Part shown: positions 1-64,000 of the stretch, piece after piece
Layout: the number at the start of each line of letters is the position of its first letter
Position numbering within the stretch: the first letter of the stretch is position 1
Source of the DNA: Patescibacteria group bacterium
GTDB taxonomy: Bacteria > Patescibacteriota > Patescibacteriia > JAXHNJ01
NCBI GenBank assembly: GCA_041649715.1
Contig: JBAZMP010000001.1
Span: forward strand, 82,741 to 146,740
Length of the DNA: 64,000 bases
Direction of reading: 5' to 3'
Program-made: the position numbers and the translations under genes
Notes under the pieces: generated by a model
The model's database searches: none
What the model saw: only the letters and a program-made list of their open reading frames with translations
What the model was told of the DNA's origin: nothing

Positions 1-12
1 GAGGCAGATGGT

Positions 13-89
13 GGGCGCGTAGCTCAGTTGGTTAGAGCGCGTCACTGATAATGACGAGGTCATAGGTTCGATTCCTATCGCGCCCACCA
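13..89 (+). tRNA. tRNA-Ile, anticodon GAT; CCA encoded
   Basis: Cloverleaf folded by eye: acceptor gggcgcg/cgcgccc, anticodon loop ctGATaa, T-arm ggttcgattcc, terminal cca. Confidence 0.88.
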
Positions 90-116
90 TTTGCCTCTTA
101 ATAGCGTCACTGACTC

Positions 117-228
117 GTCCCGCACCAAATGCCTGTGAAAATTTGCCTGGGTAGCTCAGTGGTAGAGCGAAGGACTGAAAATCCTTGCGTCGCCAGTCCG
201 ATTCTGGCCCCAGGCATTTGGTGCGGGA
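117..228. repeat. 18-bp perfect inverted repeat (tcccgcaccaaatgcctg / caggcatttggtgcggga) enclosing tRNA-Phe
   Basis: Direct reading: the left arm at 117-134 is the exact reverse complement of the right arm at 211-228. The right arm overlaps the tRNA 3' end. Confidence 0.8.
145..216 (+). tRNA. tRNA-Phe, anticodon GAA; no encoded CCA
   Basis: Acceptor gcctggg/cccaggc, D-arm agctcagtggtagagc, anticodon loop ctGAAaa, T-arm gccagtccgattctggc. Confidence 0.88.
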
Positions 229-261
229 TAAAATCCGGACTATAAATATTAAAGAAAATCC

Positions 262-297
262 TGGAGCCTGCCCCGCACTTTGAGCAAAGCGAAATAG
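262..297 (+). repeat. hairpin with the ccccgcac/gtgcgggg stem and a 16-nt loop; member of the CCCGCA-stem family
   Basis: Sequence gccccgcac tttgagcaaagcgaaata gtgcggggt. The same stem sequence appears as hairpin 2 of the element at 4670-4724. Confidence 0.6.
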
Positions 298-303
298 TGC
301 GGG

Positions 304-382
304 GTCGCCAGTCCGCCGTGAACTACTAAAGAGTTCACGACGCCATGTACCCTTTAGTGGTACATGGCGATTCTGGCCCCAG
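304..382 (+). pseudogene. tRNA-Phe 3' fragment (25 nt copy of the T-arm and acceptor 3' strand) interrupted in the T-loop by a 54-nt double-hairpin element
   Basis: gtcgccagtccg at 304-315 and attctggccccag at 370-382 are identical to the tRNA-Phe 3' part. The insert at 316-369 is ccgtgaact-actaaag-agttcacg followed by gccatgtacc-ctttagt-ggtacatggc. Confidence 0.75.
316..369 (+). repeat. double-hairpin element, copy A; loops ACTAAAG and CTTTAGT are mutually complementary
   Basis: Two adjacent perfect hairpins. Homologous copies lie at 4670-4724 and 52367-52421, with compensatory stem changes and the loops preserved. Confidence 0.8.
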
Positions 383-407
383 ACATCAACATTTTTAAAA
401 TTTTACT

Positions 408-1220
408 ATGAATAAAAAGCCTCTTATCACTTTTACCAGTGATTTTGGCGTTCAATCACAGGGCGTGGGGATGATGGAGGGAGCCGCTTTTAATATAAAT
501 CCAGAGATAAAGGTGATTCATCTAGCGCATGGCATTCCGGATTTCGATATTATCACTGGGGCGCGGATACTAGAGACAGTTTTTTATTTACCGGTCGGTT
601 TTCATGTTTGCGTGGTGGATCCCGGCGTAGGCGGGAAGAGAAAATGTTTGGCCATAAAGGTAAAAAGAGGCGATTATCTAATTGGTCCGGATAACGGCGT
701 ATTGATTCCCGCCGCCAGAAGATTAGGCGGGGTTGAAAAAGTGGCCGAGTTGCAAAATAAAAAATACATGGCCCCTTGCGTGTCTCCCATTTTTCACGGC
801 CGCGATATTTTTGCGCCGGCCGCCGCCTGGCTTTCGCGGGGAGTAAAATTAGAAGAGTTGGGGCCCATACTGGACCGGCAGGCATTGGCCGCGGCTCCCT
901 ACGAAGAAGCGACGGCCAAAGGCAATATTATTGAGGCAAGGATTATTTCCGTCAATAAATTCGGTTCAATTCATCTTAATATCACCCATCAATTATGGGG
1001 CGAGTGGAAATTGAATTTTCAAGACGTGGTCCAGCTCGAATTTGGCGAATGTAAATTGCGCCTACTGGTCGTTAATGTTTTCGGGGATGTTATGGTCGGC
1101 GAACCATTGATCATGAAAGATGATTATGGCCGAATTCAAGTTTCCATTAACCAGGGTTCATTCGCCGATGAATACCCGATTGAAATAGGGCAAAAAGTAC
1201 TAGTGAAGAAATTAAAATAA
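408..1220 (+). CDS. SAM hydroxide adenosyltransferase-like protein, DUF62 family (fluorinase/chlorinase fold)
   Basis: Motifs TSDFG, VVDPGVG, GPDNG and HGRDIFAP are typical of DUF62. Confidence 0.6.
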   Translation: MNKKPLITFTSDFGVQSQGVGMMEGAAFNINPEIKVIHLAHGIPDFDIITGARILETVFYLPVGFHVCVVDPGVGGKRKCLAIKVKRGDYLIGPDNGVLIPAARRLGGVEKVAELQNKKYMAPCVSPIFHGRDIFAPAAAWLSRGVKLEELGPILDRQALAAAPYEEATAKGNIIEARIISVNKFGSIHLNITHQLWGEWKLNFQDVVQLEFGECKLRLLVVNVFGDVMVGEPLIMKDDYGRIQVSINQGSFADEYPIEIGQKVLVKKLK

Positions 1221-1297
1221 CGGGGCGTAGCGCAGTTGGCTAGCGCGCCTGCTTTGGGAGCAGGAGGTCGCGAGTTCAAATCTCGCCGCCCCGACCA
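1221..1297 (+). tRNA. tRNA-Pro, anticodon TGG; CCA encoded
   Basis: Acceptor cggggcg/cgccccg, anticodon stem cctgc/gcagg with loop ttTGGga, T-arm gcgagttcaaatctcgc, terminal acca. Confidence 0.85.
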
Positions 1298-1306
1298 GTC
1301 ATTCTC

Positions 1307-2149
1307 ATGAAATATATATACATAATTCTCTTATTGGCAGTTTTGGGCGCAAGCCTATTTTTTGGAATAAGAGAATTTACGGCCTCTAATAATAGAAATA
1401 CAAATATTAATCCTAATACAAATATTAATCAAGGTTTCAATCAAAACACCAATCAAGCAGTTAATGCGGGCCCGGAAAATAATAATATCAATATCCCGAC
1501 GGAAGTCATTAATGCCAATATTGCGGTTGAATCGGTCCAGGGAGTTAGGCCGGAAATTACCAGGGGTAATACCGAAAAAAAGCAGGTTATCTTTACTTTT
1601 GACGCCGGATCGGGCATTCAGTCAGCGCAAAAAATATTGGACACCTTGAAAAATCATAATTTAACGGCCACTTTTTTTCTGACCGGCAAATGGATAGAAA
1701 AAAATCCGGATCTGGTGGAAAAAATGAGCGTCGCCGGCCATGAAATTTTCAACCACACTTATGATCATCCGCACCTGACCCAGATTTCCGACGCAGAAAT
1801 TGCGGATGAGCTTAAAAAAATGGATGATCTGATGCTTTATTACACTAATCAAACGACGAAACCATATTTCCGACCGCCTTACGGGGACAGGAATGCCCAT
1901 GTTGTGGAAATTGCCGGCAACCAAGGCTACACATCCGTTTTTTGGACGGTAGACGCTTTGGACTGGGAAGAAAGTACGGGTATGACCGCCGCCAAGGTTA
2001 AAGACAGAATTATTTCAAAGTTAGCGCCGGGCAACATTTACCTGATGCACGTGGGCGACAATATTACCGGCGAGATTTTGGAAGAAATGATCCAAAAAAT
2101 CCAGAATCAGGGTTACAAAATCGTCAGTCTGACCGAAGGGTTAAAATAG
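1307..2149 (+). CDS. polysaccharide deacetylase, NodB homology domain, with an N-terminal membrane anchor and an Asn-rich linker
   Basis: FTFDAG...TFFLTGKW...HEIFNHTYDHPHL deacetylase motifs. Confidence 0.7.
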   Translation: MKYIYIILLLAVLGASLFFGIREFTASNNRNTNINPNTNINQGFNQNTNQAVNAGPENNNINIPTEVINANIAVESVQGVRPEITRGNTEKKQVIFTFDAGSGIQSAQKILDTLKNHNLTATFFLTGKWIEKNPDLVEKMSVAGHEIFNHTYDHPHLTQISDAEIADELKKMDDLMLYYTNQTTKPYFRPPYGDRNAHVVEIAGNQGYTSVFWTVDALDWEESTGMTAAKVKDRIISKLAPGNIYLMHVGDNITGEILEEMIQKIQNQGYKIVSLTEGLK

Positions 2150-2195
2150 ATAAAATTGGCTTGTCATAGAGACAAATTTATGGCATGCTTATGGC

Positions 2196-3083
2196 ATGCC
2201 TGTTTTAGATTTTATCAAAGAAAATTCAAGCAGAGAGCCTGTAGGCGGTATATATAATTTTTTGCCCCCGGATTTGGACAAGATCAAAGCGATTGAAGTT
2301 GACACGTACTCGCAAAGGGCGGAGAAATTTAACGAAGAAAAGATTTTGAAGGGTAGCTTTTCCGAATTAAAACTATTTACTCCGATTTTTAACCAGGGAA
2401 AAGAAGGCAAATTGTTTTTGGAAATCGGAGGCGGTGACGGCCGTTTCGCCCTTCAATTAATGAAGCAGGGCTATAAGGTGGTGGAAACGGATATTGCTCC
2501 GGGTTCTGTTAAAAAAGCCCGCTATTTCGCAAAAAAACTGGGAGTGGCGGAGAATAACTATTTTATGGCGGTAGACGCGGAAAATCTGCCTTTTGATAGC
2601 GAGGTGTTTGACGGGGTATTTATGGTCGCTTCCCTGCACCATTTACCGGATTTCAGAAAGGCTCTAGCCGAAATTTACCGTGTGACGAAAAAAGATTCTC
2701 CGGTTTTGATCCTGCGCGAACCGGCCAGCTGGTTCCATTATGTTTTTTGGCCGATCATTGTCAGTTTCCGCGGGCTTATCAGAAGAAGGAATAAAGGCGA
2801 AGCAAAATCGCTGGCCGATGATGTGACGATGGGTTTTTCCCGCGGCAAATTAAAAAGAATATTTGCGGCCGCCGGTTTTACCGAAATAAAAATAACGCCG
2901 GTCGATTATTTGCGTAAATATAATACTTACTTTTGCTATATTTTTAACCGTCTTTTCAAAACAAATTTTTCTGAAAATACGAAAATCAACTATTTTTTGG
3001 CAAAAATAGATAAAATGATCGGCAAAATTCCCCTGATAAAAGAGTTGGCCTGGGATTGGGATTGCGTGATGTCTAAAAAATAG
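2196..3083 (+). CDS. class I SAM-dependent methyltransferase
   Basis: LEIGGGDGRF glycine-rich motif I, acidic residue after beta-2 (VETDIA), motif post-I/II. Confidence 0.65.
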   Translation: MPVLDFIKENSSREPVGGIYNFLPPDLDKIKAIEVDTYSQRAEKFNEEKILKGSFSELKLFTPIFNQGKEGKLFLEIGGGDGRFALQLMKQGYKVVETDIAPGSVKKARYFAKKLGVAENNYFMAVDAENLPFDSEVFDGVFMVASLHHLPDFRKALAEIYRVTKKDSPVLILREPASWFHYVFWPIIVSFRGLIRRRNKGEAKSLADDVTMGFSRGKLKRIFAAAGFTEIKITPVDYLRKYNTYFCYIFNRLFKTNFSENTKINYFLAKIDKMIGKIPLIKELAWDWDCVMSKK

Positions 3084-3125
3084 GTCTTGAAAAAAAATAT
3101 ATTTCGTGGCATCCTTTAAAATAAT

Positions 3126-3478
3126 GCGGGTATAGTATAATGGCTATTACCTGCCCGACTGCTTTGACAGCAGTCAAGGCGGGCGGGTGTCAGCTTTCTC
3201 CCGCAAAATAAGGAAGCGGAGCGACTATATTTTTCGAGGATCCCGCACGCAAAATAATAGTGTTCATTAAGCGGGCATAGTATAATGGCTATTATGTCAG
3301 CTTTCCAAGCTGAAAATACGGGTTCGATTCCCGTTGCCCGCTTAATGAGTGTTATTTTTCGGGATCCTCGCAACAAGATGGATTCACTTTGTTCATCTCA
3401 TCGTTGCGGGACAAGCTGAAAATACGGGTTCTGCGCCCGAGGCGCATCCGCCTTGGGTGGAGATTCCCGTTACCCGCT
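3126..3478 (+). tRNA. split or interrupted tRNA-Gly(TCC) gene with three insertions; either intron-containing or a pseudogene
   Basis: Exon pieces 3126-3149, 3188-3198, 3412-3431 and 3462-3478 reassemble into a tRNA-Gly that is near-identical to the intact copy. The insertions are 3150-3187 (hairpin), 3199-3411 (between anticodon nt 35 and 36, ends tcccgcaa/ttgcggga) and 3432-3461 (T-loop). Confidence 0.6.
3271..3342 (+). tRNA. tRNA-Gly, anticodon TCC, discriminator U; nested inside the 213-nt insertion of the split tRNA-Gly
   Basis: Acceptor gcgggca/tgcccgc, anticodon stem tcagc/gctga with loop ttTCCaa, 4-nt variable loop, T-arm acgggttcgattcccgt. Confidence 0.85.
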
Positions 3479-3579
3479 CCAATTTTTTTCGCTTTTAATA
3501 AGACTTGTTCTGCCGTTGGCAGGGGCCCTGCCCCAAAATTATTATTTTTAACGCCCATTAAGGCGATTTTTTTGTAAAA

Positions 3580-4275
3580 TTATAACACCGACTGTAATTT
3601 CTTTTTTGCTGAATTATAAAATTTTTCTGCTATTTCATATCCAGAAAAAGATCCCCCATTCTTTAAAACACTAACGCCTAAGTTTGCCGTACCCATAAAT
3701 GGGTCTAATATGTTCATGCCAGTTCTGAAATATTTTTTTATTATAAAATCAATTAATTCTTTGGGTTCAGCACAAGGATGTTCATTTGAATGCTTATAAT
3801 TAAAATAAAGAATTTCTCCAGTTTTATATTCAATTTTTGATTTATTAAAGACCAAGATTTGATGGCAATTAGAATGTGTGTTTGAAGAAGTCAAGTAATT
3901 TTTATCAAAACCATGATTGGGTAATTCAAAGCTATTTTTTGTATTTATAAAATTAATATGCCTTGTTTCCAAAAACATGTTAGCATTAACAACGGCATAT
4001 TTTTGAATCAAGCCAGCTAGTTGAATAAACTTGTTGTTAAAAAAGATGCTATCGGCAATTTCTATAATTAATCGGCCATCTTTTTTAAGTGTTTTTGCGC
4101 ATTCTTTAATTACATTCTTCATGAAGTTGAAATATTTTTCTAATTTTAATTTGTCAGTATAGCTGCCGTAATATGTCCCTATATTGTACGGTGGGCTAAA
4201 AAAGACAATGTCAACTGATTTTGGCTTAATTTCATTCATCGATTCCGATGATTTGTTAAAAATTGTATATTTCAT
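3580..4275 (-). CDS. DNA methyltransferase, beta-class (N6-adenine or N4-cytosine); no adjacent restriction enzyme seen
   Basis: Motif IV SPPY near the N-terminus (DIVFFSPPY) and motif I FxGxG near the C-terminus (DPFMGTANLG), which is the permuted beta-class order. Confidence 0.7.
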   Translation of the reverse strand: MKYTIFNKSSESMNEIKPKSVDIVFFSPPYNIGTYYGSYTDKLKLEKYFNFMKNVIKECAKTLKKDGRLIIEIADSIFFNNKFIQLAGLIQKYAVVNANMFLETRHINFINTKNSFELPNHGFDKNYLTSSNTHSNCHQILVFNKSKIEYKTGEILYFNYKHSNEHPCAEPKELIDFIIKKYFRTGMNILDPFMGTANLGVSVLKNGGSFSGYEIAEKFYNSAKKKLQSVL

Positions 4276-4411
4276 ATTAATATCATAGCTAAAGACAGCT
4301 TATCTGTAAATCTGGCCCATAATAATCAATAGAATCACCCATAAAATATGTCATTGTTTATTCTGCGGCCTAGATAAAGACTTACTTAAAGTATGAGTAT
4401 TAACTTGTTTT

Positions 4412-4440
4412 TTGACAATAAAAGTTATTGTCCTTATAAT
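4412..4440 (+). promoter_or_regulatory. consensus sigma70-type promoter, TTGACA-17-TATAAT
   Basis: ttgaca at 4412-4417, a 17-nt spacer, and tataat at 4435-4440. Confidence 0.65.
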
Positions 4441-4446
4441 ATAAAT

Positions 4447-4576
4447 AGTTCTTAAGAGACGCTTTTTTCCAAAGCCGGGCAAACAGGTATCGTAACAGTC
4501 GCATAATATGAGGTGGTTCCAATCCACCCTGTTAGATAGCCCGGTACCCCTGCATGTCGCATGCGGGGGTTTTCTT
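4447..4576 (+). ncRNA. candidate small RNA of about 130 nt with a T-arm-like hairpin, ending at an intrinsic terminator
   Basis: Starts just downstream of the consensus promoter. Nested helices gccgggc/gcccggt and aacagg/cctgtt surround ggtggttccaatccacc. Terminator cccctgcatg-tcg-catgcggggg plus tttt at 4547-4576. No ORF. Confidence 0.45.
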
Positions 4577-4651
4577 ATGGAGTGAAAAAGGCTAAGTATT
4601 GCCAAAAGAGAATAAAATGCTTATACTTTTGATATATTGATGGGAAAATAG

Positions 4652-4736
4652 GCCGCCGTGGTGAAATTGCCGTGAACCACTAAAGGGTTCACGGCAACCC
4701 CGCACCCTTTAGTGGTGCGGGGTGGTATACACGCAA
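4652..4736 (+). pseudogene. duplicate of tRNA-Leu(TAA) nt 1-30, interrupted in the D-loop by a 55-nt double-hairpin element
   Basis: gccgccgtggtgaaattg at 4652-4669 and gtatacacgcaa at 4725-4736 are identical to positions 1-30 of the tRNA-Leu at 5011. The insert lies at 4670-4724. Confidence 0.8.
4670..4724 (+). repeat. double-hairpin element, copy B (ccgtgaacc-ACTAAAG-ggttcacgg caa ccccgcacc-CTTTAGT-ggtgcgggg)
   Basis: Same architecture and loops as the copies at 316-369 and 52367-52421. Confidence 0.8.
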
Positions 4737-4747
4737 TAATTAATATT

Positions 4748-5005
4748 ATGCATACAGTCTATATCCTTTTACTTTCGAATAAACAATTATACACTGGAAT
4801 CACTACAAATTTAATACGAAGAATAAATGAGCATAAAGAGAGAAAAAGTCCGTTTACAAAGAATCGATTGCCCGTTAAACTGATATTTTACGAAGTGTTT
4901 AACAATAAGGAAGATGCGGAAAAGAGAGAAAGATATTTTAAAACGAGTAAGGGGAAATATTCATTAAAGGCGTTACTACGACATGCATTGAGCAAATATA
5001 ATTGA
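4748..5005 (+). CDS. GIY-YIG nuclease family protein, small UPF0213/YhbQ-like; the ORF track starts at 4712 but ATG 4748 is the likely start
   Basis: VYILLLSNKQLYTGITTNLIRRINEH matches the GIY-x10-YIG...R...E motif. The upstream extension of the tracked ORF overlaps the tRNA fragment and hairpin element. Confidence 0.7.
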   Translation: MHTVYILLLSNKQLYTGITTNLIRRINEHKERKSPFTKNRLPVKLIFYEVFNNKEDAEKRERYFKTSKGKYSLKALLRHALSKYN

Positions 5006-5010
5006 TCCAT

Positions 5011-5097
5011 GCCGCCGTGGTGAAATTGGTATACACGCAAGACTTAAAATCTTGTGGGAGCAATCCCGTGTCGGTCCGAGTCCGACCGGCGGCACCA
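5011..5097 (+). tRNA. tRNA-Leu, anticodon TAA, type II with a long variable arm; CCA encoded
   Basis: Acceptor gccgccg/cggcggc, anticodon stem caaga/tcttg with loop ctTAAaa, variable arm gggagcaatccc, T-arm gtcggtccgagtccgac, terminal acca. Confidence 0.85.
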
Positions 5098-5218
5098 AAA
5101 AATAGGCCACGTAACTGATGGTCTGTTTTTTTGATATGATCCTTGACTTTAGGCGTTAGTAATGCTAAAATATATGAGTAAACAACGAATTTTGATATTA
5201 AAAAAATAAAAATATATT

Positions 5219-5635
5219 ATGACTTACGAAGAAAAAAAACAAATCTTAAACAATCATAAAAAGGAAAAAAATTATTATTACGCGATTTTGGCTCTTATTT
5301 GCCTAAATTTTATTTATGGTCTTATTGTGTCTATTCCAAAGTTTAAGGATATAAGTATGCCTGACAAAACTGATCTTGCCGGTTTTGGTCTCATCCCGGC
5401 CGGCATGGTTATAGTCGCCTTGATTATAGCCATTGGATTACAGGTATTATATTTTTATGGAATTTTACGGCTACAAGGCTGGGTGACGATATTCATGTGG
5501 ATTGGTTTTATCGGCTCAATCTTATCTTTTGACCTGGTAAACATAATCATTACAGCCGTCATATTATTCGGCTATAAAAAAGTGTTAAAAATATTCAAAT
5601 CAACGATTCCTGCTCAGCCAAAGCCACAAAGCTAA
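5219..5635 (+). CDS. hypothetical membrane protein with 3-4 transmembrane helices
   Basis: Hydrophobic segments. Preceded by a TTGACT-17-TAAAAT-like promoter around 5147-5175. Confidence 0.4.
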   Translation: MTYEEKKQILNNHKKEKNYYYAILALICLNFIYGLIVSIPKFKDISMPDKTDLAGFGLIPAGMVIVALIIAIGLQVLYFYGILRLQGWVTIFMWIGFIGSILSFDLVNIIITAVILFGYKKVLKIFKSTIPAQPKPQS

Positions 5636-5672
5636 CCATAGAAACAATTAAAACATATAATGATAAAAATCC

Positions 5673-6386
5673 ATGAAAAATAAAATCTTAATCGGTTTGT
5701 TTATTTTTTGCCTCGCTTTGATTGGCGCCGGTTGTGGAGAAAGTACCGACACTCATAATATCAATAAATCTGCAACTATCGCCAACGTGACGATTCCTTC
5801 TTCCGGAACACTCGGCCGTTTTATGGGAAAATTGGACACCCTGGTCATTGCTTCGGAGGATCTGCCGGTCGCCTACGGTCCCTATAAAGGAACTGATGAT
5901 TATCAAGACTATGGATATTATAAAGCGAGCCATTTAAAGGAAGAAGAAGAAAAAGCCGGCTATAATGAAGGTGATTTAATCCAATTATATATCGCAGATA
6001 AGATTGTCTCAGCCAATGATTATGGGTTATCAAGCGTTGATTTAAGCTTTCATGAATTTAAAGATACGGCTACGGCGGCAAAAAATTACGCTTATAATAA
6101 AGGGTATTATTTAGAGATGGGGATAAAATCATTTTCCAATATAAAAGATGAACATTTCTATTATGGAGATACGTCTAGCGAATCAAGCAATTCCCAGTAC
6201 TCAACAACTCGTTGGGGCATAAGTATTCTGATTGACAACTTGTGGGTTAATATAAATATTGATTTGCCCGCTACGGCGACTGCCACGGAAATAAACAGCA
6301 TCGTTGATAATTGGTATAAAAAAGTGGAAGTATATCAGCCAGGAACAGCCGCCGATGTGACCGCGGAAAATGCCTCCGGCATATAG
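5673..6386 (+). CDS. hypothetical lipoprotein
   Basis: Signal peptide with lipobox LIGAGC. Confidence 0.45.
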   Translation: MKNKILIGLFIFCLALIGAGCGESTDTHNINKSATIANVTIPSSGTLGRFMGKLDTLVIASEDLPVAYGPYKGTDDYQDYGYYKASHLKEEEEKAGYNEGDLIQLYIADKIVSANDYGLSSVDLSFHEFKDTATAAKNYAYNKGYYLEMGIKSFSNIKDEHFYYGDTSSESSNSQYSTTRWGISILIDNLWVNINIDLPATATATEINSIVDNWYKKVEVYQPGTAADVTAENASGI

Positions 6387-6486
6387 GATATACGCTAATA
6401 ATAATTTCCGTATAGTATTAATGTAGATATAATATTTGATATTATAAAAAACAGATCTCGAATCCAGGGTCTGTTTTATTTTATAA

Positions 6487-6918
6487 TTATATTCCTAAGG
6501 CAATAAGGATAATACCGATGGGAAACAAAGCCCAGTAAAAACTCGGGACGCCTGCAAACCAACTTTTATGCCACCAGATATCTTTATTATTTTTATTGAA
6601 TTTAGTCAAGCCGTAATGGGGATTCAGGACAAACCATAAAAAATCTTCCAAAGTCCACATCGAGATAAAGACCCCGAAAAGCAAGGCCTCTTTTTTCCAG
6701 GACCAACTGGCGAAAAACAGGGGAAAATGAAAAATAATCAGAGTGAAGAGAATGATAAAAATATGATAGCCCGTGATCGGTTTCTCCCCCATTTTCTTTT
6801 TTAGCCGGAAAGTGGGCAAGTCAGCCGCCCAGCCATGTTTGCCTTCAATTTGAACTTCCAGGGCGGCCAGCGCTAGACTCGCGGCCAAAGTAAAAAATAT
6901 TAGTGATATTATCTGCAT
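6487..6918 (-). CDS. hypothetical integral membrane protein
   Basis: Multiple hydrophobic helices. No recognisable motif. Confidence 0.4.
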   Translation of the reverse strand: MQIISLIFFTLAASLALAALEVQIEGKHGWAADLPTFRLKKKMGEKPITGYHIFIILFTLIIFHFPLFFASWSWKKEALLFGVFISMWTLEDFLWFVLNPHYGLTKFNKNNKDIWWHKSWFAGVPSFYWALFPIGIILIALGI

Positions 6919-6992
6919 ACACTAATTTTACCACAAACAAAAAAGCGGGGGAACCCGCTTTTTTGCCTTAATATGCTTTACTAATTTATTTT

Positions 6993-7484
6993 TTACAGTA
7001 TCTCCATTTTTATAACTTTAACTCCCCATTGGATCGCATCTGTCTTGGTGGGCATCCAGATATCGGCGATATATCTGCCTTTGTTGGCTGCCATGCGGTC
7101 AGTCACGGTAAAAACTTTGTCTCCGAATTTTTCCGGAAACCTAACTTTAGTGCCGAAGGGCAGATAATTATAGGCAATAATGCCATCCCGGACTTTTTCT
7201 CCCGAAGCGGTGGTAAAGGGGTCGTTGTCGCATTCTTCACGGCTTGAGGAATAAGCGGTTACCGAAAGCTTGATTATCTTCCGCGGCTGACGATTGGCAA
7301 TTTCAGGCAGTCCGGTCAAGGACTTTATTTTTTCAACCTGCCGATAATCATTTTGATTAAGGATTGATATTTCTTTAGCTTGGACTTTTTCCGTTTGCGG
7401 GAAGAACCAGCTTAATAGACTAAAAAGCGCGATGAACGCAATAATTTTTTCCGGATTAAAGACCAATCGGGCCTTCATCTTCAT
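6993..7484 (-). CDS. 3D-domain protein (MltA/YuiC-like cell-wall hydrolase fold) with an N-terminal membrane anchor
   Basis: TAYSSSREECDNDPFTTASGEKV...GTKV...VTDRMAA...DIW matches the 3D-domain conserved Asp pattern. Confidence 0.6.
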   Translation of the reverse strand: MKMKARLVFNPEKIIAFIALFSLLSWFFPQTEKVQAKEISILNQNDYRQVEKIKSLTGLPEIANRQPRKIIKLSVTAYSSSREECDNDPFTTASGEKVRDGIIAYNYLPFGTKVRFPEKFGDKVFTVTDRMAANKGRYIADIWMPTKTDAIQWGVKVIKMEIL

Positions 7485-7752
7485 GGGTAATTTAGTTACT
7501 GGCTTAGACCTTGCTTCGCTCTTTATTCCTAAATTCGCGAGAGCAAAGTATCAAAAAACTGCTAACCTTAGAGAAAAATAGCAGTTTGTTGATATATCAC
7601 CTTAGCACATCCATAAATTTTGTCAAGCCCCGTTGGAAATCCAGAAAAATCAGCGCCATGATCGGCAAATGATAATTTCTAACAGGGTAAGGGGCCTTTT
7701 TGGTAAAGAAAAAACCGTTCCGAGGGGAACGGTTATTGTTCAAAGGTGATAT

Positions 7753-8163
7753 TTACTCGAAATTCCAGTATTTCGGGCCGTTTGGACACTGATTGTTCAT
7801 GTCATCCCAGGTGGTGATCTCCAGCTGTTTTGCGATCAGGGTGTAGCTGATCACACCGGGGCCGCAAAGATACTGGTCGAGAATGATGTTTTTACAACAA
7901 TCATCATACCGCCGGACAAGGACCCGGGTACAGCCGTTCACCGGTTTGATAATCTTGAGTTCATACGGAATGAGATCGAGATTTCGGCGCGAATCATGGC
8001 GGGATTGGTTGTCGGGGTTGTAGATGAAGGTGATGTCCTTCATCTGAAAGACATAGAGTCCGTCGGAATTTGTGTTGATCTCATTGGGGTCAAGGAGGCA
8101 TGAGGAGGTTAAGCCGAAGATTATAAGCAGGGTCATAATAAACATCTTGTTCATTTTGATCAC
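7753..8163 (-). CDS. hypothetical Cys-rich secreted lipoprotein
   Basis: Signal peptide with LTSSC lipobox and 7 Cys in the mature part. Followed by the bidirectional terminator at 7713-7742. Confidence 0.4.
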   Translation of the reverse strand: MIKMNKMFIMTLLIIFGLTSSCLLDPNEINTNSDGLYVFQMKDITFIYNPDNQSRHDSRRNLDLIPYELKIIKPVNGCTRVLVRRYDDCCKNIILDQYLCGPGVISYTLIAKQLEITTWDDMNNQCPNGPKYWNFE

Positions 8164-8609
8164 CTCGTTTTAGGAAAGGACATTTGTTTCACAGCACCTT
8201 TGAAAAATCATCTTAGCGCAAAATTGATATTTTGTCAAGCCTAAAAATTATTTCAAGATTTATGTCTGTTGGGATGATTTGCGGACTAGGCCGATTTTAA
8301 GAAAAAAATTTATAATTTTTTCGCATCTTGATTAAGGAATTTGCCCTTGATAAATATACTTTTTTTTATTCTTGATCAGTGAATATTATCAGCCGCATGG
8401 AATAACTTCGGGAAATTTATTTGGCTAGATAACCGACATTTTTGTTTATTATATTGTTATTATTAAGCGCATACTATCTGAAAAATTTTTCAAGGCCAGC
8501 TCTTTTTCGCCCCTATCTATTGTCTGCCAGGAAGAGTATACTATAATCAGGCTCTCTTTAAAGGAGCGCACCTTGTCCAAGGTGCTAAGTTAACCAAAGA
8601 AAGCATCTT

Positions 8610-9161
8610 ATGACTCCCAATATTTCTCCCTCGCACAGCGAGGACGAACTAACCCGAGTTTCGGACGCCAATTCCGAACAAACAATAAGAAAAAGCACGG
8701 CTTCAGGACCCAGCCAGGTCGCCCAAACGGTTTCCACGTCAACTTCGACGCCGACGAGCGAATCAACTAAGACTGAACGCACGGTTGGCGCCACGCCGGG
8801 CGCGGCCAAAGAATACGCCCAGAAAAAGACGCTTTTTCACGCCTACCAAGTAATTTGGTTCATTTTCGGCTTTATTGAAATTGTCCTTGCCTTCCGTTTC
8901 GTACTCAAAGTAATGGGCGCCAATCCTGACGCCGGATTCACCAAATTTGCCTACGGCTTAAGCTATCCGTTTGCCGCTCCATTCTTAAGTATTTTCCAAC
9001 CGACCGCCAATAAAGGCATTGAAACAACTTCTTTCTTTGAGTGGTCAACTATTGTGGCGGCGATCGTTTATGTCGTTATCACCTGGGGTATTACCAAAAT
9101 CTTTAAATTAGGCAAGCCGACTGATTCGAGAGAGGTCGTCGACACCGTTGACAGACAGTAG
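8610..9161 (+). CDS. hypothetical protein with a Ser/Thr-rich N-terminus and a C-terminal YggT-like membrane domain
   Basis: Low-complexity STS-rich region followed by two transmembrane segments. Confidence 0.4.
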   Translation: MTPNISPSHSEDELTRVSDANSEQTIRKSTASGPSQVAQTVSTSTSTPTSESTKTERTVGATPGAAKEYAQKKTLFHAYQVIWFIFGFIEIVLAFRFVLKVMGANPDAGFTKFAYGLSYPFAAPFLSIFQPTANKGIETTSFFEWSTIVAAIVYVVITWGITKIFKLGKPTDSREVVDTVDRQ

Positions 9162-9197
9162 AGCCAGTAGGAGAATTCTTCATCTTCGTCAAATTAT

Positions 9198-9230
9198 AAA
9201 AAAAAGGCGCTTACGCGCCTCTTTTTTATA
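9198..9230. terminator. bidirectional intrinsic terminator
   Basis: aaaaaaa ggcgc ttac gcgcc tctttttt: a GC hairpin flanked by A and T runs. Confidence 0.6.
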
Positions 9231-9252
9231 ATTTTGTGTGAAATTTGTTCCC

Positions 9253-9447
9253 TATCTAATCAGTGGCTCTGCGCCGCTGAAAAAAATAAATTTATCGTCT
9301 GGAGCCGGTTTTACGAAAAAGTTCGCACCTTTTTCGTCTGACCGGTCGGCGGGCGGCCGGTGCGCGGGGGGGTCGGCCGCCCGCCCTGTCCGCGCTTTTT
9401 CTTAAAAAGCCTTCCTTTTTCGTGCCACGCTTCACGTGGCGCGCCGC
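9253..9447. repeat. inverted repeat copy A of the recombinase-associated repeat; 9297-9423 (127 bp) is 100% identical to the reverse complement of 14483-14609
   Basis: Direct comparison with the reverse complement of 14460-14705. The outer 45 nt are diverged. Contains a 12-bp all-GC hairpin, ggcgggcggccg...cggccgcccgcc, and a terminal hairpin whose stem shows compensatory changes between copies. Confidence 0.85.
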
Positions 9448-9460
9448 AACTATAACAATG

Positions 9461-10045
9461 CTATAAACAATCACTTTTACTTATAGCAAAAAAGAAAGTT
9501 TGAGTTGAGTTTTGCACTTGATAAGAATATTCCATGTTTATATCTTGGTCTAGGAGATTATTCCTTGTTTCTGGTGTTTGGCAAGCATTGGGGGCGATGA
9601 TATTTTTCAGTGACTCATTTGTAAGTTGGCTTGTGTCAATATCATGGAGTGTATAAACATAACGAATTGCATTTGGTTCTGCTAAAATATCAGTCCAAGT
9701 CGTTACCGCATCAACTTGCTGAGGAAGTGTTGATTGGGCTTTTATTTCCTGGACGGATTCCTTGATAATATCCTGTTTAGAGTCGCCCCCTAAAATAGCG
9801 GAAGTACCGTTATATACAACATAACGAGCGACTAAAAATGCCATAATAAAAACTACTATGCCTATAACAGAGCCCACAAGTGATTTAATCTTTTTACTCT
9901 TTTTTCCTGGGGTTTTTTCTGATGTTTTGGGTGTTAATTCAGATTGAACGATTTTACCGCCGCAACTCTTGCAAAATTTTGCATTATCATTATTTTCGTT
10001 ACCACAATTTTTACAATATATTTTTTTCTCTTCGGTATTAGTCAT
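9461..10045 (-). CDS. zinc-ribbon membrane protein: N-terminal CxxC-x-CxxC, one transmembrane helix, extracytoplasmic C-terminal domain
   Basis: CKNCGNENNDNAKFCKSCG followed by a hydrophobic helix. Confidence 0.45.
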   Translation of the reverse strand: MTNTEEKKIYCKNCGNENNDNAKFCKSCGGKIVQSELTPKTSEKTPGKKSKKIKSLVGSVIGIVVFIMAFLVARYVVYNGTSAILGGDSKQDIIKESVQEIKAQSTLPQQVDAVTTWTDILAEPNAIRYVYTLHDIDTSQLTNESLKNIIAPNACQTPETRNNLLDQDINMEYSYQVQNSTQTFFFAISKSDCL

Positions 10046-10226
10046 AAATTAGTAATTAAATATTATTTTATTTATTCTGCACGGCTAGGCTCCAGATAGC
10101 AAGCTTGATTTTATTAGGTAGGTTTTTAAGGGTATAGTATTTTTTGTGTACCGCTCTTGTCCCGTCGGATGACGGGATCACGGGGCGCGCCGCAATGGAT
10201 ATAAAAAATTGGTTAGGGTTTCTATG

Positions 10227-11102
10227 TTAATTCATTATATTATTATTTCGGAAAATATCAAGAAACGAGGGAGTTGCATGACCAAAAGAGTATGAAGCGT
10301 TTAGGGTTTCTATATATGCCTGTTCTTTATATATTTTTAGTAATTTTTTCCCCTCATCAGTAATTGGCACCTCTTTCTCATTGATTTTTATTACCTTATA
10401 GCCACTCACAATTGATACAAGGCGGCCAGTCCTGATATCAAAAATTGGGCCACCACTATTTCCAGGGTTGAAAGCCATTGTAAATTCATATAGGTATTTA
10501 TCTTTAGAAGTTTGATATCTACAGTTAATAACACCCTTGTCGACCCTAAGTAGTATGTTACCAATTAATGGTTTACTTAAATCATTATTGGCAAAATCCA
10601 ATTTGCACAAAGGATATCCCAAAACACCAACTTCCGACCCAATCGGTAAAAAATCTTTTGAGATTCTAACAAAATCATTTCTATCTGCTAATATTTTGTC
10701 GTCAACCTGATAGAATTCCTTATCTAAATTAAATATTGCTAAGTCAATCTCGGGGAAAATAAACAAATCTTTATTTATTTTTGGTTCATAAATTCTATAG
10801 TGCCAACTATTATCATCGTCGTGTTTTAACAAATAATATTTGTCACCATCATGGTGCTGAGACGACTCATCTTTTTGAGTATTACTAACAACATGAGCAG
10901 CGGTTAATAATTTCTCCTGTGCTGCCACAAAACCAGTCCCAAGTGTGGTCCACCTAATTACTTGTTGATCGTTAATTTTTTCACTTCTACCACGTACAAT
11001 TATATAAACTGATTTTTTTAGCCACCTCACACATTCAGAAAATGAATGAAATTTTTCTGGTCTTTTTGGGATTCTGATTTTTTTATCTTTTGACATATTC
11101 AC
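10227..11102 (-). CDS. trypsin-like (S1 family) serine protease
   Basis: Catalytic triad context TAAHVV (His), DLAIF (Asp) and GNSGGPIF (Ser). Confidence 0.7.
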   Translation of the reverse strand: MNMSKDKKIRIPKRPEKFHSFSECVRWLKKSVYIIVRGRSEKINDQQVIRWTTLGTGFVAAQEKLLTAAHVVSNTQKDESSQHHDGDKYYLLKHDDDNSWHYRIYEPKINKDLFIFPEIDLAIFNLDKEFYQVDDKILADRNDFVRISKDFLPIGSEVGVLGYPLCKLDFANNDLSKPLIGNILLRVDKGVINCRYQTSKDKYLYEFTMAFNPGNSGGPIFDIRTGRLVSIVSGYKVIKINEKEVPITDEGKKLLKIYKEQAYIETLNASYSFGHATPSFLDIFRNNNIMN

Positions 11103-11135
11103 AACTTTAAAGGTGGGTTATTAAAAATCAATAAA

Positions 11136-13067
11136 CTACCTTTGGAATTTTTTTTCAACTAAGAATTTATGAATTTTATGCCCATATTGATTAACAAGCC
11201 TATTATGTTGGACGCTCACGGCGGCTGATGCCTCACCTAAAAATGGTTCCCCACTTTCAATTTTTCTTTTAGCAATTTCACGACAAACTGCTTCAACAAC
11301 TAGTTCAGCAAGCATAACTTGGCAGTGTCCTTCTTCTTGATTTTCGCCCTGTGGGCCAAAATACATTTCTACAGACGGTGCTTTTGTCGCAATAATTACT
11401 TGGCCACTAGATTGCTCAAACCTAACCCTTTGACGAGGATCAGCAATAGGACTGAAAGTAATTTCTCTAAATAAACCAGCTTTCTTTTTATCTGTAGGTT
11501 CTGGCGTTTTTCTTTTTGAAATGACTTTTACTAATGCCTCTGCTTGCAAGTTATTTGCAATTGCAGTGATTACTCCTTCTGCACCAACTTGTTTACCAAT
11601 AACATGGATCTGTGTAGTTACAATACCGCTTTCATCAGCACCTTTCTCATTTAGTACTATTTTAGGATTTATGACAATAACATTGTTATTGTCACTATTA
11701 ATTTTTATGGTCGCTCCAGGCGGTAATTTTAGGGGAACGATTACTTTAAGAGTAAGAGTTGCTTGGCAATCGACTACTAATTGACTATAGTCAGGGACAA
11801 AATCAAATCCATTTGGAGGTGGTTCATTAATAGTACCCTCCGACCCACCTGTCCCTTCGCCTTTAGTGTCTTCTAGCTCTAATTTAGCAATTTTATTTAA
11901 TTCAGGAAGGGCTGATTGAAAACGTTTTCTTGTTTTCTCACTCTCTAATTTATTTTCACTTTCTTTAGCCAATTTTTCCTCGTCTTTAACAAATTTTTCA
12001 ACTTCCTTACTAATTATTTGGTCAAGCGCTTTTGAAAAATTATCAGTCCAGTCTATGCCTTGTCGATCTGATCTAATAATTGGCCTTTGTTCTACTCTTA
12101 ATAGATGGTCAATATAATCTACGACTGCCCTTCCGTATAATCTTACGGCGTATATATTACCTTCAAATTTTTTAGTTAGTGTAATATCAAGAACCGCGCC
12201 CTTGGATTTTACTAAAATCCCGCTTTCCCTTAGCGGCCCTTCGTCATCATAGCTACTTAGTGGTTCATCAGACCTATAGAGTTCCAGATCAATTTTTGCC
12301 GCATTATAACCCGGCACAGTAAGTTCAGTATGCTCATATAATTTCCCTTTTGGTAATATATACGATAGTTCCTCTTGCCTTTTAATTTTCTCTCTCCCAT
12401 TCTTTTCGATTAGGACTACTTCTCTCATTTTGCTGCTCATTATGTCTCGCAGACTATAATAATGCTCCAATTGCCTTTTTAAATTATCATATTGCGGAAT
12501 TCTAATTTGAGAATTTAGAGCTTTTAGAGTTATACAGGTTCCGTTACTCTCAATTCCGATATCTTTTCGCATCTGTTTTGTGACTTTACATGGTATATAG
12601 CGTTTATAGTTAAGATGTTCAAGAATGCATTTGTTATACGATTGCTCTATAACTGATTCAACGGTACCATAACCAAAAGCGATCATGGCTTCTTTTAATC
12701 CTCTGCCCCAATACCCTCTTCCAGCTTGTTCTTCCGTAAATTCACTTGTATCGCCACCATATTCAGCGACGCGCTCATCCATCTTAAACTCATTAAAACC
12801 CTCGGCATAATCGATTACTCGCACTACTGATCCTTGACGTTTTCTGATAAGTTCAATTATTATTTTTCCACTATTTTTAATATTTTTATTCTCAAGTCGT
12901 CGATAGGAGTCATCACAATTTGTGATTAACTCAATAAGTGCCAAAACCGCATTATTTTTAATTGTGGCTCTAGCTTGTTGTTCGGCAACACGTTGATGTA
13001 AGTGAATTTGTTTATTGACTGCGATGTCCATAAAATTAATTCTTAATTTTGCGTCTATGCATGCCAC
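11136..13067 (-). CDS. GHKL-superfamily (HATPase_c-like) ATPase domain protein, 643 aa, with a long uncharacterised C-terminal region
   Basis: Bergerat-fold motifs: N-box ELITNCDDS, G1-like IDYAEGF, G2 GRGYWGRGLKEA. Confidence 0.55.
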   Translation of the reverse strand: MACIDAKLRINFMDIAVNKQIHLHQRVAEQQARATIKNNAVLALIELITNCDDSYRRLENKNIKNSGKIIIELIRKRQGSVVRVIDYAEGFNEFKMDERVAEYGGDTSEFTEEQAGRGYWGRGLKEAMIAFGYGTVESVIEQSYNKCILEHLNYKRYIPCKVTKQMRKDIGIESNGTCITLKALNSQIRIPQYDNLKRQLEHYYSLRDIMSSKMREVVLIEKNGREKIKRQEELSYILPKGKLYEHTELTVPGYNAAKIDLELYRSDEPLSSYDDEGPLRESGILVKSKGAVLDITLTKKFEGNIYAVRLYGRAVVDYIDHLLRVEQRPIIRSDRQGIDWTDNFSKALDQIISKEVEKFVKDEEKLAKESENKLESEKTRKRFQSALPELNKIAKLELEDTKGEGTGGSEGTINEPPPNGFDFVPDYSQLVVDCQATLTLKVIVPLKLPPGATIKINSDNNNVIVINPKIVLNEKGADESGIVTTQIHVIGKQVGAEGVITAIANNLQAEALVKVISKRKTPEPTDKKKAGLFREITFSPIADPRQRVRFEQSSGQVIIATKAPSVEMYFGPQGENQEEGHCQVMLAELVVEAVCREIAKRKIESGEPFLGEASAAVSVQHNRLVNQYGHKIHKFLVEKKFQR

Positions 13068-13704
13068 CTACGTATTTTTTATCTAACTCCATAGGTGAGT
13101 TAAGCAGCCTGGAGAATCTCGTTTCGCACATTTTAAGAAATTCTACCAAGTCATTTCTGTTATAATCTTCGACAGCTTCAAATAATTGTTGTAAGTTTTT
13201 TCTCCTCGTTTCCGGAAGGGAATCGAGGGTACAGTATATTAAATCACAAAACTCAAATTCGGATATCTTTATTGTATTTCCAACTCTAAGATACTCTTTA
13301 TATTTACTATTTTCTTCCAGTTGTTTAACTAATCGACCACTTTTTGTCCTTCGGTCGCCTTTAATCGCAAGTAGTTTCTTTGTGTCTATTTCGTGAGCTC
13401 CAAGAACTTTACGAATCTTTTGAACGATATTTAAACCTCGGCCCGTAATTTCGAATCCCTGAGCCTTACTGCCTGTAATTAAGCCTTTGTCTGTTCTACA
13501 TCTTAACCAACATTTTTCAACCTGAGATGAATCAGGATATTTTGAAATATAACCAGGCAATCCGAATCTTTGTGGAAAAAGCTCATAACATTCAACAACA
13601 AGATTCTCAAAGTTTGTTACTTTATTCCTCTGGATTAATGAGTATAAGGCAAATACTAATAAATCATCATAAGGAATTTTATTATAAATTTTTGGGTCAA
13701 ACAT
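13036..13704 (-). CDS. hypothetical protein, 222 aa, in an operon with the GHKL ATPase
   Basis: ORF overlaps the downstream gene by about 30 nt, suggesting translational coupling. No motif recognised. Confidence 0.4.
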   Translation of the reverse strand: MFDPKIYNKIPYDDLLVFALYSLIQRNKVTNFENLVVECYELFPQRFGLPGYISKYPDSSQVEKCWLRCRTDKGLITGSKAQGFEITGRGLNIVQKIRKVLGAHEIDTKKLLAIKGDRRTKSGRLVKQLEENSKYKEYLRVGNTIKISEFEFCDLIYCTLDSLPETRRKNLQQLFEAVEDYNRNDLVEFLKMCETRFSRLLNSPMELDKKYVGGMHRRKIKN

Positions 13705-13712
13705 AATATTAT

Positions 13713-13952
13713 CTATTTAAGCTTAAATCTTTGATCTTTGGTTGTGTGGTGAAATTTTGATTTAACGTCGCGGACCATTTTTTCAATAGAATCAAAAATT
13801 TTTCGGACATCACTTTCCGTATAATCATATGCTTGACGATTCGCACAATTCCCTAAAATCATAAGTTTATTTAAAACTTCATTTGTTCTGTATTCGGCAA
13901 GTCTTTTAAATCTATCTGCTTTTGACTCGTTAATTGGGGGTTTGGGTTTCAT
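13713..13952 (-). CDS. hypothetical small basic protein, 79 aa
   Basis: Tightly spaced within the minus-strand operon. Confidence 0.35.
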   Translation of the reverse strand: MKPKPPINESKADRFKRLAEYRTNEVLNKLMILGNCANRQAYDYTESDVRKIFDSIEKMVRDVKSKFHHTTKDQRFKLK

Positions 13953-14130
13953 TGTATTTTTTTAAATCTTAAATTATTGAATTACTTATGAGTTTACTTA
14001 AAGGTTAAAAAATGGTTATATCATCTAAAAATTAGTCTAATACCATTAGTAATCATTGTCAAGATATAATATTGTGGATAACTAAAAAAGACCGAATTAA
14101 ATCGGCTAATATTAGCGAAAAAATACTATT

Positions 14131-14352
14131 CTAATTAATAAAGTAATAAATCTGCTTTTTATATATTTCGGCAAAGCGCTTTAATTCAATAATATCCACT
14201 CTTTGGTCCCCCGCCTCAACCTTTGATATATAGGATTGAGGCTCTTTAAGTTTATTGGCGACCTGTATTTGGGTTAATCCGGCCTCAATACGAGCTTTTT
14301 TTAGCTTTTGGATCAGTTTTTTATACTCTTCAAAATATATTGTGCTTGACAT
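14131..14352 (-). CDS. XRE-family helix-turn-helix transcriptional regulator
   Basis: LTQIQVANKLKEPQSYISKVEAG is a typical Cro/C1 HTH. Direct repeats ttctaattttgaatat and tcttaatttgaatat lie upstream at about 14360-14395. Confidence 0.7.
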   Translation of the reverse strand: MSSTIYFEEYKKLIQKLKKARIEAGLTQIQVANKLKEPQSYISKVEAGDQRVDIIELKRFAEIYKKQIYYFIN

Positions 14353-14459
14353 GGTTATATGATATATTCAAATTAAGAATATTCAAAATTAGAATATTAC
14401 AAAAGGGGAGTAAAGACGTGCGTATGGGTGGGCGGGGCAAACGTTAAGAGGTTTAAAAG

Positions 14460-14705
14460 CGGCGCATCTCCCGAAGGGAGATACGAAAAAGGAAGGCTTT
14501 TTAAGAAAAAGCGCGGACAGGGCGGGCGGCCGACCCCCCCCGCGCACCGGCCGCCCGCCGACCGGTCAGACGAAAAAGGTGCGAACTTTTTCGTAAAACC
14601 GGCTCCAGTTCGTAAATTGCGATTTTTTTGTGGCGAATAACCACTGATTAGATAATAAAATTAGGGCTTTTTGCCCGAAGACTTGGAAGTTCGACACCCG
14701 CGACG
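14460..14705. repeat. inverted repeat copy B: inverted relative to both copy A (9253-9447) and copy C (16139-16229)
   Basis: Reverse complement of 14483-14609 equals 9297-9423. Reverse complement of 14609-14705 equals 16139-16229 over about 92 bp. Confidence 0.85.
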
Positions 14706-14773
14706 ACGGGGGGCTCCGCCGGAGGCGGAGCAGCCAATTTTTCTAAGTTTAAATAAAAGCGAAAGCGACAACT

Positions 14774-16237
14774 ATGAAATATTTAATTTACGCCAGAAAA
14801 TCAACGGACGAGGACGACCGGCAAGTATTGTCCATAGAATCGCAAATAACAGAATTAAGAGAATTTGCCGTCAAGGAAAATTTAGAAATTATTGATGAAT
14901 ACATAGAAAGCAAGACGGCCAAAGCGCCCGGTCGTCCTCTTTTTAATAAAATGATAGAACGAATTGAAAAAAACGGTCCCATGGGAATTTTGGCGTGGCA
15001 TCCCGACCGATTGGCGAGAAACAGCATTGACGGAGGGAAAATTATTTATTTGGTTGATACCGGCAAAATCGGCGGTTTAAAGTTTCCCACTTTTTGGTTT
15101 GATGCCACGCCGCAGGGAAAATTCATGCTTAATATCGCTTTCGGCCAGAGCAAATACTATATTGATAACTTGTGTGAAAACATCAAGCGCGGCATACGCC
15201 AGAAATTAAGAAGAGGCGAATGGCCAGGGCTCGCGCCATTAGGGTATCTCAACGAATTGCGCCACCATACAATTATTAAAGACCCCGAGCGTTGGCCCAT
15301 AGTCAAAAAACTCTTTGAGGCGTATGCCGCGGGCAATCATACTTTGGAAAGTTTAAAACAGTTGTCGCTTTCGCTGGGCTTGGTGAGCCGAAGGTCCGGA
15401 AAACCGATAGTCATCACGATACTTTCGGATATGCTGACCAATCCGTTTTATTACGGCGTATTCGAGCACAGCGGTGAAATGCACCAGGGGACGCACGAGC
15501 CGATCATTACCAAACGGCTTTTTGACGCCGTTCAAAAAATCCATAATACCAAGCGCAAGACAAGAGTAAGAAAAGAGCTGATTCCTTTCGCTTTCCGAGG
15601 CGTATTTACCTGCGGCGAGTGCGGCCGAATGATTACGGCGGAAAGAAAGAAAAAGCCGTCAGGATTGAAATATATTTATTACCGCTGTACGAAAAAGAAT
15701 GTTGTTTGTTCCCAGAAATTCCTGGAAGAAAGGCGATTGGTCAGCCAGATTAATAAAACTATTGCGAGCGTCGCCCTTCCCGAAGATTGGAAAGACAAGA
15801 TGATAAAAAGGGTTGACGAAGAGATAAAGCAAGCTAAAACCAAACATCAAGGCGAGATTGTAGTGTTAAAAAATGAGCAAGCTAAGTTAGAATCAAAGCT
15901 TTTGCGACTGCTTGACGAACGGCTTGATCAGGCAATTTCCAAGCAGATTTTTTCCCAAGCAAAACAAAAAATCGTCAACCGGCAGGTTGAGATTAAAGAA
16001 TTGTTGGATGGGTTTAAACGGAAGGGCGACGCTCGGCTCGAACTCTTTAAAGAGTGGATTTTAGAGGCTCACCAAGCCCCTTTTATCGCAAAGCAGGAAA
16101 ATTTAGAAGTTAAGAGAAATTATATACAAAAAATTGGCTCGAACTTCCAAGTCTTCGGGCAAAAAGCCCTAATTTTATTATCTAATCAGTGGTTATTCGC
16201 CACAAAAAAATCGCAATTTACGAACTGGAGCGGGTGA
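14774..16237 (+). CDS. large serine recombinase (resolvase/integrase family with recombinase domain, zinc ribbon and coiled coil)
   Basis: N-terminal YARKSTDEDDRQVLSIESQ with the catalytic Ser-containing motif; recombinase domain. C-terminal Cys cluster CGECG...YYRC. The last roughly 30 codons lie inside repeat copy C. Confidence 0.75.
   Translation: MKYLIYARKSTDEDDRQVLSIESQITELREFAVKENLEIIDEYIESKTAKAPGRPLFNKMIERIEKNGPMGILAWHPDRLARNSIDGGKIIYLVDTGKIGGLKFPTFWFDATPQGKFMLNIAFGQSKYYIDNLCENIKRGIRQKLRRGEWPGLAPLGYLNELRHHTIIKDPERWPIVKKLFEAYAAGNHTLESLKQLSLSLGLVSRRSGKPIVITILSDMLTNPFYYGVFEHSGEMHQGTHEPIITKRLFDAVQKIHNTKRKTRVRKELIPFAFRGVFTCGECGRMITAERKKKPSGLKYIYYRCTKKNVVCSQKFLEERRLVSQINKTIASVALPEDWKDKMIKRVDEEIKQAKTKHQGEIVVLKNEQAKLESKLLRLLDERLDQAISKQIFSQAKQKIVNRQVEIKELLDGFKRKGDARLELFKEWILEAHQAPFIAKQENLEVKRNYIQKIGSNFQVFGQKALILLSNQWLFATKKSQFTNWSG
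16139..16229. repeat. inverted repeat copy C: a 92-bp perfect inverted partner of 14609-14705, ending at the CCA end of tRNA-Gly(GCC)
   Basis: Direct comparison. The repeat stops at ctggagc, overlapping the tRNA 3' terminus. Confidence 0.85.
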
Positions 16238-16301
16238 GCGGAGTCGAACCGCCGACCTTCTCCTTGGCAAGGAGACGTTCTAGCCACTGAACTACACCCG
16301 C
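16226..16301 (-). tRNA. tRNA-Gly, anticodon GCC, discriminator U; CCA encoded
   Basis: Reverse complement gives acceptor gcgggtg/cacccgc, anticodon stem tctcc/ggaga with loop ttGCCaa, T-arm ggcggttcgactccgct, terminal tcca. Confidence 0.85.
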
Positions 16302-16312
16302 ATGGTTTTTTA

Positions 16313-16384
16313 AGGTCACGGGCGGATTCGAACCGCCGAATAACGGTTTTGCAGACCGTTGCCTTACCACTTGGCTACGTGACC
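16313..16384 (-). tRNA. tRNA-Cys, anticodon GCA, discriminator U; no CCA
   Basis: Acceptor ggtcacg/cgtgacc, anticodon stem acggt/accgt with loop ctGCAaa, T-arm ggcggttcgaatccgcc. Confidence 0.85.
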
Positions 16385-16419
16385 ATAGTTTATAACTGTG
16401 ATAATTCCTTTTTGAAAAT

Positions 16420-16478
16420 AAAGTTCATTTTCGAAGACCACTTTCCGCCCAAGGCGGACCCGCCTCTGGCGGGGGCTA
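16420..16478 (-). pseudogene. tRNA-Cys-like fragment: ttcgaa, then GC hairpins, then a 12-nt copy of the tRNA-Cys 5' end (ggctacgtgacc)
   Basis: ggctacgtgacc at 16467-16478 duplicates 16373-16384. The preceding ccgcccaaggcgg and cccgcctctggcggg hairpins replace the tRNA body. Confidence 0.45.
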
Positions 16479-16531
16479 CGTGACCGAAACGGTATTTAAT
16501 ATTCTAGCAAATTCCTTAGAATTTACAAGGC

Positions 16532-17029
16532 TCAAAGAGTGATTTCCCGAAATTCATTTTTCATATTTTTGAGATCAAAAACGGCGAAGGAGGGGTATTG
16601 GAACATGCCGCCGGCCGTGCCGGGATTTAGCAGATATGTGTTTTTTATTTTTTCAAAAGTTTTTAAATGAGTATGGCCATAGCAGACCAGATCAAAACGG
16701 CCGGCGGACACGAATTTTTTCGCCTGGTCGGGAAAGTGGGTCAGCGCGATCTTTTTGCCGTCAAGGATAAATTCTCCGGCTTGACCGTAGTGTGTGACCT
16801 TGCTTTTGTTTTCCTCGGCCACTATTTTTTCCCGTTCGCGGTCGGCGACGTTTCCGTAGACGAGATTAATGTGGCCGTCAAAATCTTCGGCCATTTTCGC
16901 AAGCATTATCGGCGAAGCCAAATCACCGCAGTAGATCAAATTTGCTATCTTTTCTTTTTTAATGATTTTACTGATGATTTGCCAATCAGCATAATTATCG
17001 TGCAGATCGGATAAAATGGCGATTTTCAT
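16532..17029 (-). CDS. YfcE-like metallophosphoesterase (MJ0936 family)
   Basis: DLHDN...GDLASP...GNVAD...GHTH phosphoesterase motifs. Confidence 0.7.
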   Translation of the reverse strand: MKIAILSDLHDNYADWQIISKIIKKEKIANLIYCGDLASPIMLAKMAEDFDGHINLVYGNVADREREKIVAEENKSKVTHYGQAGEFILDGKKIALTHFPDQAKKFVSAGRFDLVCYGHTHLKTFEKIKNTYLLNPGTAGGMFQYPSFAVFDLKNMKNEFREITL

Positions 17030-17033
17030 AGAT

Positions 17034-17660
17034 TTAGATATAGCCCTTTATTTTGAATAATATTATGGCGCCGTATTCGCGGATCATTTGTTTGAAATAA
17101 ATTATTTTATCCCAAGGTCCCTGGCGGAAAAGCAGGGATTTATTAACGGGCTGGCAGTAAATTTCAGCCGTAAGTTTTTCAAAAATTGCGCAAGCCCTTT
17201 TCGTATGATACGGCGAGGTGACAACCAGGGCATTTTTGTCGCCCCGATTAGCCATGATTGCCAGCGAATTGACGGCATTTTCGTAAGTATTTTTTGAAGC
17301 GGATTCTTTGAGGATCTTGAGCGGGTCGGCACCGATAGAGAGGGCGTAGCCGGTCATTATATCGCTTTCCGTCCAGAGGCGGTTTTTGGCCTGGCCGCCG
17401 GCCAGAAGCAAATAAGGGGCGTATTCTTCTTGCGACAAGACGACACCCATTTTCACTCTTTCCTGGGTTTGTTTGTTCAGTGTTCCGTCTTTTTTAATCC
17501 CGCCGCCCAGAACGATAATGACATCGCTTTTTTGGCGGCCATCTTTTTTAACAAGCGGCTGCGCTAGTAAGTCATTGAACGGCGTGATCTCGATGGCGAG
17601 GAATAAAATTATCAAGAAACTGCCGAAAAAATAAAGGAATTTTTGCCATTTATTGCCCAT
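17034..17660 (-). CDS. DUF218 / YdcF (ElyC/SanA-like) family protein
   Basis: VIIVLGGGI...LLLAGG...VTSPYHTKRA motif pattern. Confidence 0.6.
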   Translation of the reverse strand: MGNKWQKFLYFFGSFLIILFLAIEITPFNDLLAQPLVKKDGRQKSDVIIVLGGGIKKDGTLNKQTQERVKMGVVLSQEEYAPYLLLAGGQAKNRLWTESDIMTGYALSIGADPLKILKESASKNTYENAVNSLAIMANRGDKNALVVTSPYHTKRACAIFEKLTAEIYCQPVNKSLLFRQGPWDKIIYFKQMIREYGAIILFKIKGYI

Positions 17661-17661
17661 A

Positions 17662-18942
17662 TTAGGCGGCCAGATTTTTTAGAAAATCCATCACCTTTTT
17701 TGAGGCCAAAACATTGGCCAGATACATTTTGTATTCGGCCGATTCCAGCTGTTTGATAATTTCCGGCTGGTTTTTGTAGGTTTCCTTGGTTTTTTTTATC
17801 TCGCTTTCAATTTCTTTCGGTTCGACTTCTATTTTTTCCTCTTTGGCGATATGCCGGATGATGAGAGCGGTCTTGATCCTTTTTTCCGCGGTGGGCTTCA
17901 GCTCATTTTTGAGGTCCTCAACGCTTTTTTTCAAGGCTTTCAGATAGTCCTCAAACTTCATCCCCTGATGCGTTACATCGTGTTCCAGCTCGCTGATCAT
18001 TTTAGAAAGTTCGGAATCAAGCAGGAGCTCGGGTATTTCCCCGAATTTTGATTTGCTCATAATGTCGTCCAGGATCTCTATCTCGAATCTTTGTTCTTCG
18101 CGCTCGTCCTTCCCCTTTTTGATGTTGTCAGAAAATTGTTTTTGCAGGCCGGCGAAATTTTCGAACTTACCGGCCATTTTGGCCAAATTATCATCAAGGG
18201 GAGGCAGCTCAATTTTATAAACGGCCAGCATTTTCACCTTAAATTCGGCCAAGCGGTTGGCCAGGTCTTTTTTGTGGTAGTCTTTGGGAAAACGCACTTT
18301 AAATTCTTTTACCTGTTCTTTGGCCATCCCCACCAGATTTTCTTCAAAACCCGGGATAAAACTTCCCTCCCCGATGATCAGGGGGTGTTTTTTGGAGGAA
18401 CCGCCTTCCAGGGGGACTTTGTCCAGGTAAACGTCAAAATCAATCTCGACTTTGTCGCCTCTGACGGCTTGTCTTTCTACGCTTATTTCTTTGCCGTACA
18501 TTCTCTGCAGATCTTTCAGCGCTTTGTCTATTTCTTTTTGCTCTACCGAAATTTGTTTCTTTCTGGCTCTAGTTTTTTTATAATCGCCCAGCTCGATCTT
18601 CGGCAATAAGCTGACCAGCGCTTTATAGACGACCGGATTGCCGGGGGCGAGTTTTTCCAAAGTGATTTTCGGCTGGCCGACGGCTTCCAAGCCTTGTTCA
18701 ATAACCGCCCGCGGATAAGTTTTTCGGATGATGTCTTCCGCCGCTTCTTGGTAAATAGCGGCTTCGCCCACCCTCTCTTTGACCATATCGTACGGCGCTT
18801 TACCCGGCCTAAACCCGGGAAAATTCATCTCTTTGGACATATTTGCCGCGGTGTTGAGCAAAAAAGGCTGCAGCTCAAAAACCGAAACCTCAATGGTCAG
18901 TTCCGCCAGGCTTTTGGGGAGTTTTTTCACTTCCACTTTCAT
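17662..18942 (-). CDS. tig: trigger factor
   Basis: N-terminal ribosome-binding MKVEVKKL...ELTIEV, central PPIase-like domain, C-terminal arm. 426 aa. Confidence 0.8.
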   Translation of the reverse strand: MKVEVKKLPKSLAELTIEVSVFELQPFLLNTAANMSKEMNFPGFRPGKAPYDMVKERVGEAAIYQEAAEDIIRKTYPRAVIEQGLEAVGQPKITLEKLAPGNPVVYKALVSLLPKIELGDYKKTRARKKQISVEQKEIDKALKDLQRMYGKEISVERQAVRGDKVEIDFDVYLDKVPLEGGSSKKHPLIIGEGSFIPGFEENLVGMAKEQVKEFKVRFPKDYHKKDLANRLAEFKVKMLAVYKIELPPLDDNLAKMAGKFENFAGLQKQFSDNIKKGKDEREEQRFEIEILDDIMSKSKFGEIPELLLDSELSKMISELEHDVTHQGMKFEDYLKALKKSVEDLKNELKPTAEKRIKTALIIRHIAKEEKIEVEPKEIESEIKKTKETYKNQPEIIKQLESAEYKMYLANVLASKKVMDFLKNLAA

Positions 18943-19098
18943 AATGTTATTAACGGATAATTAATAAATAATGCGGTTATTTTACCCTATTTTTTCATCT
19001 TTCGCAAACCCGTTTGACAGAAAAAAAAATTACTGATAAGATGGGCTATCATCTGAATTGTTCTTTTTCACATTATTCCTCAGGGGGGCGGACAACCA

Positions 19099-19283
19099 TG
19101 ACTTGCGAAATCATCGGTTTTGAGGAATTGAAGAAAAGATATAATTTGAGTCCAAGGCAGGAAGATTTTTTTGGGCGGTTAGCCAGACGCGGCTATTATT
19201 TCATGACGGCGCCAGACGGGAGGTTTTGGTCAGTATTAATAGACAAGGGTGAATCGTCGGGGGTTCAGGAAAAAACGGCCTGA
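19099..19283 (+). CDS. hypothetical small protein; the ORF track starts at 19014 but ATG 19099 has a purine-rich SD-like sequence upstream
   Basis: ORF. No motif recognised. Confidence 0.3.
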
Positions 19284-19295
19284 AAAAAAGGAGGA

Positions 19296-19523
19296 GTGGA
19301 CATGAGTATAAGCGTCAAGATGGCAACGGAGGCGTTGGGCGGACCCGCCGCGAGAAGCAAAAAAGTCAAGGCATATTTGACGGCCCTGAAAAGAGGTGGT
19401 CTGGAATTGCGTCTCGCGGATCATCCCTATTCTCTTGATATTCATTTCAAGAAGGAACGTTTGGGAAATATGCACATCGATCCCGACGGCAAGCTTTGCT
19501 TTGAGAGCCATTTAGTAGTTTAG
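19296..19523 (+). CDS. hypothetical small protein, 75 aa
   Basis: Strong SD aaaggagg at 19280-19290. Followed by the intrinsic terminator at 19540-19571. Confidence 0.45.
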   Translation: MDMSISVKMATEALGGPAARSKKVKAYLTALKRGGLELRLADHPYSLDIHFKKERLGNMHIDPDGKLCFESHLVV

Positions 19524-19539
19524 GCAAAAAAATCGCCAA

Positions 19540-19571
19540 GGGAAGCGTTTACGCGCTTCCCTGTTTTTTTA
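19540..19571 (+). terminator. intrinsic terminator
   Basis: gggaagcg ttta cgcgcttccc followed by tgttttttt. Confidence 0.65.
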
Positions 19572-19701
19572 ATGCGAATGGGGCGGATTCAGGATCCGTC
19601 CTTCTCGTAATAAAACTAAAACTTTATCTGAAAGCTGATGTGGTTTTAGATTAAAGAGCGAGCCTGGGGGCTCGCTCTTCTCAATATATAATACGGATAA
19701 G

Positions 19702-21165
19702 TTAATCTTTCGGCCGGATGTCGATAATCCTTTTTTCCTTAAGTTCGGTGTCCATGCCGACGCGGTGTAGTATTTTGGCGACCGGCTCTTTCTCTATGAT
19801 CGGGGTCACGCCGACTTCATAGTTAAATTGGGACTTAAGTTTTTTCTCAAAGACCGGCCAATCGGTCTCTTTTTTCGGCGCGACATACAATACCATTTCA
19901 TCCACTTCAAAGGGGTCATTGTCTTTTTTCCGGATTTCTACCTGCCACTCATCAATTTCTCTCAGTCCGGAAAGAAGGGGATAAATATTATTAAGATTAA
20001 TCAGTTCGCCTTTCACTTTGGTCAAGTGAAACTCTTTCATATCAGAGGAACGTTGGATGTCAGGGAAGATCTGCGGTACCGTCAAACCGCAATGCGGGCA
20101 GGGATCATAGTTAATACCCTTGATCATGTCGCCGGTGCGGTAACGGACCACCATTGAGCCGCGCCAGCCAAGCAGGGTGATAGCCAATTCTCCGGACTCA
20201 CCTTCTTTGACCCGATTGCCCTCCTTATCCACGATTTCAAGAAATTCCAAGTCAGGATAAGTGTGGTAACCGGTGGTTTCTGAGCATTGGATCCAGGCGC
20301 TTTTGCTTTCGGTCATGGCGTAGGTGGCGTAAATTTGCGGCATTTTCGCCCCCATCTGTTCCAATATCTCCCGGGTTTTGTCCCGCAGGCCCTGGCCGAT
20401 CCTTTCTCCGCCGGTGATGATGTATTTAACATGAGATAAATTTCTTTTTTGTTCGGCTGCTTGCCTCAGCATATGATAGCCGTAGCCCGGGATATAGACG
20501 ACCAAAGAAGCTTTCATTTTTTCAATGGCGTCGATGATCTTCTGGGTACCCATCACTTTGCCGCCGCCAGTGTGCAGGCAGGTCATGCCGAGTTTGGTTA
20601 AAGCATAGTAAGCCAGCCAGAAAGCCAAGTGGGGTGAAAAGGGGAAAGCGTTGATCGCCACCTCGTCTCGCGAGACTTTTATAACACTTAACATTCTTTC
20701 CCCGGTTTCTTTCATCACTTCCAGGTCGCGGGCGGAATAGCCGAAGGGCGTCGGGGCGGCCGAGCGGCCGGTGGTAAAGTGGAGATGGATTGGTTTATAC
20801 TGCCACTCCAGTTCTCTTTTGAAATCCTGGCCTTTTATTTTTTTGGTCATGATTTTTAGAAGTTCCATCTTGCTCGCATATTTTTTTATCAGATGCTCGT
20901 CGGGTTGCAGGATAAAGGTTTTTGGCCGGCCGGGGTTATCGGCCGTGGGGGCAAGGTCCGCTTTGGAGGAAAGGGGGATTTTCCGCAGGTCATCCGTGGA
21001 TTTAATATCGGAAAACTTCAGATTGTTTTTGGCAAAAAGATCCCGGTAATAGGGCGAAAAGGGAAGTTGGTGCTGGATAAAATAAGCGGTTTTTTTGTCT
21101 TGCATTTTTTTGATCTCACCTTTTGGCAGGCGGGAGATTTTTTTCCAGCTTTCGTAAAGTTTCAT
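19702..21165 (-). CDS. phenylacetate-CoA ligase (PaaK) / F390-synthetase-like adenylate-forming enzyme
   Basis: Adenylation-superfamily fold features; family-level similarity to PaaK-like enzymes (TTGRSAAP P-loop-like, YRTGDM motif). Confidence 0.55.
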   Translation of the reverse strand: MKLYESWKKISRLPKGEIKKMQDKKTAYFIQHQLPFSPYYRDLFAKNNLKFSDIKSTDDLRKIPLSSKADLAPTADNPGRPKTFILQPDEHLIKKYASKMELLKIMTKKIKGQDFKRELEWQYKPIHLHFTTGRSAAPTPFGYSARDLEVMKETGERMLSVIKVSRDEVAINAFPFSPHLAFWLAYYALTKLGMTCLHTGGGKVMGTQKIIDAIEKMKASLVVYIPGYGYHMLRQAAEQKRNLSHVKYIITGGERIGQGLRDKTREILEQMGAKMPQIYATYAMTESKSAWIQCSETTGYHTYPDLEFLEIVDKEGNRVKEGESGELAITLLGWRGSMVVRYRTGDMIKGINYDPCPHCGLTVPQIFPDIQRSSDMKEFHLTKVKGELINLNNIYPLLSGLREIDEWQVEIRKKDNDPFEVDEMVLYVAPKKETDWPVFEKKLKSQFNYEVGVTPIIEKEPVAKILHRVGMDTELKEKRIIDIRPKD

Positions 21166-21188
21166 AAGATTTTATTATTAATGATTTT

Positions 21189-21800
21189 TTAATAAGGATA
21201 GGTTTTGCCGCAAAGAGGGACGATCTGCCGCATGATTTGGCCTGTTAATTCTGACAGCAATTCTCTTGATATTTCCCGGCTGTAATACCTTTCAAAGGCT
21301 AGGGGTTTTCCGATATTTATTATGACCCTATGGCCGCCTGAAAGCAAATCGAAGACCGCTTGACAGTAGTTCTTGTGAATCTTGCTGATAATGCCTATCG
21401 GGATGACGGGCACTTGGGCGGCCAGGGCCATGCGCACAGTTCCAGTTTTGCCTTCCTGAAGGTTGTTTTCGTGGTTGCGTTGACCCTCAATAAAGTTGCA
21501 GATTATTTTTCCGCTTTTTAAATAATCAATAGCCTGTTTTAGGCTTTTTGTCTTATCGTTGGGGTCGATCGGCAGGGTGGCGGCTGACCACCAGTAATTA
21601 TTGGTCTTGGAAAGAAAATAGACGTCTTGTTTTTTTGTCTTCTCAAAGGCGAGAGAAACAAAAAAACCGTCCAGATAATCAACATGGTTGATGGCGATCA
21701 AATAAGGCCTTTTTAACGGCAGATTTTCCAGCCCGTTGATCTCTTTGTATTTATTTCTGAAAAAGGGAAGCAGGATTTTTTTGGCGGCGGAATATCGCAT
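21189..21800 (-). CDS. 1-acyl-sn-glycerol-3-phosphate acyltransferase (PlsC) family, paralogue 1
   Basis: NHxxxxD motif (INHVDYLD) and FIEGQRN. Confidence 0.65.
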   Translation of the reverse strand: MRYSAAKKILLPFFRNKYKEINGLENLPLKRPYLIAINHVDYLDGFFVSLAFEKTKKQDVYFLSKTNNYWWSAATLPIDPNDKTKSLKQAIDYLKSGKIICNFIEGQRNHENNLQEGKTGTVRMALAAQVPVIPIGIISKIHKNYCQAVFDLLSGGHRVIINIGKPLAFERYYSREISRELLSELTGQIMRQIVPLCGKTYPY

Positions 21801-21802
21801 AT

Positions 21803-22438
21803 TTAGAAGGGATAATTTTTTTGGCAGAGCTGGCCGATTGAAAGCATGATTTCCCGGGTGATGTTTTCCAGCGTTTCTTTTGTGATTTCTGAAGGGTAAT
21901 ATTTTTCAAGATTTAAGGGCCGGCCGATAATTATTCTTGCCTTATTTTTGGGAAAAAGGGCGTTTTTTAAGGCCTCAAAAACTCCTTTACCGGGGGGGCT
22001 TACTATGCCGAGGGGAATCACGGGCACTTTGGCCATTAGGGCTAATCTTGCCGCTCCTGTTTTTCCTTTTAAGAGGTTCTTTCGGTCGTAGTTTCTTGTG
22101 CCTTCTGGGAAAATACAGACGATCTCGCCCCTTTTTAAATATTCTAAAGCGGTATCCAAACATTTTGCCTTATCTTTCAAGTCAATATAGATCATGCCCA
22201 GATAATTGGTCCCGAATTTCCCGAATTTCCAACTCAGTTCTTGTTTGGCCAGGGAATAAATAATCCTTTTGATGTAAGGAACAATTCCCGCCCATAAGAA
22301 AATCGGGTCAAGATAGCTTTGATGATTGGGAGTAAGGATATAATTGCCTTTGGGAGGCAGATTTTCCAGCCCTTCGATTGGTTCGAGGTTGCGTTTTAAA
22401 ACCGCCAGGGCTAATTTAATGAACCAGGGGTATTTCAT
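21803..22438 (-). CDS. PlsC-family acyltransferase, paralogue 2; start trimmed from 22474 to the Met at 22438 to avoid overlap
   Basis: PNHQSYLD and FPEGTRN. Confidence 0.65.
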   Translation of the reverse strand: MKYPWFIKLALAVLKRNLEPIEGLENLPPKGNYILTPNHQSYLDPIFLWAGIVPYIKRIIYSLAKQELSWKFGKFGTNYLGMIYIDLKDKAKCLDTALEYLKRGEIVCIFPEGTRNYDRKNLLKGKTGAARLALMAKVPVIPLGIVSPPGKGVFEALKNALFPKNKARIIIGRPLNLEKYYPSEITKETLENITREIMLSIGQLCQKNYPF

Positions 22439-23058
22439 AGGGAAACATCCTCCGGCGGCATTTTTTTGCCGCAAAGCTGGGAAATTTCGGCCATGATTAG
22501 CCGGGATACTTTATGCAAAAGGTATTCGTCTTCCCTTTGCCCGTAAAATTCCGGAAAAGTCATCGGCCGGCCGACTTTAATCGTCGGTCTGGCGGGAGTC
22601 AAAAAAAAGCGCAAAATTCCTGGAATAAAAGTTCTTCCTTTTGTTCCTTTGATGCCTATCGGAATGACGGGCCGCCCGGATCGCAAGGCGAGTCGGGCGA
22701 CGCCGGTTTTCGGTTCGCGTAAAGTTCTTTCCGAATTGGAATTCCCTTCTGGAAAAATCGCGACTATTTTGCCTTTTTTTATTAAATCTACGAATATATC
22801 GACCGTTTTCGCCTTATTTTTAGGATCAATAGGAATGGCCCCCATCCATTTGAATTTTTTCGTGGCCGCCACGGCGTATATTTTTTTGTTAATTACTTTC
22901 GTTAAGGCCGCCCAAATGAAAGGCGAGTCAATCCAGGCGTTATGATTCGCGGCGATGATAAAATTACTCTGTTGCGGGATATTTTCCAGACCCTCGATCC
23001 CCTTTATTTTCAAGCGGAGCAAAGGGATAACATTGAACTTAAAAAAAGTATAAGCCAA
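22435..23058 (-). CDS. PlsC-family acyltransferase, paralogue 3
   Basis: ANHNAWID and FPEGNSN. Confidence 0.65.
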   Translation of the reverse strand: MAYTFFKFNVIPLLRLKIKGIEGLENIPQQSNFIIAANHNAWIDSPFIWAALTKVINKKIYAVAATKKFKWMGAIPIDPKNKAKTVDIFVDLIKKGKIVAIFPEGNSNSERTLREPKTGVARLALRSGRPVIPIGIKGTKGRTFIPGILRFFLTPARPTIKVGRPMTFPEFYGQREDEYLLHKVSRLIMAEISQLCGKKMPPEDVSL

Positions 23059-23081
23059 TATTTTATGATTAAGATATTAGT

Positions 23082-25055
23082 TTACATGAAGATAGGCGCC
23101 AGCACCAAGGATACCATGGCCATTAATTTTATAAGGATATTCATAGCCGGGCCGGATGTGTCCTTAAAAGGATCGCCCAGGGTGTCGCCGACAATCGCCG
23201 CTTTGTGCGCTTCCGAGCCCTTGCCGCCGAAATTGCCTTTTTCAATGTATTTTTTCGCGTTGTCCCAGGCGCCGCCGCCATTGCCCATCATCAAGGCTAA
23301 GAAAACGCCGACCAGAGTCGCGCCGGCAAGCAAGCCCCCCAAGGCTTCCTTGCCTAAAATCAAGCCGACCGCAATCGGGGCAACAATCGCGAGCAAACCC
23401 GGAATGATCATTTCTTTCAGGGCTCCCTGGACAGCGATAGAAATACATTTATTGGGGTCTGACTTGGCTTTGCCCTCCATCAGGCCGACAATTTCTTTGA
23501 ATTGCCGCCTGATTTCATTGACCATTTTGTAAGCCGTGCGGCCGACCGCCGTCATGGTGAGGGAGGCGATTAAAAAGGGAATGATGCCGCCGATAAAAAG
23601 GCCGGTCACGACGGAGGCTTTGGTCAGGTCAATGCTGGTCAGCTTTACAGCCGTGGTGTAGGCGGCAAATAAAGCCAAAGCGGTTAAAGCGGCCGAGCCG
23701 ATGGCAAAACCCTTGCCAATGGCGGCGGTGGTATTGCCGAGCGAATCTAGCCGGTCGGTAATTTCCCGGGTTTTTTCGCCCAGGCCGGACATTTCGGTGA
23801 TGCCGCCGGCGTTGTCAGCGATCGGACCGTAGGCGTCCACCGACATGGTCACTCCGATGGTGGCCAGCATCCCGACGGCCGAGATAGCGATGCCGTAAAG
23901 GCCGGCCAGCTGGTAAGAAAAGTAGACGGCCACCGCGATAATCAAGACCGGTAAAGCAGTGCTTTCCATGGCGACCGCCAGGCCGGTGATGACATTGGTG
24001 GCGGCGCCGGTTTCCGAAGCCTTGGCGATTTTTATGATCGGTTTTGAGGAAGTGTAATACTCGGTCAGCAGGCCGATTAGGATGCCCGTTAAAGTGCCAA
24101 GCGATACGGTCCAGAAAATTTTTGTGGGCAAGCCTAGTCTTTGGACAATAAAATAAGTGGCGATTAAAAGCAGGAGCGCCGCGACATAGGTCACATATCT
24201 TAATATTGTTTGGGGGTTTAATTTGGAGAATATCTTTACGGAAAATACGCCGATAACAGAAGCCAGTAAGCCGGCGATGACGATCCAGAGAGGGAGAGCC
24301 ATCCGAGCTAGTTTTTCACTGGCAAAAGCGATGCTGGTGGCGGCCAGAGCGACGGTGGCGATTACCGAGCCGACATACGATTCAAAAAGGTCAGCGCCTA
24401 AACCCGCCACGTCACCGACATTGTCGCCGACGTTGTCAGCGATCACGCCGGGATTGCGGGGATCATCTTCGGGGATGCCCGCTTCCAGTTTGCCGACCAG
24501 GTCCGCCCCGACATCAGCTGACTTGGTATAGATACCGCCGCCGACCCGGGCAAAAAGAGCGATCGAGGAAGCGCCCATAGCGAAGCCGGAAAGGACGGCC
24601 GGATCTATCTCATGAAAAAAATAGTAGTAAATACCCATACCGATTAAACCCAAAGAGGCGACAGACAAGCCCATAATGGCGCCGCCTAAGAAAGAAATAT
24701 TCAGAGCCTTTGATTGCCCCGCGGTATGAGCGGCGTTGGCCGTCCGGACATTCGCCTGGGTGGCGCCGGACATGCCAAAAAAACCGGCGAGCATGGAGCA
24801 GAGGCCACCGGAAACATAGGCTATTCCCGACCAAATCCCGATTTTCCAGGAAAGCAGGCCAAAAATCACGACCACAAAAATGGCGATTATCGTGTATTCT
24901 TTCTTCAAAAATACCATGGCACCGTGATGAATTTTATCGGAAATTTCTTTCATCAAATCTGTTCCGGCCGGATTTTTTTTGACACTAAAATAAAGAGCAA
25001 GGGTAATCAAAAGGCCAAAAAAGCCGAAGATAAGGGAGTAAATGCCGACATTCAT
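23082..25055 (-). CDS. hppA: membrane-bound H+- or Na+-translocating pyrophosphatase
   Basis: [18 protein letters not shown] and many transmembrane helices. 657 aa. Confidence 0.85.
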
Positions 25056-25134
25056 AATTTTTGTTTTTTAGTTGATTAATTATTATCGGGGTTTCGCCCG
25101 CATTGTTTATTGGGAGATTTATCTCGCTTAATTT

Positions 25135-26508
25135 TTACTTTTGTTCTTCTTTTTTGGCCTCTTTGGTTTTTGGTTCTTCGGATTCAACCTCTTTTGTTGC
25201 TGATTTTTGCTCGGTTTTCTTTTTTTTCTCTTTTTTAGGCTTGGTTTCTTCTTTCTCTTTCTCTTTTTCCTCTTTTTTACTTTCTACCGCTTTCTTTTCT
25301 TTTTCCGTCTTTTCCTCTTTTCCCCCTTTTTCATCTTCTTTTTTCTCGACTTCTACCTTTTCTTCGGTTTTAACTTCAATCTTTTCACCTTTTTTTTCAC
25401 TGGAGACGATATCTATCTTCCAGCCGGTTAATTTGGCGGCTAATCTCACATTTTGCCCGCCCTTGCCGATCGCCAGGGACAGTTGATCTTCTTTCACTTC
25501 CGCCGTAGCGGTTTTTTCTTCCTTGTTAAGCTTGATGCTTATGATTTTGGCGGGCGACAAGGCATTGGTGATGAATTCGACGGGATCTTCGGAGTATTGG
25601 ATGATGTCGATTTTTTCTCCGCCGATTTCCGAGATGATCGTTTGAACCCGTGAGCCGCGTTGGCCGACGCAGGAGCCGACCGGATCAATATTTTTTTGGT
25701 TGGATTTTACGGCAATCTTTGTCCGGGAGCCGGCTTCCCTGGCCACTGACTTTATTTCAACCGTGCCGGCGCTGATTTCAGGCACTTCCAGCGTAAAGAG
25801 CCTCTTGACCATATCGGGGTGGGCGCGTGAGACGATAATCTCCGGACCTTTTGTGGTTTGGTTGACGGAGACGACAAAGACTTTTAGGCGTTCTCCTGGT
25901 CGGTATCTTTCGCTCATGATCTGCTCGTTAGGCGTCATGAGACCAGTGGTCTGGCCTAAGTCAACGAGAACAAATCTTCTTTCCTGTCTTTGGACAATGC
26001 CGCTGATGATTTCGCCTTCTTTGCCCTTGAAGTCTTTGAACAGATTCTCTCTTTCCGCTTCGCGCAGGCGCTGAATGATTACTTGTTTGGCTGTTTGCGC
26101 TGCCATGCGGCCGTAAGCGGTCGGCGGAAAAAGTTCGGTAATTATTTCATCGCCTAATTTGGCGTCTTTTTTGATTTTTTTCGCTTCCGTCAGAGTCAGA
26201 TTTTTTCTGACGTCAAATTTTTCAAATTCTTCTTCTTCGGGTTTTACTTCTTCGCCTTTTTCTTTTCTTTCCTTTATTTTCATGGTCTGGTCGTAGATTT
26301 CGTCGGTGACCACCGTTTTCACGTCAAAAACCCGTGAAGTGGAATCTTCCAAGTTGAATTCGACCTTAATGTTCTGGTTTTTTTCGCCGAAATCCTTGCG
26401 GTAGGCCACGGCCAGGGCCGCTTCAATGGTTTCGATCACGGATTCGAAAGAGATATTCTTTTCCTCGCAGATTTGCTTAATTGCCTGGTTTATTTCATTT
26501 TGAGCCAT
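25135..26508 (-). CDS. nusA: transcription termination/antitermination factor NusA with a Lys/Glu-rich C-terminal tail
   Basis: N-terminal domain, S1 and two KH domains recognisable. The low-complexity EK tail causes spurious antisense ORFs. Confidence 0.8.
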   Translation of the reverse strand: MAQNEINQAIKQICEEKNISFESVIETIEAALAVAYRKDFGEKNQNIKVEFNLEDSTSRVFDVKTVVTDEIYDQTMKIKERKEKGEEVKPEEEEFEKFDVRKNLTLTEAKKIKKDAKLGDEIITELFPPTAYGRMAAQTAKQVIIQRLREAERENLFKDFKGKEGEIISGIVQRQERRFVLVDLGQTTGLMTPNEQIMSERYRPGERLKVFVVSVNQTTKGPEIIVSRAHPDMVKRLFTLEVPEISAGTVEIKSVAREAGSRTKIAVKSNQKNIDPVGSCVGQRGSRVQTIISEIGGEKIDIIQYSEDPVEFITNALSPAKIISIKLNKEEKTATAEVKEDQLSLAIGKGGQNVRLAAKLTGWKIDIVSSEKKGEKIEVKTEEKVEVEKKEDEKGGKEEKTEKEKKAVESKKEEKEKEKEETKPKKEKKKKTEQKSATKEVESEEPKTKEAKKEEQK

Positions 26509-26672
26509 ATTATATGATATGTTTATTGATTAGTCTTTTTTCAAAAAAATAGACTAGTTTAAATACTAGTCTTATGTTGACATTATATAACAAGGGTCAA
26601 AATATGGCAAATAAGTCTTTAGGGGGATAGATTTTTTCAAAAATACGCGCCATATTTTGCCATTTACCGGGG

Positions 26673-27032
26673 TTACAAAATTTTTAAGTGCCGGATGATT
26701 ATTTTTTTAACCGGACGGCAAAAAGTGAGGGAAATAATTTCAAACCGCCAGGCGGCTTTTTCTATTTGGTTTTTTTCCAGGTATTTTTCGATGACCGCGG
26801 CATATTTTTGCCTTTTCTTGAAGTCAACCGCTTGTTCCGGCGGGCCGAAAAGCCATGAGGTGCGGGTTTTTACCTCGACAAAAACCAGCTCGTCTCTGAA
26901 TTCAGCGATAAGGTCGATTTCCCCTTCGCGGACGCGAAAATTTTTCTGTCTGATCCGGTAGCCTTTGTGCAACAGATATTTTTCGGCGATTTTTTCTCCG
27001 ATAAAACCCAGTTTTTGGCGATAATTTTTCAT
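26673..27032 (-). CDS. YraN-family (UPF0102) endonuclease
   Basis: GEKIAEKYLLHKGYRIRQKNFR...GEIDLIA...VFVEVKTR. Confidence 0.7.
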   Translation of the reverse strand: MKNYRQKLGFIGEKIAEKYLLHKGYRIRQKNFRVREGEIDLIAEFRDELVFVEVKTRTSWLFGPPEQAVDFKKRQKYAAVIEKYLEKNQIEKAAWRFEIISLTFCRPVKKIIIRHLKIL

Positions 27033-27080
27033 ATAAAAAACAGTTGCTTTGTTTTTCAGCCACCGTTTTATTTTTACTAA

Positions 27081-27644
27081 TTAAGAAATTTTGGTAAAGA
27101 TAAGTCCGTAATGAAATTGGCCGGCCTTGAAATCGTCCATCAAAGCGAGATCGCAGGCAGCAGCCAATTGTTTGACTCTTTCGCGGGCGACGATATTTTT
27201 TTCCTGGGGCCCAAAAACAATCCCCGCGGTGATCCAGTCAATGACCAGGAGACGCCCTTCCTTTTTCAGCGTCCGGCCGCATTCTTTTAAGATCTCTTTT
27301 TGTTTTTTTGACTGATTGAGAACATTGACTAAAAGACCGCGGTCCAGGCTTTCATTTTTTATTCTTTTGGCGGCGCCGTAGATTTCCAGATCTGACCAGA
27401 CGCAGCGGATCGTTTGGTCTAACCCCCGGAATTTGGCGATGGCCCACAAGGCGGAAAGATTGGGTTTAAAAATATCGACGGCAAAAACCCGGCCTTTCGG
27501 TCCGACCATTTCGGCCGCCTGCAAGGTAAAATAACCGGAACCGCCGGAGCCAAAAACGCCGACGCGCATCGCGAGGCTTATTTCCAGACGCTCCAGGAGC
27601 ACGGCTGGCTCCAGATAGGTTTTGCCGGAGGGAAGTCTGACCAT
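27081..27644 (-). CDS. SAM-dependent methyltransferase
   Basis: VFGSGGSGYF glycine-rich motif I and VDIF acidic motif. Confidence 0.5.
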   Translation of the reverse strand: MVRLPSGKTYLEPAVLLERLEISLAMRVGVFGSGGSGYFTLQAAEMVGPKGRVFAVDIFKPNLSALWAIAKFRGLDQTIRCVWSDLEIYGAAKRIKNESLDRGLLVNVLNQSKKQKEILKECGRTLKKEGRLLVIDWITAGIVFGPQEKNIVARERVKQLAAACDLALMDDFKAGQFHYGLIFTKIS

Positions 27645-27664
27645 GAATTTATTATAGCAAATTT

Positions 27665-28267
27665 TTAGGTTTTTTGTAAGGGCTTGAACGAGAATCGGTG
27701 CAAAAAGCAGGGGCCGTGTTTCCGAAGGGCGGCCAGATGATGGCCGGTGCCATAGCCTTTATTGACTTCAAATTGATAGTGGGGATATTGACGGCTTTTT
27801 TTGACCATATACCGGTCGCGGGAAACTTTAGCGAGGATGGAGGCGGCGGCAATGGAAAAGACCTTTTCATCGCCTTTAACGATTGAGGCGGAAGGCGGGC
27901 GTGTTTTTAGGCGGTGAGCGTCGATTAAGAGGAAGTCGGGTTTTACTTTTAATTTATTGACGGCCATTTCCATGACCTTAAAATTTGCCGCTTGGATGCC
28001 GATTTTATCGATTTGTTTCTGATTTATGGAAGCAACCGCCCAAGCCAAGGCTTGCGTCGTGATTTTTTGGTAGAGGTATGATCTCTGTTCCGGATCGAGC
28101 TTTTTTGAATCGTTTACGCCGGTAATTTTAACCCCTTTTTTAAAAATCACCGCGCCGGCGTAGATCGGTCCGGCGATCGGTCCTCGGCCGGCTTCATCAA
28201 CGCCGGCGATATATTTATAACCCTTTTTCCAGAGTTTTTTTTCTTCTTCCTGGGTCGGAAATTTCAT
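27665..28267 (-). CDS. rnhB: ribonuclease HII
   Basis: GVDEAGRGPIAGP...DSKKL...KGDEKV...SIAAASILAKVSRD. Confidence 0.85.
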   Translation of the reverse strand: MKFPTQEEEKKLWKKGYKYIAGVDEAGRGPIAGPIYAGAVIFKKGVKITGVNDSKKLDPEQRSYLYQKITTQALAWAVASINQKQIDKIGIQAANFKVMEMAVNKLKVKPDFLLIDAHRLKTRPPSASIVKGDEKVFSIAAASILAKVSRDRYMVKKSRQYPHYQFEVNKGYGTGHHLAALRKHGPCFLHRFSFKPLQKT

Positions 28268-28295
28268 GACCTAAGTATAAGGGTTTTTTAAAATA

Positions 28296-28520
28296 AAAAA
28301 AATGGGGCTCACTTGGCTTGAATAAGCTCAAGATATTGCCCCCGTTTCGTGGCCTAGGGCTAAGAAGCCCGCTCAATTCGTGAAGTTAATCACGCGATTG
28401 GGATTATCCCTAGGCTTGGCCGCTAATGCGGCGTGCCACTTATTGCCCTTGCGGGCGTCTTCAATGATAGGATCGGTTCTGTCCGATCCTCCGTTCCGGG
28501 CCCCTCAACCTGTGAGGAGA
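28296..28520 (-). ncRNA. candidate structured non-coding RNA of about 225 nt with its own consensus promoter
   Basis: Minus-strand TTGACA at 28551-28556, a 17-nt spacer and TAAAAT at 28528-28533. GC-rich structured body with no ORF. A T8 run with a weak hairpin near 28296-28330. Confidence 0.4.
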
Positions 28521-28564
28521 CATATATATTTTAGTCTCATCTCTTATGGCTGTCAATAATATAT

Positions 28565-28592
28565 TAAATATTTAAGATAAAAAAAATTTGGG
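28565..28592 (-). terminator. intrinsic terminator on the minus strand
   Basis: Minus strand reads gggccgag-tctgaaataag-ctcggccc followed by aaatttttttt. Confidence 0.7.
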
Positions 28593-28860
28593 CCGAGCTT
28601 ATTTCAGACTCGGCCCCGACGATATTCTATGTTGCGAAGCAATGGTTGTCCCTTACTACGGTACCTTCTGAGGTCTCCTCACGGAATCCTCCCTCGGTTT
28701 GGTATTGAAGGGGTACGCCCATTTGCGCGGGGCATCAGCCCCGACCACGCGTCCTCATTAGAGCCAAGACATCTTTTTTCCGGCGCTAATAGGGACGAAA
28801 AACAACGATATTTCCAAGTTATCATAAAAACAGAGGCTTGTCAAGAGTATAGCCTCTCTC
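28593..28860 (-). ncRNA. structured RNA of about 270 nt between trxB and the terminator: either a long 3' UTR or an independent ncRNA
   Basis: GC-rich and hairpin-rich (ggtcggggctgatgccccgcgc...). No ORF. No convincing separate promoter was found. Confidence 0.3.
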
Positions 28861-28892
28861 AAAAGTGTTAATTAGCTGTTTGTATCTCTTGA

Positions 28893-29831
28893 TTATTTTC
28901 CCCAATCAACAAAGATGTTTTTTGTTTTTCCCTGGGCTTGCAGATATTGATGGCAGGCAAGGGCAGCCTTGGCCCCTTCCCCCGCGGAGATCACAAGCTG
29001 TTTATAGGGGGTATCCGTCACATCGCCGGCGGCAAAAACACCGGGCAATGAGGTGCGGCCCTGATGGTCGACGATGATCTGATTTTTTTCGTCTTGCTTC
29101 ACGAGACCGGCCAGAAAATCCGCTCTAACCTCATACCCGATTTCTACAAAAACTCCCTCAACGTTTAGCGTAACATTTTTTCCTTTCTGTTCAACGATTA
29201 TTTGATTGACCTTATTTTCACCCTTAATTTCTTTGACGGCGCTATCATAGAGAATTTCTATGGCTTTATTCTTTAAAACTTGGTTGATCAGTATTTCTTC
29301 ACCCCTGAATATTTCACGGCGATGGATGAGATATACTTTTGGCGAGTTTTGGGCTAGCATCAAAGCGGCATCCAGGGCGGAGTTGCCCCCGCCGACGACG
29401 GCCACGGTTTTATTTTTATATAGCGGCGCGTCGCAATTGGCGCAGTAAGCCACGCCCCTGCCGACAAATTTTTCCTCGCCCGGCACCCCCAGATGCCGGT
29501 GGGAAAGACCCGAGCTTAAGACAAGGGCAGAACTTAAATATTCTCCGTTATTGGTTTTAACCAAGAATTCATTTCCTTTTTTAGTAAGACCAATGGCTTC
29601 CTCGCCTTTGAACTCAGCGCCGAATCTCTGGGCCTGTTTTAAGAAGTTCATCATCAAGGTGGCGCCATCGGCTGCTTCAACGCCGGGATAATTTTCAATC
29701 AGGCCGGCGTTGGTCGCTTGTCCGCCGATATCTTCGGAAATCAATAGGGTTTTGAGATTCCGTCGGCTGGCAAAGATAGCGGCCGAGAGTCCGGCTGAAC
29801 CGGCGCCGATTATAATAACATCATATTTCAT
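28893..29831 (-). CDS. trxB: thioredoxin reductase
   Basis: FAD motif IIGAGSAG, redox CxxC CANC, NADPH GGGNSA. Confidence 0.85.
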   Translation of the reverse strand: MKYDVIIIGAGSAGLSAAIFASRRNLKTLLISEDIGGQATNAGLIENYPGVEAADGATLMMNFLKQAQRFGAEFKGEEAIGLTKKGNEFLVKTNNGEYLSSALVLSSGLSHRHLGVPGEEKFVGRGVAYCANCDAPLYKNKTVAVVGGGNSALDAALMLAQNSPKVYLIHRREIFRGEEILINQVLKNKAIEILYDSAVKEIKGENKVNQIIVEQKGKNVTLNVEGVFVEIGYEVRADFLAGLVKQDEKNQIIVDHQGRTSLPGVFAAGDVTDTPYKQLVISAGEGAKAALACHQYLQAQGKTKNIFVDWGK

Positions 29832-29838
29832 GTTTATA

Positions 29839-30162
29839 TTATATATATTTATTAAGTTCCGCGATCAGCTTGTCTTTGGTCTGCAGACCCACGGCTTGCC
29901 AGATCACTTCGCCGCCCTTAAAAATCATTATAGTGGGGATACTTTGGACCTGATATTTTTCCGCCATTTGTGAATTCTGATCTACTTCTAGTTTTCCGAC
30001 CTTGGCTTTCCCGGCCATTTCGGCTGCGACGGCTTCTATAATCGGCCCCTGCATTTTGCAGGGTCCGCACCAAGTCGCCCAAAAATCAACTAGGACGGGT
30101 AATTTTTGTTCTTTTAAAACTTCGACTTCGAAGTTTTGATCAGTGAAAATAATTTCAGACAT
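29839..30162 (-). CDS. trxA: thioredoxin
   Basis: WCGPC active site. Confidence 0.85.
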   Translation of the reverse strand: MSEIIFTDQNFEVEVLKEQKLPVLVDFWATWCGPCKMQGPIIEAVAAEMAGKAKVGKLEVDQNSQMAEKYQVQSIPTIMIFKGGEVIWQAVGLQTKDKLIAELNKYI

Positions 30163-30169
30163 AATATTT

Positions 30170-30424
30170 TTAATTAATTTTAAATAAATTGTTAGTTATA
30201 TATTCAAGCTGCTTTATTTTATCATGTTTTACCCCTTTTTCACAAAAACAGCGCGAGCTTTCGTCCTGTAATATAGCCGAACATATTTTTTCCAAGGAAG
30301 CCCGGCTGGCCAGCAATTGCTGGATAATTTCCTTGCAATCGCGTTTTTCTTCCAGCATTTTTTCAATACCGGCGATCTGGCCGCTTAGACGATGGAGATG
30401 CGATTTTATAGCTGATTGTTCCAT
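30170..30424 (-). CDS. CsoR/RcnR/FrmR-family metal-sensing transcriptional repressor (DUF156)
   Basis: Four-helix-bundle size, conserved Cys and His positions, RLSGQIAGIEKM. Confidence 0.55.
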   Translation of the reverse strand: MEQSAIKSHLHRLSGQIAGIEKMLEEKRDCKEIIQQLLASRASLEKICSAILQDESSRCFCEKGVKHDKIKQLEYITNNLFKIN

Positions 30425-30619
30425 ATTTTGGCGAATTTAAGCCTCAGACGGTAAAAGGAGGTATACTGGGGGGGAGTATATTTATAATATGGTTATATCA
30501 ATATAAAGTCAAGTTATAAAAATATTTAGATTAGAGGGGTGCGGAAAATGCAAATTAAAAACACCTTAGCGGAAAGGTGTATTTTTCTGACCTATTCGTT
30601 AATCAGATCAGCTTTACTT

Positions 30620-31198
30620 TTATAAGGTCGGCGCAGGCTGTCCAGCTAGCCAGAGGTTCCAACAGAAAATGAAGTCGTCAGACTCAAGGTAAGTACTGAT
30701 TTCTGCGTAATCTCCAAGACAACTCAGAAATTTCTGTTGGTAGTAGACGTGATCACTTGAATCCCCAGCAGGGCCTTCCGGGCCTGTTGGACCTTGCGCT
30801 CCAGTAGCTCCTGTTGGCCCCTGTGGTCCTGTCGGACCGGCTGGACCCGCAGGCCCTCGTAATGCAGTGCTCGCAAGATCCACGGTTAAGTTACCTTTTA
30901 TTTCTACATCGTCATCAATAATGAGTGGTTTGTCGTCTCCGGGGCCTTGTATAGCCCCGCGATAGAGGCGACCATCAATACGTATGTTGTCGCCGAAGGT
31001 AACGGGGTTGTCCGCTCCGTCAGTCGTTGTCGCATTGATGATCGTTCCGTTGAAATATGTCACTCCGCCGAGGCCCTGCTGTCCGACCTTTAGGGAATTG
31101 ACCTGCAGGGTGTCGTTAATGACCTGGGTGGCCTGGGCGGTTTGTGCGATGATAAAAACCGCAATAGCGACCCCCAGAAAGATTGGTAGTTTTCGCAT
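30620..31198 (-). CDS. secreted collagen-like (Gly-X-Y) triple-helix repeat protein
   Basis: Signal peptide. [32 protein letters not shown] Gly-X-Y run. Confidence 0.6.
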
Positions 31199-31345
31199 AA
31201 TGTTTCATTCTTTAATAATAAATGTAGACATTTTTATTATAGTCTCGTCCAAAAAAAACAAGCATAAAAGAACATATTGTTGATATATTAACAAGATTAA
31301 GTTGATAATAATCAAAAAACAGCTATTTTATTAATAACTGTTCTT

Positions 31346-31421
31346 TGGTGGACCTCAGGGGGCTCGAACCCCTCACCTCTTCCATGCCATGGAAGCGCTC
31401 TACCAAATGAGCTAGAGGCCC
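31346..31421 (-). tRNA. tRNA-Ala, anticodon GGC, with G3:U70; CCA encoded
   Basis: Acceptor gggcctc/gaggtcc, anticodon stem cttcc/ggaag with loop atGGCat, T-arm aggggttcgagcccct. Confidence 0.85.
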
Positions 31422-31473
31422 CGTTAGAAATCTATGAAAATTATTTTCGTTTATGGATACGCAATATACATTT

Positions 31474-31956
31474 CTAACGGGGCAAGCCCAGATTATTATG
31501 CCATAGAATTAGTTCTATTTTCCTTCCCAATTTACCGTTTTTTTTACCAAATGTCCAATGATGGATAACCGGTGATCGTTTACGAGAACTATTGCTAATC
31601 GCTTTTTTATTTCCGATATAAAATCCGATATGTTTGTGAAATTTGCCATTTTTCGATTTTACTGGCTCCCAGATCAAAACGCTTCCAATTTTAGGTTTAT
31701 TCACGGATTTCCACCCTCGACGTATCATATCCCCTTTAGTACCCTCGACAGTCGCATGTGTGGTTGCTATTAGATTAAATATAGCTAGAATTGAAGAAAC
31801 GTAGAATGCGCAGGAATAAACTCCGTTAGTAATGTCAGTCTTTTTTCCTTTAACTTTCACATACAAATGTTGAAAAAGGCGGGTACCCACACTTGTCTTA
31901 ATGACTGTCAGATAAGTGGGTAGAAGCATTAACTTAACCTTACTTTTTTCAACCAT
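31474..31956 (-). CDS. putative NlpC/P60- or CHAP-like cysteine hydrolase; the ORF track's N-terminal extension to 32106 overlaps two tRNAs and is rejected
   Basis: Candidate Cys (YSCAFY) and His (HKHIGFY, VIHH) positions. Start moved to ATG 31954-31956, just downstream of tRNA-Ala(CGC). Confidence 0.35.
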   Translation of the reverse strand: MVEKSKVKLMLLPTYLTVIKTSVGTRLFQHLYVKVKGKKTDITNGVYSCAFYVSSILAIFNLIATTHATVEGTKGDMIRRGWKSVNKPKIGSVLIWEPVKSKNGKFHKHIGFYIGNKKAISNSSRKRSPVIHHWTFGKKNGKLGRKIELILWHNNLGLPR

Positions 31957-31962
31957 ATTATT

Positions 31963-32036
31963 TGGTGGAGATACCGGGAGTCGAACCCGGGTCTCGGCAA
32001 TGCGAATGCCGCGTATTGCCACTATACTATATCCCC
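31963..32036 (-). tRNA. tRNA-Ala, anticodon CGC, with G3:U70; CCA encoded
   Basis: Acceptor ggggata/tatctcc, anticodon stem cggca/tgccg with loop ttCGCat, T-arm cccgggttcgactcccgg. Confidence 0.8.
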
Positions 32037-32097
32037 AAGAATTATTGTATTTGTGGTACTCCCCTGCTTGTTTTTCCTGATTATAGGGCAGGGGATA

Positions 32098-32170
32098 TGC
32101 CCCCACCAGGAATCGAACCTGGATTTATCCCTTAGGACGGGACCGTTCTAGTCCATTGAACTACAGGGGC
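32098..32170 (-). tRNA. tRNA-Arg, anticodon CCT; no CCA
   Basis: Acceptor gcccctg/tgggggc, D-stem gttc/gaac, anticodon stem gtccc/gggat with loop gtCCTaa, T-arm ccaggttcgattcctgg. Confidence 0.75.
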
Positions 32171-32489
32171 TAGTATTTAAATTGTCCATTGTCTCCCTTC
32201 GGGAGATCTGCGTAGGCAGAAACTACAGTGTGTATTTTTTGGTTTATTGTCACTCAGCGAGTGATTCCTGTCCCTACGAGATATCTTTCGTTCGGATGGC
32301 GAAAAAAGGGGAAAGACAGGTGAGGGATTAGGTTTTAAAAATGTTCCACGTGGAACATTTTGTTATTTTGAGGCTAATATTAGGTATATTTTCATTAAAA
32401 ATCAAGAAAAAAAAGTAAAATATATGAAAATAATTTGAAAAAAATATATTATTTAGCTATATATAGCTAATAATAAGTGTCGCAAAATG

Positions 32490-32738
32490 CTATTTGATAA
32501 TATATGATGAAATATGTTCAGCAAAATGAGTGACTTTGCTTGTTTTCAGATCAAAGACATACAATCCGATAAATATAACAATTATCGTAAAAGTTAAAAC
32601 AAATACCTTAGTTAGATTATGTTTCAAAATTTGATGGTATGTCTGCTCGTTAGTATGCGATATATTTGCTACCGGCTTGATAGCTGGTTGATTTTGGGTA
32701 AAAAATGCCTGAAATTTCCTTTTTTTATCCTTGCTCAT
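32490..32738 (-). CDS. hypothetical small membrane protein
   Basis: Single transmembrane helix. Confidence 0.3.
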   Translation of the reverse strand: MSKDKKRKFQAFFTQNQPAIKPVANISHTNEQTYHQILKHNLTKVFVLTFTIIVIFIGLYVFDLKTSKVTHFAEHISSYIIK

Positions 32739-32781
32739 ATAAAAATAATACGATATTTAATAAATTTTATCAAGTAAAAAC

Positions 32782-32810
32782 TTGACAAATGGCTAATTTT
32801 AGCGTATAAT
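32782..32810 (+). promoter_or_regulatory. consensus promoter TTGACA-17-TATAAT upstream of the giant surface-protein gene
   Basis: ttgaca at 32782-32787 and tataat at 32805-32810. Confidence 0.6.
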
Positions 32811-32879
32811 AAGGCTATAGGAATATTCTAAGACATTTTTTGCATATTCTTGGCATATTAACTAGCCGTATTATTATTA

Positions 32880-35800
32880 ATGAAAAATGCGATAATTAAA
32901 GCATATAGTGCCCATCAAAGAAGGTTAAATTGCATTAAAGAAGCGCCAGGCTTTTTTAAGCGTATTTCTATTTGCGTTCCGACTATAACTCGGGAAATAT
33001 TTTATAGTTTGCTTTATCTGCCGCATTTTTTAATTAACCTGCCGTATGATAATTTTCTCAAGGTAGCACCGCGGGATGAAAAAGGAAAGTGGATAATTTC
33101 TTATTCTCGATATTTAACCTACAAAAAATACGCCTTAAGCTTTCTTACGGTGTTTTTGTCAATATTTGGGTTAGTTTCATCTTTTATTATTTTTAATTTT
33201 AACGTATCGCCGGCGCAAGCGGCGGTTGTTTGTTCAGAACCTTTAACGGTTACCGTATTAGCACCAGCCTCAAATCAAACGATCTGTGTCGGCGAATCTT
33301 TTACATTTTCCGGATTTTTCAGAGATAGCGCAACGGGGACAACTTGTACCTCTTTAATTGAGTATACGGGAGTAGTAAATAGCAGCATTATTTCGACTTC
33401 GACCCCTATCAAGGTTTTATCAGGCTCGTATTTGGGGTCGGTTAACAATGAGACGACTACCTGGAGCAAAACTGTGTATGGTAACACAGCCGGTACTCAT
33501 ACTATTAAATTTAACGTTATAGCTCCCTCGGATATCGTTTATAGTTCTTCGACAAAAACCATTACCGTTAACTCTTTGGTCGATTGGGGGGTCGGGGAAC
33601 TTTCCCATTCCGCCAATACAACTTCTTCTATCACTTGGTCTTGGTCTGACATTGCCAGTGAAACTGCCTACCGGATAATGGATACTGGAGACGTCAATAA
33701 ATCAGGCGATTTGGCCGCCAATACCACTTCGTGGCAGGAGACAGGTTTATCCGCCAACACCCAATACACTCGTTATGCGCAGGCGGTTAATTCCTGCAAT
33801 AGCGTTAATACGGAAGATTCAAGTGTTTATACTTCTATTGAGTCTCCGACCGGAATCAGCTTTGATAACGTTGAAAAAAATTCCATTACGGTTTCCGGCA
33901 GCGGCTCTATTTCCAATCTCGCTTCCGGCAGTTCAGGCATCTATTTCGCCGAGAGCGTGACCGCCACCAACTCCGGCTGGCTGCAAACTAATTCCTGGGA
34001 GAAAACGGGTTTGACCGCCAATACCCAATATTCTTTCACCGGCCAGACAAGAAATAGCGACGGTGATACCACCACGGCCACGGCTGCGGAAACAAAATAC
34101 ACTTTAGCGGCGGATGCGGCGGCGACCGCCGACAAGATTGAAAATACCTGGTATAACACGGCCGACATTGTCTTTACCAACACGCCCGGATTCGGCGGGG
34201 GCGGCGTGGAATATTACCGTTATATTTGGGACCAAAATGACACTTATGTTTTTAATGATACAGAAACACAGTGGGATGCCGGGACCTTGACCAAAACCGC
34301 GACAAGCGAAGGAGAATGGTATTTACATATTAAGGCTTATAATGCGGAGGATGTGGCGGCCGCCAGTGGCGCCACTTTGGACTTAGGGCCATATGGTTAT
34401 GACGCCACTGGGCCAACGATCACTAATAATCAGTCTGGCGACGACACCTGGCGGAACGGAGCCGGCACGACCTATAACGTGGATTTTTCCAGCGGTGGTA
34501 ATTCCGATCTGGACTATGCCCAATACGCGGTGGGTTCCAGTCAGGGTGATACGGACATTATCGGCTGGACGAATATTTTTACGGATGATGTCGCCTCTTA
34601 CGAAACTAACTGGTCAGTCGATTTTAATAATCTAGAGGAAGGGGTAAATTATGTTTCTTTCCGGGTTTATGATTTGGCGGGCAATCTGACCACGGAGACC
34701 GATCCGGGATTTTATATCAAGGTTGATATCACCGAGCCAGTAATTACTAATAACGTTTCCGGTGATAATTCCTGGCGCAACGCGGCCGGAACAAGTTATG
34801 ACGTGGATTTTCTCTCCGGCGGCGGCTCGCTTTTGGATTACGCCCAGTACGCCGCGGGCACCTCTGAGGGAGCCAGCGATCTAATCGGCTGGACCAATAT
34901 TTTTGCCGATAATACCGCCAATTACACCGCGGCCTGGACCGTTGATTTTGCCGCTCTGCGGGAAGGTACCAATTATATTTCTTTCCGAGTTTATGATCAG
35001 GCGGGCAACGTGACAACCGTAACCAGCCAGGGTTTTTATATCAATAAAGATACCGTGCCGGCCAATACGGCCAGCGTTGAGACAGAGGCCACGACTGCCA
35101 GCGCCGTCATTACCTGGACGACGGACGAAGCCACGACCACCCAGGTGGCCTGGGGCACGACTGACAGTTACGGCAACCTTACGGCTGAAGATACGGACAT
35201 GGAAACCAGCCACAGCGTGACCATTAATGGTTTGAACGATGACACGATTTATCATTTTATACCCCTGGGGGACGACCGGGCGGGAAATCTGACCGCGGCC
35301 GCCGACTACGTTTTTACTACTGATCAGGTCGTGGCAACCGTCATCACTGATGTCCAGGTGACGGAAATTAATACTACTTCCGTTAAGGTTACCTGGACAA
35401 CCAATCACGCCGCTGATTCCAAAGTCCGATACGGTCTGACCACCGCCTACGGCGACGAAGTTTATGAGAGTGATTTGGCTACCAGTCACTCGATCACTAT
35501 AACCGGCTTGACACCCGATACCACTTATCATTATGAAGTCATAAGCACGGGTAATACCACCACTTACGACGCGGATGCAACTTTCACGACCGAAGAAGAA
35601 GAACCCGAGCCTGAACCAGAACCCGAGCCTGAACCAGAACCCGAGCCTGAACCAGAGCCGGGAACAGATACATATTTAGCTTCGCCGACCATCGTCTATC
35701 CCGAGGATAACTCGACCATAGATCTGGCGCGGCCGACGATCACCGGTCTTTCCCGTTCAAATAACACCATCTTTATTTTTATCGACGGTGATCTGGAAAA

Positions 35801-36464
35801 TACGGTCTTAAGCACCAACCATCCTTCCGGCACGGGTTCCTTTTTCTATAAAATGAGGCGTGACTTGAACGAGGGTGTGCACACTTTATATACGATAGCC
35901 AGAAATAGCGAAGGCGTTTATTCGGCGCGTTCGCCCAAAATATATTTTACCGTGGACTTACCATATATCACTCCGACGCTGCTGGAGCCGGTTTTCACGG
36001 ATGGCGCCAATCCGACCGTGATCATCCGCGGTGTGGCTTATAATGATTCATTAATCAAGGTTTATGTGGACGGCGTTTATGTCGGCGAGTTCAACGTTAC
36101 CAATAGCGTTAATAATAATACCGCTTCCTTTACTTATATCTTGCCGCTTTCCGATTTGTCCGTCGGCCAACATGGTATAACCACCAAAGCTTTTGATCTT
36201 TCCGGTCAAGCTTCCAACTTTTCCAACGCTGTCAGTTTCACTAAAACAGAAGCTTCCACTACGACAAATCAGCCGAGCTATGAGTTTACCGCCGGCCTGA
36301 CTTATCGCGTGGTCAGCGGTGATTCGCTTTGGAAGATCGCGGAGAGGTTTTACGGACACGGCCAAGATTACTCAAGGATTGTTTATGCTAATATTAATAT
36401 ATATCCTTCTTTGGCGACAAATCCCAGTTTAATCCAACCAGGCTGGCAACTTATCATTCCTTAA
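32880..36464 (+). CDS. giant cell-surface protein, 1194 aa: N-terminal membrane anchor, multiple fibronectin-III / Ig-like beta domains, an (EP)n linker, and a C-terminal LysM domain
   Basis: Repeated WS...T..YT.. FN3-like modules. A perfect 18-nt x3 tandem DNA repeat encodes EPEPEPEPEP at about 35594-35654. The C-terminus YRVVSGDSLWKIAERFYG...IQPGWQLIIP is a LysM domain. Confidence 0.7.
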   Translation: MKNAIIKAYSAHQRRLNCIKEAPGFFKRISICVPTITREIFYSLLYLPHFLINLPYDNFLKVAPRDEKGKWIISYSRYLTYKKYALSFLTVFLSIFGLVSSFIIFNFNVSPAQAAVVCSEPLTVTVLAPASNQTICVGESFTFSGFFRDSATGTTCTSLIEYTGVVNSSIISTSTPIKVLSGSYLGSVNNETTTWSKTVYGNTAGTHTIKFNVIAPSDIVYSSSTKTITVNSLVDWGVGELSHSANTTSSITWSWSDIASETAYRIMDTGDVNKSGDLAANTTSWQETGLSANTQYTRYAQAVNSCNSVNTEDSSVYTSIESPTGISFDNVEKNSITVSGSGSISNLASGSSGIYFAESVTATNSGWLQTNSWEKTGLTANTQYSFTGQTRNSDGDTTTATAAETKYTLAADAAATADKIENTWYNTADIVFTNTPGFGGGGVEYYRYIWDQNDTYVFNDTETQWDAGTLTKTATSEGEWYLHIKAYNAEDVAAASGATLDLGPYGYDATGPTITNNQSGDDTWRNGAGTTYNVDFSSGGNSDLDYAQYAVGSSQGDTDIIGWTNIFTDDVASYETNWSVDFNNLEEGVNYVSFRVYDLAGNLTTETDPGFYIKVDITEPVITNNVSGDNSWRNAAGTSYDVDFLSGGGSLLDYAQYAAGTSEGASDLIGWTNIFADNTANYTAAWTVDFAALREGTNYISFRVYDQAGNVTTVTSQGFYINKDTVPANTASVETEATTASAVITWTTDEATTTQVAWGTTDSYGNLTAEDTDMETSHSVTINGLNDDTIYHFIPLGDDRAGNLTAAADYVFTTDQVVATVITDVQVTEINTTSVKVTWTTNHAADSKVRYGLTTAYGDEVYESDLATSHSITITGLTPDTTYHYEVISTGNTTTYDADATFTTEEEEPEPEPEPEPEPEPEPEPEPGTDTYLASPTIVYPEDNSTIDLARPTITGLSRSNNTIFIFIDGDLENTVLSTNHPSGTGSFFYKMRRDLNEGVHTLYTIARNSEGVYSARSPKIYFTVDLPYITPTLLEPVFTDGANPTVIIRGVAYNDSLIKVYVDGVYVGEFNVTNSVNNNTASFTYILPLSDLSVGQHGITTKAFDLSGQASNFSNAVSFTKTEASTTTNQPSYEFTAGLTYRVVSGDSLWKIAERFYGHGQDYSRIVYANINIYPSLATNPSLIQPGWQLIIP

Positions 36465-36549
36465 AATATTACCGTAACAGTCAAAAACAAAAAAAAGAAA
36501 GCGGGAAGCTCATATAGGCGTCCCGCTTTTGAATGTTTGAACTACCGGA

Positions 36550-37149
36550 TTACCGGTAGCCCCCCTTGATTTCTCCCCAGCTGGTCCGGTCGGTACCGAT
36601 TGGGATCACCGGTACCGGTATGATTTTCCAGGCATACAGCGCGTGGCCGGTGATAGCGATGACCAGGCGGACATCGTAGGTTTGGCCGGGAGAAAATCCG
36701 AAGTCGCAGAGATCAATGAGCAGGGGCGAGGACCATTCGCAGTAGGATTTAGTGTCTGTCAGGTCCAGGACTTCGACTCCGGATTCGCCGGGGCTTTGGC
36801 AGACATAGACCTTGAAGCTGCCGATGAGGCCCGCGGCTTGAATGAATTGGAAATCGACTTTCCCGGAGGCCGGCACCGTCAGAGGTCCCCAGGTCAAATC
36901 AAAATCTTTGAAACCGCTGATGGGAGCCGGGTAATACCGTGAGTCAGAAATTTGGCAGGCGCCGGTGCTGAAAGTGCTGGGGGACCGGCCGGTCAGAGGA
37001 AGAACGGTCCAATACGGCCAGGCCGCCGCCGGATCCTTTTCCGCTCGGACTTCGAGGACTTCGGCGGCGATAACCGGAACGGCGACTGCGAGGATGAAAT
37101 AAAAGGAAAGGGCGATGGCGAAAATAATCATCAGGAGCGACGTTTTCAT
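36550..37149 (-). CDS. hypothetical secreted protein
   Basis: N-terminal signal peptide. Confidence 0.4.
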   Translation of the reverse strand: MKTSLLMIIFAIALSFYFILAVAVPVIAAEVLEVRAEKDPAAAWPYWTVLPLTGRSPSTFSTGACQISDSRYYPAPISGFKDFDLTWGPLTVPASGKVDFQFIQAAGLIGSFKVYVCQSPGESGVEVLDLTDTKSYCEWSSPLLIDLCDFGFSPGQTYDVRLVIAITGHALYAWKIIPVPVIPIGTDRTSWGEIKGGYR

Positions 37150-37308
37150 GAGTACCTCCTTTTGGGTGGTAAAAAGCCTTCTGCTTTCTATGTACCAAAT
37201 TTGTGTTCATATTATAACTGGATATTTTTTAACTGTCAAAAATCACCTTTGACAATTAAGCGATGTTATCTTACAATAATTAGGCGTTATTATTAAATTT
37301 AAAAATCT

Positions 37309-37722
37309 ATGTTCAAGTCAGACCAAGAAACCTACAAAGAAGCCGAGACGGTGATCGGCCCCTCTGTGAAAGTGGAAGGGAATTTCGCCAGTGACGGCGA
37401 CGTGGTGATTGAGGGGCAGTTAACCGGTACCCTGAAGACTTCTAAAAATGTAAAAATCGGGGCCTCGGCCAGGATAAAGGCCGATGTGGAAGCGACCAAT
37501 ATCTTCCAGGCCGGAGAAATAAGGGGCAATGTTAAAGTCTCGGAAAAATTGCAGCTAAAATCCACCGCCAAAATCTTCGGCAATGTGGAAGCCAATATTC
37601 TATCGGTCGATGAAGGCGGCATCTTGAATGGTAAATGCCAGATGATGAAGAAAGAGAACCCGGCCGGAGAACAAAATCCCGACTTATTCGCGAGCGAAGA
37701 CAAAAAAAAGAACAAAAAATAA
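37309..37722 (+). CDS. bactofilin-family cytoskeletal protein
   Basis: Repetitive beta-helix segments (VKIGASARIKADVEATNIFQAGEIRGNV) typical of the DUF583 bactofilin domain. Confidence 0.65.
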   Translation: MFKSDQETYKEAETVIGPSVKVEGNFASDGDVVIEGQLTGTLKTSKNVKIGASARIKADVEATNIFQAGEIRGNVKVSEKLQLKSTAKIFGNVEANILSVDEGGILNGKCQMMKKENPAGEQNPDLFASEDKKKNKK

Positions 37723-37743
37723 TTTCTGGATATTTTTTAACTC

Positions 37744-38496
37744 ATGTATCACTACATTTACGATTCTTTCTTATCGGACAAAAGATACGAGAACGATCTC
37801 TCGCTGATTGAAGCGAGAATTTTAGCGCTTGGGATAAACGGCCGAATGGATAAACTGACTATCCTGAAAAATTTGAAAGAAATCGTGGAAGATAGCGTAA
37901 AAAGAGGGGCGGAAACACTGGTGGTGATCGGCGACGATATGACTCTGGGCAAGGTGATAAGTTACGTCGCTCCCTTTCGCAAAGTGATCTTGGGTTATAT
38001 CCCCTTGGGCCCCAAACAGTCGATTGCCCGTCTTTTAGGCATTCCTGGCGGGTTAGCCGCCTGCGACATACTATCGAAAAGAATGGTCAAAAAATTCGAT
38101 TTGGGCAAGGTTAATGAGAAATATTTCCTTTTTTCCCTGAACGTGACGAAAAACAACGTCGTCATTGAATGTGACGGCAATTATAATTTTAAGACCGTCG
38201 TGCCGTCCTCGCTTCTCCGGATCTGTAATTTGGGACTGCCGGAGGAAGGCGTTTTTTTCAACCCCGGCGACGGACTGCTGGAAGCGGTGGTGGTCAACCG
38301 GAGCACCGGCTGGAATTTTTTTAAAAAAAGCTATAAAAAAGACAGCATTTTTCCTTTCAAAAAAGCGAAAATAAAATGTGAGACCGAGTGCGTGCCCCTT
38401 TTGCTGGATGGGCAGACGGTCGTTAAAACTCCGGCGGCGGTGGAGATTGCGCCGGGGCGCTTGAATATCATTGTCGGCAAAGACAGAAAGATTTAA
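37744..38496 (+). CDS. YegS/BmrU-family lipid kinase (diacylglycerol kinase catalytic domain)
   Basis: LVVIGDDMTLGKV resembles the GGDGT motif. About 250 aa. Confidence 0.5.
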   Translation: MYHYIYDSFLSDKRYENDLSLIEARILALGINGRMDKLTILKNLKEIVEDSVKRGAETLVVIGDDMTLGKVISYVAPFRKVILGYIPLGPKQSIARLLGIPGGLAACDILSKRMVKKFDLGKVNEKYFLFSLNVTKNNVVIECDGNYNFKTVVPSSLLRICNLGLPEEGVFFNPGDGLLEAVVVNRSTGWNFFKKSYKKDSIFPFKKAKIKCETECVPLLLDGQTVVKTPAAVEIAPGRLNIIVGKDRKI

Positions 38497-38506
38497 GATC
38501 ATAATT

Positions 38507-39130
38507 ATGCTTGAAAAAATTAAATGGCTGGGTCAGTCGGGCTTTAAGATAATTACGGCCGCGGGCAAAACCATTTATCTGGATCCATACAAAGTACCGG
38601 CGGAAAGTCCTCTGGCCGATTTTATCTTTATTACCCATGGCCATTTCGACCATTTTTCCCCGGAGGTTATCGCCAAAATTCGGGGCGAAAAAACGCAAAT
38701 TTATTGCTCGGCGGAATTAGCGTCTAAGATCGGCGGCCAGCTTAAAACGGTCAAGCCCGGCGATAAATTTGCCGCCGATGGATTCGGTGTCCAGGTAGTA
38801 CCGGCCTACAATATCAACAAAGATTTTCATCCCAAGGAAAATAATTGGGTGGGCTTCATTTTGGAGATCGACGGCCAAAGGATTTATCACGCCGGAGATA
38901 CGGATTTGATTCCGGAAATGAAGGATTTAAAAAATATTGATATCGCCTTATTGCCGGTCGGCGGCACCTACACAATGAATTGGCAGGAAGCGGCCGAAGC
39001 GGTCAAGGCTTTCGCCCCAAAAATGGTTATCCCGATGCATTACGGCGAAGCGGCCGGGTCAGACGACGATGCGATAAATTTTAAACAAGCGGTTGGGGAA
39101 AAAGTGGTGATTTTGGAAAAGGAGGGTTAG
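38507..39130 (+). CDS. MBL-fold metallo-hydrolase
   Basis: HGHFDH metal-binding motif and AGDTD. Confidence 0.65.
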   Translation: MLEKIKWLGQSGFKIITAAGKTIYLDPYKVPAESPLADFIFITHGHFDHFSPEVIAKIRGEKTQIYCSAELASKIGGQLKTVKPGDKFAADGFGVQVVPAYNINKDFHPKENNWVGFILEIDGQRIYHAGDTDLIPEMKDLKNIDIALLPVGGTYTMNWQEAAEAVKAFAPKMVIPMHYGEAAGSDDDAINFKQAVGEKVVILEKEG

Positions 39131-39523
39131 AGCGTTCTAACCATTCTAATCGTTTTATCCGTTCTATCGTCCTTCGGACTCGTCTTTAGCGAATAGAACG
39201 AGCGTGAGCGATATAACGTCTAGGGCGTCTCAAGCGGGAACGATCGAAACCTCTTGACAAGTAGATAAAAATAAGCTAAGATAGCTGCAAAGCTAAGATA
39301 TGGCTTTGTTAATTAACAATTCATGGGTTAGTAAACCTTTGTGAGACGCTAAGTACTCCTGGCCTTTTGGTCGCTATAGGGCCAGCGGGGAAGACCTTTT
39401 TTAGGCGCGTCATTAGAGCGAAACCGGCACAAAGAGAGGTGATGTTTGATTTGGGTAAAATTTTATTAAGGTCTCACAAAGCGTGAGGCTTTTTTTGTTC
39501 TTTACATTAAGGAGCAATGAAAC

Positions 39524-39907
39524 ATGGCGACCATTCTAGTGATCGAAGATGACGGCGAAAGACAGCACATTTTACAAGCCGTGCTTTTATGCCAGGGGCA
39601 TGAAATTATCGTGTCCGCTGACCCCGGCACCGCCTGGGTGAAGATGATGGCAGCGTCGGGGCGGCCGGACCTGATCATCTGTTCCAGCCCCCAGAGGGGA
39701 TTAGCCGCTTTTCTGCAGAGAAAACACGGGGAAAAAGGATACGGCCGGATACCCGTCATTTTCCTACTGAAAAACGAGAAGTTCAATCAAGAGGAAACCG
39801 AGAGAGAGCCTAAACATAACTATTGGTTTTATCTGGCTATTCCCTTTAATGTCCAACATCTTATCTGCCAAGTGGATGAGATATTGGCCAAAGCCGCTTG
39901 CCGATAA
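39524..39907 (+). CDS. stand-alone response-regulator receiver-domain (CheY-like) protein
   Basis: ILVIEDD...DLIICS receiver architecture. Confidence 0.5.
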   Translation: MATILVIEDDGERQHILQAVLLCQGHEIIVSADPGTAWVKMMAASGRPDLIICSSPQRGLAAFLQRKHGEKGYGRIPVIFLLKNEKFNQEETEREPKHNYWFYLAIPFNVQHLICQVDEILAKAACR

Positions 39908-40137
39908 TTAAGAGTAAGTCCGCCTGGAGCACCCGGCGGACTTTTTTTATCCCATTAGGAATTTTTTTCTGACGGGGTTTTCTTGACCCAGCCGTTCGCG
40001 AACGCTGGGTTGACAAAAACATTGATATTATTTAAAGTAATAATTCAACGGGTTGTCGGATTGATCTTTGTTAATTGGTTTTAAACTGAGAATGAGGGGT
40101 CAGTTTTTAGTCAGTTTTTCAACGGAAAGGAGTAGAG

Positions 40138-41769
40138 ATGCGAGACGTACAGCTGATCACGGGTCCAGACATTTCCTGCGCCAACTGGCAGATCGAAGCG
40201 GCTTTGCGCATGCTTCACAACAACATTGTCCAGGGCGCCAAGCCGGCCGAGCTCATAATCTACGGCGGGGGGAAAGCGGCGCGCAGCTGGGAGTGTTTCG
40301 ACGCCATCGTCAAAACTCTAAGGGAGCTTAAACCCGATGAGACACTGCTTATTCAGAGCGGCAAACCCGTGGGTGTTCTTAAGACCTTTGAACATTCGCC
40401 GCGGGTACTGATCGTCAATTCCATGTTGGTTCCCCAGTGGTGTTACGAAAAGATCTTTTGGCCTCTGGAAGAAAAAGGAATGACCATGTACGGCCAGATG
40501 ACCGCCGGTTCCTGGGCTTATATCGGCCAGCAGGGGATTATGCAGGGAACTTTCGAGACTTTCGGCGCGGCCGGGGCAAAACCGGGCAAACTTATTTTCA
40601 GCGCCGGTCTCGGCAACATGGGCGGCGCCCAAGCGCCAGCCGGCAAAATGAACGGAGCCACCACTTTGATCGTCGAGATCGATCCTGGACGTATCAGCCG
40701 CTGTCAGAAGGAAGGCTGGATCGATGAGGTATTTGTCGAGATCGAACCGGCGATAAAAAGAGCCTTGGCTGCCCGGGAAAGAAAGGAGTCTGTGGCGATC
40801 GCTTTGCAGGCCAATGTTGTTGATGTTTTGGATTATCTGGTTTCTCACGGTATCGTGCCGGATATCGTGACTGATCAGACCGCAGCTCATCATCCGAAAA
40901 TCGGATATTTTCCCCAACGGCTTTCTTTTGAGGAATCTCTGGAGATGAGAAAAAAAGATCCAGACTATTATCTTGAATTATGTCTGGAATCCATATTCAG
41001 GCACGTAGCGCGATTAGTTAATCTTCAGAACAGCGGGGCGACGGTTTTCGACTACGGCAATGGCATCCGCCGGCACGCCTTTGAGAGAGGTCTTGAGAGT
41101 GCTTTCAATATCAAGGGCTTTGTCCCGCTCTATGTCCGGCCGCTTTTCTGCGAAGGCCGCGGGCCTTTCCGGGTAGCTGCTCTTTCCGGCGATCCGGCGG
41201 ACATTGCAGTCATCGACAAGATCATCCTGGACTTTTTCCCGGACAACGCGATGCTTGTTAATTGGATACACAAGGTGCAGAAAGCGATTGATTTTTCCAA
41301 ACAGCCCGGTCTGCCGGCGCGCGTCTGCTGGTTAGGTCAGGGCGAGCGGAAAGCGATCGTCGAGGCGATCTGGTGGGCCCTGAGAAAAGGGGAGCTGAAA
41401 GCTCCGATCTGGGTCGGCCGCGATCATCTTGATTGCGGTTCCGTGGCTTCACCTGACCGCGAGACGGAAAGCATGATTGATGGTTCGGACTTCATCGCTG
41501 ACTGGCCGATTCTTAACGCCTTGGTCGCCTGCTCGAGCGGAGCCACCTGGGTGAGCGTGCACGACGGCGGCGGGGTCGGTATTGGCAAAGCCATTCACGC
41601 CGGTCAGTGCTTTGTCATCACGCCCGACGCGAGTTGTCTTTCGCGGGCGACGCGCGTTTTCACCAACGATCCGGCCACCGGGATTATCCGGCACGCCGAC
41701 GCCGGCTACCCGGAAGCGATCAAGGCCGCGAAAAAGCACGGCATCATAATTCCGATGCCCAAAGAATAG
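40138..41769 (+). CDS. hutU: urocanate hydratase
   Basis: Near full-length urocanase-like sequence (GQMTAGSWAYIGQQGI..., NAD-binding GGGKAAR). GC content is clearly above the window average. Confidence 0.75.
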   Translation: MRDVQLITGPDISCANWQIEAALRMLHNNIVQGAKPAELIIYGGGKAARSWECFDAIVKTLRELKPDETLLIQSGKPVGVLKTFEHSPRVLIVNSMLVPQWCYEKIFWPLEEKGMTMYGQMTAGSWAYIGQQGIMQGTFETFGAAGAKPGKLIFSAGLGNMGGAQAPAGKMNGATTLIVEIDPGRISRCQKEGWIDEVFVEIEPAIKRALAARERKESVAIALQANVVDVLDYLVSHGIVPDIVTDQTAAHHPKIGYFPQRLSFEESLEMRKKDPDYYLELCLESIFRHVARLVNLQNSGATVFDYGNGIRRHAFERGLESAFNIKGFVPLYVRPLFCEGRGPFRVAALSGDPADIAVIDKIILDFFPDNAMLVNWIHKVQKAIDFSKQPGLPARVCWLGQGERKAIVEAIWWALRKGELKAPIWVGRDHLDCGSVASPDRETESMIDGSDFIADWPILNALVACSSGATWVSVHDGGGVGIGKAIHAGQCFVITPDASCLSRATRVFTNDPATGIIRHADAGYPEAIKAAKKHGIIIPMPKE

Positions 41770-41949
41770 GAAGAGTTTCTTTCATCAAAACCCGCCAGCA
41801 CCTACGCGTGCTGGCTTTTTTATCCCGTTAGAAAAGTGATTTTTAAAGAGAGTAATTTGACTTTTTTGACAAATGTTACTAAGATTATTTATTCATTGAT
41901 AATTGAGTATTTTTTTTCCGACGAACTTTCAAAATTAAGGAGGAATATT

Positions 41950-42459
41950 ATGTTAGCAGTAGGGGGCGGAGGCTATCCATTGATGAATGTTTTGTATCGC
42001 ACCTACAGTCAATTGATAGATGCATTATTTTCTTGGTCGGATAATCCAGTCACTGACAAAACATTCGGTTGTTTGATTGTGCTAACTCCTCAAGGTACAT
42101 TTGTCCAAGACCGTGTCGGTCCGCTTAGGCCGGAAGAATTTAGGCCGGATAAATACGATCAGCTAGAAATTTTGTCTCTGGAAAAAGCTAAGCGTCTTCG
42201 TCGCCACCCGAAGCATTTTTCCAGTTTTCAAAGCCGAAATCCGGAAAAGAATCAGCTGGGCGGGGCGGTCAGAATCGAAAATAACAATTTCATTCTCTCC
42301 CTCACCTATGTTAATGAAGAGTTGGATGAGGCAATTGTGACAGCGACTGCTTGGCACATGGGAATAATGTCTATGGATGAGACTAGGCGGATAGCTGAAG
42401 CGAGTGGCAATCAGTTTATTTCTCGTTTGATGGAGATTGAGATTGAGAGCCCTTTTTAA
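41950..42459 (+). CDS. hypothetical protein; start moved to the ATG that follows aaggagg
   Basis: SD aaggagg at 41936-41942. Confidence 0.35.
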   Translation: MLAVGGGGYPLMNVLYRTYSQLIDALFSWSDNPVTDKTFGCLIVLTPQGTFVQDRVGPLRPEEFRPDKYDQLEILSLEKAKRLRRHPKHFSSFQSRNPEKNQLGGAVRIENNNFILSLTYVNEELDEAIVTATAWHMGIMSMDETRRIAEASGNQFISRLMEIEIESPF

Positions 42460-42574
42460 GGGGTAGACTAAACAGTCCAAAAATCGAACAAAGCGAGTGC
42501 CTAGACACTCGCTTTTTTATTTGACTTATAGCCAAATTTTTACTAGAATTAAGTATCTCAAATTATTTTATATT

Positions 42575-44380
42575 ATGGTTGAGGAAGCGAAAAAAATCAT
42601 CGAGATACCCGCGAAAATCATGGTCAAGGAACTGGCCGGGCTTTTGAAATTGCCGGTTACCGACATTATCGCCCAATTGATGAAAAACGGCGTGCTGGCC
42701 AGCCAGAATGAAAACGTCGATTTTGACACGGCGGCGGTGATCGCCGATGATCTGGGTTTTGAGGCGAAACTGAGGGAAGAGGCAGAAAGCGAAGGCGGCC
42801 AGGGTATAAAAGAAATTATCGGCCTTGAAGAAAAGAAAAATTTAAAGCCGCGGCCGCCGATTGTCGTTGTTTTGGGCCACGTCGATCATGGCAAGACCAT
42901 GCTGCTCGATGCCATCCGTCAGACGAAAGTGGTGGACAGCGAATACGGCGGCATCACCCAGCATATCGGCGCATACCAGGTACGGCATAAAAAACAATCC
43001 ATTACTTTTATCGATACTCCTGGCCACGAAGCTTTCACGGCCATGCGTTCGCGCGGAGCCAAAGTCGCCGACATCGCCGTCCTGGTGGTGGCGGCGGACG
43101 ACGGGATAAAACCCCAGACCAAGGAAGCTTTGAATATCATCAAAGCGGCCGGATTGCCTTTTATCGTGGCGATAAATAAGATAGATAAACCCGAGGCCGA
43201 TGTCCAGCGGATTTTAAAAGCCCTGGCGGATCTTGATCTGCTGCCGGAGGAATGGGGCGGCAAGACCATCTGTGTCAAAGTTTCCGCCAAGGAAAAGAAA
43301 GGCATCGATGATCTTTTGGAGATGATCTTGCTCGTTTATGAAATGGAAAAACAAAAGATCGTGGCCTCGCCTTCCGGCAAGCTGGTCGCTTCAGTGGTCG
43401 AGTCGCGCGTTGATCCCCAGGAGGGCCCGGTGGCCACCATTTTGATCCACGCCGGCACTTTGAAGATCGGCGACACGGTCAGTATCGGCAGCATTTACGG
43501 CAAGATAAAAGCCATGAAGAATTTTTTAGGCGAACCGATCGGCCAAGCTTTGCCTTCCACGCCGGCCAGAATCTTGGGCTTGAAAGGCTCGCCGGTCGTA
43601 GGCGACATTCTGACCCTGGCCGAAAATTTGCACTCCTTGAAAAAAATGGCCAAACAGTATCGCGTCGATAAACATTTGTTAAAGCCCAACGAAATGCGGG
43701 TTGAAACAAAAAGGGGCAAGGAAGAAAAAGACAAGGAAGGCAAAAATGAAAAAAGGGTAAAAGAGCTTAAACTGATATTAAAGGCGGATAATCTCGGCTC
43801 GTTGGAAGCGATCACTGAAAGTCTGAAGAAGTTTCAGCATCCCGAGGTCAAGCTTGAGATCGTCTACAGCGGTCTCGGCAATATCATGGACAGCGATGTG
43901 CTGAAAGCGGAGGCGACGGAGGCGCTTTTGCGGGGATTCAATGTTTCTCTCCAGCCTTCGGCCCAAGACCTCGCCCGCGAAAAAAACATCGTTTTCAAAA
44001 GCTACCGGATCATCTACGAATTATTTGACGAGATAAAAAGTAAATTAGAGGGGATGCTTAGTCCCGACATTTTTGAAGAAAAAACCGGACGGATGAAAGT
44101 CATGGCTATTTTCCGCACCGAAAAAAGATCAATGATCGTGGGAGGCAAGGTCACCGAAGGAAAATTCCGGCCGAAAATAAAAGTTAAAGTTTTAAGGAAT
44201 AAAGAAGAAATTTCCCGCGGTACGATCTCGGCGACCCAGCAGGACAAGAAAGCCGTCCCCGAAGTGGGCAAGGGCCAGGAATGCGGCCTGAAATATGAAG
44301 GCGACCCCGTTATCCAGGTGAATGACGTGATCGAAGCCTACGAAGAGCAGAAAATCTTCAAAAAAATTCAAATAAAATAA
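42575..44380 (+). CDS. infB: translation initiation factor IF-2
   Basis: G-domain GHVDHGKT, DTPGHEAF, NKID. Downstream beta-barrel domains. Followed by rbfA. Confidence 0.85.
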   Translation: MVEEAKKIIEIPAKIMVKELAGLLKLPVTDIIAQLMKNGVLASQNENVDFDTAAVIADDLGFEAKLREEAESEGGQGIKEIIGLEEKKNLKPRPPIVVVLGHVDHGKTMLLDAIRQTKVVDSEYGGITQHIGAYQVRHKKQSITFIDTPGHEAFTAMRSRGAKVADIAVLVVAADDGIKPQTKEALNIIKAAGLPFIVAINKIDKPEADVQRILKALADLDLLPEEWGGKTICVKVSAKEKKGIDDLLEMILLVYEMEKQKIVASPSGKLVASVVESRVDPQEGPVATILIHAGTLKIGDTVSIGSIYGKIKAMKNFLGEPIGQALPSTPARILGLKGSPVVGDILTLAENLHSLKKMAKQYRVDKHLLKPNEMRVETKRGKEEKDKEGKNEKRVKELKLILKADNLGSLEAITESLKKFQHPEVKLEIVYSGLGNIMDSDVLKAEATEALLRGFNVSLQPSAQDLAREKNIVFKSYRIIYELFDEIKSKLEGMLSPDIFEEKTGRMKVMAIFRTEKRSMIVGGKVTEGKFRPKIKVKVLRNKEEISRGTISATQQDKKAVPEVGKGQECGLKYEGDPVIQVNDVIEAYEEQKIFKKIQIK

Positions 44381-44724
44381 TGTCGGAAAAACGCTTAAAT
44401 CAGGTTAATCAGCTTATCCAGCGGGAAATCGCCGATATCATCCTGAAAGAGATAGATTTCCCCCCGGGGTGTCTGGTGACCGTGACCAGGGTAAAGACCT
44501 CGGTGGACATTGCCTTCGCCAGGGTCTGTCTTTCTGTTTTGCCCGTCTCTTTTGCCGGCCGGGTGCTGAAAATTTTGGAAAAGAACATCTATCATCTCCA
44601 GCAGGTGCTAAATAAGCGGCTCGTCATGCGCACGGTGCCGAAAATCATGTTCCGGCTTGATCTAGCGGAGCAGGAGGTGGAAAGAGTGAATAAGCTGCTT
44701 GACAAGATAAAGAATCAAGGTTAA
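44380..44724 (+). CDS. rbfA: ribosome-binding factor A
   Basis: Conserved infB-rbfA synteny. KH-like sequence of about 114 aa. Confidence 0.75.
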   Translation: MSEKRLNQVNQLIQREIADIILKEIDFPPGCLVTVTRVKTSVDIAFARVCLSVLPVSFAGRVLKILEKNIYHLQQVLNKRLVMRTVPKIMFRLDLAEQEVERVNKLLDKIKNQG

Positions 44725-44746
44725 ACTGCCCGGTTAAACCCTTTTA

Positions 44747-45736
44747 ATGCCGGTTATGAAAGAATTTAATCAACCTTTCGCCAAGTTAAACGAATACATT
44801 CTTGCCAGCCAGAATATCCTTTTGACGACCCATGAAAAGCCGGACGGGGACGCCATCGGCGCCCTGCTTGCCCTGGCTTATTATTTTTCTGACTTAGGCA
44901 AAAAATATCATTGTTTTTCAGAAACCAGGGTCATTGACCCTTTTTATTTTTTACCGGGGATCGAAAAAGTCAGCCAGAGCATCCCTGATCTTAAAGGTTT
45001 TGACCTGATCATTTTTTTGGACGCCGGAGACGTCAAAAGAACCGGGATCAAGGATTATCTGCCTCAAATCGAGAGGGAAAAAACAAAGATTGTCAATATT
45101 GACCATCATTTGACCACAAGCCTTAAGGCCGGTCACTTTTTTGATTTGAATATCGTTGATCTGGAGGTTTCCTCAACCGCGGAAATAATCTATAATTTTT
45201 TTGATTTTTTGAACATTCCGATCAACAAGGAAAAGGCCACTAATTTATTGACCGGGCTTCTTACCGATACGGGCTGTTTTTCCAATTTGGGGACGACGGT
45301 TTCTTCTTTTGCCATCGCTGCCAAACTACTGAATAAAGGGGCCAACATAAAAAAGATCTGCGACCATACCTTAAAAAATAAAAACATCGTTTCTTTAAAA
45401 CTTTGGGGCCGGGTTTTGGCGGGTTTGGAAAAAAACGAAAAAACGGGAGTGGTTACTTCCGTCATTACGCTGAAAGACGTGGAGGAATGCGGCGCCGACG
45501 AGGAATCAACTGAAGGGATCAGCAATTTTTTGAATTTTCTTTCCGAGGCCAGGTTCACTCTTTTGCTTAAGGAGGAAAAAAACGGCCAGGTCAGGGGCAG
45601 CTTAAGGACGACGCGCGAGGACGTAGATGTTTCACGGATCGCGGCCCGTTTCGGCGGCGGCGGCCATAAAAAAGCCGCCGGTTTTTCCGTTAAAGGCAGG
45701 CTTAGGAAAACCAAAGACGGCTGGCGGATAGAGTGA
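44747..45736 (+). CDS. DHH-family phosphoesterase (NrnA-like oligoribonuclease / pAp phosphatase)
   Basis: DHH motif (NIDHH), DAIGA, GGGH near the C-terminus. Confidence 0.65.
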   Translation: MPVMKEFNQPFAKLNEYILASQNILLTTHEKPDGDAIGALLALAYYFSDLGKKYHCFSETRVIDPFYFLPGIEKVSQSIPDLKGFDLIIFLDAGDVKRTGIKDYLPQIEREKTKIVNIDHHLTTSLKAGHFFDLNIVDLEVSSTAEIIYNFFDFLNIPINKEKATNLLTGLLTDTGCFSNLGTTVSSFAIAAKLLNKGANIKKICDHTLKNKNIVSLKLWGRVLAGLEKNEKTGVVTSVITLKDVEECGADEESTEGISNFLNFLSEARFTLLLKEEKNGQVRGSLRTTREDVDVSRIAARFGGGGHKKAAGFSVKGRLRKTKDGWRIE

Positions 45737-45798
45737 TTGAAAGATTTTCGAGCCTGGTCTATAATAATATAGCCTAATTATTAAGCGCTTATAATAAT

Positions 45799-46401
45799 AT
45801 GTCAGAAATCAAAGATCAGGTCCTCGTGCCCATGGTGGTGGAAAAAACTTCTTTGGGTGAACGGGCCTACGACATCTATTCCCGTCTCCTAAGGGAAAGA
45901 ATTGTTTTCCTGGGCGATGTGATCAGCGATGCCTTGGCCAACACGATAATTGCCCAGCTGCTTTTTTTAGCCAGCGAGGACAAGAACAAGGAAATCAAAT
46001 TGTATATAAATACGCCGGGCGGCTCGGTGACCGCCGGCATGGCGATTTACGATACCATGCAGTATGTCAAGCCGCAAGTGGCCACTATCTGTGTCGGGAT
46101 GGCCGCTTCCATGGGGGCGGTCCTGCTTTCGGCCGGGGCGCCGGGAAAAAGATTTGCCCTGCCTAATTCAGAGATTCTCCTCCACCAGGTGATGGGCGAA
46201 GCGGGCGGCCAGGCGGTGGATATCAAGATCCGGGCTGAACATATCCTGAAGATCCGTGACAAAATAAATAAAATCTTGTCCAAGCACTCCGGTCAGCCTT
46301 TGGCAAAAATTGAAAAAGACACTGACCGCGACTTTTTTATGTCCGCTGAAGAGGCGAAAAGATACGGCTTGGTCGATAAGATTATCGTTAACGGATTATA
46401 G
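45799..46401 (+). CDS. clpP: ATP-dependent Clp protease proteolytic subunit
   Basis: [14 protein letters not shown]...GMAASMG...H catalytic triad context. Confidence 0.85.
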
Positions 46402-46585
46402 GTTTAGAATAAGGGGGATGGCGGCTCCTTGCCCTTTTCTTTTGTTTATGTTAATATGACAAAAGTTATCTTATTAATAATCAATATGATAATCCATAAA
46501 ATAATTAATAGAAAAAGGAGAAAAGAGCCAAATATATCGTTTTTGGCGCTTGTTTCGCTGTTTTATGGATTAGGAAATCAATCTT

Positions 46586-48112
46586 ATGAACACATCAATT
46601 TGGATTATACTCCTGGCGGTGGGTTTGCCGGCCGGGATTTTAGCCGGTTATTTTGCCCGCAAATTTTGGGCCGTACGGGAGTCCGCTTCGGCTGAAGCAA
46701 GAGCGAAAAATTTAATCGATCAGGCCAAAGAGAAACAGAAAGAAATCCTTATCCAGGCCAAGGATAAGGCGCTTTCGGTTATCGACGAGGCAAAGAAAGA
46801 AGTCGAAGAGCGACGCCATGAATTTTCTCATTTGCAGAACAGATTGGAAAAAAGAGAAGCGCTTTTTGACCAGAAAATCCTGGATTTTGAGGAAAGGCAG
46901 CAAGGCCTTTTAGACAAGATCCAGCGTATTGAAAAAATGAAAGAAGAAATCGTGGCGGTCAAGGAGGAACAGATGGCAAAACTGGTGAAAATCGCCGAAC
47001 TGACCCAGGAAGAGGCAAAAAAAGTCCTTCTGGAAAATACGGAGACAAAAATGAAAGAAGAACTTTTGGCCCGTATCCGCAAACTCCAGAATATAGGCCA
47101 GGAGGAATTGGAACGTGAGGCGAAAAATCTGCTTTCAGTTGTTATTCAGAGGATCGCTTCTTCGCATGCGACCGAAACCACCACCACGGTAGTAAATCTG
47201 CCTTCAGATGAAATGAAGGGTCGGATCATCGGCCGCGAAGGCCGCAATATCAAGACCATCGAGCAGCTAACCGGAGTGGAAATCATCGTGGATGACACGC
47301 CGGAAGCGATCGTCATCTCCGGTTTCAATCCCATTCGGAGGCATCTGGCCAAAAGGGCGCTTGATAAATTGATCGCCGACGGCCGCATTCATCCCGCCCG
47401 CATCGAAGAAACGATCGAAAAGGCGAAAAAAGAACTGGCTTTGGATATTAAAAAGGCCGGTGAGGAAGCGGCTTACAAGGTCGGTGTCGCCGGGTTAGAC
47501 CCGAAATTGATCCAGATTTTAGGCCGTTTGAAATACCGGACTTCTTACGGCCAGAATGTTTTGCAGCATTCCATCGAAGTTTCGGAGCTTTCCGCTTTGC
47601 TGGCCGAAGAGCTAGGGGCGAATGTCACGGCCTGTAAAAAGGGCGGGTTGCTGCACGATATCGGCAAGGCGGTTGATCACGAAGTCCAGGGCGGCCATCC
47701 GGAGATCGGCTACGATATCATGAAGAAATTCGGTCTGCCCGAGGAAATCGCCTACGTCGCCCGGGCTCATCATGAAGACGCCCCCAAGACCTTGGAGGGT
47801 ATCATCGTGAAAGTGGCGGATGCCATTTCCGGTGCCCGACCGGGAGCGCGGAAGGATTCTTACGAAAATTATATTCAGAGGCTCGAGGAACTGGAAGCGG
47901 TGGCCAAGCAATTTCCTGGCGTGGAAAAAACCTATGCCGTGCAGGCCGGCCGCGAAATCCGCGTCTTCGTCATACCGGAAAAAATTGACGACCTGGCGGC
48001 GGTAAAAATGGCCGCGGCTATCGCCAAAAAAATCGAAGAGGAACTGCGCTATCCGGGCGAGATTAAAGTTAATGTCATTCGTGAAACAAGGGTGGTGGAA
48101 TACGCCCGTTAG
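46586..48112 (+). CDS. rny: ribonuclease Y
   Basis: N-terminal transmembrane helix, coiled coil, KH domain (GREGRNIK), HD domain (HDIGKA...H). Confidence 0.85.
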   Translation: MNTSIWIILLAVGLPAGILAGYFARKFWAVRESASAEARAKNLIDQAKEKQKEILIQAKDKALSVIDEAKKEVEERRHEFSHLQNRLEKREALFDQKILDFEERQQGLLDKIQRIEKMKEEIVAVKEEQMAKLVKIAELTQEEAKKVLLENTETKMKEELLARIRKLQNIGQEELEREAKNLLSVVIQRIASSHATETTTTVVNLPSDEMKGRIIGREGRNIKTIEQLTGVEIIVDDTPEAIVISGFNPIRRHLAKRALDKLIADGRIHPARIEETIEKAKKELALDIKKAGEEAAYKVGVAGLDPKLIQILGRLKYRTSYGQNVLQHSIEVSELSALLAEELGANVTACKKGGLLHDIGKAVDHEVQGGHPEIGYDIMKKFGLPEEIAYVARAHHEDAPKTLEGIIVKVADAISGARPGARKDSYENYIQRLEELEAVAKQFPGVEKTYAVQAGREIRVFVIPEKIDDLAAVKMAAAIAKKIEEELRYPGEIKVNVIRETRVVEYAR

Positions 48113-48264
48113 TTTTATTTGTTTTAACCGCTCTAACCGCAGTAACCGTTTTATCGCCTTTGGCTCGCTAACGTTTAGAACGTTTCAAACGAGCGAAGCG
48201 ATAAAACGATTAAAACATACGAATCTATCAGTTAACTATTCAACTAACTAACTAAAACACACCC

Positions 48265-49062
48265 TTGATTCTAAAAGTATTATTCTTCGGCGACATTGTC
48301 GGCAAAATCGGCCGTCAAGCGGTCAAAAAAATCCTGCCGAAATTAAAAAAGGAATATAAGCCTGATTTGATTTTGGCCAATGCGGAAAACCTGGCTCACG
48401 GCATCGGCATGACGGAAAAAACCATCGATGAAATGCAGGAAGCGGGAGTGGACTTTTTCACTTCCGGCAACCATTTTCTGAAAAAAGAGGAAATTCGCGA
48501 CCGGCTTTCTTCGCCGGAAACCAATATTTTGCGGCCGGCCAACTATCCGCCAGGCGTGCCCGGCCGAGGGGAAAAATTGCTTGAGATTGGCTTAAAAAGG
48601 GTGGTTGTGGTAAACTTAGTAGGCAGGGTATTTATGGGCGAGGATTTTGATTGCCCTTTCCGGAAATTTGATGAGATTTTTGAAAAGTACAAAAACGATA
48701 AAGTACCCATCATTGTTGATTTTCACGCCGAAGCCACCTCGGAAAAAGTGGCCTTGGGTTATTATCTTGACGGTCGGGCGGCCGCGATAGTCGGGACCCA
48801 TACCCACGTGGCGACGGCTGACCAGCGTGTTTTGCCGGGCGGCTCGGCTTTTGTCAGCGATATCGGCATGGTGGCGACTCTTGATTCCGTCATCGGGGTG
48901 GAGAAAAAAGAGGTGATCAAGATGTTCTTGACTCAGCTGCCTCTGCGCCACGAGTTGCCGGAAGAAGGCGAAGTCTTGGTCAATGCGGTTTATTTTGAGA
49001 TTGATCTGGAAAAGAATAAGGCAAAAAGCATCGAAAGAGTGGACCGCGTGATCAAAATCTAA
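48265..49062 (+). CDS. ymdB: YmdB-family metallophosphoesterase (2',3'-cyclic-nucleotide phosphodiesterase); TTG start
   Basis: GDIVG...NAENLAHG...GNH motifs. Conserved position downstream of rny. Confidence 0.7.
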   Translation: MILKVLFFGDIVGKIGRQAVKKILPKLKKEYKPDLILANAENLAHGIGMTEKTIDEMQEAGVDFFTSGNHFLKKEEIRDRLSSPETNILRPANYPPGVPGRGEKLLEIGLKRVVVVNLVGRVFMGEDFDCPFRKFDEIFEKYKNDKVPIIVDFHAEATSEKVALGYYLDGRAAAIVGTHTHVATADQRVLPGGSAFVSDIGMVATLDSVIGVEKKEVIKMFLTQLPLRHELPEEGEVLVNAVYFEIDLEKNKAKSIERVDRVIKI

Positions 49063-49123
49063 AAACAATAAATCAAAGCAGGCTAAAGGTCGAAAAGATA
49101 AATAAAACAGGAGAAATATTAAA

Positions 49124-49402
49124 ATGAACAAAGCGGAACTTTGCGACAAAATCGCGGAAAAAGTCGGTTTAAACAAAAAACAATGCGAAGACGTAATGGA
49201 TGCTTTTGAAGCCATTACGATTGAACAGCTGAAGGCCAACGGCGAAGTGACTCTGACGGGTTTCGGCACTTTTCTGGCCAAAAAAAGAGAAGCGAGAATG
49301 GGCGTCAATCCCCAGCATCCGGAACAAAAAATCCAGATTCCGGCCGTCACCGTGCCCAAATTCAAAGCTGGCAAGAAGTTAAAGGATTCCTTAAAAGTCT
49401 AA
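49124..49402 (+). CDS. hup: HU-family DNA-binding protein
   Basis: MNKAEL...GFGTF...R.G.NP.T HU signature. Confidence 0.85.
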   Translation: MNKAELCDKIAEKVGLNKKQCEDVMDAFEAITIEQLKANGEVTLTGFGTFLAKKREARMGVNPQHPEQKIQIPAVTVPKFKAGKKLKDSLKV

Positions 49403-49495
49403 ATTTAAGAAATTTATCAGTTTTTTAAATAAAACGAAGTCCTCTTTTTTATAGAAAGGGGATTTTGTTTTAGAAAAATATATCTACCCTTTTAA

Positions 49496-52234
49496 TTATT
49501 TTTTGACGCTTGTGTTTAGAGCAGCTTGGGCGGAGGCCAATAAGGCGATGGGGACGCGGAAAGGCGAGCAGCTGACGTAGGTAAGGCCGGCTTCGTGGCA
49601 AAAGCGGATGGTCCGGGGGTCGCCGCCGTGTTCGCCGCAGAGGCCGACTTCCAGATTCTGGCGGGTTTTCCGGCCCCTCTCCAGAGCGATTTTGATCAGT
49701 TCACCCACGCCTTTTTGGTCAAGGGTTTGGAAGGGATCATCGGCTAAAATCCCCTTTTTTAGATAAACCGGCAAAAAACTTCCTATATCGTCTCGGGAAA
49801 AACCAAAGGTCGTTTGCGTCAGATCGTTCGTGCCAAAAGAAAAAAACTCGGCCGGGATGGCCAGCTCACCGGCCAGCAAGGCCGCGCGCGGGATTTCAAT
49901 CATGGTGCCAAAAGCGTAGGTTATTTTTTTCAAGCCGAATTTTTTCAAAACATCGTGATAGATTACTTCCGTCATTGTGCGCTGATCGTCCAATTCTTTG
50001 CGGTCAGAAACCACGGGTATCATTATTTCCGGAAAAGGTTTTTTGCCTTCATTTATTAATTCCGCGGCCGCCTCAAAAATCGCCTGAATTTGCATGCGGC
50101 TTATTTCCGGGTAAGTCACGCCGAGGCGGACGCCGCGGTGACCCATCATCGGATTGGATTCGTGCAGTTTTCTGGCCCTTTTTGCCAATTCTTCTTGAGA
50201 GATTCCAAGCTCTTTTGCCAGGGCTTGCCGTTTTGCTTCTTGGCGCGGAATAAATTCGTGTAAAGGCGGATCAAGCAGGCGGATGATGACCGGATAACCG
50301 GACATGGCCAAAAGGGCGGCCTTAAAATCTTTTTTTATGAAAGGAAAAAGCTTGTTTGCCGCTTTTTCTCTTTCTTCTTCAGTACTGGCCATGATCATCT
50401 GGCGCAAAATAAAGAGCGGTTCATCTGCGCCATGCCCGTAAAACATGTGTTCGGTCCGGAAAAGACCGACTCCTTCGGCGCCAAATCCTTTGGCTTTGAC
50501 GATATCATCGGCGGTATCCGCGTTGGCGCGTATCTCTAGTTTTTTCACCCGGCCGCAAATTTTCAGGAATTCATTGAGGGTTTTGTTTTCTTCGCCCGCG
50601 TCCATCATGGCCAATTGGCCCCAATATATATTTCCCTTGGTGCCGTTTAGGGTCAGCCAATCGCCTTCTTTTAAAATTTTTCCGGCTATCCGGAGTTCGT
50701 CAGAGGCATGATCGATATGCAGGGCGGCGCAGCCGACGATGCAGCATTTTCCCCAGCCGCGGGCGACCAAGGCGGCGTGGGAGGTCATGCCGCCTCTGGC
50801 GGTCAAAATCGCTTCGGCGGCGCGCATGCCGTCCACATCCTCCGGATTGGTTTCCTCCCGCACTAAGATCAATTTCTTACCTTGTTTTTTCCCTTCCATG
50901 GCCGCCGCCGCGCTAAAAACGATCTGGCCGGCCGCGGCGCCGGGCCCGGCCGGTAAGCCGGCCGCCAACGGCTTGTTTTCCGCTTCCGCCTCCGGATCGA
51001 TTATGGGATGCAGCAATTCTTCCAATTGGCTGGGGGTGACCCGGTTTACGGCTTCTTTTATGGTAATAAGTTTTTCTTTAAGCATGTCAACGGCCATCCG
51101 GACAGCGGCCGGACCGTTTCTTTTGCCGGTGCGGCATTGCAGCATATAAAGCCGGCCCTTTTCAATGGTAAATTCGATATCCTGCATTTCATGGAAATGC
51201 TTTTCCAGGCGGTTACGATAGCCTACCAATTCTTTATAAAGTTGCGGCATGGCCTTTTCCAGAGTAAGCAGGTTTTTGTTGTGTTCCGACTTGGAATATT
51301 CGTTTAAGGGAGCGGGCGTTCGGATGCCGGCCACCACATCCTCCCCTTGAGCGTTGATCAGATATTCGCCGTAAAAACTATTTTCGCCGTTGCCGGGATT
51401 GCGGGAAAAAGCGACGCCGGTGGCGGAATCCTTACCCATATTGCCGAAAACCATGGCCTGGATGTTGACCGCTGTGCCCCATTCATCGGGAATATTTTCA
51501 ATGCGGCGGTAGGAAATCGCCCGTTTTCCCCGCCAGGAAGAAAAAACGGCTCCTAAAGCGCCCCAAAGCTGTTTTTCCGGGTCGTCGGGAAATTCTTTTT
51601 TTAATACTTCCCTGATTTTTTCCTTGTATAGAGATATCATTTTTTCCAGATCATCGGCGGTTAGATCCGTATCACTCTTGTATCCCTTTTCTTTTTTCAA
51701 GGAAGTCATTATTTTTTCCAGCTGCTTGCGGATACCCCCTTCTTCTCTTGGCTCGAGGCCAGCCGCTTTTTCCATGACGACGTCGGCATACATCGTGATC
51801 AAACGGCGATAAGCATCATAGACAAAACGCCGGTCGCCGCCCGCCTGTTTGACCAAGCCAGGGATGGTTTTTGCGGTTAATCCGATGTTTAAGACTGTCT
51901 CCATCATGCCGGGCATGGATTTGCGGGCGCCGGAACGGACCGAGACAAGCAGGGGGTTGGCCGGATTTCCGAATTTTTTGCCCACCAGTTTTTCCACTTT
52001 AGCTAAGGCTTTGTTTACTTCAGCTTTTAGGCCTTGAGGGTAGCGGCCTTTGTTTTTATAAAAATAAGTGCAGACTTCGGTGGTTACGGTGAAGCCCGGC
52101 GGGACAGGCAATCTCAAGTTTTTATGTCCGGCCATCTCTGCCAGATTCGCTCCCTTGCCGCCCAGAAGATTTTTCAGGCCTTCATGGCCGTCGGTTTTTT
52201 TACCGCCGAAAAAATAAACGTATTTTTTTGCCAT
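49496..52234 (-). CDS. ppdK: pyruvate, phosphate dikinase
   Basis: ATP-grasp N-terminus, phospho-His domain GGMTSHAALVARG, PEP-utilising C-terminus. 912 aa. Confidence 0.85.
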   Translation of the reverse strand: MAKKYVYFFGGKKTDGHEGLKNLLGGKGANLAEMAGHKNLRLPVPPGFTVTTEVCTYFYKNKGRYPQGLKAEVNKALAKVEKLVGKKFGNPANPLLVSVRSGARKSMPGMMETVLNIGLTAKTIPGLVKQAGGDRRFVYDAYRRLITMYADVVMEKAAGLEPREEGGIRKQLEKIMTSLKKEKGYKSDTDLTADDLEKMISLYKEKIREVLKKEFPDDPEKQLWGALGAVFSSWRGKRAISYRRIENIPDEWGTAVNIQAMVFGNMGKDSATGVAFSRNPGNGENSFYGEYLINAQGEDVVAGIRTPAPLNEYSKSEHNKNLLTLEKAMPQLYKELVGYRNRLEKHFHEMQDIEFTIEKGRLYMLQCRTGKRNGPAAVRMAVDMLKEKLITIKEAVNRVTPSQLEELLHPIIDPEAEAENKPLAAGLPAGPGAAAGQIVFSAAAAMEGKKQGKKLILVREETNPEDVDGMRAAEAILTARGGMTSHAALVARGWGKCCIVGCAALHIDHASDELRIAGKILKEGDWLTLNGTKGNIYWGQLAMMDAGEENKTLNEFLKICGRVKKLEIRANADTADDIVKAKGFGAEGVGLFRTEHMFYGHGADEPLFILRQMIMASTEEEREKAANKLFPFIKKDFKAALLAMSGYPVIIRLLDPPLHEFIPRQEAKRQALAKELGISQEELAKRARKLHESNPMMGHRGVRLGVTYPEISRMQIQAIFEAAAELINEGKKPFPEIMIPVVSDRKELDDQRTMTEVIYHDVLKKFGLKKITYAFGTMIEIPRAALLAGELAIPAEFFSFGTNDLTQTTFGFSRDDIGSFLPVYLKKGILADDPFQTLDQKGVGELIKIALERGRKTRQNLEVGLCGEHGGDPRTIRFCHEAGLTYVSCSPFRVPIALLASAQAALNTSVKK

Positions 52235-52347
52235 ATTATTATTTGCACCCTTCCTTTTGATTAATTAATTGATAATTACACTTGAAAATAATTTTAAAAA
52301 AAATGCCTGGTAGGCGGGAATAATATTTAATTTTTAATAAAATTATG

Positions 52348-52424
52348 GTGAGCGTAGAGGGATTCGCCTTGAACTACTGAAGAGTTCACGGCTGCCCCGA
52401 ACCCTTTAGTGGTTTGGGGCGAAC
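52348..52424 (-). pseudogene. tRNA-Lys 3' fragment (copy of the acceptor 3' strand and T-arm) interrupted in the T-loop by a 55-nt double-hairpin element
   Basis: gtgagcgtagagggattcg at 52348-52366 plus aac at 52422-52424 match gtgagcgcagagggattcgaac of the intact gene at 52466-52487. The insert lies at 52367-52421. Confidence 0.75.
52367..52421 (+). repeat. double-hairpin element, copy C (ccttgaact-ACTGAAG-agttcacgg ct gccccgaacc-CTTTAGT-ggtttggggc)
   Basis: The loop 1 A-to-G change still pairs with loop 2 through G:U. The stem 2 changes are compensatory. Confidence 0.8.
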
Positions 52425-52464
52425 TTTTCAATTCCACGTATATTTTAATATGTAATTTTTAAAG

Positions 52465-52538
52465 TGAGCGCAGAGGGATTCGAACCCCCGACACCCTGCT
52501 TAAGAGGCAGGTGCTCTAACCAGCTGAGCTATGCGCCC
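52465..52538 (-). tRNA. tRNA-Lys, anticodon CTT; no CCA
   Basis: Acceptor gggcgca/tgcgctc, anticodon stem cctgc/gcagg with loop ctCTTaa, T-arm gggggttcgaatccctc. Confidence 0.85.
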
Positions 52539-52554
52539 GTGAAATCTTTTTTAA

Positions 52555-52630
52555 TGGTGCGCCCGGAGGGATTCGAACCCCCAATCTTGTGGTCCGAAGC
52601 CACACATTCTATCCATTGAACTACGGGCGC
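52555..52630 (-). tRNA. tRNA-Arg, anticodon TCG; CCA encoded
   Basis: Acceptor gcgcccg/cgggcgc, anticodon stem tgtgg/ccaca with loop ctTCGga, T-arm gggggttcgaatccctc, terminal acca. Confidence 0.85.
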
Positions 52631-52836
52631 AAGATGCTAATAATATGATCCTAATAAACAATTGTGATATCTCCCGCCAGGCAAGGCGGGATCCTCGTCA
52701 ATTATCAAAATCGGAGATTTTGTAATTGACGGGACAATTTCACTACGAGGGCGAGATTGTTCGTGTTAAAAATAATATCATTTTCCAACAAAAAAATCAA
52801 GGTTCTGGCTTGATGTATTCTTCGGGATAAATATTA

Positions 52837-53790
52837 TTAAGGCTTGATGCGGCCGCGGTTCGCTTCCGCGCCCAGTTCTTTATCCTCGGATTTTTCGGCG
52901 AATTGAATGGCCAGGGCTATTTGGCGGGAAATTATGTTCAGAAGGATTTGATTGTTGAAATTAAAGTCCTCTTCTTTTTTGTCGACTAAGACGATCGCCC
53001 CGATGATCTTTTGTCCGGCCTGGATTTTTACGCCAAGAGCGTTTTGTCCCAGATAGGGAAGAGAAAACTTCTTGTTGGTTTTTGATTCGGCCGCCGTCAA
53101 AAAGATATCTTCGCCGGTTTCGTGGATTTTTCCCAAGAAGGGATCGTTTTTCAATCCCAGGTTCAGATTCTTTACGGCCTGGTTGTCGCCAAAACCTATC
53201 GCTTCCTGGATGATGATTTTGTTTTCAAAAGTTTTAAAAAGGGCGAAGAAAGCTTTCTTGGCCTTGATCACGGTAAGGATGGTTTCCAGAAGTAGGGGGA
53301 GAAGGTTATAAATATTGGCGTAGGTTGAGGCGATTTTACCGGTAGAATATACAGTGACCAGCTTATTATTGGCATGATGAAGGCGTTCCGTCAGGTTGGC
53401 CACGATATTGCCGTAAATACGGTTGGCCAGGCGGGGTTCTTTGGCCGCCAAGCTCAGAAATTCTTTGCCTTCGATGGTGATTATCTCTCCCTCTTTAATG
53501 ACTTCTCCTGAATGGGTGTGCTTGAGCTTGGGATCGACCAGGGCGCTTTCCACGGCGAAATCATCCCGGTCCATATAGGCGAGTACTTCCTCTTCGTCTT
53601 TGAGATATCGGCAGATCTTTATTTTGCCGCTTAAGATGATATAAAAAGTTTTTCGGGCTTCGCCGGATTGAAAAAGCTTTTCGCCGATTTTGGTTTTTTT
53701 TATCCGACAAATAGGGATCAGGGAATCAATTTCCTGGTTTTCAAGTTTAGCAAAGACGGGTATGTTTTTTATCAATTTTGACTCCACCAT
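52837..53790 (-). CDS. cyclic-nucleotide-binding domain plus GAF domain protein; putative signalling protein or regulator
   Basis: N-terminal cNMP-binding beta-roll (FYIILSGKIKI), C-terminal GAF-like region. Confidence 0.5.
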   Translation of the reverse strand: MVESKLIKNIPVFAKLENQEIDSLIPICRIKKTKIGEKLFQSGEARKTFYIILSGKIKICRYLKDEEEVLAYMDRDDFAVESALVDPKLKHTHSGEVIKEGEIITIEGKEFLSLAAKEPRLANRIYGNIVANLTERLHHANNKLVTVYSTGKIASTYANIYNLLPLLLETILTVIKAKKAFFALFKTFENKIIIQEAIGFGDNQAVKNLNLGLKNDPFLGKIHETGEDIFLTAAESKTNKKFSLPYLGQNALGVKIQAGQKIIGAIVLVDKKEEDFNFNNQILLNIISRQIALAIQFAEKSEDKELGAEANRGRIKP

Positions 53791-53794
53791 AAAA

Positions 53795-54925
53795 TTATTT
53801 TAACATTTCCGGATTTACCATGTGGGTTAAGGCGGTCGTTTCATTAATCTGCCTTTTTTCAAAAATATTTTTGATGTCTTGGTCCATGGTGAACATGCCT
53901 TCTTCGGCGCTCGTCTGGATGGCGGTTTTGATCTGGGCGATTTTATTTTCCCGGATAAGATTGGAGATAGCCGGCGTATTGATCAGTATTTCGCGGGCGG
54001 CCACCCGGCCGCCGCTCACTCGGGGCAGCAATTGCTGGGAAATAATGCCTTTTAAGAACAAGGAAAGCTGCAGACGGACTTGGGGTTGCTGGTAAGGAGG
54101 GAAGACATCAATGATACGGTCGATACTTTGAGCCGCATTCAGAGTATGCAGAGTGGCTAAAACTAAGTGGCCGGTTTCGGCCAAAGTGATGGTGGAACTG
54201 ATCGTTTCCAGGTCGCGCATCTCACCGACCATAATCACGTTCGGGTCCTGGCGGAGCACATGTTTTAAACCTTCCGCAAAGGAGAGCATATCGGAGCCGA
54301 GCTGTCTTTGTCGGATGATGCATTTGATCGGGGTAAAAATGTATTCGATCGGATCTTCAAGAGTGACGATATGGGAAGTTCTCTCGTTGTTAATGAGGTC
54401 GATCATGGCGGCTAAAGAGGTGGATTTTCCGCAGCCGGTCGGGCCGGTGATGAGGAGTAAGCCTTGTTTTAAGCGCAGTAATTCATAAACAATGCGCGGC
54501 ATCTCCAGGCTTTCCATGCTCGGGATTTTCGTGGAGATGACGCGGGCGACCATGCCGACGTAGTTTTTTTCCCAATGAAGATTGACTCTGAAACGGGACA
54601 GGTCTTTGATTTCATAAGAAACATCAAGCTCTCTTTGATTGATGAGGGTTTCCTGGAGTTTGGGCGAGATGATGCTGAAACAAAGTTCTTCTGTGTCTTT
54701 GGGTTTAAGCACTGGATATTCATTGAGTTTTTTTAATTCTCCGTCAATGCGCAGGATGGGGGGCATATTAGCCATAATATGAAGGTCGGAAGCGCCCTTT
54801 TTTACCGCTTCTCGGAATAAATCGTCAATTTTGAGCATATTTTTTCCCTTATAGAACGTCTGGTTCTTATACCGTCGATCCAGGCGTTTTTTTATATTAA
54901 TAATGCGTTTTGTTTCTGCCTTCAT
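53795..54925 (-). CDS. pilT: type IV pilus retraction ATPase PilT
   Basis: Walker A GPTGCGKST, Asp box, Walker B, His box. 376 aa. Confidence 0.8.
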   Translation of the reverse strand: MKAETKRIINIKKRLDRRYKNQTFYKGKNMLKIDDLFREAVKKGASDLHIMANMPPILRIDGELKKLNEYPVLKPKDTEELCFSIISPKLQETLINQRELDVSYEIKDLSRFRVNLHWEKNYVGMVARVISTKIPSMESLEMPRIVYELLRLKQGLLLITGPTGCGKSTSLAAMIDLINNERTSHIVTLEDPIEYIFTPIKCIIRQRQLGSDMLSFAEGLKHVLRQDPNVIMVGEMRDLETISSTITLAETGHLVLATLHTLNAAQSIDRIIDVFPPYQQPQVRLQLSLFLKGIISQQLLPRVSGGRVAAREILINTPAISNLIRENKIAQIKTAIQTSAEEGMFTMDQDIKNIFEKRQINETTALTHMVNPEMLK

Positions 54926-55020
54926 TTTAGAATTTTATCTGCTCCGTGTCAAACTCGCAAAAAAACAAAAAACTCAAGGTCAAAAAATCCTGAGCATTTC
55001 CGGTAATTTTCCGATAAATT

Positions 55021-56694
55021 TTAGTAAATTTCTTCCTTTTTCTCCTTATAAAAATTCATCCAGTCGTCTAGCACCTCTACCAATGTTTTGAACGGAGCCT
55101 CTATGATGAAATCGAGGAAGAAAGTGAAAATATTTATGCGCGGAGTGTTTAGGGATATCCAGCGGCCGAGCCGGATGATAGGGAGGGAGAAAAAATCAAT
55201 CAGGGAGCCGATAAAACCTCTTTTTTTGTCGATGATGATCAGCTCGCGCATCGTTTCCCGGTTTCGGATGCCGAAGAAACTGACCAAGCTCAAGAAAAGC
55301 AGGAACAAAAAGATACTGACGGCGTTGAAATGCAGATATCTTAAGAGATAGATAATGGCGCCGAATGAGATTATAAAAACAATGAAATAGAGGAAGTTAT
55401 AGATAATGTTCCAGGTTTTCCGGCGCCGGATCGGTTTTTGGAAAACCACGAAGACGAATTCTTTTTCGTCGGCGTAGATCAGCCCCCTGACCGCTTCAAT
55501 GACTTTTTCCGTATTTTGCCGGGCGGGGATGAAAATATTGGCCGCGATGAAGATAAGCAGCAGAGGATGAAAGATTATGTTGATCACCAGGGCGGAATAA
55601 TGGACGATCCCGTAAGAAAGGATATCAAAGGGTATTTCAAAAATAAAAGCCAGAATAGTCTTGGTGCAAAGGACGTAAATTACCGTGCGGGTGGTGCTTC
55701 GCATCAGCTTGGCTCTTGCTTTTTTATAGCGCTGATCGCAAGCGGCGACGATCTTCTCCCTCAAGAGCATGGGGTCGCTTAAAATCTGGTCGGCCTTGTA
55801 GGGATTCTCTCGAATGAGATCTTTGATGGTTTTTAATATAATGATGTATTTTTTGACCTGCCGGCCGAGGACACTGCCCAGCGGATGCTTGATCTGTCCG
55901 TCAATCGTCAGTTTCAAGGCGGGCAGATGGGAAGCTATTTCATCGATCAAATTTCCGTCCGCTTTATCCCAGCCCGGATAGTAAAGCTTAAAAAGACCAT
56001 AGCTGATGATAGCGTTGTCGCTTTTGGACACCGCCCGCTGGATGGCGATATAGAGTTGGGTATTCTTGGTTCTTTCGTCAGTTTCCGTTTCGTCCACGAC
56101 TACTTTATCGGAAAGAATGGAATAGGCGTATTCAGTTAAGGCCTGGTTCTCGTAGCTGGGGAAAAAATGATTTTCAATCTCCACGGAAGCAAGCTTTAAG
56201 ATCCATTCGTTCAGGATAAGGCGTTCTTCCCCCCCCTTGATATAAGCGGCCTTTTTCCTCAAGAGCAGAAATTTTTCCAGGATTTGCCGTACTTCAAAGA
56301 CCACGCTTTCCGGGACGGTGTCGTTCTTCAGATAGCCGGCCCGGACGAGCTCTACCAGCAAAGTCCGGACGTCAAAAGTCTCGATTTTGCCCTCTAAAAG
56401 CCAGCGTTTTAATATTCTTTCAATGGCGTTTTTTCGCAAGAGATGCTCGTCTGTATAGTCGATGGCCATCCGGATTTTTTCGTAAACATAGGCCATCCGC
56501 GAAACAGTGGTGGAAACGTGGATTTTCGGGATTTTAGGATCCTGCCAGTCAGAAATAAGTTTTTTCCGGAAGCCGACGATCAGCTGTTTGACATTATTCC
56601 TTAGGGGTTTCTCGCCCTCATATTTTTTCTGGTCACGGCCAAAACTAGGCTGTTTCTTTGGTTTTAGATAAAGATTATCTTTTGTTTCGCTCAT
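55021..56694 (-). CDS. hypothetical membrane protein: soluble N-terminal domain and C-terminal multi-transmembrane region
   Basis: Hydrophobic C-terminal helices. No known motif recognised. Confidence 0.4.
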   Translation of the reverse strand: MSETKDNLYLKPKKQPSFGRDQKKYEGEKPLRNNVKQLIVGFRKKLISDWQDPKIPKIHVSTTVSRMAYVYEKIRMAIDYTDEHLLRKNAIERILKRWLLEGKIETFDVRTLLVELVRAGYLKNDTVPESVVFEVRQILEKFLLLRKKAAYIKGGEERLILNEWILKLASVEIENHFFPSYENQALTEYAYSILSDKVVVDETETDERTKNTQLYIAIQRAVSKSDNAIISYGLFKLYYPGWDKADGNLIDEIASHLPALKLTIDGQIKHPLGSVLGRQVKKYIIILKTIKDLIRENPYKADQILSDPMLLREKIVAACDQRYKKARAKLMRSTTRTVIYVLCTKTILAFIFEIPFDILSYGIVHYSALVINIIFHPLLLIFIAANIFIPARQNTEKVIEAVRGLIYADEKEFVFVVFQKPIRRRKTWNIIYNFLYFIVFIISFGAIIYLLRYLHFNAVSIFLFLLFLSLVSFFGIRNRETMRELIIIDKKRGFIGSLIDFFSLPIIRLGRWISLNTPRINIFTFFLDFIIEAPFKTLVEVLDDWMNFYKEKKEEIY

Positions 56695-56848
56695 TCTATG
56701 GGTTTATTTGGGAATTTAGTCCTTCTATTTAAGATTATAACGCAATCTAGTAGTTTAATCATATAACGGGTTTTTGTCAACCCCTAAAGGATTTCTTTGA
56801 GAAAAATATCTTTTCAGATGAAATTATCTTTATGGGGGCAAAGCGGAT

Positions 56849-57982
56849 TTAGCCGAACATCAGCCATTCGGGTTTTATGACCAGGAGTATGCCGATCATA
56901 AAAATCAATAAGCCTCCGATCAGCTCGGAAAATTTGCTGTATCTGGTTGAAAGGCCGGTCGCTTTGGCGGTCAGCATGGCGGCCGTAAAAATAATCATGT
57001 CGTCAATCATGAAAATAACGACATAGAAAAAAAGATAAAGATAATATTGCCATTTGGGCAACTGGTTTAAGGTCAAGATTTGGGTGTAAATCGCGGGCAA
57101 GCCGATGGAACAGGCCAGTTCAATAAGATTGACGACAAAGGCCAGGGCGATAATGCCGAAAAGGGCATAGATTATTTTTTTTGATTCCACGATCTGGTTG
57201 ATGCGGTCGATGATTTTTCTTCTTTTTTCCCCCTTTACCACCTTGCACTCTTCGGCCGTTTGTCCTCTTTTCTGCCAGTATTCTCTCAAGTAATAGGCGC
57301 CGACAAACAGGGCCAGGGCGCCGATGATTAGCTGGATTATTCGGATATAGCCGATGAAAAGGAATAAATTAAGCCAGGCGGCCATGAAGAGATAGTAAAC
57401 GGCCGCGGAGGCGCCGATAAAAGTCAGGCCGATGGCCCACATGTTTTTCCGGTTTTCTAGCCCCAAAAGCGCCCCGATTAAAAATACCAGCACCCACATG
57501 GCGCAGGGATTGAAACCGTCAATGGCCCCGACAACCAGTGTCAGGACAGGCAGAGAATATTTCATCAGGTCCACCTTACCGATCAATGGCAGTTGATAGA
57601 TCTTGCTCGTATTCGCGTTGGTATTTTGATTTGTGTTGTTGTTTTTTATCTCCGATATTTTATCTCCCAAAAAACTGATGATGGGCGCGTCGCCGACGAT
57701 ATACTGATCGCCGAGTATCAAAACCGGCACTCCTCTTTGATTATAGGGGATATTGTGTTCATCGGAGATCTGGTTGAAAAGCTTGTTATTGTTGCTGTTT
57801 GAAACTTCCCTTTTTTCGATCTGGATGTATTTATTTACGTCGTTGTCTTTGATATATTCTTCCACGTTTTTGCAGTGAGGGCAGGTGTAACTATAGAAAA
57901 AAGTCGCCTTTTCCTTGGCCTGGGAGACAAAAGGGATAAGGAGAAAAATGAATGAGCTTATAATAAAAAGCTTCTTAAACAT
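56849..57982 (-). CDS. thioredoxin/glutaredoxin-like domain fused to a CcdA/DsbD-like transmembrane disulfide-transport domain
   Basis: N-terminal CPHC redox motif. The membrane domain has paired Cys. Confidence 0.6.
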   Translation of the reverse strand: MFKKLFIISSFIFLLIPFVSQAKEKATFFYSYTCPHCKNVEEYIKDNDVNKYIQIEKREVSNSNNNKLFNQISDEHNIPYNQRGVPVLILGDQYIVGDAPIISFLGDKISEIKNNNTNQNTNANTSKIYQLPLIGKVDLMKYSLPVLTLVVGAIDGFNPCAMWVLVFLIGALLGLENRKNMWAIGLTFIGASAAVYYLFMAAWLNLFLFIGYIRIIQLIIGALALFVGAYYLREYWQKRGQTAEECKVVKGEKRRKIIDRINQIVESKKIIYALFGIIALAFVVNLIELACSIGLPAIYTQILTLNQLPKWQYYLYLFFYVVIFMIDDMIIFTAAMLTAKATGLSTRYSKFSELIGGLLIFMIGILLVIKPEWLMFG

Positions 57983-58084
57983 ATCAAAAATAATTATTTA
58001 TTAACTTTCTTATCTTAATCGATTATTCGATTTTTGGCAAGGCGGAGGTATTATTCAATTCCAAACAAAATAGATAAAAAACAG

Positions 58085-58112
58085 GGGAATCCCGAAGGAT
58101 TCCCCTTGAAGG
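58085..58112 (-). terminator. intrinsic terminator on the minus strand
   Basis: Minus strand reads ggggaatcc-ttcg-ggattcccc followed by tgtttttt. Confidence 0.6.
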
Positions 58113-58654
58113 TCAGCAGTTACCCTGCTAGCCATCTGCCGGACCTTGTCGTAGTCCTAGGTGGCGATGACCTCCGCTGCGAAACAGAACATCTTCATAT
58201 CGGCATCATTCCTTTCAAAAACCCACGTTTTGATGATGCCTCCGTAAGAGAACTTCTGCCTACGGCTGATTCGTTTTTTTAGCGGGAGCCGGGCATTGCT
58301 TTTATTTTAAGGGAAATTTGGGAGGTTGGCAAGGCGGGTTTGGTCTAAAGTTTTTAAGGTGTGGCAACTGGTGGGGTTATAAGGTATGTTTTAGGTCAAT
58401 CGTTTTAAACCCAAACTATACCCTCAGACTTTACTAGCCGCTATAACCAAACCAAAATCACAACAGAGAATATAGTTTGACCACTTCATTGTTCCTTTGT
58501 TATAATACGAGCATAAATTCTTTTTCGTTCTTTATTTCACCCAAGTCTAGACTTGGCCCTCTGGGTCGGGAGGAAACACGCGTGAAATTCAGCAGCTCGT
58601 GCCAAAACACCTCCAAACCTTTCGCCTTGGTAGGAGACGAAAGGAGAGTCTTTT

Positions 58655-59128
58655 ATGAGACTCAGAATTCCCCTAATCCTGTTTGTCTTTATTGTCACAA
58701 CGGCCCTCATGTCATCGTGCTCGTACGCCAACGCCGGCGTGCGGCCGAATCCGGTCGACATGATCACCGTCAACGGCATCGACGAGTATATGCCCACCAC
58801 GGCTGATATGCCGATCAATCTCATTACACGCGCGGAGAAATTCACTGCTATCAGGACGTCGTCCTCCGTCTTCTCACCGAAGAATGAGAAGTACAACGCC
58901 GTCATGAATGCGGTCGGGAGCCTGTCGGGTATCAACCCCGTGATTATCGGAAATGACGTCGCCGTTTCGAACGTCAATTCCACCAACACGCCGGCAATCT
59001 ACGCCAGGAACCAGATTCGCGACGGAATGCGAAGCGGTTCGAGCACGGACACGGGAGAAGCAAATCTGCCTTGGGGGATTTCCCCTGTGGTCAAAGCGGT
59101 GATCGTGCACGACACGATCATGGTCTAA
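58655..59128 (+). CDS. hypothetical secreted protein, GC-rich
   Basis: Signal peptide MRLRIPLILFVFIVTTALMSSCS. Intrinsic terminator at 59176-59212 (cccccggtttccgtacagccggggg plus t-run). Confidence 0.45.
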   Translation: MRLRIPLILFVFIVTTALMSSCSYANAGVRPNPVDMITVNGIDEYMPTTADMPINLITRAEKFTAIRTSSSVFSPKNEKYNAVMNAVGSLSGINPVIIGNDVAVSNVNSTNTPAIYARNQIRDGMRSGSSTDTGEANLPWGISPVVKAVIVHDTIMV

Positions 59129-59471
59129 GGGTGATGTGCCTAAGACCTAATTGTGTCGATCGACATTTTTAATTCAGACCCCCGGTTTCCGTACAGCCGG
59201 GGGATTTTTTTAAAATATAAAATTTGTCTTGGACCTGCAAGAACTGGAACTTTTTTAGTGTAAATCGGCTAGTTTACATTTTCCTTTTCCTGGCCGTTAT
59301 TATTGTTTATTTCCGTACTTTGAAAACGGACCGTGGCCAAAAAACCCAAGATGCCCAAAACGATGATGATGATAAGTAGAATTATCGATTTTTTGTTCAT
59401 ATTATTATTATACAATAATATTATAAATAAAAAACTCCCCGAATCGGCTAGATTTCGGGGAGGGACGGGGC

Positions 59472-59846
59472 TTAAAGAGCGCGGGCCGCCTGAAAAGCTT
59501 CTTCAATGGCGGCATTGGTAGAGGAGAGAGGGATGATTCCGTCGGGTCGGAAGCCAAGAGCGTGGGTTTTTTCCCGGGTAAGTCCGGGTTTCCGGCTGGT
59601 AAAAAAAAGAAGAGATTCCTTCAGGGCACCTAGTATTTCTTTTAGGCGATTGGTCGTTTCGACAGGGATGTTTTCGTCCGGTTCAAGGTGGAGGATAACT
59701 ACGTCGGGCGCTTGAAAATTCATCGCGCCGAGGCCATCTTGTCGGCTGTCGCATTCGACAACCAGGTAGCGGTGTTTGATCAGGATCCGGGCCAGCCTTT
59801 CCCTTTCTTCTTGATCTTTCTCGCAGATCATGGCGATTTTGCACAT
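59472..59846 (-). CDS. stand-alone response-regulator receiver-domain protein
   Basis: CheY-like fold features (DVVILHL). Confidence 0.45.
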   Translation of the reverse strand: MCKIAMICEKDQEERERLARILIKHRYLVVECDSRQDGLGAMNFQAPDVVILHLEPDENIPVETTNRLKEILGALKESLLFFTSRKPGLTREKTHALGFRPDGIIPLSSTNAAIEEAFQAARAL

Positions 59847-59917
59847 CGTTACCCCCTAGTGAAATGAGCCGATGATATTTTTGCCGAATAATTAAAAAGT
59901 AATCTCTTTTTGACCTT

Positions 59918-60121
59918 TTGTCAATTCGACTTTTGAGCTATAATAGAAGCATGAAAGAAATAAAAGAAGAAAAACAAGGCGGTAAAGCCAAGAAATTCTT
60001 TATCCTGGCCTTTTTGACGGCGATCGCCACGGCCGTGGCCGCTCTTTTCGTCAAAAAGAAACAAGAAGACGAGAACGAAATCTTGGGTTTTAAAGAAGAA
60101 AAATCGAAAAAGAAGAAATAA
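59918..60121 (+). CDS. hypothetical small membrane protein with a Lys/Glu-rich tail
   Basis: One transmembrane helix. Confidence 0.3.
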   Translation: MSIRLLSYNRSMKEIKEEKQGGKAKKFFILAFLTAIATAVAALFVKKKQEDENEILGFKEEKSKKKK

Positions 60122-60328
60122 CTTCCGGTAAATAAAAAGCCGTCACTTTTCAAGTAAACGGCTTTTGTTGTGTTCAAAAAAATTGTGGGCATAGCAGAAA
60201 AGGCCGCCTCTGAATAAGGGGCGGAGAAATGGGGTTGACAAATTTTCTATTTATTGCTATTCTTATTTGTTCTTTGTCAATAAATTCGGACTAGTTTAGT
60301 AAGGAGCGGAAAGAAAGGAAGGGCGCAT

Positions 60329-61687
60329 ATGGTGATGAATGCGGTTTTTGACTTCTTTAAATTGTTTGGCGCTTTGGTGGGTTTCATGCTTGCCTGGCTT
60401 GCCAGCGGTTTTCTGGTGGCTTGGATGGCTCTGATCGTCAAATCTTTTTTCAAGCCGTCCGGGCAGCGCCTGACTTTCCTTAAAGAAGCCTGGGCGCTTA
60501 AGACCTGGTTTTGCGATTTTGCGAAACTTGGCCCGGCCAGCCTGATCGTGGCGCCCGTCTCGATTTTTCTGCCGTATAATCCGCGGGCAGACGCCGAGCG
60601 TTTGGCTTGCGATGAATTTCTCAAGAGCACTCAGCTGGGTCCGGAGCACTGGTGGCATTATGGTCACCGCGAAATGTATTTGGATAGCGCTCAACGGTCG
60701 ATCGAAAACCTCGACCATAATTTGGCTTCCGTCGGCGCCGCTATCGAAACCGTGCCCGCTCAAACCAAGCGCTGGGCCTGGGTGACGGCGACTTGCGCTT
60801 TTCTGATGACCTCGATGCGAACGGGTCTGGTTTTTGCCGCGGATTTTTTAAGCAGCCTTTCAGCCAAAGCCACGACGGTGGAAACCGTAAGCCAAAAGGA
60901 AAAACCCTTGTCATCCGCTTCCGGTTTTCTGTTCGCTTCGGCGATCGAAGATGAGGCGGGCGAGCGGATCCGCTTGGAAAAACTGAATTTGCGCGGCGAC
61001 TACCGGCGGGGAAGAATTTTTCTGACTGGTCAATACGACTTCGCGGCCAAGGACCTGAAATTGGCCAAGATCGGTTTTGACTACCCCGAACTGAAAGTTC
61101 TTCTGGAAGCCGGCCGTATGGCCACTCCCTTCGGTCTCATGCATCTGTCGCCGGCCAAGAGCCCGTTTATCCGGATACCCTTGGACCAGCTGGGGCCACC
61201 CATGTTTGATAACGGGTGTCTGGTCTCTTTTTCCGGCCGCCACTTCGAAACAAGAGCCGGATTTCTTAACGGCAGCGGCGGTCTGGATGACGACAACGCG
61301 GAGATGGATGGCGTCGGCCAGGTATTTCTGAAATCCCGCTTCGGCAGTTTCGGCGCTGTGTTCGAACGCGGCCGCCAGGCCAAGGCAATGCGCGAGGTCC
61401 TCGGCCTGAACGCGGAAACAAGAATCGGTCGTTTGCGCGGCCGCTGCCTGTTCGTCTCGCGTCCCGATCTTAAGGCCGACGGTTTCATGGCCAATGCTGT
61501 TTTGTCCGCCGGGCCGGTTGAAGCCGTTGGGCAATACGAGAAAACCCGCGGCCTGGCGACTGACAGCGAAATACTGGAAGTGGGCGTCAACCGTAAGATC
61601 GACGAGGGCGGAACGCTTCTGGGCCACGCGATCCTGGCTCGAAACGCGCCGCCGGTGTTTCAACTGCAACTTAAGTATTTGTTCTAG
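60329..61687 (+). CDS. hypothetical protein with N-terminal transmembrane helices and a C-terminal region ending in Phe with alternating hydrophobic residues (outer-membrane-barrel-like signature); GC-rich
   Basis: Ends ...FQLQLKYLF. GC content is far above the window average. Confidence 0.35.
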   Translation: MVMNAVFDFFKLFGALVGFMLAWLASGFLVAWMALIVKSFFKPSGQRLTFLKEAWALKTWFCDFAKLGPASLIVAPVSIFLPYNPRADAERLACDEFLKSTQLGPEHWWHYGHREMYLDSAQRSIENLDHNLASVGAAIETVPAQTKRWAWVTATCAFLMTSMRTGLVFAADFLSSLSAKATTVETVSQKEKPLSSASGFLFASAIEDEAGERIRLEKLNLRGDYRRGRIFLTGQYDFAAKDLKLAKIGFDYPELKVLLEAGRMATPFGLMHLSPAKSPFIRIPLDQLGPPMFDNGCLVSFSGRHFETRAGFLNGSGGLDDDNAEMDGVGQVFLKSRFGSFGAVFERGRQAKAMREVLGLNAETRIGRLRGRCLFVSRPDLKADGFMANAVLSAGPVEAVGQYEKTRGLATDSEILEVGVNRKIDEGGTLLGHAILARNAPPVFQLQLKYLF

Positions 61688-61848
61688 CACCTTGGAAATT
61701 AACTTCGGGGTTCCTGCCGTCAGGAACCCCTTTTTTTATCCAAGCTCTTGACACTTTTTAAATCTTATGATAAGTTCAGCTGTCTGAAACCAGGGGGTAG
61801 AAAGCAAGTTTTTCCGTAAACAGGTCTAGGCAAAAAGGAGGTCAGCTC

Positions 61849-62292
61849 GTGAAAAATTGGTTTTTGTTCATTGTCCTTTTCACCTTTGCTTTTTCTTTGT
61901 CCAGCCCGTCTCTTTGGGCCGGCAAGAAGGAAGCGTTAGATTATCCCTGGATCGTACCTGTTTCTAAAGATAACATCCGTCTGGCCGACGGCCAGTTCTC
62001 TTACGCGGTCGGCGACCTGATCGCCCGCAGCAACAAATCAGGGGTATACGGTAGTGAAGTAAAACTGTATTTTGCCGCCATTCTGCCTGACAACAGTGTG
62101 ATGGTCGAGCGTGTCTGTGTTTCATTCAGCCAGGCTTTTGCCAGCACTGTTTCTTTTCGCTTGTCATTAACTGAAACGGCGACCATCGGCTATACGCCGT
62201 ACGACAGTAAAGACACAATATCTCCGCTCATGGTCACCTTGCTTCACGCAAATGGTCGAATGGCCACATTTAAACTAACAACTTTGCCCTGA
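61849..62292 (+). CDS. hypothetical secreted protein
   Basis: Signal peptide. Confidence 0.4.
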   Translation: MKNWFLFIVLFTFAFSLSSPSLWAGKKEALDYPWIVPVSKDNIRLADGQFSYAVGDLIARSNKSGVYGSEVKLYFAAILPDNSVMVERVCVSFSQAFASTVSFRLSLTETATIGYTPYDSKDTISPLMVTLLHANGRMATFKLTTLP

Positions 62293-62474
62293 TCGGTCGA
62301 ACATTATTCCGCGCCGCGACTCTTAACCAAGAGCCGCGGCCTTTTTTACCCCCAAGGTTTGGGCTTGACAGGATCTGTGGATATGCTACACTTCAAGCAT
62401 TAATCAGTAAGGTATTTCTGTCAGTGCCGGTCCCCAAAGGATCAAGGCGGGCAGAATACAAAAAGGTCAATTAA

Positions 62475-62660
62475 ATGCAGGATCCACAAGGCTTTGGTCA
62501 GAGAAAAATGTACCAAGGCAATTGGACATGTGCAGGCTGCGGCGCCGCGATTACCGAACTTCCGTTCGAACCGGATGGCACTCGCCCCGTATACTGCCGT
62601 GATTGCCATCGCCAAAGACGGGACAACCGTGGCGGCGGTGGAAGACGCAGAGATTTCTAA
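62475..62660 (+). CDS. small zinc-ribbon protein (CxxC...CxxC) with an Arg/Gly-rich tail
   Basis: CAGCGAAITELPFEPDGTRPVYCRDC. Confidence 0.4.
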   Translation: MQDPQGFGQRKMYQGNWTCAGCGAAITELPFEPDGTRPVYCRDCHRQRRDNRGGGGRRRDF

Positions 62661-62751
62661 AAGATTTTATCTTTTTGAAAGATACGTCGTAAAACAGTCC
62701 AAATAAAACAAAAACTCCCAGGTAAAACCCAGGAGTTTTTGTTATTATAAT

Positions 62752-64000
62752 TTATTTATTATTGTTTTCCTTGACGAACCGGTAATAGAGCAGCTTGCCG
62801 CTTTCCGTGAAAATGAAGTAAGTGATAGCCACCAAAGAGATGGTTAAAAGCTGGGTGTATGTGGGAGCAGTGAATTTAAACAGGTCGCGACCGATGAAGG
62901 TGAATGGCAATAAGATTGTTATACCAATGGCGGCCACCGACAGCCAGAGCAGAGTCGGCGAAAGTTTTTTGCCTTTTAAAAAGAAATACCGGGTGCGGAT
63001 GGAGAAGATAAGAAGTAATTCCGTGATGACGCTGCCGATAAACCAGTTGGTCTGCAGGGTGGCAGGGGAAATGCGGTAAAAAAGGCCGAAGAAGATAAAG
63101 TCAAAAACCGTGCTGATAACGCCTAAAGTGATCGCCATCAAAGCGACATCTTTAATTTTATAATGCCGGGGTTTTTTAAGCTCGGCCAGATCCACATTAT
63201 CGGTGGCAATGGCTATCATTGGAAAGTCGGAAAGAAGGTTCAAGAGCAGGATCTGCAGGGGGAGCATTGGCAGGTAATCGATCAGAAGCGAGGCGATGGC
63301 CACGGCGAAAAAATTGCCGAAATTAGAAGTGAGCGTCGCTTTGATGTATTTTAAGGTATTGGCGAAAACCCGGCGGCCTTCTTCTACTCCGTCGATGATC
63401 ACTTTTAAGCTTTTGTTCAACAGAACGATGTCGGCGGTTTCCCGGGCGATGTCAGAGGCGCTTTCTACCACGAGCCCGACATTGGAGATCTTTAAGGCCG
63501 GGGCGTCATTGATGCCTTCGCCTAAAAAGCCGACCTCGTATTTTTCCTGCAAGATATGGATAATGTTGAATTTTTGCTCAGGGGTGACGCGGGCGAAGAC
63601 CGCATATTTTTCCGTCGCTTTATGCTGTTCCTCATGGCTTAGTTTTTGAAAATTTTCGCCGGTGATTACCGCCGTTATATCATCGGTCAGAGCGATTTGT
63701 TGGGCGACGGCACCGGCCACTTCCGGGCTGTCGCCGGTCAGGATTTTTATTTTTACGCCTAGACTTTCCGCCTTATTAACCGCATCCTTGGTCGATTTCT
63801 TTACTGGATCAATAAACGAGATTAAGCCGGCAAAATCCAGGTTATTTTCACCCGCCAAGATATCCTTGTTTTTAGCGGTTAGTTTTCGGCTGGCCACGGC
63901 GATCACCCGCCGGCCGGCTCGGCCGGCGGAAACGTGCCAGGCCGTCAATTTTTCCTTTTCCGCCGGGCTTATTTTGGGGCATAGTTTAATAATTTCCTCG
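62752..64000 (-). CDS. P-type cation-transporting ATPase, C-terminal part; the gene continues beyond the window end
   Basis: GDGINDAPALK hinge motif (LGEGINDAPALK), C-terminal transmembrane helices. The N-terminal Met given by the ORF track is internal. Confidence 0.7.
   Translation of the reverse strand, partial: EEIIKLCPKISPAEKEKLTAWHVSAGRAGRRVIAVASRKLTAKNKDILAGENNLDFAGLISFIDPVKKSTKDAVNKAESLGVKIKILTGDSPEVAGAVAQQIALTDDITAVITGENFQKLSHEEQHKATEKYAVFARVTPEQKFNIIHILQEKYEVGFLGEGINDAPALKISNVGLVVESASDIARETADIVLLNKSLKVIIDGVEEGRRVFANTLKYIKATLTSNFGNFFAVAIASLLIDYLPMLPLQILLLNLLSDFPMIAIATDNVDLAELKKPRHYKIKDVALMAITLGVISTVFDFIFFGLFYRISPATLQTNWFIGSVITELLLIFSIRTRYFFLKGKKLSPTLLWLSVAAIGITILLPFTFIGRDLFKFTAPTYTQLLTISLVAITYFIFTESGKLLYYRFVKENNNK

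Follow-up and report, generated by a model that had tools for sequence, protein, structure and literature searches.

The tRNA-Phe gene of a Patescibacteria (CPR) contig was found to be enclosed by a perfect 18-bp stem, formed by its leader and by a trailer segment that includes the 3' end of the tRNA itself. The stem is kept in related lineages through compensatory changes, and the enclosed unit belongs to a family of stem-bounded insertions in tRNA genes, some of which hold a whole tRNA. The reading to which we give an even chance is that a replacement tRNA cassette, devoid of CCA, was inserted in the resident gene and that its closing stem has been kept as an RNA folding and processing helix. 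The window, that is, the whole stretch of DNA analysed, is 64 kb long, and the cassette lies near its start, just downstream of a 16S rRNA gene and tRNA-Ile.

The tRNA-Phe cassette and its stem

The following features were assigned in the first 400 nucleotides.

1-97, + strand: tRNA-Ile unit, with tRNA-Ile(GAT) including CCA at 13-89, downstream of the 16S rRNA gene just outside the window
104-113, + strand: remnant of a partial tRNA-Ile copy (GCGTCACTGA; anticodon stem and half of the loop)
118-135, + strand: 5' arm of the cassette stem (TCCCGCACCAAATGCCTG)
136-144, + strand: A/U-rich spacer of 9 nt (TGAAAATTT) that separates the 5' arm from tRNA position 1
145-216, + strand: tRNA-Phe(GAA) according to Rfam (144-217 by ARAGORN), intact, without encoded CCA and without intron
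211-228, + strand: 3' arm of the cassette stem (CAGGCATTTGGTGCGGGA), made of the last five acceptor bases, the discriminator A216 and trailer X (217-228)
229-385, + strand: older tRNA-Phe copy, displaced and degenerate
229-270, + strand: its anticodon-arm region, with a 12-nt filler (242-253) at 33/34, the intron site of relative L003
271-304, + strand: its variable-region hairpin (CCCCGCAC...GTGCGGGG)
305-314, + strand: 5' half of its T arm
315-368, + strand: DHE-B, a 54-nt double-hairpin element, in its T loop at 56^57
369-385, + strand: the remaining T arm and 3' acceptor strand, with one mismatch and without CCA

The two arms form a perfect inverted repeat (18/18). The initial annotation had reported this repeat, which is real, with the 5' arm one base off, at 117-134. 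It had also noted that the 3' arm overlaps the end of the tRNA, and indeed the last six bases of tRNA-Phe are covered; the arm thus takes in the discriminator and five of the seven bases in the 3' acceptor strand. On the 5' side, positions 118-129 are a lineage-specific segment (X'), T130 pairs with the discriminator, and 131-135 (GCCTG) is a copy of the 5' acceptor strand of tRNA-Phe itself. By our own estimate, about 3e-4 repeats of this kind (18/18 within 300 nt) are expected in 64 kb, in line with the view that it is not accidental; a chance origin is ruled out by the repeat length, the fold z-score and the covariation. The description of the region as AT-rich did not hold, the GC content being 0.46 over positions 1-2000.

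Folding of positions 100-240 with RNAfold, as had been proposed, gave a structure of lowest energy that contains the 18-bp helix (-59.4 kcal/mol, z = -4.96, 0/200 shuffles as stable). With the nearest-neighbour model, values of -57.5 kcal/mol for the 18-bp helix and -52.5 kcal/mol for the competing true acceptor stem were obtained. Such competition would be unexpected if the helix served as a folding aid and nothing else. No convincing promoter or terminator was found within positions 1-400 of the window. An assembly artefact was rejected because an independent Logan contig (L002) is identical across the region and assemblies from ENA, JGI and NCBI show these architectures again.

The neighbouring tRNA-Ile has a leader/trailer helix of its own (1-19 with 79-97; 19 nt, 95% complementary, one G.T), which spans the discriminator and CCA. 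The remnant GCGTCACTGA was considered as part of an outer tRNA-Ile with the Phe cassette in its anticodon loop; this was discarded, as L003, which has two longer partial copies laden with hairpins at the position matching 104-113, shows that the remnant is left over from a tandem partial tRNA-Ile copy. The displaced Phe copy is also present in L038 and L054, without the double hairpin. In L032, a new Phe cassette with a completely different stem lies upstream of a nearly intact older copy, the trailer of which matches that of the functional cassette in L034. The tRNA-Phe of L003 holds a group I intron in its anticodon loop (RF00028, 84.6 bits). The ORF that follows this gene was tried as a LAGLIDADG endonuclease and rejected, since Pfam gave a weak HTH match only.

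Conservation of the stem among relatives

The same tRNA-Phe layout was common to 10 related metagenomic lineages: X', acceptor copy, spacer, tRNA-Phe without CCA, X. The stem measures 16-21 bp in the relatives (about two turns), and the spacer 6-10 nt, mostly 8-10, with no conserved sequence. The arm sequences are unrelated between lineages, yet their complementarity is kept. In alignment A2, assembled by hand from anchored arms, 93.2% of the cells were paired and both sides had changed in 13 of 19 pairs. The covariation score was 0.68 versus 0.18 in shuffles (0/500), and slid controls reached 34-46%. Leader and trailer of the same locus paired at 9.0/10 positions, compared with 4.9/10 when arms of different loci were combined.

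The core of X (columns 4-12) showed zero unpaired cells among the 10 lineages, its only departures being U.G pairs. Mismatches were confined to the helix ends, namely the acceptor-copy end (columns 13, 18 and 19) and the outermost columns 1-3. In an unbiased scan, interior G.T exceeded interior A.C by 4 to 1, a bias that rests on few events and fits folded RNA and folded single-stranded DNA alike. In the tRNA-Gly cassette described below, four pairs are Watson-Crick in L048 and all G.U in the window. These comparisons support in part that the Phe stem is maintained by compensatory change, and the preference for G.U over A.C would fit a single-stranded, probably RNA, helix.

A highly improbable origin is that the stem is a non-functional by-product, its 5' arm having been copied in inverted form from the trailer and the 3' end of the tRNA by fold-back or template-switch repair, and being perfect because it is young. 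The 5' arm does hold a segment exactly complementary to the discriminator and the 3' acceptor strand; its inner end varies by locus, with five acceptor bases in the window and seven elsewhere, and the acceptor-copy part has decayed in L032, L035 and L042. Against such an origin, the decay stops at the acceptor-copy end and the outer edge, the X core being fully paired in 10 lineages. Furthermore, related stems share their ends (TCCC...GGGA) and differ in their interiors, as expected from stepwise compensation.

Stem-bounded units in tRNA genes

The motif proposed earlier as a signature, the exact 7-mer TCCCGCA, was not enriched, with 11 occurrences against 10.3 expected. A modest enrichment was seen for inverted CCCGCA...TGCGGG pairs within 300 nt, with 6 found against 1.4 expected under a first-order Markov simulation (at least 6 in 2/200 simulations), each of the six being located in a tRNA array within the first 5 kb. 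The motif-capped hairpins do exist; their true sites are 271-304, 4698-4722 and 52672-52691, and they carry variants of the 7-mer, not identical copies. With the motif relaxed to YCCCRY...RYGGGR, the suggested family of units able to hold whole tRNA genes was recovered. Its stems enclose tRNA-Phe (window, L037), tRNA-Gly (window, L048, L054), tRNA-Pro (L055) and one further tRNA (L041), and many hairpins of 24-37 nt without cargo occur inside tRNA fragments. The termini of the L055 tRNA-Pro cassette (TCCCGCACC / GGTGCGGGA) are identical over 9 nt to those of the Phe cassette in the window.

That these units are insertions was borne out by a presence/absence series at tRNA-Pro. In the window, the resident gene is uninterrupted and bears CCA. 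In L055, the resident anticodon arm is replaced by a cassette with a different, CCA-less allele, and in L054 a new allele is accompanied by a displaced 3' fragment with CCA. At the level of sequence comparison, the series establishes the uninterrupted, CCA-bearing gene as the ancestral state. Comparison likewise establishes that the cassette arrives inside or beside the resident, which then decays and gathers cargo-less hairpins; this accounts for the many tRNA remnants that the window holds near Ile, Phe, Gly, Leu, Cys and Lys. The GC-rich insertions of the family occupy loops (the D loop, the anticodon loop at 33-36 and the T loop at 56^57) as well as 25/26 and the variable region. Replacement tRNAs are carried for Phe and Gly in the window and for Pro and Val in relatives, most members being cargo-less single or double hairpins.

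At tRNA-Gly, the insertions are nested.

3126-3481, + strand: outer tRNA-Gly(TCC) with CCA, in pieces 3126-3149, 3188-3198, 3412-3431 and 3462-3481, with three insertions between them
3150-3187, + strand: 38-nt hairpin between D arm and anticodon arm of the outer tRNA, also present in L054
3199-3411, + strand: tRNA-Gly cassette of 213 nt at 35/36 of the outer anticodon loop, termini TCCCGCAA / TTGCGGGA
3253-3270 and 3342-3359: leader/trailer helix of the cassette
3271-3342, + strand: inner tRNA-Gly(TCC), without CCA
3432-3461, + strand: 30-nt GC-rich hairpin in the T loop (56^57) of the outer tRNA, with a close relative at 16444-16473

The 213-nt insertion with its tRNA-Gly(TCC) and the bounds TCCCGCA(A) / (T)TGCGGGA was found as first reported, and it contains an additional 11-bp helix in which CGAGGATCCCG pairs with CGGGATCCTCG. 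Joined in silico, the outer pieces were recognised by ARAGORN as a perfect tRNA-Gly(TCC) with CCA, which differs from the inner tRNA solely at the compensated pair 6:67. The region 3126-3481 folds into nested cloverleaves (-172 kcal/mol, z = -10). Orthologous cassettes were found in L048 and L054. In L054, the cassette frame is conserved and the cargo allele is different, and the outer tRNA is without T arm. In L048, a DHE-B unit in the outer copy bears the trailer of the inner copy, as is expected from homology-directed copying.

The suggestion that the units are intron-like was not upheld. In such a case, cassette and small hairpins would be excised and the outer exons ligated, one nested gene giving two tRNAs; we consider this extremely improbable. 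The exact removal of three insertions from 3126-3481 does yield a perfect tRNA, and all insertions lie at loops or junctions, where archaeal non-canonical introns are also located. Group I introns at 35/36 are, moreover, known in Patescibacteria tRNAs (PMC13011429). However, no bulge-helix-bulge, in which a 4-bp helix separates two bulges of 3 nt, was present at any junction: folding of 3126-3481 gave a 2x1 internal loop where the cassette joins the outer exons, and placed the small hairpins immediately next to the exons. No group I core or other Rfam ribozyme matched in window positions 1-5300 at E <= 1, in a search for which the L003 intron served as positive control for RF00028 (84.6 bits). 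The cassette ends in A instead of G. Removal fails to restore a tRNA from the outer Pro of L055, which has no anticodon arm, from the outer Gly of L054, which has no T arm, or from the outer Phe copies, in which truncations and mismatches were found.

Related remnants were assigned at tRNA-Leu, tRNA-Cys and tRNA-Lys.

4652-4736, + strand: 5' part of a tRNA-Leu copy (tRNA positions 1-18 and about 19-30), the D loop of which holds DHE-B (4670-4722) at G18^G19
4698-4722: hairpin with a motif variant (CCCCGCACC...GGTGCGGGG)
4748-5005, + strand: GIY-YIG nuclease gene, 85 aa, UPF0213 type, between partial and intact tRNA-Leu
5011-5097, + strand: intact tRNA-Leu(TAA) with CCA
16437-16485, - strand: 5' partial copy of tRNA-Cys in pieces 16485-16474 and 16443-16437, with a 30-nt D-loop hairpin at 16473-16444
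16384-16313, - strand: intact tRNA-Cys without CCA, the partial copy 16437-16485 lying upstream
52538-52465, - strand: tRNA-Lys without CCA, with remnants downstream (52346-52463)
Within 52346-52463, - strand: 43-nt filler ending in GTTC, downstream of tRNA-Lys and preceding DHE-B
52420-52366, - strand: DHE-B at T-loop position 56^57 of the Lys locus
52365-52346, - strand: displaced 3' fragment of tRNA-Lys with CCA
52752-52735, - strand: tRNA-Leu-like 5' fragment (unit 52672-52752), followed by two hairpins at the same D-loop site
52734-52692, - strand: first of these hairpins (TCCCGTC...GACGAGGA)
52691-52672, - strand: second of these hairpins (TCCCGCC...GGCGGGA)

All 12 DHE-B copies were located in D or T loops of tRNAs. 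The GIY-YIG gene lay directly upstream of an intact tRNA-Leu in the 8 genomes examined (8/8; four isoacceptors, at least five loci), and in all 8 it was flanked on its other side by a partial old tRNA-Leu copy with a hairpin element. Linkage of the nuclease gene to a rearranged target at several independent loci was found for tRNA-Leu only, as a genomic association. No DNA-binding domain was seen in this UPF0213 protein by Pfam, and in the window neither the Phe nor the Gly cassette has a nuclease, recombinase or transposase gene beside it. A simple homing model with immunity does not explain why the D loop of the regenerated tRNA-Leu is still intact. The inserts measure 25-270 nt and encode no integrase, while displaced tRNA fragments do exist. 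A large serine recombinase is encoded at 14774-16237 and belongs to a separate, larger region. Phages were considered as vehicles and discarded, a viral collection giving no match to DHE-B or to the tRNA-Phe of the window.

No consistent target-site duplication was detected; at the D loop of tRNA-Leu, a TG of 2 nt may be one. No genome had identical cassette copies at several loci. YCCC...GGGR is common at the termini and 9 nt are identical in two cases, most stems being otherwise different. Recognition by sequence is unlikely, since stem sequences are mostly not conserved between cassettes. A broader proposal, which we advance tentatively and below an even chance, is that the units are a new class of mobile element that recognises the folded shape of tRNA genes and serially overwrites single-copy tRNAs, leaving nested fossils, the stem being both element end and processing helix. 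Stem-bounded units would enter the loops, and the complete form would bring a replacement tRNA and sometimes a minimal GIY-YIG nuclease. The sites G18^G19 and C56^G57 touch at the tRNA elbow.

It is also conceivable, though unlikely, that the stem is a host-encoded, vertically inherited RNA processing helix, that nothing is mobile and that the nearby fragments are unrelated debris of local duplication. The strong compensatory evolution of the stem would agree with this, as would its presence in L036 in a clean context without any tRNA fragments. Direct extensions of the acceptor stem are found at tRNA-Ile (window, L003), tRNA-Phe (L003, L038) and tRNA-Val (L042), and the junction ...GGGA|TAAAnTCCGGACT is conserved in the window, L037, L038 and L042, indicating long vertical inheritance. 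A purely resident helix is, however, difficult to reconcile with the different, CCA-less allele inside the resident tRNA-Pro gene, with the wholly different stem of the new L032 cassette beside a nearly intact old copy, with the 9-nt termini shared by Phe and Pro cassettes of different genomes, and with the cargo allele swapped within the conserved Gly frame of L054.

Alternatively, the repeat may act only as DNA, as the hairpin or cruciform end of a mobile cassette that is read by a structure-specific nuclease or recombinase, with no role in RNA; this is judged unlikely. In integron attC sites and IS200/IS605 ends, structure is conserved rather than sequence, and here too pairing is kept while the stem sequences vary. 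The confinement of insertions to cloverleaf loops and junctions, the tolerance of G.T but not A.C, which would also suit a single-stranded DNA hairpin, the association of related elements with a GIY-YIG nuclease of structure-specific type, and the serine recombinase at 14774-16237 can be counted in the same direction. Nevertheless, vertically inherited orthologous cassettes (Gly in the window, L048 and L054; Phe at several loci) keep their pairing through G.U intermediates, which selection for mobility alone would not bring about in resident copies. No recombinase adjoins any cassette, and the stem always takes in the 3' acceptor strand and discriminator, on the sense strand of the tRNA.

Proposed maturation, known systems and implications

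For the replacement cassette with a retained RNA helix, insertion may be driven by a homing-type nuclease specific for structure or for tRNA genes, the only candidate seen being the UPF0213 GIY-YIG protein, the gene of which accompanies the double-hairpin element at tRNA-Leu. The stem would then be kept by selection on the transcript, a composite of 16S, tRNA and pseudo-tRNA in which it could make the cargo tRNA fold as a unit of its own. Bacterial RNase P is inhibited when the leader pairs with the 3' end (PMC9433436); because of this block, the stem probably must be opened before RNase P acts. It is predicted that a double-strand-specific, RNase III-like enzyme cleaves first, and that RNase P, RNase Z and the CCA-adding enzyme then finish the tRNA. 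No rnc, Mini-III or M5 gene was noticed among those ORFs that were scanned in the window and in 10 kb upstream (about 74 kb of genome).

Several known systems share part of these properties. In rRNA operons, leader-trailer helices are processed by RNase III around 16S and 23S rRNA, and by Mini-III and RNase M5 around 23S and 5S rRNA. As in those helices, the flanks of a mature stable RNA pair here into a long helix with compensatory changes, and the tRNA-Phe of the window stands in an rRNA operon context, after 16S and tRNA-Ile. In contrast, one tRNA is enclosed, cleavage is a prediction, and the Phe helix competes with the acceptor stem because it includes the 3' acceptor strand of the tRNA itself. 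Literature searches gave no description of leader-trailer helices around bacterial tRNAs.

Integrative elements that target tRNAs (tyrosine-integrase islands, prophages) regenerate the tRNA and prefer anticodon and T loops. The likeness lies in insertion in a tRNA gene at these sites, with an intact tRNA kept and a partial copy displaced. The units described here differ in their size of 25-270 nt, the lack of an integrase and a cargo of one whole tRNA or none; they also leave 5' fragments and nest repeatedly. Fungal mitochondrial free-standing GIY-YIG and LAGLIDADG homing genes invade together with a replacement copy of part of the gene. Similarly, a GIY-YIG gene lies here next to a piece duplicated from its presumed target, and what was displaced remains as a pseudogene. 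Mitochondrial GC clusters and double-hairpin elements are likewise small GC-rich double hairpins, scattered in non-essential DNA. In mitochondria, double-hairpin elements are a recognised class. The present elements differ in their bacterial host, tRNA-gene targets, fixed cloverleaf positions and minimal UPF0213 nuclease.

Archaeal non-canonical, multiple, split and permuted tRNA genes also show insertions in the D loop, at 25/26, and in the anticodon and T loops, with GC-rich helices at the junctions, and exact removal of the inserts restores the tRNA, as for the outer Gly copy of the window. Unlike those introns, the inserts have no bulge-helix-bulge, occur in a bacterial host with outer copies broken in relatives, and may be a complete tRNA of the same identity. 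Patescibacteria tRNA group I introns share the phylum and the kind of target, one being present in the tRNA-Phe of L003, and the Gly cassette occupies 35/36, the site highlighted in PMC13011429; the window insertions, however, have tRNAs as cargo, terminate in a base other than G and are without a group I core. Rickettsia palindromic elements and REP/REPIN are also short intragenomic palindromes tolerated inside genes for structured products, and attC sites conserve structure and not sequence. These three groups differ in that the present units have a strict preference for tRNA-gene loops and carry tRNA cargo, and that no RAYT or IntI gene occurs in the DNA seen.

Literature searches led to the group I intron paper (PMC13011429) and the mitochondrial analogues, and to no account of nested cassettes or of leader-trailer stems around tRNAs in CPR. 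If the interpretation is correct, the single-copy essential tRNA genes of these ultra-small bacteria would be hot spots that are invaded and replaced time and again, and the nested tRNA fragments would be a readable fossil record of gene replacement. The annotation of CPR genomes would then have to be read anew wherever tRNAs are fragmented, missed or duplicated, or occur as copies with and without CCA. A leader paired with the 3' acceptor strand would require an order of maturation unlike the textbook bacterial pathway. Finally, the widespread orphan UPF0213 GIY-YIG family (E. coli YhbQ-like) would gain a candidate function, with the double-hairpin element or tRNA-gene DNA as its candidate substrate.

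The stem that closes the tRNA-Phe cassette

The features at the start of the window are as follows.

13-89, tRNA-Ile(GAT)
118-135 and 211-228, exact inverted repeat (18/18)
118-129, lineage-specific 5' arm of the Phe stem (X')
145-216, tRNA-Phe(GAA), intronless and with no encoded CCA
217-228, complementary trailer (X)

The 18-bp repeat forms the stem that closes a cassette, a stem-bounded unit with a CCA-less tRNA-Phe inside. The perfect repeat described round this tRNA in the initial annotation was confirmed at 18/18, with its true coordinates one base further right. In the 3' arm, five bases from the end of the 3' acceptor strand are followed by the discriminator A216 and a 12-base trailer. 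The final bases of the 5' arm are T-GCCTG, where a partner for the discriminator is followed by a copy of the tRNA's 5' acceptor strand, and an A/U-rich spacer of 9 nt leads to tRNA position 1. When the region was folded with RNAfold, a check proposed in the same annotation, the minimum-energy structure contained the 18-bp helix (z = -4.96). Forcing the true acceptor stem carried a penalty of about 5 kcal/mol (-52.5 vs -57.5), so that two conformations compete in the precursor.

The window belongs to a Patescibacteria (CPR) contig of 221 kb from a metagenome. The 16S rRNA gene was found just upstream of the window start, in a further 10 kb of sequence (L001). The same flank carries two adjacent tRNAs with a CTA anticodon (L001 145-220 and 243-317, ~9.3 kb upstream of the window), labelled tRNA-Pyl by ARAGORN and possibly amber-suppressor-like. 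The nearest named genome was a Patescibacteria group bacterium MAG (L003), whose adjoining SAM hydroxide adenosyltransferase is 79% identical to that of the window (408-1220). Since the closest other relatives of this protein among species-representative genomes are DPANN archaea (Woesearchaeota and others, 53-61%), its sequence suggests gene exchange between Patescibacteria and DPANN, both ultra-small.

Compensatory change in the Phe stem

A metagenome collection was scanned with the 3' half of the window tRNA-Phe, giving 14 contigs. A common layout was observed in 10 lineages (window included): X', T plus the copied 5' acceptor strand, a spacer of 6-10 nt (mostly 8-10), a CCA-less tRNA-Phe and X. 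The X sequences of different loci are essentially unrelated (36% identity) and each is complementary to its own X'. Leader and trailer paired at 9.0/10 positions within a locus vs 4.9/10 between loci. Pairs were then counted on a hand-built alignment of the stem arms (A2), each arm anchored at the tRNA end. The paired cells amounted to 93.2%, compared with 69.4% in shuffles and 34-46% when the partner was slid. Both sides had changed in 13/19 pairs (7.2 in shuffles), the covariation score was 0.68 (0.18 shuffled), and the observed A2 value was matched by 0/500 shuffles. The X core (nine columns) held zero unpaired cells and departed only to U.G, mismatches being confined to the inner end of the acceptor copy and the outer edge. 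The Phe stem is thus maintained by compensatory change. An origin as a neutral fold-back by-product was rejected on the distribution of the mismatches.

Other arrangements were also seen. X' stands directly against the tRNA in L003 and L038, and the tRNA-Phe of L044 is plain, encodes CCA and lacks the stem. The L003 gene holds a group I intron (RF00028, 84.6 bits), absent from the window copy. Directly 3' of this intron-bearing gene lies a 221-aa ORF (L003 9321-9986) for which Pfam gave a weak N-terminal HTH match only; its LYWAEG motif may recall LAGLIDADG endonucleases. The window tRNA-Phe has the T loop TCCGATT (198-204), with C instead of the nearly universal U (pseudouridine 55) at position 55. 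C55 was present in every retrieved tRNA-Phe copy, the retrieval pattern itself containing C55.

In a stem scan scoring G.T and A.C alike, the interior G.T : A.C ratio was 4 : 1. In the cassette enclosing tRNA-Gly, four successive pairs are Watson-Crick in the orthologous L048 cassette but G.U throughout in the window, and every one of the four transitions preserves pairing in RNA of the tRNA sense strand. The constraint appears to act on a single strand, probably RNA; the numbers behind both results are small. The repeat might instead be a DNA-only hairpin end, as G.T is also tolerated in a single-stranded DNA hairpin, but this leaves unexplained the upkeep of resident copies through G.U intermediates.

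If the stem acts in RNA, it bears on tRNA maturation. Since bacterial RNase P is inhibited when the leader pairs with the 3' end, as published (PMC9433436), maturation would probably begin when an enzyme of RNase III type makes a double-strand-specific cut, after which RNase P, RNase Z and CCA addition would complete it. Speculatively, the spacer and acceptor copy may leave the leader single-stranded for RNase P without loss of the X/X' clamp.

A cassette family inserted into resident tRNA genes

Interrupted and fragmentary tRNA copies in the window, several bearing DHE-B, a ~54-nt double-hairpin element found in tRNA D and T loops

229-385, older degenerate tRNA-Phe copy downstream of the Phe cassette, acceptor end mismatched, with a 12-nt filler at 33/34 (L003's intron site)
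271-304, hairpin in the variable region of this copy
315-368, DHE-B (54 nt) in this copy, exactly at T-loop 56^57
3126-3481, outer tRNA-Gly(TCC) with CCA and three interruptions: a 38-nt hairpin at about 25/26, a 213-nt cassette at 35/36 (CCA-less tRNA-Gly on a long rod-like helix) and a 30-nt hairpin at 56^57
4652-5097, tRNA-Leu 5' fragment with DHE-B in the D loop, then a GIY-YIG gene and an intact tRNA-Leu
16437-16485 (minus), tRNA-Cys 5' fragment with a D-loop hairpin, ahead of tRNA-Cys
52346-52463 (minus), tRNA-Lys 3' fragment with CCA, preceded by DHE-B at 56^57, after a CCA-less tRNA-Lys
52672-52752, Leu-like 5' fragment and two hairpins

The Gly region folds into nested cloverleaves (-172 kcal/mol, z = -10). 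When the four outer pieces are joined, a perfect tRNA-Gly results, distinguished from the inner copy only by a compensated 6:67 pair. In the window, a fragment of the same tRNA adjoins 4/5 CCA-less tRNAs vs 2/7 CCA-bearing ones. A similar pattern of fragments and hairpins surrounds tRNA-Phe in L034, L035, L037, L038, L040, L041 and L042; in L037, L041 and L042 an outer degenerate tRNA-Phe surrounds the functional cassette, which sits after its D arm.

The initial annotation had proposed a stem-bounded family able to hold whole tRNA genes, and this was borne out by a search for inverted YCCCRYA...TRYGGGR pairs in all fetched loci. Such stems enclose tRNA-Phe (window, 18 bp; L037, 19 bp), tRNA-Gly (window, L048 and L054), tRNA-Pro (L055, with the termini TCCCGCACC / GGTGCGGGA of the window Phe cassette) and a further tRNA in L041 (21 bp). 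Many cargo-less hairpins of 24-37 nt with these stems lie within tRNA fragments; one of them is the second hairpin of the tRNA-Leu DHE-B in the window. The intron-like element proposed in the same annotation was discarded, as the bulge-helix-bulge motif is missing and the outer copies of relatives are broken.

The direction of events was read from the tRNA-Pro locus, the site after the SAM hydroxide adenosyltransferase gene.

Window 1221-1297, uninterrupted CCA-bearing gene
L055, same gene carrying a D-loop hairpin, a cassette with a different, CCA-less tRNA-Pro allele standing in place of the whole anticodon arm
L054, CCA-less allele, then a 3' fragment of the resident gene that carries T-loop hairpins and CCA
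L003, nested form, within which the contig ends

This presence/absence series indicates that the uninterrupted gene is ancestral and that cassettes are insertions bringing foreign alleles. The association of CCA-less tRNAs with fragments and two further loci agree with this polarity. L032 has a new Phe cassette, its stem wholly different, upstream of a nearly intact older copy whose trailer matches the stem of L034's functional cassette. In the L054 Gly locus the cassette frame is kept, the cargo allele is different and the T arm of the outer copy is lost. A purely vertical host helix, with the neighbouring tRNA debris unrelated to it, is contradicted by these allele and presence/absence data. 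The cassettes form a family, inserted into resident tRNA genes that afterwards decay.

At 32040-32100 (minus), a hairpin CCCCTGC...GCAGGGG and the sequence AGTACCA come after the CCA-less tRNA-Arg(CCT), which may be another displaced 3' end. Between tRNA-Ile and tRNA-Phe, L003 (8614-8870) has a tandem pair of degenerate, partial tRNA-Ile copies into which several GC hairpins are inserted; the window retains only 10 nt of this stretch (104-113).

The GIY-YIG gene, the double-hairpin element and a proposed mechanism

The GIY-YIG gene (4748-5005) lies between the partial tRNA-Leu copy (4652-4736) and the intact tRNA-Leu (5011-5097). It encodes a protein of 85 aa of UPF0213 type (nearest solved relatives PDB 1zg2 and 1ywl) with homologues in other Patescibacteria. 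The gene was directly upstream of an intact tRNA-Leu, and preceded by a hairpin-bearing partial older copy, in 8/8 genomes (the window, L045, L046, L048, L049, L050, L051 and L053), spanning four isoacceptors (TAA, CAG, CAA and TAG) and at least five different neighbourhoods. L050 has one allele in the partial copy and another in the intact gene, and L045 has three tandem partial copies. In L051 and L053 old tRNA-Leu flanks the module on both sides and the new tRNA-Leu has no CCA, which L053 retains on the displaced 3' fragment.

DHE-B copies of 53-55 nt were found in the window (315-368, 4670-4722 and 52366-52420) and in L040, L045, L046, L048 and L049. In 521 kb of loci, 12/12 copies were at D loop G18^G19 or T loop C56^G57, positions that touch at the tRNA elbow. 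The element has one conserved stem and one that covaries; the loops CACTAAAGG and CCTTTAGTG are mutually complementary, forming a 9-bp inverted repeat ~20 bp apart. In L048 a DHE-B unit within the outer Gly copy bears the inner copy's trailer, as would result from repair of a break at 56^57 with the DHE-bearing copy as template. The GIY-YIG link is an association, for tRNA-Leu only, and a nuclease activity of the protein in such events is putative. Insertion would be driven by a homing-type nuclease recognising tRNA-gene structure, and the stem would persist because it lets the cargo tRNA fold as a separate, closed unit amid tRNA look-alikes in the transcript.

The DNA on both sides of this module has further features. 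A perfect sigma-70-type promoter match (TTGACA-17-TATAAT, 4412-4440) stands ahead of a structured stretch of ~100 nt, after which comes a strong hairpin resembling a terminator (4546-4570). A small RNA may be encoded at 4412-4577, which L048 and L054 conserve; against Rfam it gave no family beyond a weak chance-level match. The tRNA-Gly(GCC) gene (16226-16301) contains the end of a large serine recombinase (14774-16237, plus) with Resolvase, Recombinase and Zn-ribbon domains. The ~9 kb before the recombinase (about 5200-14700) are low in GC (0.34-0.41), with ORFs mostly without a Pfam match. This DNA probably represents an element that integrated between the tRNA-Leu and tRNA-Gly/Cys genes.

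Group I introns in Patescibacteria tRNAs are the subject of a 2026 paper (PMC13011429), and mitochondrial double-hairpin elements are known from published papers. No account of nested tRNA cassettes, bacterial tRNA leader-trailer stems or the GIY-YIG/tRNA-Leu module was found in the searchable literature. Every ingredient has a known analogue, namely processing stems, tRNA-targeting islands, endonuclease genes carrying replacement gene segments and palindromic elements. The reading as a complete element, if true, would be close to a new class.

Follow-up and report, generated by a model that had tools for sequence, protein, structure and literature searches.

The 54-nt insert at positions 316-369 is one solitary copy of a large family of hairpin-pair repeats in Patescibacteria. 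On balance, we regard this dyad-symmetric DNA repeat as probably the terminal cis-element of a selfish family that is specific to Patescibacteria and linked to a GIY-YIG nuclease, with a mechanism, proposed below, that would involve cutting of hairpin-shaped DNA. The family is apparently an undescribed selfish DNA of these ultra-small bacteria, and we found no description of a hairpin-pair/GIY-YIG family in the literature. All positions refer to the window, that is, the whole 64-kb stretch of DNA that was analysed.

The intact tRNA-Phe(GAA) gene occupies positions 145-216 of the forward strand (ARAGORN; Rfam tRNA score 68.1 bits) and has the T-loop TCCGATT. A partial second copy of its 3' end starts at position 304, 87 nt past A73 of the intact gene, and is cut in two by the insert. 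The first part (304-315, forward strand) comprises the variable region, the 5' strand of the T-stem and T54-G57 and is identical to the intact gene in all 12 positions, and the second part (370-385, forward strand) comprises the remaining T-loop and the 3' strands of the T-stem and the acceptor stem, with one substitution (ccccagAca for ccccagGca). BLAST aligns 304-315 with tRNA-Phe positions 46-57 and 368-382 with positions 56-70, 25 distinct nucleotides in total, in agreement with the initial annotation, which had described such a 25-nt copy with its T-loop split by a 54-nt double hairpin. The split falls between T-loop positions 56 and 57 (T54 C55 C56 / G57 A58 T59 T60), the insert boundary being ambiguous by the dinucleotide 'cg'. 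The two perfect hairpins noticed earlier can be read directly from the sequence: hairpin 1 (317-324/332-339) has eight pairs and the loop ACTAAAG, hairpin 2 (342-351/359-368) has ten pairs and the loop CTTTAGT, and each loop is the exact reverse complement of the other. Folding of the region as single-stranded DNA gives -24.7 kcal/mol, as compared to -11.4 +/- 2.3 for shuffled sequences (z = -5.7). Positions 181-1248, this copy included, recur without any difference in an independent assembly from another run (Logan SRR8542065), and therefore the copy is not an assembly artefact.

The surroundings of tRNA-Phe contain further repeats. A 17-bp inverted repeat read from the sequence, with the left arm cccgcACCaaatgcctg at 119-135 and the right arm caggcatttGGTgcggg at 211-228 (both given on the forward strand), encloses the gene and overlaps its 3' end. 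The segment 119-135 looks like an arm of a family-type hairpin (cccgcACC...GGTgcggg) that would hold tRNA-Phe in its loop, and the same arrangement is observed at another locus (L028), around a new tRNA-Arg inside an old tRNA-Arg. The short match gaaaatcct at 254-262 (forward strand) corresponds to tRNA-Phe positions 34-42 and may be a relic of an older tRNA-Phe copy from the anticodon onwards. Directly 5' of the tRNA-Phe fragment lies a single hairpin, ccccgcac-(18 nt)-gtgcgggg (271-304, forward strand), at which the family covariance model gives a weak match (262-306, 9.9 bits).

A covariance model built from 26 distinct family members finds exactly three matches in the window (314-369, 4668-4724, and 52365-52421), scoring 74-85 bits, with the next best at 12 bits; the number of copies reported initially is thus reproduced, and the three copies belong to a single subfamily of the repeat family. 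A search with a 13-nt core recovered all six hairpins of the three copies, with eight matches against 2.4 expected, a count reached in none of 100 shuffles. Each pair scores similarly on the two strands: copy 1 (316-369), which has no nuclease gene, scores 76.9 bits on the forward and 75.3 bits on the reverse strand, copy 2 (4670-4723) 85.2 and 80.8 bits, and copy 3 (52366-52420) 73.7 and 67.5 bits. We also considered intrinsic (Rho-independent) terminators as a candidate and rejected it, as the terminator scan reports none of the hairpin pairs and a T tail is absent, the following bases being gattctgg and ggtataca.

Copies 2 and 3 likewise reside in tRNA fragments beside an intact cognate gene, tRNA-Leu(TAA) and tRNA-Lys(CTT), respectively, as had been claimed for every copy. 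Copy 2, formed by hairpins A (4669-4695) and B (4697-4723), interrupts a D-loop between G18 and G19. It is preceded by a 5' fragment of tRNA-Leu(TAA) positions 1-18 (4652-4669, forward strand), an exact local duplicate (18 of 18) of the intact gene, and followed by ggtatacacgcaa (4724-4736, forward strand), which sequence comparison equates with tRNA-Leu positions 19-30; in related loci, this latter piece travels with the element and does not match the local tRNA. The nuclease gene (4748-5005, forward strand) starts 24 nt past copy 2 and ends 5 nt before the intact tRNA-Leu(TAA) (5011-5097, forward strand; ARAGORN and Rfam), the fragment with copy 2 thus preceding the intact gene. The insertion point of copy 3 is T-loop position 56/57 of a tRNA-Lys(CTT) 3' fragment, which lies downstream of the intact gene (52464-52538, reverse strand; ARAGORN and Rfam), which has no encoded CCA. 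Past the hairpins, the fragment reads gaatccctctAcgctcaCCA (52346-52365, reverse strand), with one substitution and with the encoded CCA that the intact gene lacks, and before them only 'gttc' (52421-52424) is left. This copy is degenerate, with one mismatch per stem and forward-strand loops ACTGAAG/CTTTAGT, and, with the conserved stem taken as a guide, it is oriented oppositely to copy 1 with respect to the tRNA. Other hairpin inserts are present in at least three more tRNA fragments of the window; the initial annotation did not mention them.

Comparison of related loci revealed a fuller form of the element, in which the hairpin pair is followed by a tRNA-derived relic of 7-13 nt and then by a stand-alone GIY-YIG gene for 81-85 aa from the UPF0213/SLX1-like branch, the distance from hairpins to ATG being typically 9-27 nt. 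The fuller element is co-oriented with the tRNA gene and located just outside one end of the complete tRNA. On its far side lies an extra copy of the neighbouring tRNA segment, bounded by a loop position X and by either approximately +1 or the 3' end. The insertion points X are D-loop positions 17-19, anticodon-loop positions 35-37, T-loop position 56/57, and the CCA end, all of them single-stranded in the cloverleaf. Since the tRNA segment is duplicated, one complete tRNA is left and the displaced piece retains the hairpins. These redundant tRNA pieces are dead and, where the loop target remains, contain either paired or single hairpins; in the window, the Phe and Lys fragments are such tRNA debris with nuclease-less copies. 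Duplications beginning exactly at tRNA position +1 would have hinted at an RNA template; this idea was dropped, as the duplicated segment reaches 0-7 nt further upstream at different loci.

The family was found at the genes of five tRNA-Leu isoacceptors and of tRNA-Arg, tRNA-Phe, tRNA-Lys, and tRNA-Trp in at least 11 genomes, with copies in the T-loop, D-loop, or anticodon loop of fragments next to the intact cognate tRNA. Twenty of the 31 loci detected by a pattern scan of a genome collection belong to Patescibacteria-type genomes. Matches in other bacteria (Kocuria, Bacillus, Clostridia, Coprovivens, Bdellovibrio, Fibrobacteria, and one Actinomycetes genome) were set aside: L004, L021, and L024 are single long palindromes with mutually pairing cores, not two hairpins, and the remaining ones match the pattern on one strand only. 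Any inverted-repeat pattern also catches single long palindromes. The IMG/VR viral contigs contained neither the hairpin pair nor a relative of the nuclease, and a phage origin was therefore rejected. Several loci bear traces of repeated insertion. In particular, two inserts occur within one dead fragment in L057 and L059, loci L045 and L052 are identical except that the former carries two tandem units and the latter a single unit, L041 contains two different hairpin pairs in successive fragments at the same or nearby D-loop target, and tandem or repeated arrays are present in L006, L032, L065, and L085. Judged by such comparisons between loci, from which all evidence of mobility comes, the family appears to behave like mobile DNA. 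The spread over many tRNA genes and genomes, the tandem re-insertion and the copy-number polymorphism bear out the suggestion, made at the outset, of a mobile element family tied to tRNA loops; its alternative, a small structured RNA, is not supported, in view of strand symmetry, the occurrence of both orientations and the composition of the stems, as detailed below.

The link of the hairpins to a nuclease gene, which begins 24 nt past copy 2, was absent from the initial annotation. The only Pfam match of the 85-aa protein is GIY-YIG (PF01541, E = 2e-15), covering residues 1-70 of 85; it is a UPF0213/YhbQ-like bare catalytic domain with no separate DNA-binding domain, and the proteins of the family are 77-87 aa long. 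The nearest solved structures are the UPF0213 proteins 1zg2 and 1ywl, followed by the structure-specific nuclease SLX1, and multiple alignment of seven sequences revealed invariant catalytic-type residues Y5, Y15, G17, R24/R25, H29, and E49. The source assembly lacks an annotation of this gene, and exact-protein look-ups with its 85-aa and 97-aa starts returned no record. In the hairpin-seeded sample, 8 of approximately 25 copies are located 23-110 nt upstream of a GIY-YIG ORF. In the converse sample, consisting of 80 metagenome loci and seeded with the nuclease, at least one family-type hairpin is present within 160 nt upstream of the ATG in 54 of 73 loci (0 of 123 control windows), and a same-strand tRNA adjoins in 69 of 80. 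Closely related nucleases, 73-86% identical, are found at tRNA-Leu genes with anticodons TAA, TAG, CAG, CAA, and GAG. Loops of the ACTAAAG type accompany two nuclease clades that share only about 46% identity, and the loop type is therefore no simple tracker of the protein.

The boundary of the element was determined from the tRNA-Leu D-loop clade (ten distinct hairpin copies at nine loci). The 17 nt preceding the hairpins differ from the local tRNA in 3 of 170 positions, as compared to 43 of 120 for the 12 nt following them (Fisher p = 8e-16). Thus the left DNA is an exact local duplicate and the right DNA is not, and hence the hairpin pair marks an end of the element. In the mechanism that we propose, the nuclease would recognize and cut DNA shaped as hairpins or cloverleaves, both in the element itself and at tRNA-gene loops. 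Subsequent insertion of the element, or its copying in during repair, would duplicate the part of the tRNA that lies between the cleavage site and the tRNA end. Under this model, solitary hairpin pairs would have decayed or be non-autonomous, persisting only in tRNA pieces that are not essential. Several points stand against this model. The fragments with the Phe and Lys copies lie downstream of the tRNA and no nuclease gene intervenes, and a mirrored layout with the nuclease on the opposite strand, which would explain them, was observed in none of the 80 loci. At the anticodon-loop loci L046, L055, L068, L110, and L042, the upstream fragment differs considerably from the intact tRNA, and so simple local duplication does not fit some loci. 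The element gives the host site no protection, because the adjoining intact tRNA retains the presumed target. Finally, to our knowledge a hydrolytic GIY-YIG nuclease alone cannot join DNA, and we know of no precedent for target duplications of 15-56 nt.

A bolder version of the model, which we consider possible though doubtful, is a new class of DNA transposon. The bare SLX1/UPF0213-type nuclease would serve as a structure-specific 'transposase' that cuts its own terminal hairpins and the single-stranded loops of tRNA genes in cloverleaf form, with solitary pairs such as that at 316-369 representing non-autonomous forms of the transposon. As each insertion would duplicate the tRNA segment from the cut loop to the end, the essential gene would survive every hit.

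A different origin, to which we assign a small probability, is that the inserts are scars: hairpin filler copied from other hairpin repeats would have landed at nuclease breaks in redundant tRNA pieces, neither moved nor recognized by anything, and would persist by destroying the target of the nuclease. Indeed, every redundant tRNA piece in the window that contains a loop has a hairpin insert, and these inserts belong to at least two unrelated hairpin families; locus L018 is a hybrid of one small hairpin of another family and hairpin B at the same T-loop site; and the junctions have microhomologies of 1-4 nt (g/g, ca/ca, gcca/gcca). However, the hairpins keep their fixed distance upstream of the nuclease gene despite wide divergence, including at tRNA 3'-end loci, where there is nothing to inactivate, and copies also occur outside recognizable tRNA sequence (L009, L011, L014, L015, L027, L029, and L033). 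Unlike filler DNA, the stems remain perfectly paired through many substitutions. Among 26 distinct copies, pairing is kept in 97.1% of alignment cells although both partners vary in 15 of the 20 pairs; the compensatory change, suggested earlier by substitutions in stem 2, is thus real. The covariation score is 0.543, as compared to 0.191 in shuffles, none of which (0 of 500) reaches the observed value, and it drops to at most 0.09 when the partners are slid by 1-3 columns.

Conserved pairing might also reflect a role in RNA, in which the hairpins would be a 5'-UTR or processing module of a transcript running from the tRNA promoter through the nuclease mRNA and the tRNA; they would stabilize the 5' end of the mRNA or direct cleavage between tRNA and mRNA, and solitary copies would be relics. 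In agreement with this, the hairpins are always upstream of the ORF and co-oriented with the tRNA, and at tRNA 3'-end loci the first hairpin begins with the tRNA's own CCA (CCA/TGAACC...GGTTCATGG). A promoter-like site, TTGCCA-17-TATACT (4599-4627, forward strand), was found by a consensus scan approximately 25 nt upstream of the tRNA-Leu 5' fragment, although such a match is not evidence of function. On the other hand, the conserved features are invariant to reverse complementation, and the two strands receive similar covariance-model scores. Among the 468 pairs of 78 hairpins, the non-Watson-Crick ones comprise 7 G·T, 4 A·C, and 15 others; G·U-type pairs thus make up 1.5% of stem pairs with no excess over A·C, a comparison in which just 11 pairs are informative. 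Relative to the tRNA, solitary copies are found in either orientation (copies 1 and 3), and they are also found away from any ORF; no Rfam family matches. Since there is no enrichment of G·T pairs and both strands show the same conserved features, the pattern of substitutions points to a hairpin acting at the level of DNA, and we consider the role in RNA improbable.

Arms of 9-11 bp around a spacer of 6-7 bp resemble the dif, lox, and FRT sites, and the hairpins could be core sites of a tyrosine recombinase, with the tRNA fragments being attL/attR-type duplications left by integrase islands. This is very improbable. A direct repeat of the tRNA 3' end downstream of the tRNA, the classic footprint of an integrative element, is present for Phe and Lys, and there is an integrase-type island at another tRNA in the window. 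However, only 87 nt (Phe) and approximately 40 nt (Lys) separate the tRNA from the fragment, with no island between them and no recombinase gene nearby; 5' fragments upstream of tRNAs are equally common; and the linked gene encodes a nuclease rather than a recombinase. Moreover, the variable arm positions covary, which a protein binding to duplex DNA would not require.

The initial annotation read the insert as a small structured non-coding RNA with a tRNA-related function, in which the two 7-nt loops kiss. We find this hardly credible. The stems do covary strongly, and exact reverse complementarity of the two loops is seen in 14 of 16 paired copies of the ACTAAAG subfamily, but the two variants, ACTGAAG/CTTTAGT (copy 3) and ACTAAAG/CTTCAGT (L040), each have a single-base change that is not compensated. 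In relatives from the wider family with 6-nt loops, the first loop has 0-6 mismatches to the complement of the second. The linker between paired hairpins is 0-2 nt, which, given the known geometry of kissing loops, would be too short for a coaxial complex of two 10-bp stems. The symmetry of the two strands and the occurrence of both orientations relative to the tRNA likewise argue against it.

An archaeal-type (bulge-helix-bulge) or self-splicing intron in a tRNA gene still in use is practically untenable and contradicted by the sequence: although the positions in the D-loop, at 35/36 and at 56/57 recall non-canonical archaeal introns and group I introns at 35/36 are known in tRNA genes of Patescibacteria (PMC13011429), the tRNA pieces that flank the insert measure only 25-30 nt and adjoin a complete cognate gene, the host is a bacterium with a 16S rRNA gene just upstream of the window, the predicted folds lack a bulge-helix-bulge and place the junctions at the bases of two self-contained hairpins without 3-nt bulges 4 bp apart, and no Rfam intron matches the whole window at the gathering score or the region around copy 1 at E <= 10.

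If the hairpin pair is indeed an end of a nuclease-linked selfish element, a compact (approximately 340 bp) and widespread element would be added to the ultra-small genomes of Patescibacteria. Its niche would be the loops of tRNA genes, the most conserved DNA of the cell, where the host is spared by duplication of the displaced tRNA part. The large uncharacterized UPF0213/YhbQ-type family of mini GIY-YIG proteins would acquire a testable function, structure-specific cutting of hairpin DNA, and a nuclease that reads DNA shape at defined tRNA positions could possibly become a reagent. The element would also account for the debris of tRNA fragments and the nested tRNA-in-tRNA genes that will confuse tRNA annotation in Patescibacteria, and it would be a bacterial parallel to the unexplained double-hairpin elements of fungal mitochondria.

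Among known systems, the REP/BIME (REPIN)-RAYT elements of proteobacteria are similar in that short hairpin units form inverted pairs (here, the conserved loop and closing bases are reverse-complementary), many dispersed copies without a nuclease accompany one or a few beside a small nuclease gene, and stems evolve yet stay paired and act as DNA. In contrast, the protein linked here is GIY-YIG, not an HUH/Y1 (IS200/IS605-like) RAYT; the units have no GTAG head, but start with CC or GCC and read CCNNGNACC; the copies reside in tRNA-gene loops and tRNA fragments rather than in general extragenic space; and insertion is accompanied by duplication of a tRNA segment. REP elements number tens to hundreds of extragenic copies per genome; the 64 kb analysed here, part of a contig of approximately 221 kb, contain three copies.

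Free-standing GIY-YIG homing genes provide a second parallel. Paquin, Laforest and Lang reportedly described in 1994 an insertion in the Allomyces mitochondrial atp6 gene that carries a replacement gene end. As in our family, a functional copy is preserved through duplication of a part of the target, the displaced part being a dead remnant, and a GIY-YIG gene, here with conserved catalytic residues, lies among or against tRNA genes, as does that of the homing endonuclease SegB in the tRNA cluster of phage T4 (PMC2330249). Enzymes of the Seg/I-TevI type differ in having about 200-250 aa with a DNA-binding domain and a long specific target, whereas the protein found here is a bare catalytic domain of about 85 aa from the UPF0213/SLX1 branch. 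Their occupied allele lacks the target and is immune, and their empty allele is cut, whereas here the intact target is kept and seems to have been re-invaded (L045 as compared to L052, and L041). A conserved hairpin pair that forms one end of the element is likewise a difference from these genes.

Another resemblance is to the double-hairpin elements (DHEs) found in chytrid and fission-yeast mitochondria (Paquin et al. 2000; PMC10085805) and to the GC clusters of yeast mitochondria (PMC4478555). They too consist of two adjacent GC-rich hairpins of some tens of bases, occur in multiple apparently mobile copies, and are tolerated between genes as well as in the variable portions of RNA genes. 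By description they are organellar and eukaryotic, with no dedicated nuclease gene or targeting of tRNA loops, whereas our contig is bacterial and carries 16S rRNA and housekeeping genes. Non-canonical tRNA introns of archaea, for which transposition in Thermoproteales was reportedly proposed by Fujishima et al. in 2010, are similar in that related short inserts occupy D-, anticodon-, and T-loop positions of different tRNA genes; here, the inserts are in dead bacterial fragments without a bulge-helix-bulge, each beside a complete tRNA. Finally, the group I introns inserted at 35/36 in tRNA genes of Patescibacteria (PMC13011429) share with our family the phylum, the tRNA-gene habitat and, for many relatives, the same unusual position in the anticodon loop, but in place of a ribozyme there are hairpins of approximately 54 nt, and the gene is restored by duplication rather than by splicing.

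The double-hairpin insert downstream of tRNA-Phe (copy 1) interrupts a partial duplicate of that gene. The intact tRNA-Phe(GAA) occupies positions 145-216, and the fragment starts 87 nt downstream, at 304. Its first 12 nt (304-315) match the tRNA from the variable region through the 5' T-stem strand into the start of the T-loop; the 15 nt from 368 on match the remainder of the T-loop, the 3' T-stem strand and a portion of the acceptor strand. The 54-nt insert between them (316-369, with a boundary ambiguous by 'cg') folds into a pair of perfect hairpins, one of 8 bp and one of 10 bp, whose 7-nt loops are ACTAAAG and CTTTAGT. As single-stranded DNA, each strand is about 13 kcal/mol more stable than shuffled sequence (z about -5.7). 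Copy 1 is identical in an independent assembly of another sequencing run; the feature is real and no artefact.

The intact tRNA-Phe is enclosed by cccgcACCaaat ... atttGGTgcggg (119-228), an arrangement like that of a nested tRNA-Arg in L028, a locus outside the window. The 86-nt spacer ahead of the fragment contains a relic, gaaaatcct, of tRNA-Phe positions 34-42, as well as a hairpin at 271-304. Judging from the enclosing repeat and these relics, copy 1 lies among the layered remains of an older tRNA-Phe gene. The T-loops of tRNA-Phe (198-204) and tRNA-Leu (5071-5077) read TCCGA, with C at position 55 instead of the near-universal T, and likewise in tRNAs of L018, L071, L090 and L100. The leader and trailer of tRNA-Ile (1-12 and 86-101) are complementary over 12 nt (gaggcagatggt / accatttgcctc), a pairing that lengthens the acceptor stem and takes in the encoded CCA; tRNA-Gly(TCC) has a comparable long flanking stem, cgaggatcccg...cgggatcctcg.

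The window holds exactly three copies, as found both by a search for the hairpin core and by a covariance model of 26 distinct family members. Copy 2 (4670-4723) lies upstream of the intact tRNA-Leu gene, where it interrupts a duplicate of positions 1-30 of that tRNA at G18/G19; copy 3 (52366-52420) lies downstream of the intact tRNA-Lys gene and interrupts, at 56/57, a duplicate of the 3' end of that tRNA. An 85-aa ORF begins 24 nt past copy 2 and ends 5 nt ahead of the intact tRNA-Leu. Just upstream of this locus are a perfect sigma-70 consensus, TTGACA-17-TATAAT (4412-4440), and then a strong terminator-like hairpin (4546-4570). The 221-kb contig has ordinary bacterial housekeeping genes, and its bacterial 16S rRNA gene lies immediately ahead of the window. 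About 9.3 kb upstream of the window start (L001, 145-317), two tandem tRNA genes have the anticodon CTA (amber-suppressor type) and are labelled tRNA-Pyl by ARAGORN.

A hairpin-seeded pattern scan, covering one genome per species, gave 31 loci; 20 of them, from at least 11 genomes, are of Patescibacteria type. Matches outside Patescibacteria, where inspected (L004, L021, L024), are single long palindromes. Relatives of both the element and its nuclease come from Patescibacteria (Parcubacteria-type) genomes. True members share the inner three pairs and the loops, ACY-ACTAAAG-RGT ... ACY-CTTTAGT-RGT, and the outer seven pairs of each stem vary freely with complementarity kept. Among 26 distinct copies, 97.1% of cells are paired, both sides have changed at 15 of 20 pairs, and the covariation score is 0.543, compared with 0.191 for shuffled sequences and at most 0.09 with the partners slid. 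The initial annotation had described the Phe fragment, its T-loop split by a 54-nt double hairpin and its recurrence in three copies, all confirmed here by sequence comparison and the covariance model; it had also considered descent from one recent duplication lacking compensatory changes, and the freely varying, paired and covarying stems show that the copies did not arise in that way. Approximately 70% of the copies lie inside recognisable tRNA fragments adjoining the intact cognate tRNA, in the T-loop at 56/57 (Phe, Lys, Trp, Arg-TCT), in the D-loop at 17-19 (five Leu isoacceptors) or in the anticodon loop (Arg-CCG).

The ORF following copy 2 (4748-5005, plus strand) encodes a GIY-YIG catalytic domain alone (Pfam E = 2e-15). 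Among solved structures, the UPF0213 proteins BH0048 and EF2693 are closest to it, with the structure-specific nuclease SLX1 next; database names for the protein are generic ('GIY-YIG nuclease family protein', 'putative endonuclease'). In the hairpin-seeded sample, 8 of about 25 hairpin pairs have a GIY-YIG ORF 23-110 nt downstream. A metagenome scan with an alignment of seven nuclease sequences yielded 223 relatives, and 80 loci were kept. A same-strand tRNA directly adjoins the ORF in 69 of these, lying within 150 nt downstream in 49 and ending at most 350 nt upstream in the other 20. At least one family-type hairpin (CCNNGNACC-loop-GGTNCNNGG) is present within 160 nt before the start codon in 54 of 73 cases versus 0 of 123 control windows, and the hairpin ends 9-27 nt from the ATG. 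These relatives have 6-nt loops of two classes, ACGTAG, ACGTTG and ACGTGG, and approximately their complements, CTACGT, CAACGT and CCACGT. Their commonest insertion point is the anticodon loop of tRNA-Leu (35/36 or 36/37); others are at the tRNA 3' end, where the first hairpin opens with the tRNA's own CCA and the insert is flanked by a 4-nt GCCA repeat. Given these loops and insertion points, the ACTAAAG/CTTTAGT element constitutes one subfamily.

The order at internal sites is always the same: tRNA from position 1 to the insertion point, hairpin pair, 7-13 nt continuing the tRNA, nuclease ORF, spacer of 0-30 nt and complete tRNA. The tRNA duplicate begins 0-7 nt upstream of position +1. For the tRNA-Leu D-loop clade, the left edge was compared across ten distinct hairpin copies taken from nine loci. 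The 17 nt before the hairpins copy the local tRNA (3 mismatches in 170 positions), whereas the 12 nt past them do not (43 in 120; p = 8e-16), and several variants of this 12-nt piece recur at different isoacceptors. Thus the left edge is the junction between locally duplicated target DNA and DNA travelling with the nuclease gene. Nucleases 73-86% identical occur at Leu-TAA, TAG, CAG, CAA and GAG genes, so the unit has moved between paralogous targets, with a faithful local duplicate each time. Two tandem units are present in L045 versus one in the otherwise identical L052; in L041, two successive fragments carry different hairpin pairs, at the same D-loop target or close to it, and tandem arrays occur in L006, L032, L065 and L085. 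The intact tRNA therefore remains a target. Two inserts lie within one dead fragment in L057 and in L059. A nuclease gene copy in L010 (6252-6497) is a pseudogene with an in-frame stop codon, and in L012, from the same genome, a hairpin pair lies 36 nt from an intact tRNA-Leu with no ORF between, which suggests decay from nuclease-bearing to solitary copies.

A small unit that resides at tRNA genes and bears a bare GIY-YIG nuclease has the hairpin pair as one of its ends. Its insertion points coincide with single-stranded parts of the cloverleaf, and insertion is accompanied by duplication of the tRNA segment from the insertion point to the nearer tRNA end, with a complete tRNA kept. The earlier suggestion of a mobile element family that targets tRNA loops was essentially right.

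The conserved hairpin features are invariant under reverse complementation, and scores from the covariance model are nearly the same on either strand (85/81, 77/75 and 74/68 bits for the three window copies). With the conserved stem as the guide, copies 1 and 3 have opposite orientations relative to their tRNAs. The 468 stem pairs examined in 78 distinct hairpins, read on the nuclease-gene sense strand, include 7 G·T, 4 A·C and 15 other non-Watson-Crick pairs, small numbers that display neither G·U tolerance nor strand bias. Rfam has no family matching the hairpins. An RNA-level role in a tRNA-nuclease co-transcript is conceivable, and the promoter-like site just upstream of the Leu fragment would fit it. 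The structured RNA with kissing loops proposed initially was not borne out: both loop variants observed are uncompensated, loop 1 has 0-6 mismatches to the complement of loop 2 in relatives, and the 0-2-nt linker would be too short for the far ends of a coaxial kissing complex, so that, the strand symmetry considered, kissing is unlikely. A terminator is dismissed, the hairpins not being terminator-like. Strand symmetry, the orientation of copy 3, the pair counts and the negative Rfam and terminator results favour a hairpin that matters as DNA.

Nested tRNA genes were also observed. In L028, a family-type hairpin, ccccgcACC ... GATgcgggg, interrupts the D-loop of an old tRNA-Arg and holds a new tRNA-Arg in its own loop. 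In L019 (3740-4040), an outer tRNA-Leu(TAG) has a D-loop hairpin pair and, a few bases on, a complete, different tRNA-Leu(TAG); ARAGORN calls two overlapping tRNAs there. At 3126-3481 of the window, tRNA-Gly(TCC) (3270-3343) is nested in an older tRNA-Gly(TCC) split at the anticodon loop, whose 5' half (3126-3149 and 3188-3198) and 3' half (3412-3431 and 3462-3481) pair via a compensated acceptor pair (gcgggTa/tAcccgc versus gcgggCa/tGcccgc in the new gene). The inserted piece has the ends tcccgcaa...ttgcggga, and the old 5' half contains a 38-nt hairpin insert (3150-3187). A second, unrelated family of small double hairpins, such as tgcgcccgaggcgca + tccgccttgggtgga, is found at 3432-3461 and 16444-16473, and also at 14715-14729. 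It occupies the same kinds of site: in the 3' half of the old tRNA-Gly it lies at T-loop 56/57, and upstream of the minus-strand tRNA-Cys it lies in the D-loop of a 5' fragment of that tRNA. One such small hairpin is fused to hairpin B, the second of the pair, in L018, and L023 has one inside a tRNA-Lys fragment. The gene for a 487-aa large serine recombinase (14774-16237; Pfam Resolvase, Recombinase and zinc ribbon) and tRNA-Gly(GCC) overlap at their 3' ends. The sequence at this junction recurs at 9253-9309 in direct orientation (74% identical) and at 14600-14700 in inverted orientation, an arrangement that resembles either an island of about 7 kb integrated at this tRNA or an invertible segment.

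The nuclease, related to SLX1 and having no DNA-binding domain, may recognise DNA by its shape. It would act on its own hairpins and on tRNA-gene loops that are extruded or single-stranded in replication or heavy transcription. The duplication could be produced by staggered cutting or by repair synthesis. Hairpin pairs that stand alone, like the one at 316-369, would be derivatives, either non-autonomous or decayed, that are tolerated solely in redundant tRNA pieces. From sequence comparison, copy 1 is probably a copy of a nuclease-linked, tRNA-targeting selfish DNA element; the specific idea that the nuclease is a structure-specific transposase is rather doubtful. Weaknesses of the proposal are that upstream fragments differ from the local tRNA at several anticodon-loop loci, that neither the hairpin- nor the nuclease-seeded sample contains a nuclease-bearing counterpart of the Phe/Lys downstream-fragment layout, and that the ACTAAAG loop type is found with two distant nuclease clades.

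In its working, the element is most like the REP/REPIN-RAYT system, which also combines inverted hairpin pairs with a small nuclease gene. However, it fails the defining tests of that system, since its enzyme is not an HUH/Y1 protein and it has no GTAG head. Free-standing GIY-YIG homing endonucleases share the catalytic fold and the replacement gene part carried along, as is reportedly the case for the GIY-YIG insertion in Allomyces atp6. For the replacement gene part, T4 SegB, a free-standing GIY-YIG endonuclease in a tRNA cluster, is a parallel (PMC2330249). In contrast to these enzymes, the nuclease described here lacks their DNA-binding domain and its own target is not removed. The mitochondrial double-hairpin elements (PMC10085805) resemble the hairpin pair in shape. 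The pair is no intron. Group I introns have been reported from Patescibacteria tRNA genes at 35/36 (PMC13011429), but they are another kind of insert at that shared position. No description of the element was found in the published literature searched.

Follow-up and report, generated by a model that had tools for sequence, protein, structure and literature searches.

A stretch of 64 kb (hereafter the window) from a 608-kb contig in the metagenome-assembled genome of an ultra-small Patescibacteria bacterium contains a tRNA-Gly(UCC) gene that is broken by three insertions, the second of which carries another, intact tRNA-Gly(UCC) gene. This arrangement raises the question of whether the insertions are removed from an RNA, so that the outer gene still yields a tRNA, or whether the outer gene was disrupted by a piece of DNA that brought its own tRNA. 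The locus is made up of the following features, with insertion positions given in our own tRNA numbering.

3085-3125, plus strand: upstream region of the resident (outer) gene, presumed promoter; similar sequence lies upstream of the L003 and L002 genes
3126-3149, plus strand: outer tRNA-Gly piece 1, positions 1-24; 23/24 identical to the inner tRNA and identical to the intact gene of L003
3150-3187, plus strand: insertion 1, a 38-nt flush hairpin, paired from first to last base
3188-3198, plus strand: outer tRNA-Gly piece 2, positions 25-35; 11/11 identical to the inner tRNA
3199-3245, plus strand: end module A of the cassette (TCCCG, hairpin, CGAGGATCCCG); found at 18 genome loci and on 3 metagenome contigs
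3246-3270, plus strand: leader of the cargo tRNA; pairs with the trailer, extends the acceptor stem and varies among relatives
3271-3342, plus strand: cargo, an intact tRNA-Gly(UCC), presumed functional gene (Rfam tRNA, 68.7 bits; ARAGORN)
3343-3359, plus strand: trailer of the cargo tRNA; pairs with the leader
3360-3411, minus strand: end module A' of the cassette, a diverged inverted copy of module A that aligns with A modules
3412-3431, plus strand: outer tRNA-Gly piece 3, positions 36-56; 20/20 identical to the inner tRNA
3432-3461, plus strand: insertion 3, a 30-nt double mini-hairpin in the T loop (56/57), with a homologue at the same site in L001
3462-3481, plus strand: outer tRNA-Gly piece 4, positions 57-73, with encoded CCA; 16/17 identical to the inner tRNA

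Joining 3126-3149, 3188-3198, 3412-3431 and 3462-3478 produced a 72-nt tRNA-Gly(UCC) that was called as tRNA-Gly(tcc) by ARAGORN, which confirms the proposal of the first-pass annotation that the four pieces make up a complete tRNA-Gly; on the raw window, ARAGORN and Rfam called the inner copy alone at the nest. The joined outer sequence and the inner tRNA (3271-3342) share 70 of 72 bases, those of the anticodon arm among them as had been noted, and differ only at position 6 (T versus C) and position 67 (A versus G). The outer pieces are collinear and abut exactly, and their match to the inner tRNA is far beyond chance (BLAST E = 3e-6 for the 24-nt piece, 0.78 for the 11-nt piece, 3e-6 for the 20-nt piece and 0.05 for the 17-nt piece). 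The outer exons of the window carry no mutation, and all three inserts are flush with them. The outer gene has an encoded CCA at 3479-3481 followed by a T run, and the inner tRNA-Gly has no encoded CCA; a terminator scan did not find a canonical terminator. The region at 3085-3125 is conserved with the sequence upstream of the uninterrupted L003 gene and the interrupted L002 gene (cttgaaaaaa...tggcat.ctttaaaataa); because a scan for the sigma-70 consensus gave no promoter match upstream of 3126, its role as a promoter is presumed.

The two differences at positions 6 and 67 form a compensatory pair, from which it had been argued that the outer gene was under selection. The pair itself is real, but the argument for selection fails because U6:A67 is the resident allele, the same as in the uninterrupted gene of L003. 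C6:G67 is also present in the cargo of L009, the sole other cargo in which this pair was read, and the inner C6:G67 may therefore come from the cargo lineage. The outer and inner copies therefore diverged as functional genes before nesting.

A self-splicing or endonuclease-processed intron had been offered as one explanation of the nest, and it is not supported in this bacterial host, given that neither of the known intron signatures was found. The 213-nt segment was compared with the group I intron model RF00028, as the first-pass annotation had proposed, and no match was obtained at E <= 10; cmscan of 3100-3500 at this threshold returned only the inner tRNA and noise, and a search of the window and 18 related loci gave no group I core at the gathering score. 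In the tRNA group I introns described from Patescibacteria, the exon before the intron ends in U and the intron itself in G (PMC13011429). The boundary of insertion 2 is unambiguous, with the exon ending in ...TTTC and the insert in ...GCGGGA, and a group I intron was rejected on the lack of an RF00028 match, the terminal C of the 5' exon and the terminal A of the insert. Bulge-helix-bulge (BHB) introns have two 3-nt bulges with a 4-bp helix between them, and their splice sites are staggered. At this locus the ends of each insert lie directly opposite one another at the base of a continuous helix (with a 2x1 internal loop at that point in insertion 2), and therefore no BHB is formed. This pair table, together with the bacterial marker proteins encoded in the window (trigger factor, bacterial NusA and IF-2), ruled out a BHB intron or an archaeal host. 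The intron mode of ARAGORN did not detect the inserts because it examines canonical positions only.

The inserts could instead represent a new class of bacterial tRNA intron, in which a protein endonuclease removes all three from the RNA and a ligase rejoins the exons. The flush, dyad-symmetric hairpin pairs (the TCCCG...CGGGA modules and the double hairpins) would serve as recognition sites for a dimeric RNA endonuclease, and one transcript would give two mature tRNA-Gly. The anatomy offers this explanation several points: the exons are perfect, each insert starts and stops at the base of a helix stacked on an exon helix, and the inserts lie in the D arm, the anticodon loop and the T loop, as in multi-intron archaeal tRNAs. 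Patescibacteria, furthermore, tolerate introns at 35/36 (PMC13011429), and the TCCCG...CGGGA closing helix at the junctions is invariant; this dyad-symmetric junction, flush with the exon ends, might be recognisable by a dimeric RNA endonuclease too. However, the three inserts have no junction sequence in common, the BHB and group I signatures are both absent, and the tRNA sets of complete genomes show no gap that would require splicing: of 95 complete Patescibacteria genomes, 85 have tRNAs for all 20 amino acids by standard tools, and the missing tRNAs, mainly Asn and Asp, were traced to group I introns (PMC13011429). These near-full sets thus give no sign of sole-copy tRNAs hidden by such inserts. 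A home-made search pattern for T-loop inserts recovered the true cases and was too noisy for counting sole-copy interrupted tRNAs. No tRNA splicing endonuclease or ligase was found among 58 ORFs scanned in the window, which covers 64 kb of the 608-kb contig.

The first-pass annotation had suggested that relatives be searched for an uninterrupted allele of the gene, and one was found. In L003, from a relative with 78% identity in the adjacent methyltransferase, the tRNA-Gly(UCC) with CCA is uninterrupted; it matches the joined outer gene at 72 of 72 positions and sits behind an upstream region similar to that of the window; the contigs of the relatives reached via P0002 and P0009 end before the tRNA-Gly. 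The interrupted gene is damaged in other relatives. L002 and L006, which were assembled independently, retain insertion 1 as well as the cassette, but the outer T arm is deleted and the joined outer sequence is not called by ARAGORN. The outer tRNA-Ser of L019 has an uncompensated change in the anticodon stem and likewise receives no ARAGORN call, and the outer gene of L001 is a chimera whose 3' half resembles the outer gene of L009, which creates a T27-T43 mismatch. Decay of the outer pieces in relatives, combined with a lack of spliced reads, had been named beforehand as the mark of a dead pseudogene, and the decay is what these loci display. With the inserts exactly removed, ARAGORN still recognises 9 or 10 of 12 outer genes as tRNAs; that most outer genes still look like tRNAs counts against the cassette explanation, and it is what splicing would lead one to expect of outer genes with both halves. 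Nevertheless, the truncated, chimeric or mismatched outer genes of L002/L006, L001 and L019 speak against splicing, as do the interrupted Leu, Lys and Cys genes of the window, which survive only as halves. Moreover, an intact copy of the same tRNA lies inside or beside every interrupted one seen, and spliced introns would need none. Removal of the inserts from RNA is thus an unlikely explanation, albeit one that deserves to be kept in mind.

Insertion 2 (213 bp) lies between anticodon positions 35 and 36. It starts with tcccgcaa, finishes with ttgcggga and holds the inverted pair cgaggatcccg / cgggatcctcg, all as first described; the pair lies at 3235-3245 and 3360-3370. The end modules are about 47-52 nt long; each of them folds on itself into a hairpin, with TCCCG and GAGGATCCCG as brackets. 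On the minus strand, module A' reads TCCCGCAA...GCGAGGATCCCG and fits the stem of the A modules. Since the modules are inverted and carry these brackets, the element begins with TCCCG and finishes with CGGGA. The element has no protein gene and no sense-strand ORF, and no target-site duplication accompanies it, as the joined exons come to exactly 72 nt and no base is repeated. In the module A stem, 7 of 12 pairs are changed on both sides, and none of 500 shuffles reached the observed covariation score. Covariation in the stems of module A, like that in the 54-nt double hairpins described below, involves nearly pure Watson-Crick pairs, almost without G:U; this near-absence of G:U pairs suggests a DNA palindrome, of which it is more typical than of an RNA helix, and it weighs against splicing as well. 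The orientation of the arms is uninformative in this respect: arms inverted relative to the tRNA (L004, L010 and L022) were considered as proof of function at the DNA level and set aside, because both arms are copies of the same module. A link to BamHI-like restriction was considered on account of the GGATCC in the modules and the DNA methylase gene that adjoins the nest, and was rejected, as GGATCC is not clearly avoided (12 sites versus 18.5 +/- 4 expected).

Three modules are present within the window, and modules were found on 21 further contigs. Module A lies inside the D, anticodon or T loops of at least 10 kinds of tRNA gene, including tRNA-Gly (UCC, GCC and CCC), Ala, Ser (UGA and GCU), Leu(UAG), Met, Val and Pro, in Saccharibacteria, Parcubacteria, Kerfeldbacteria, Giovannonibacteria and Jorgensenbacteria, and also in WOR-3 and Bacteroidota MAGs (three MAGs outside Patescibacteria). 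The cargo, where present, is an intact tRNA of the same identity as the interrupted gene, and at every informative module locus an intact tRNA of the same identity and orientation lies inside or beside the interrupted gene, within about 1 kb. That cargo and target match for at least 10 different tRNAs needs accounting for and may be counted against the cassette explanation. Between lineages, module A is 85-98% identical, the outer exons 77-100% and the cargo 70-97%, and the cargo is clearly unlike the resident gene in L002, L009, L020 and L004. The module was not found in IMG/VR, and GenBank phages match the tRNA part only; a phage origin was therefore rejected.

The predicted fold of 3116-3490 is an outer cloverleaf with three flush helical inserts and the inner cloverleaf at its tip (-172 kcal/mol, z = -10.2). 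A fold of this stability would suit an adopted processing scaffold, in which the outer rod stabilises the precursor or directs the cleavage, for example by RNase III, that frees the inner tRNA; the leader and trailer that prolong the inner acceptor stem would suit it too. The comparison of the window with L002 can also be read in this way, since the stretch from the promoter through module A is 97-100% identical and the cargo only 76%. However, a recombination boundary explains the 97-100% block equally well, the relatives freely lose or scramble outer parts, the cassettes of L018 and L019 have almost no 3' arm, and the covariation favours modules that each fold on themselves and not on a long rod. 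The surviving 3' outer pieces of the window and L002 match at 26 of 26 positions, against 78-87% identity in the neighbouring sequence, which hints weakly at either constraint or a recombination boundary. Overall, a scaffold role appears doubtful, and we would put it slightly behind splicing.

The nest could also have arisen at home: the resident tRNA gene would have undergone local duplication and gene conversion at host-made palindromes, without the help of a mobile element. The cargo and the outer gene are 97% identical in the window and 86% identical in L001, and the L001 cargo does not differ from the resident-type sequence. Lineage-specific substitutions shared by the outer 5' half and the cargo in L018 and L019 show gene conversion, and the L015 remnant resembles a simple partial tandem duplication. 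Against a purely local origin stand the clearly foreign cargo of L002, L009, L020 and L004, the empty site in L003, and the recurrence of the same ~47-nt module with invariant ends in distant phyla and many tRNA genes; such an origin is accordingly improbable. The data come from metagenome-assembled genomes, in which strain variants of one tRNA gene might be merged by the assembler, but the same architecture occurs in independent assemblies and samples (L002 and L006) and on over 20 contigs that stem from different projects, one of them a closed 1.9-Mb chromosome, and the window itself belongs to a 608-kb contig. An assembly artefact is hence barely credible.

Insertions 1 and 3 had both been described as small hairpins, which holds for insertion 1; comparison with L001 shows that insertion 3 fits two adjacent 6-bp mini-hairpins better than a single hairpin. 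Insertion 1, at 24/25 on the 3' side of the D stem, is known only from the window and one relative, L002, where it is identical at 37 of 38 positions and the single change converts T:G to C:G. Besides its homologue in L001, insertion 3 belongs to a look-alike family in other tRNA remnants: 30-nt double mini-hairpins were also found in two other remnants, tRNA-Cys of the window and tRNA-Pro of L001. A 54-nt double-hairpin motif in the window is likewise confined to remnant tRNA pieces, and in the tRNA-Leu remnants it may be flanked by a 2-nt duplication (TG or CA). The families of double hairpins, that of insertion 3 among them, have been seen in remnants only, probably because they are harmless there. 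The Leu, Lys and Cys remnants of the window are half-genes only; the window has 12 intact tRNA genes, and an Rfam E-value scan of the whole window found no partial tRNAs beyond them. The outer genes of L009 and L020 have the same cassette but neither insertion 1 nor insertion 3, and these two insertions therefore arrived after the cassette.

Enzymes that could act on these elements were sought in their surroundings. Neither 58 ORFs scanned in the window nor 85 ORFs lying within 2.5 kb of module loci belonged to a transposase family, and Pfam searches of 48 window ORFs and of those 85 gave no integrase; none lay near the 18 module loci. Among the 85 ORFs, a GIY-YIG nuclease occurred in L001 only. 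In the window, a GIY-YIG ORF (4748-5005; Pfam E = 3e-15) lies inside a tRNA-Leu nest 1.3 kb downstream of the tRNA-Gly nest, and its homologues lie 5-9 nt upstream of tRNA-Leu in 5 of 5 loci; the proteins are about 84 aa long and consist of the catalytic domain alone. The small GIY-YIG nucleases of these sister nests are the only candidates seen for moving the element. The chimeric outer gene of L001 and the mosaic identity between the window and L002 hint indirectly at co-conversion of flanks. No transposase, integrase or nuclease is linked to the tRNA-Gly cassette itself, and so it is the distribution of the modules that argues for movement of the element at the DNA level.

Altogether, these comparative data (an empty site, damaged outer genes in relatives, and a module with matching cargo in many tRNAs and lineages) fit the other explanation put forward in the first-pass annotation, a tRNA-targeting mobile cassette with its own replacement tRNA. 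The outer gene is probably a remnant, left when a non-autonomous palindromic cassette broke into it and brought the replacement, and the nest looks like one case of a widespread colonisation of tRNA genes by small mobile DNA. The 213-bp element would have cut open, at 35/36, a resident tRNA-Gly(UCC) gene that had an upstream region, CCA and T run of its own, and the pieces of this gene, left unspliced as a remnant, would later have gained the short hairpins of insertions 1 and 3. Only insertions into a cognate tRNA gene would survive, because the cargo would replace the gene that was destroyed. The inner tRNA would be the working gene, presumably transcribed from the resident promoter within a precursor of about 350 nt, freed by the ordinary tRNA end-processing enzymes and supplied with CCA post-transcriptionally.

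Several known systems resemble the cassette in part. Islands and prophages that use tyrosine integrases likewise target a tRNA gene, regenerate a working tRNA and leave a displaced fragment (Islander, PMC4383910), and both target restoration and a displaced remnant are seen here, in the form of an intact cargo of the same identity and outer remnants on both sides. Islands, however, are kilobases long and encode an integrase, whereas the cassette is 213 bp and gene-less; what islands duplicate is also limited to the tRNA sequence beyond the crossover, in most cases the 3' part, so that one fragment is left, while the cassette carries a whole tRNA inside the old gene and therefore leaves remnants on both sides. 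Anticodon-loop group I introns of bacterial tRNAs (PMC13011429) occur in the same phylum and at the same 35/36 site and also cause the gene to be missed by annotation, but insertion 2 is a palindrome with a central tRNA and lacks the RF00028 core, the U at -1 and the terminal G. Archaeal and red-algal tRNAs with multiple BHB introns, or in split or permuted form, also carry as many as three inserts, placed in the D arm, the anticodon loop and the T loop, and have dyad-symmetric junctions; the nest differs in its bacterial host, its unstaggered sites and the intact copy that is always alongside. Free-standing GIY-YIG nucleases in tRNA clusters (T4 SegB, PMC2330249; PMC13096335) are paralleled by the tRNA-Leu nests, which pair a GIY-YIG with a tRNA and displace the old copy, but the tRNA-Gly cassette encodes no nuclease. 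REPINs, BIMEs and palindromic MITEs are likewise short, gene-less, present in many copies, built of two inverted hairpin modules and presumably moved in trans; they are intergenic and without cargo, whereas the elements described here sit in tRNA loops and carry a tRNA, and no transposase, of RAYT type or other, was found. Finally, intervening sequences of bacterial 23S rRNA and the short rRNA inserts of CPR bacteria that are not introns (PMC11270868) are helical inserts at the tips or bases of stem-loops and are common in this phylum, but rRNA intervening sequences are excised without re-ligation and the fragmented rRNA works, which a tRNA cut three times would not. A full-text literature search found no description of such tRNA-gene cassettes, which does not in itself prove novelty; their colonisation of tRNA genes has apparently not been described so far.

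If the outer gene is a spliced gene after all, the nest would reveal a non-ribozyme tRNA splicing pathway and thus new RNA processing in bacteria. If the cassette explanation is true, very small genomes host gene-less palindromic elements that survive by replacing the tRNA gene they destroy, and such an element would be hard to lose because the sole working copy is now inside it. The consequences would include nests of tRNA remnants within remnants, the spread of tRNA alleles between lineages, and many tRNA-like fragments that mislead annotation. It would also point to an activity that recognises the loops of tRNA genes, for which the GIY-YIG nucleases at tRNA-Leu genes are candidates.

The sequence at 3126-3478 was re-read and agrees with the first-pass annotation, which had described an outer tRNA-Gly(UCC) gene in four pieces with an intact tRNA-Gly(UCC) nested inside it at 3271-3342. 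Joining 3126-3149, 3188-3198, 3412-3431 and 3462-3478 yielded 72 nt that differ from the inner gene solely at positions 6 (T versus C) and 67 (A versus G), the compensatory pair that had been proposed. ARAGORN called the joined outer sequence as tRNA-Gly(tcc); on the raw sequence, ARAGORN and Rfam detected the inner gene alone and missed the outer one. The four pieces are collinear, abut exactly and were all matched by BLAST. In the numbering used here, insertion 1 (3150-3187), insertion 2 (3199-3411, the 213-nt cassette) and insertion 3 (3432-3461) occupy sites 24/25, 35/36 and 56/57 respectively. A CCA is encoded at the end of the outer gene, just before a T run, whereas the inner gene lacks one. 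In the predicted fold of 3116-3490 (-172 kcal/mol, z = -10.2), three helical inserts sit flush in the outer cloverleaf, and a long helix carries the inner cloverleaf at its tip. Directly downstream of the nest is an N6/N4 DNA methylase gene (3580-4275, minus strand).

The first-pass annotation had also considered an intron. The group I model found no support: tRNA was the sole Rfam family matching 3100-3500, even at E <= 10, and the exon ends in C and insertion 2 in A, not the U...G that group I introns at 35/36 of Patescibacteria tRNAs obey (PMC13011429). A bulge-helix-bulge intron was rejected as well, because the pair table shows, for each insert, a continuous helix with the two insert ends directly opposed at its base.

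Insertion 2 carries an end module of about 47 nt (module A, 3199-3245) as its 5' arm. Alignment of 29 module copies gave the order TCCCG, a 7-9 bp stem, a variable apex, the return strand of the stem and CGAGGATCCCG. The 3' arm (3360-3411) is the same module in diverged form when read on the opposite strand; thus, the element consists of two inverted hairpin modules around its cargo tRNA. Because both arms are copies of one module, the arms seem inverted relative to the tRNA at loci L004, L010 and L022 (L numbers denote loci in other genomes or metagenome contigs). The termini are TCCCG...CGGGA, and a target-site duplication is absent. Both sides of the module stem had changed in 7 of 12 pairs (e.g., AAAAAT/ATTTTT, TCAATTA/TAATTGA and CAAATTC/GAATTTG), 94.5% of cells were paired, and the observed covariation score was reached by none of 500 shuffles. 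For the window copy, a rod fold (-87.8 kcal/mol) and a fold constrained to self-folded module A (-80.6 kcal/mol) are predicted to be similar in energy. A second family, the 54-nt double hairpins, comprises two inverted hairpins with complementary loops (alignment A4); both sides had changed in 14 of 27 pairs, loop-loop pairs included (ACTAAAG/CTTTAGT against ACGTAG/CTACGT), and the structure is either a palindrome of palindromes or a loop-loop contact. Nearly all changes in both families are full Watson-Crick switches and G:U is almost absent, which, in this small sample, favors DNA palindromes over RNA helices. GGATCC is present in each end module; avoidance of this site in the window was not clear (12 sites versus 18.5 +/- 4 expected).

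A search of relatives recovered uninterrupted and interrupted alleles. L003 carries an intact tRNA-Gly(UCC) with CCA that matches the joined outer gene at 72/72 positions, a methyltransferase 78% identical to that of the window and similar sequence upstream of the tRNA; by sequence comparison, this tRNA-Gly is the empty site of the cassette. L002 shares synteny with the window, and L006 is the L002 sequence assembled independently; both retain insertion 1 (37/38 identical) and a 213-nt insert with another tRNA-Gly(UCC) inside. In both, the outer T arm and insertion 3 are deleted, and joining the outer pieces no longer gives a sequence recognized as a tRNA. Identity between the window and L002 is 92-100% from promoter through leader but only 76% for the cargo and 75% for the trailer, and the 3' arm stands at 87%; the profile is that of a recombination mosaic. 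The nest in L001 (GCA_043816305.1) is messier: its outer 3' half resembles the outer gene of L009 and mismatches its own 5' half, and additional orphan 3' pieces bear a T-loop double hairpin. Neither insertion 1 nor insertion 3 is present in the L009 and L020 outer genes; both are thus later arrivals. The window encodes trigger factor and the bacterial forms of NusA and IF-2, and the adjacent methyltransferase is 100% identical to a protein of a Patescibacteria MAG; the host therefore belongs to the bacteria of the Candidate Phyla Radiation.

A 20-mer of the 5' arm of insertion 2 matched three metagenome contigs, namely L006 (the L002 organism again), L004, with tRNA-Ala(UGC) inside tRNA-Ala at 35/36, and L005, where tRNA-Ser(UGA) adjoins a tRNA-Ser 5' half terminating at position 35. 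A search of GTDB species representatives with a looser, two-part pattern gave 18 loci, in hosts that include Saccharibacteria, Parcubacteria, Kerfeldbacteria, Giovannonibacteria, Jorgensenbacteria, a closed WOR-3 chromosome and two Bacteroidota MAGs. Apart from L011, which looks like a chance match, the module lies within a tRNA remnant, in the D loop, anticodon stem/loop (30/31, 34/35, 35/36) or T loop (55/56), and each such remnant encloses or adjoins, within about 1 kb, an intact tRNA that matches it in identity and orientation. Two loci (L008, tRNA-Gly; L023, apparently tRNA-Thr) hold cargo-free elements in the T loops of remnants, with an intact tRNA nearby. The two Bacteroidota MAGs (L015, 2040-2560; L024, 6450-6640) have a lone end module in the D loop of a tRNA-Val remnant adjoined by intact tRNA-Val, and hairpin cccgagtactcggg replaces the anticodon arm in the L015 remnants. 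At L022 (6193-6818), ARAGORN in intron mode predicted a tRNA-Ser(GGA) with a 531-nt anticodon-loop insert; the prediction may be false, or the insert may be a group I intron.

Similar structures recur within the window, where the 54-nt double-hairpin motif is confined to tRNA remnant structures.

Minus-strand remnants and module copy in the window
52346-52424, minus: orphan tRNA-Lys 3' piece with encoded CCA and a 55-nt T-loop double hairpin (52366-52420)
16436-16485, minus: tRNA-Cys 5' remnant (ggtcacgtagcc) with a 30-nt double mini-hairpin
52687-52752, minus: third end-module copy, stem fully compensated (TCAATTA/TAATTGA)

The tRNA-Lys piece lies 44 nt past an intact tRNA-Lys without CCA, and the tRNA-Cys remnant about 50 nt upstream of intact tRNA-Cys; in L001, tRNA-Cys starts 5 nt past the end of a GIY-YIG ORF. 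The third module is inserted past an 18-nt tRNA-Leu-like 5' fragment (gccctcgtagtgaaattg), upstream of tRNA-Arg(UCG), and no matching intact tRNA-Leu was found nearby. At 1-385, tRNA-Ile (13-89) lies between inverted repeats gaggcagatggt and accatttgcctc, and tRNA-Phe (144-217) between tcccgcaccaaa and tttggtgcggga, followed by a tRNA-Phe 3' remnant (304-385) with a 54-nt T-loop double hairpin (315-368); the first base of the window falls within this nest. Syntenic L002 has tRNA-Ile inside tRNA-Ile at 35/36, directly past the 16S rRNA gene, and an apparent three-level tRNA-Phe nest. Elsewhere, a large serine recombinase gene (14774-16237, XisF/Ccr-like) overlaps tRNA-Gly(GCC) (16226-16301) at its 3' end and adjoins a low-GC stretch (about 0.345 over 10000-14000); together these may be a separate integrated element.

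Across five tRNA-Gly(UCC) nests, identity is 85-98% in module A, 77-100% in the outer 5' exons and 70-97% in the cargo. The cargo is clearly unlike the resident gene in L002, L009, L020 and L004 (the L002 and L009 cargos are alike, at 88%) and nearly identical to it in the window and L001. Lineage-specific substitutions common to the cargo and the outer 5' half in L018 and L019 show gene conversion within nests. The C6:G67 pair of the window would then be a leftover of imported cargo whose interior was converted to resident sequence.

Transposases, integrases and nucleases were not enriched near module loci, none linked to the cassette was found among the ORFs scanned in the window, and the cassette arms matched neither viral contigs nor GenBank phages. 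The sole recurrent protein is a GIY-YIG domain protein of about 84 aa. In the window (4652-5097), a tRNA-Leu(UAA) 5' remnant (4652-4669 and 4723-4735), interrupted by a 53-nt double hairpin (4670-4722) with a possible 2-nt TG duplication, is followed by the GIY-YIG ORF (4748-5005; Pfam E = 3e-15) and intact tRNA-Leu (5011-5097). All five homologous loci have the remnant with the same double hairpin upstream and 5-9 nt between the ORF and intact tRNA-Leu; L028 and L029 also have a 3' remnant after it. This arrangement is reminiscent of the tRNA cluster of phage T4, where GIY-YIG homing endonucleases occur as free-standing genes (PMC2330249); to propose the protein as mover of the tRNA-Gly cassette is speculation.

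Taken together, the outer gene is probably a remnant and the inserted cassette the carrier of its replacement tRNA. This reading is favored because an empty site exists, outer genes of relatives are lost or damaged, an intact copy always accompanies them, small hairpins enter remnants later, the covariation is of DNA type, and complete Patescibacteria genomes have tRNA sets without unexplained gaps (PMC13011429). However, 9 or 10 of 12 two-halved outer genes are still tRNA-like and the junctions are exact; true splicing of the outer gene is nevertheless unlikely, and an adopted processing scaffold slightly less likely again. It also counts against the cassette that its moving enzyme is only hypothetical and the match between cargo and target lacks an explanation; a purely local rearrangement is very improbable. 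Nested tRNAs, tRNA-carrying palindromic elements and hairpin inserts in tRNA remnants went unmentioned in full-text searches and in the papers closest to the subject, which deal with group I introns in tRNAs of Patescibacteria, insertions in CPR rRNA, fragments of tRNA genes, and tFind. Genomic islands are already known to restore the tRNA gene they disrupt, a principle common to the cassette; unlike them, the cassette is a gene-less palindrome of about 200 bp that carries a whole tRNA and is nested in the old gene, and it appears to be a new form of tRNA-restoring element.
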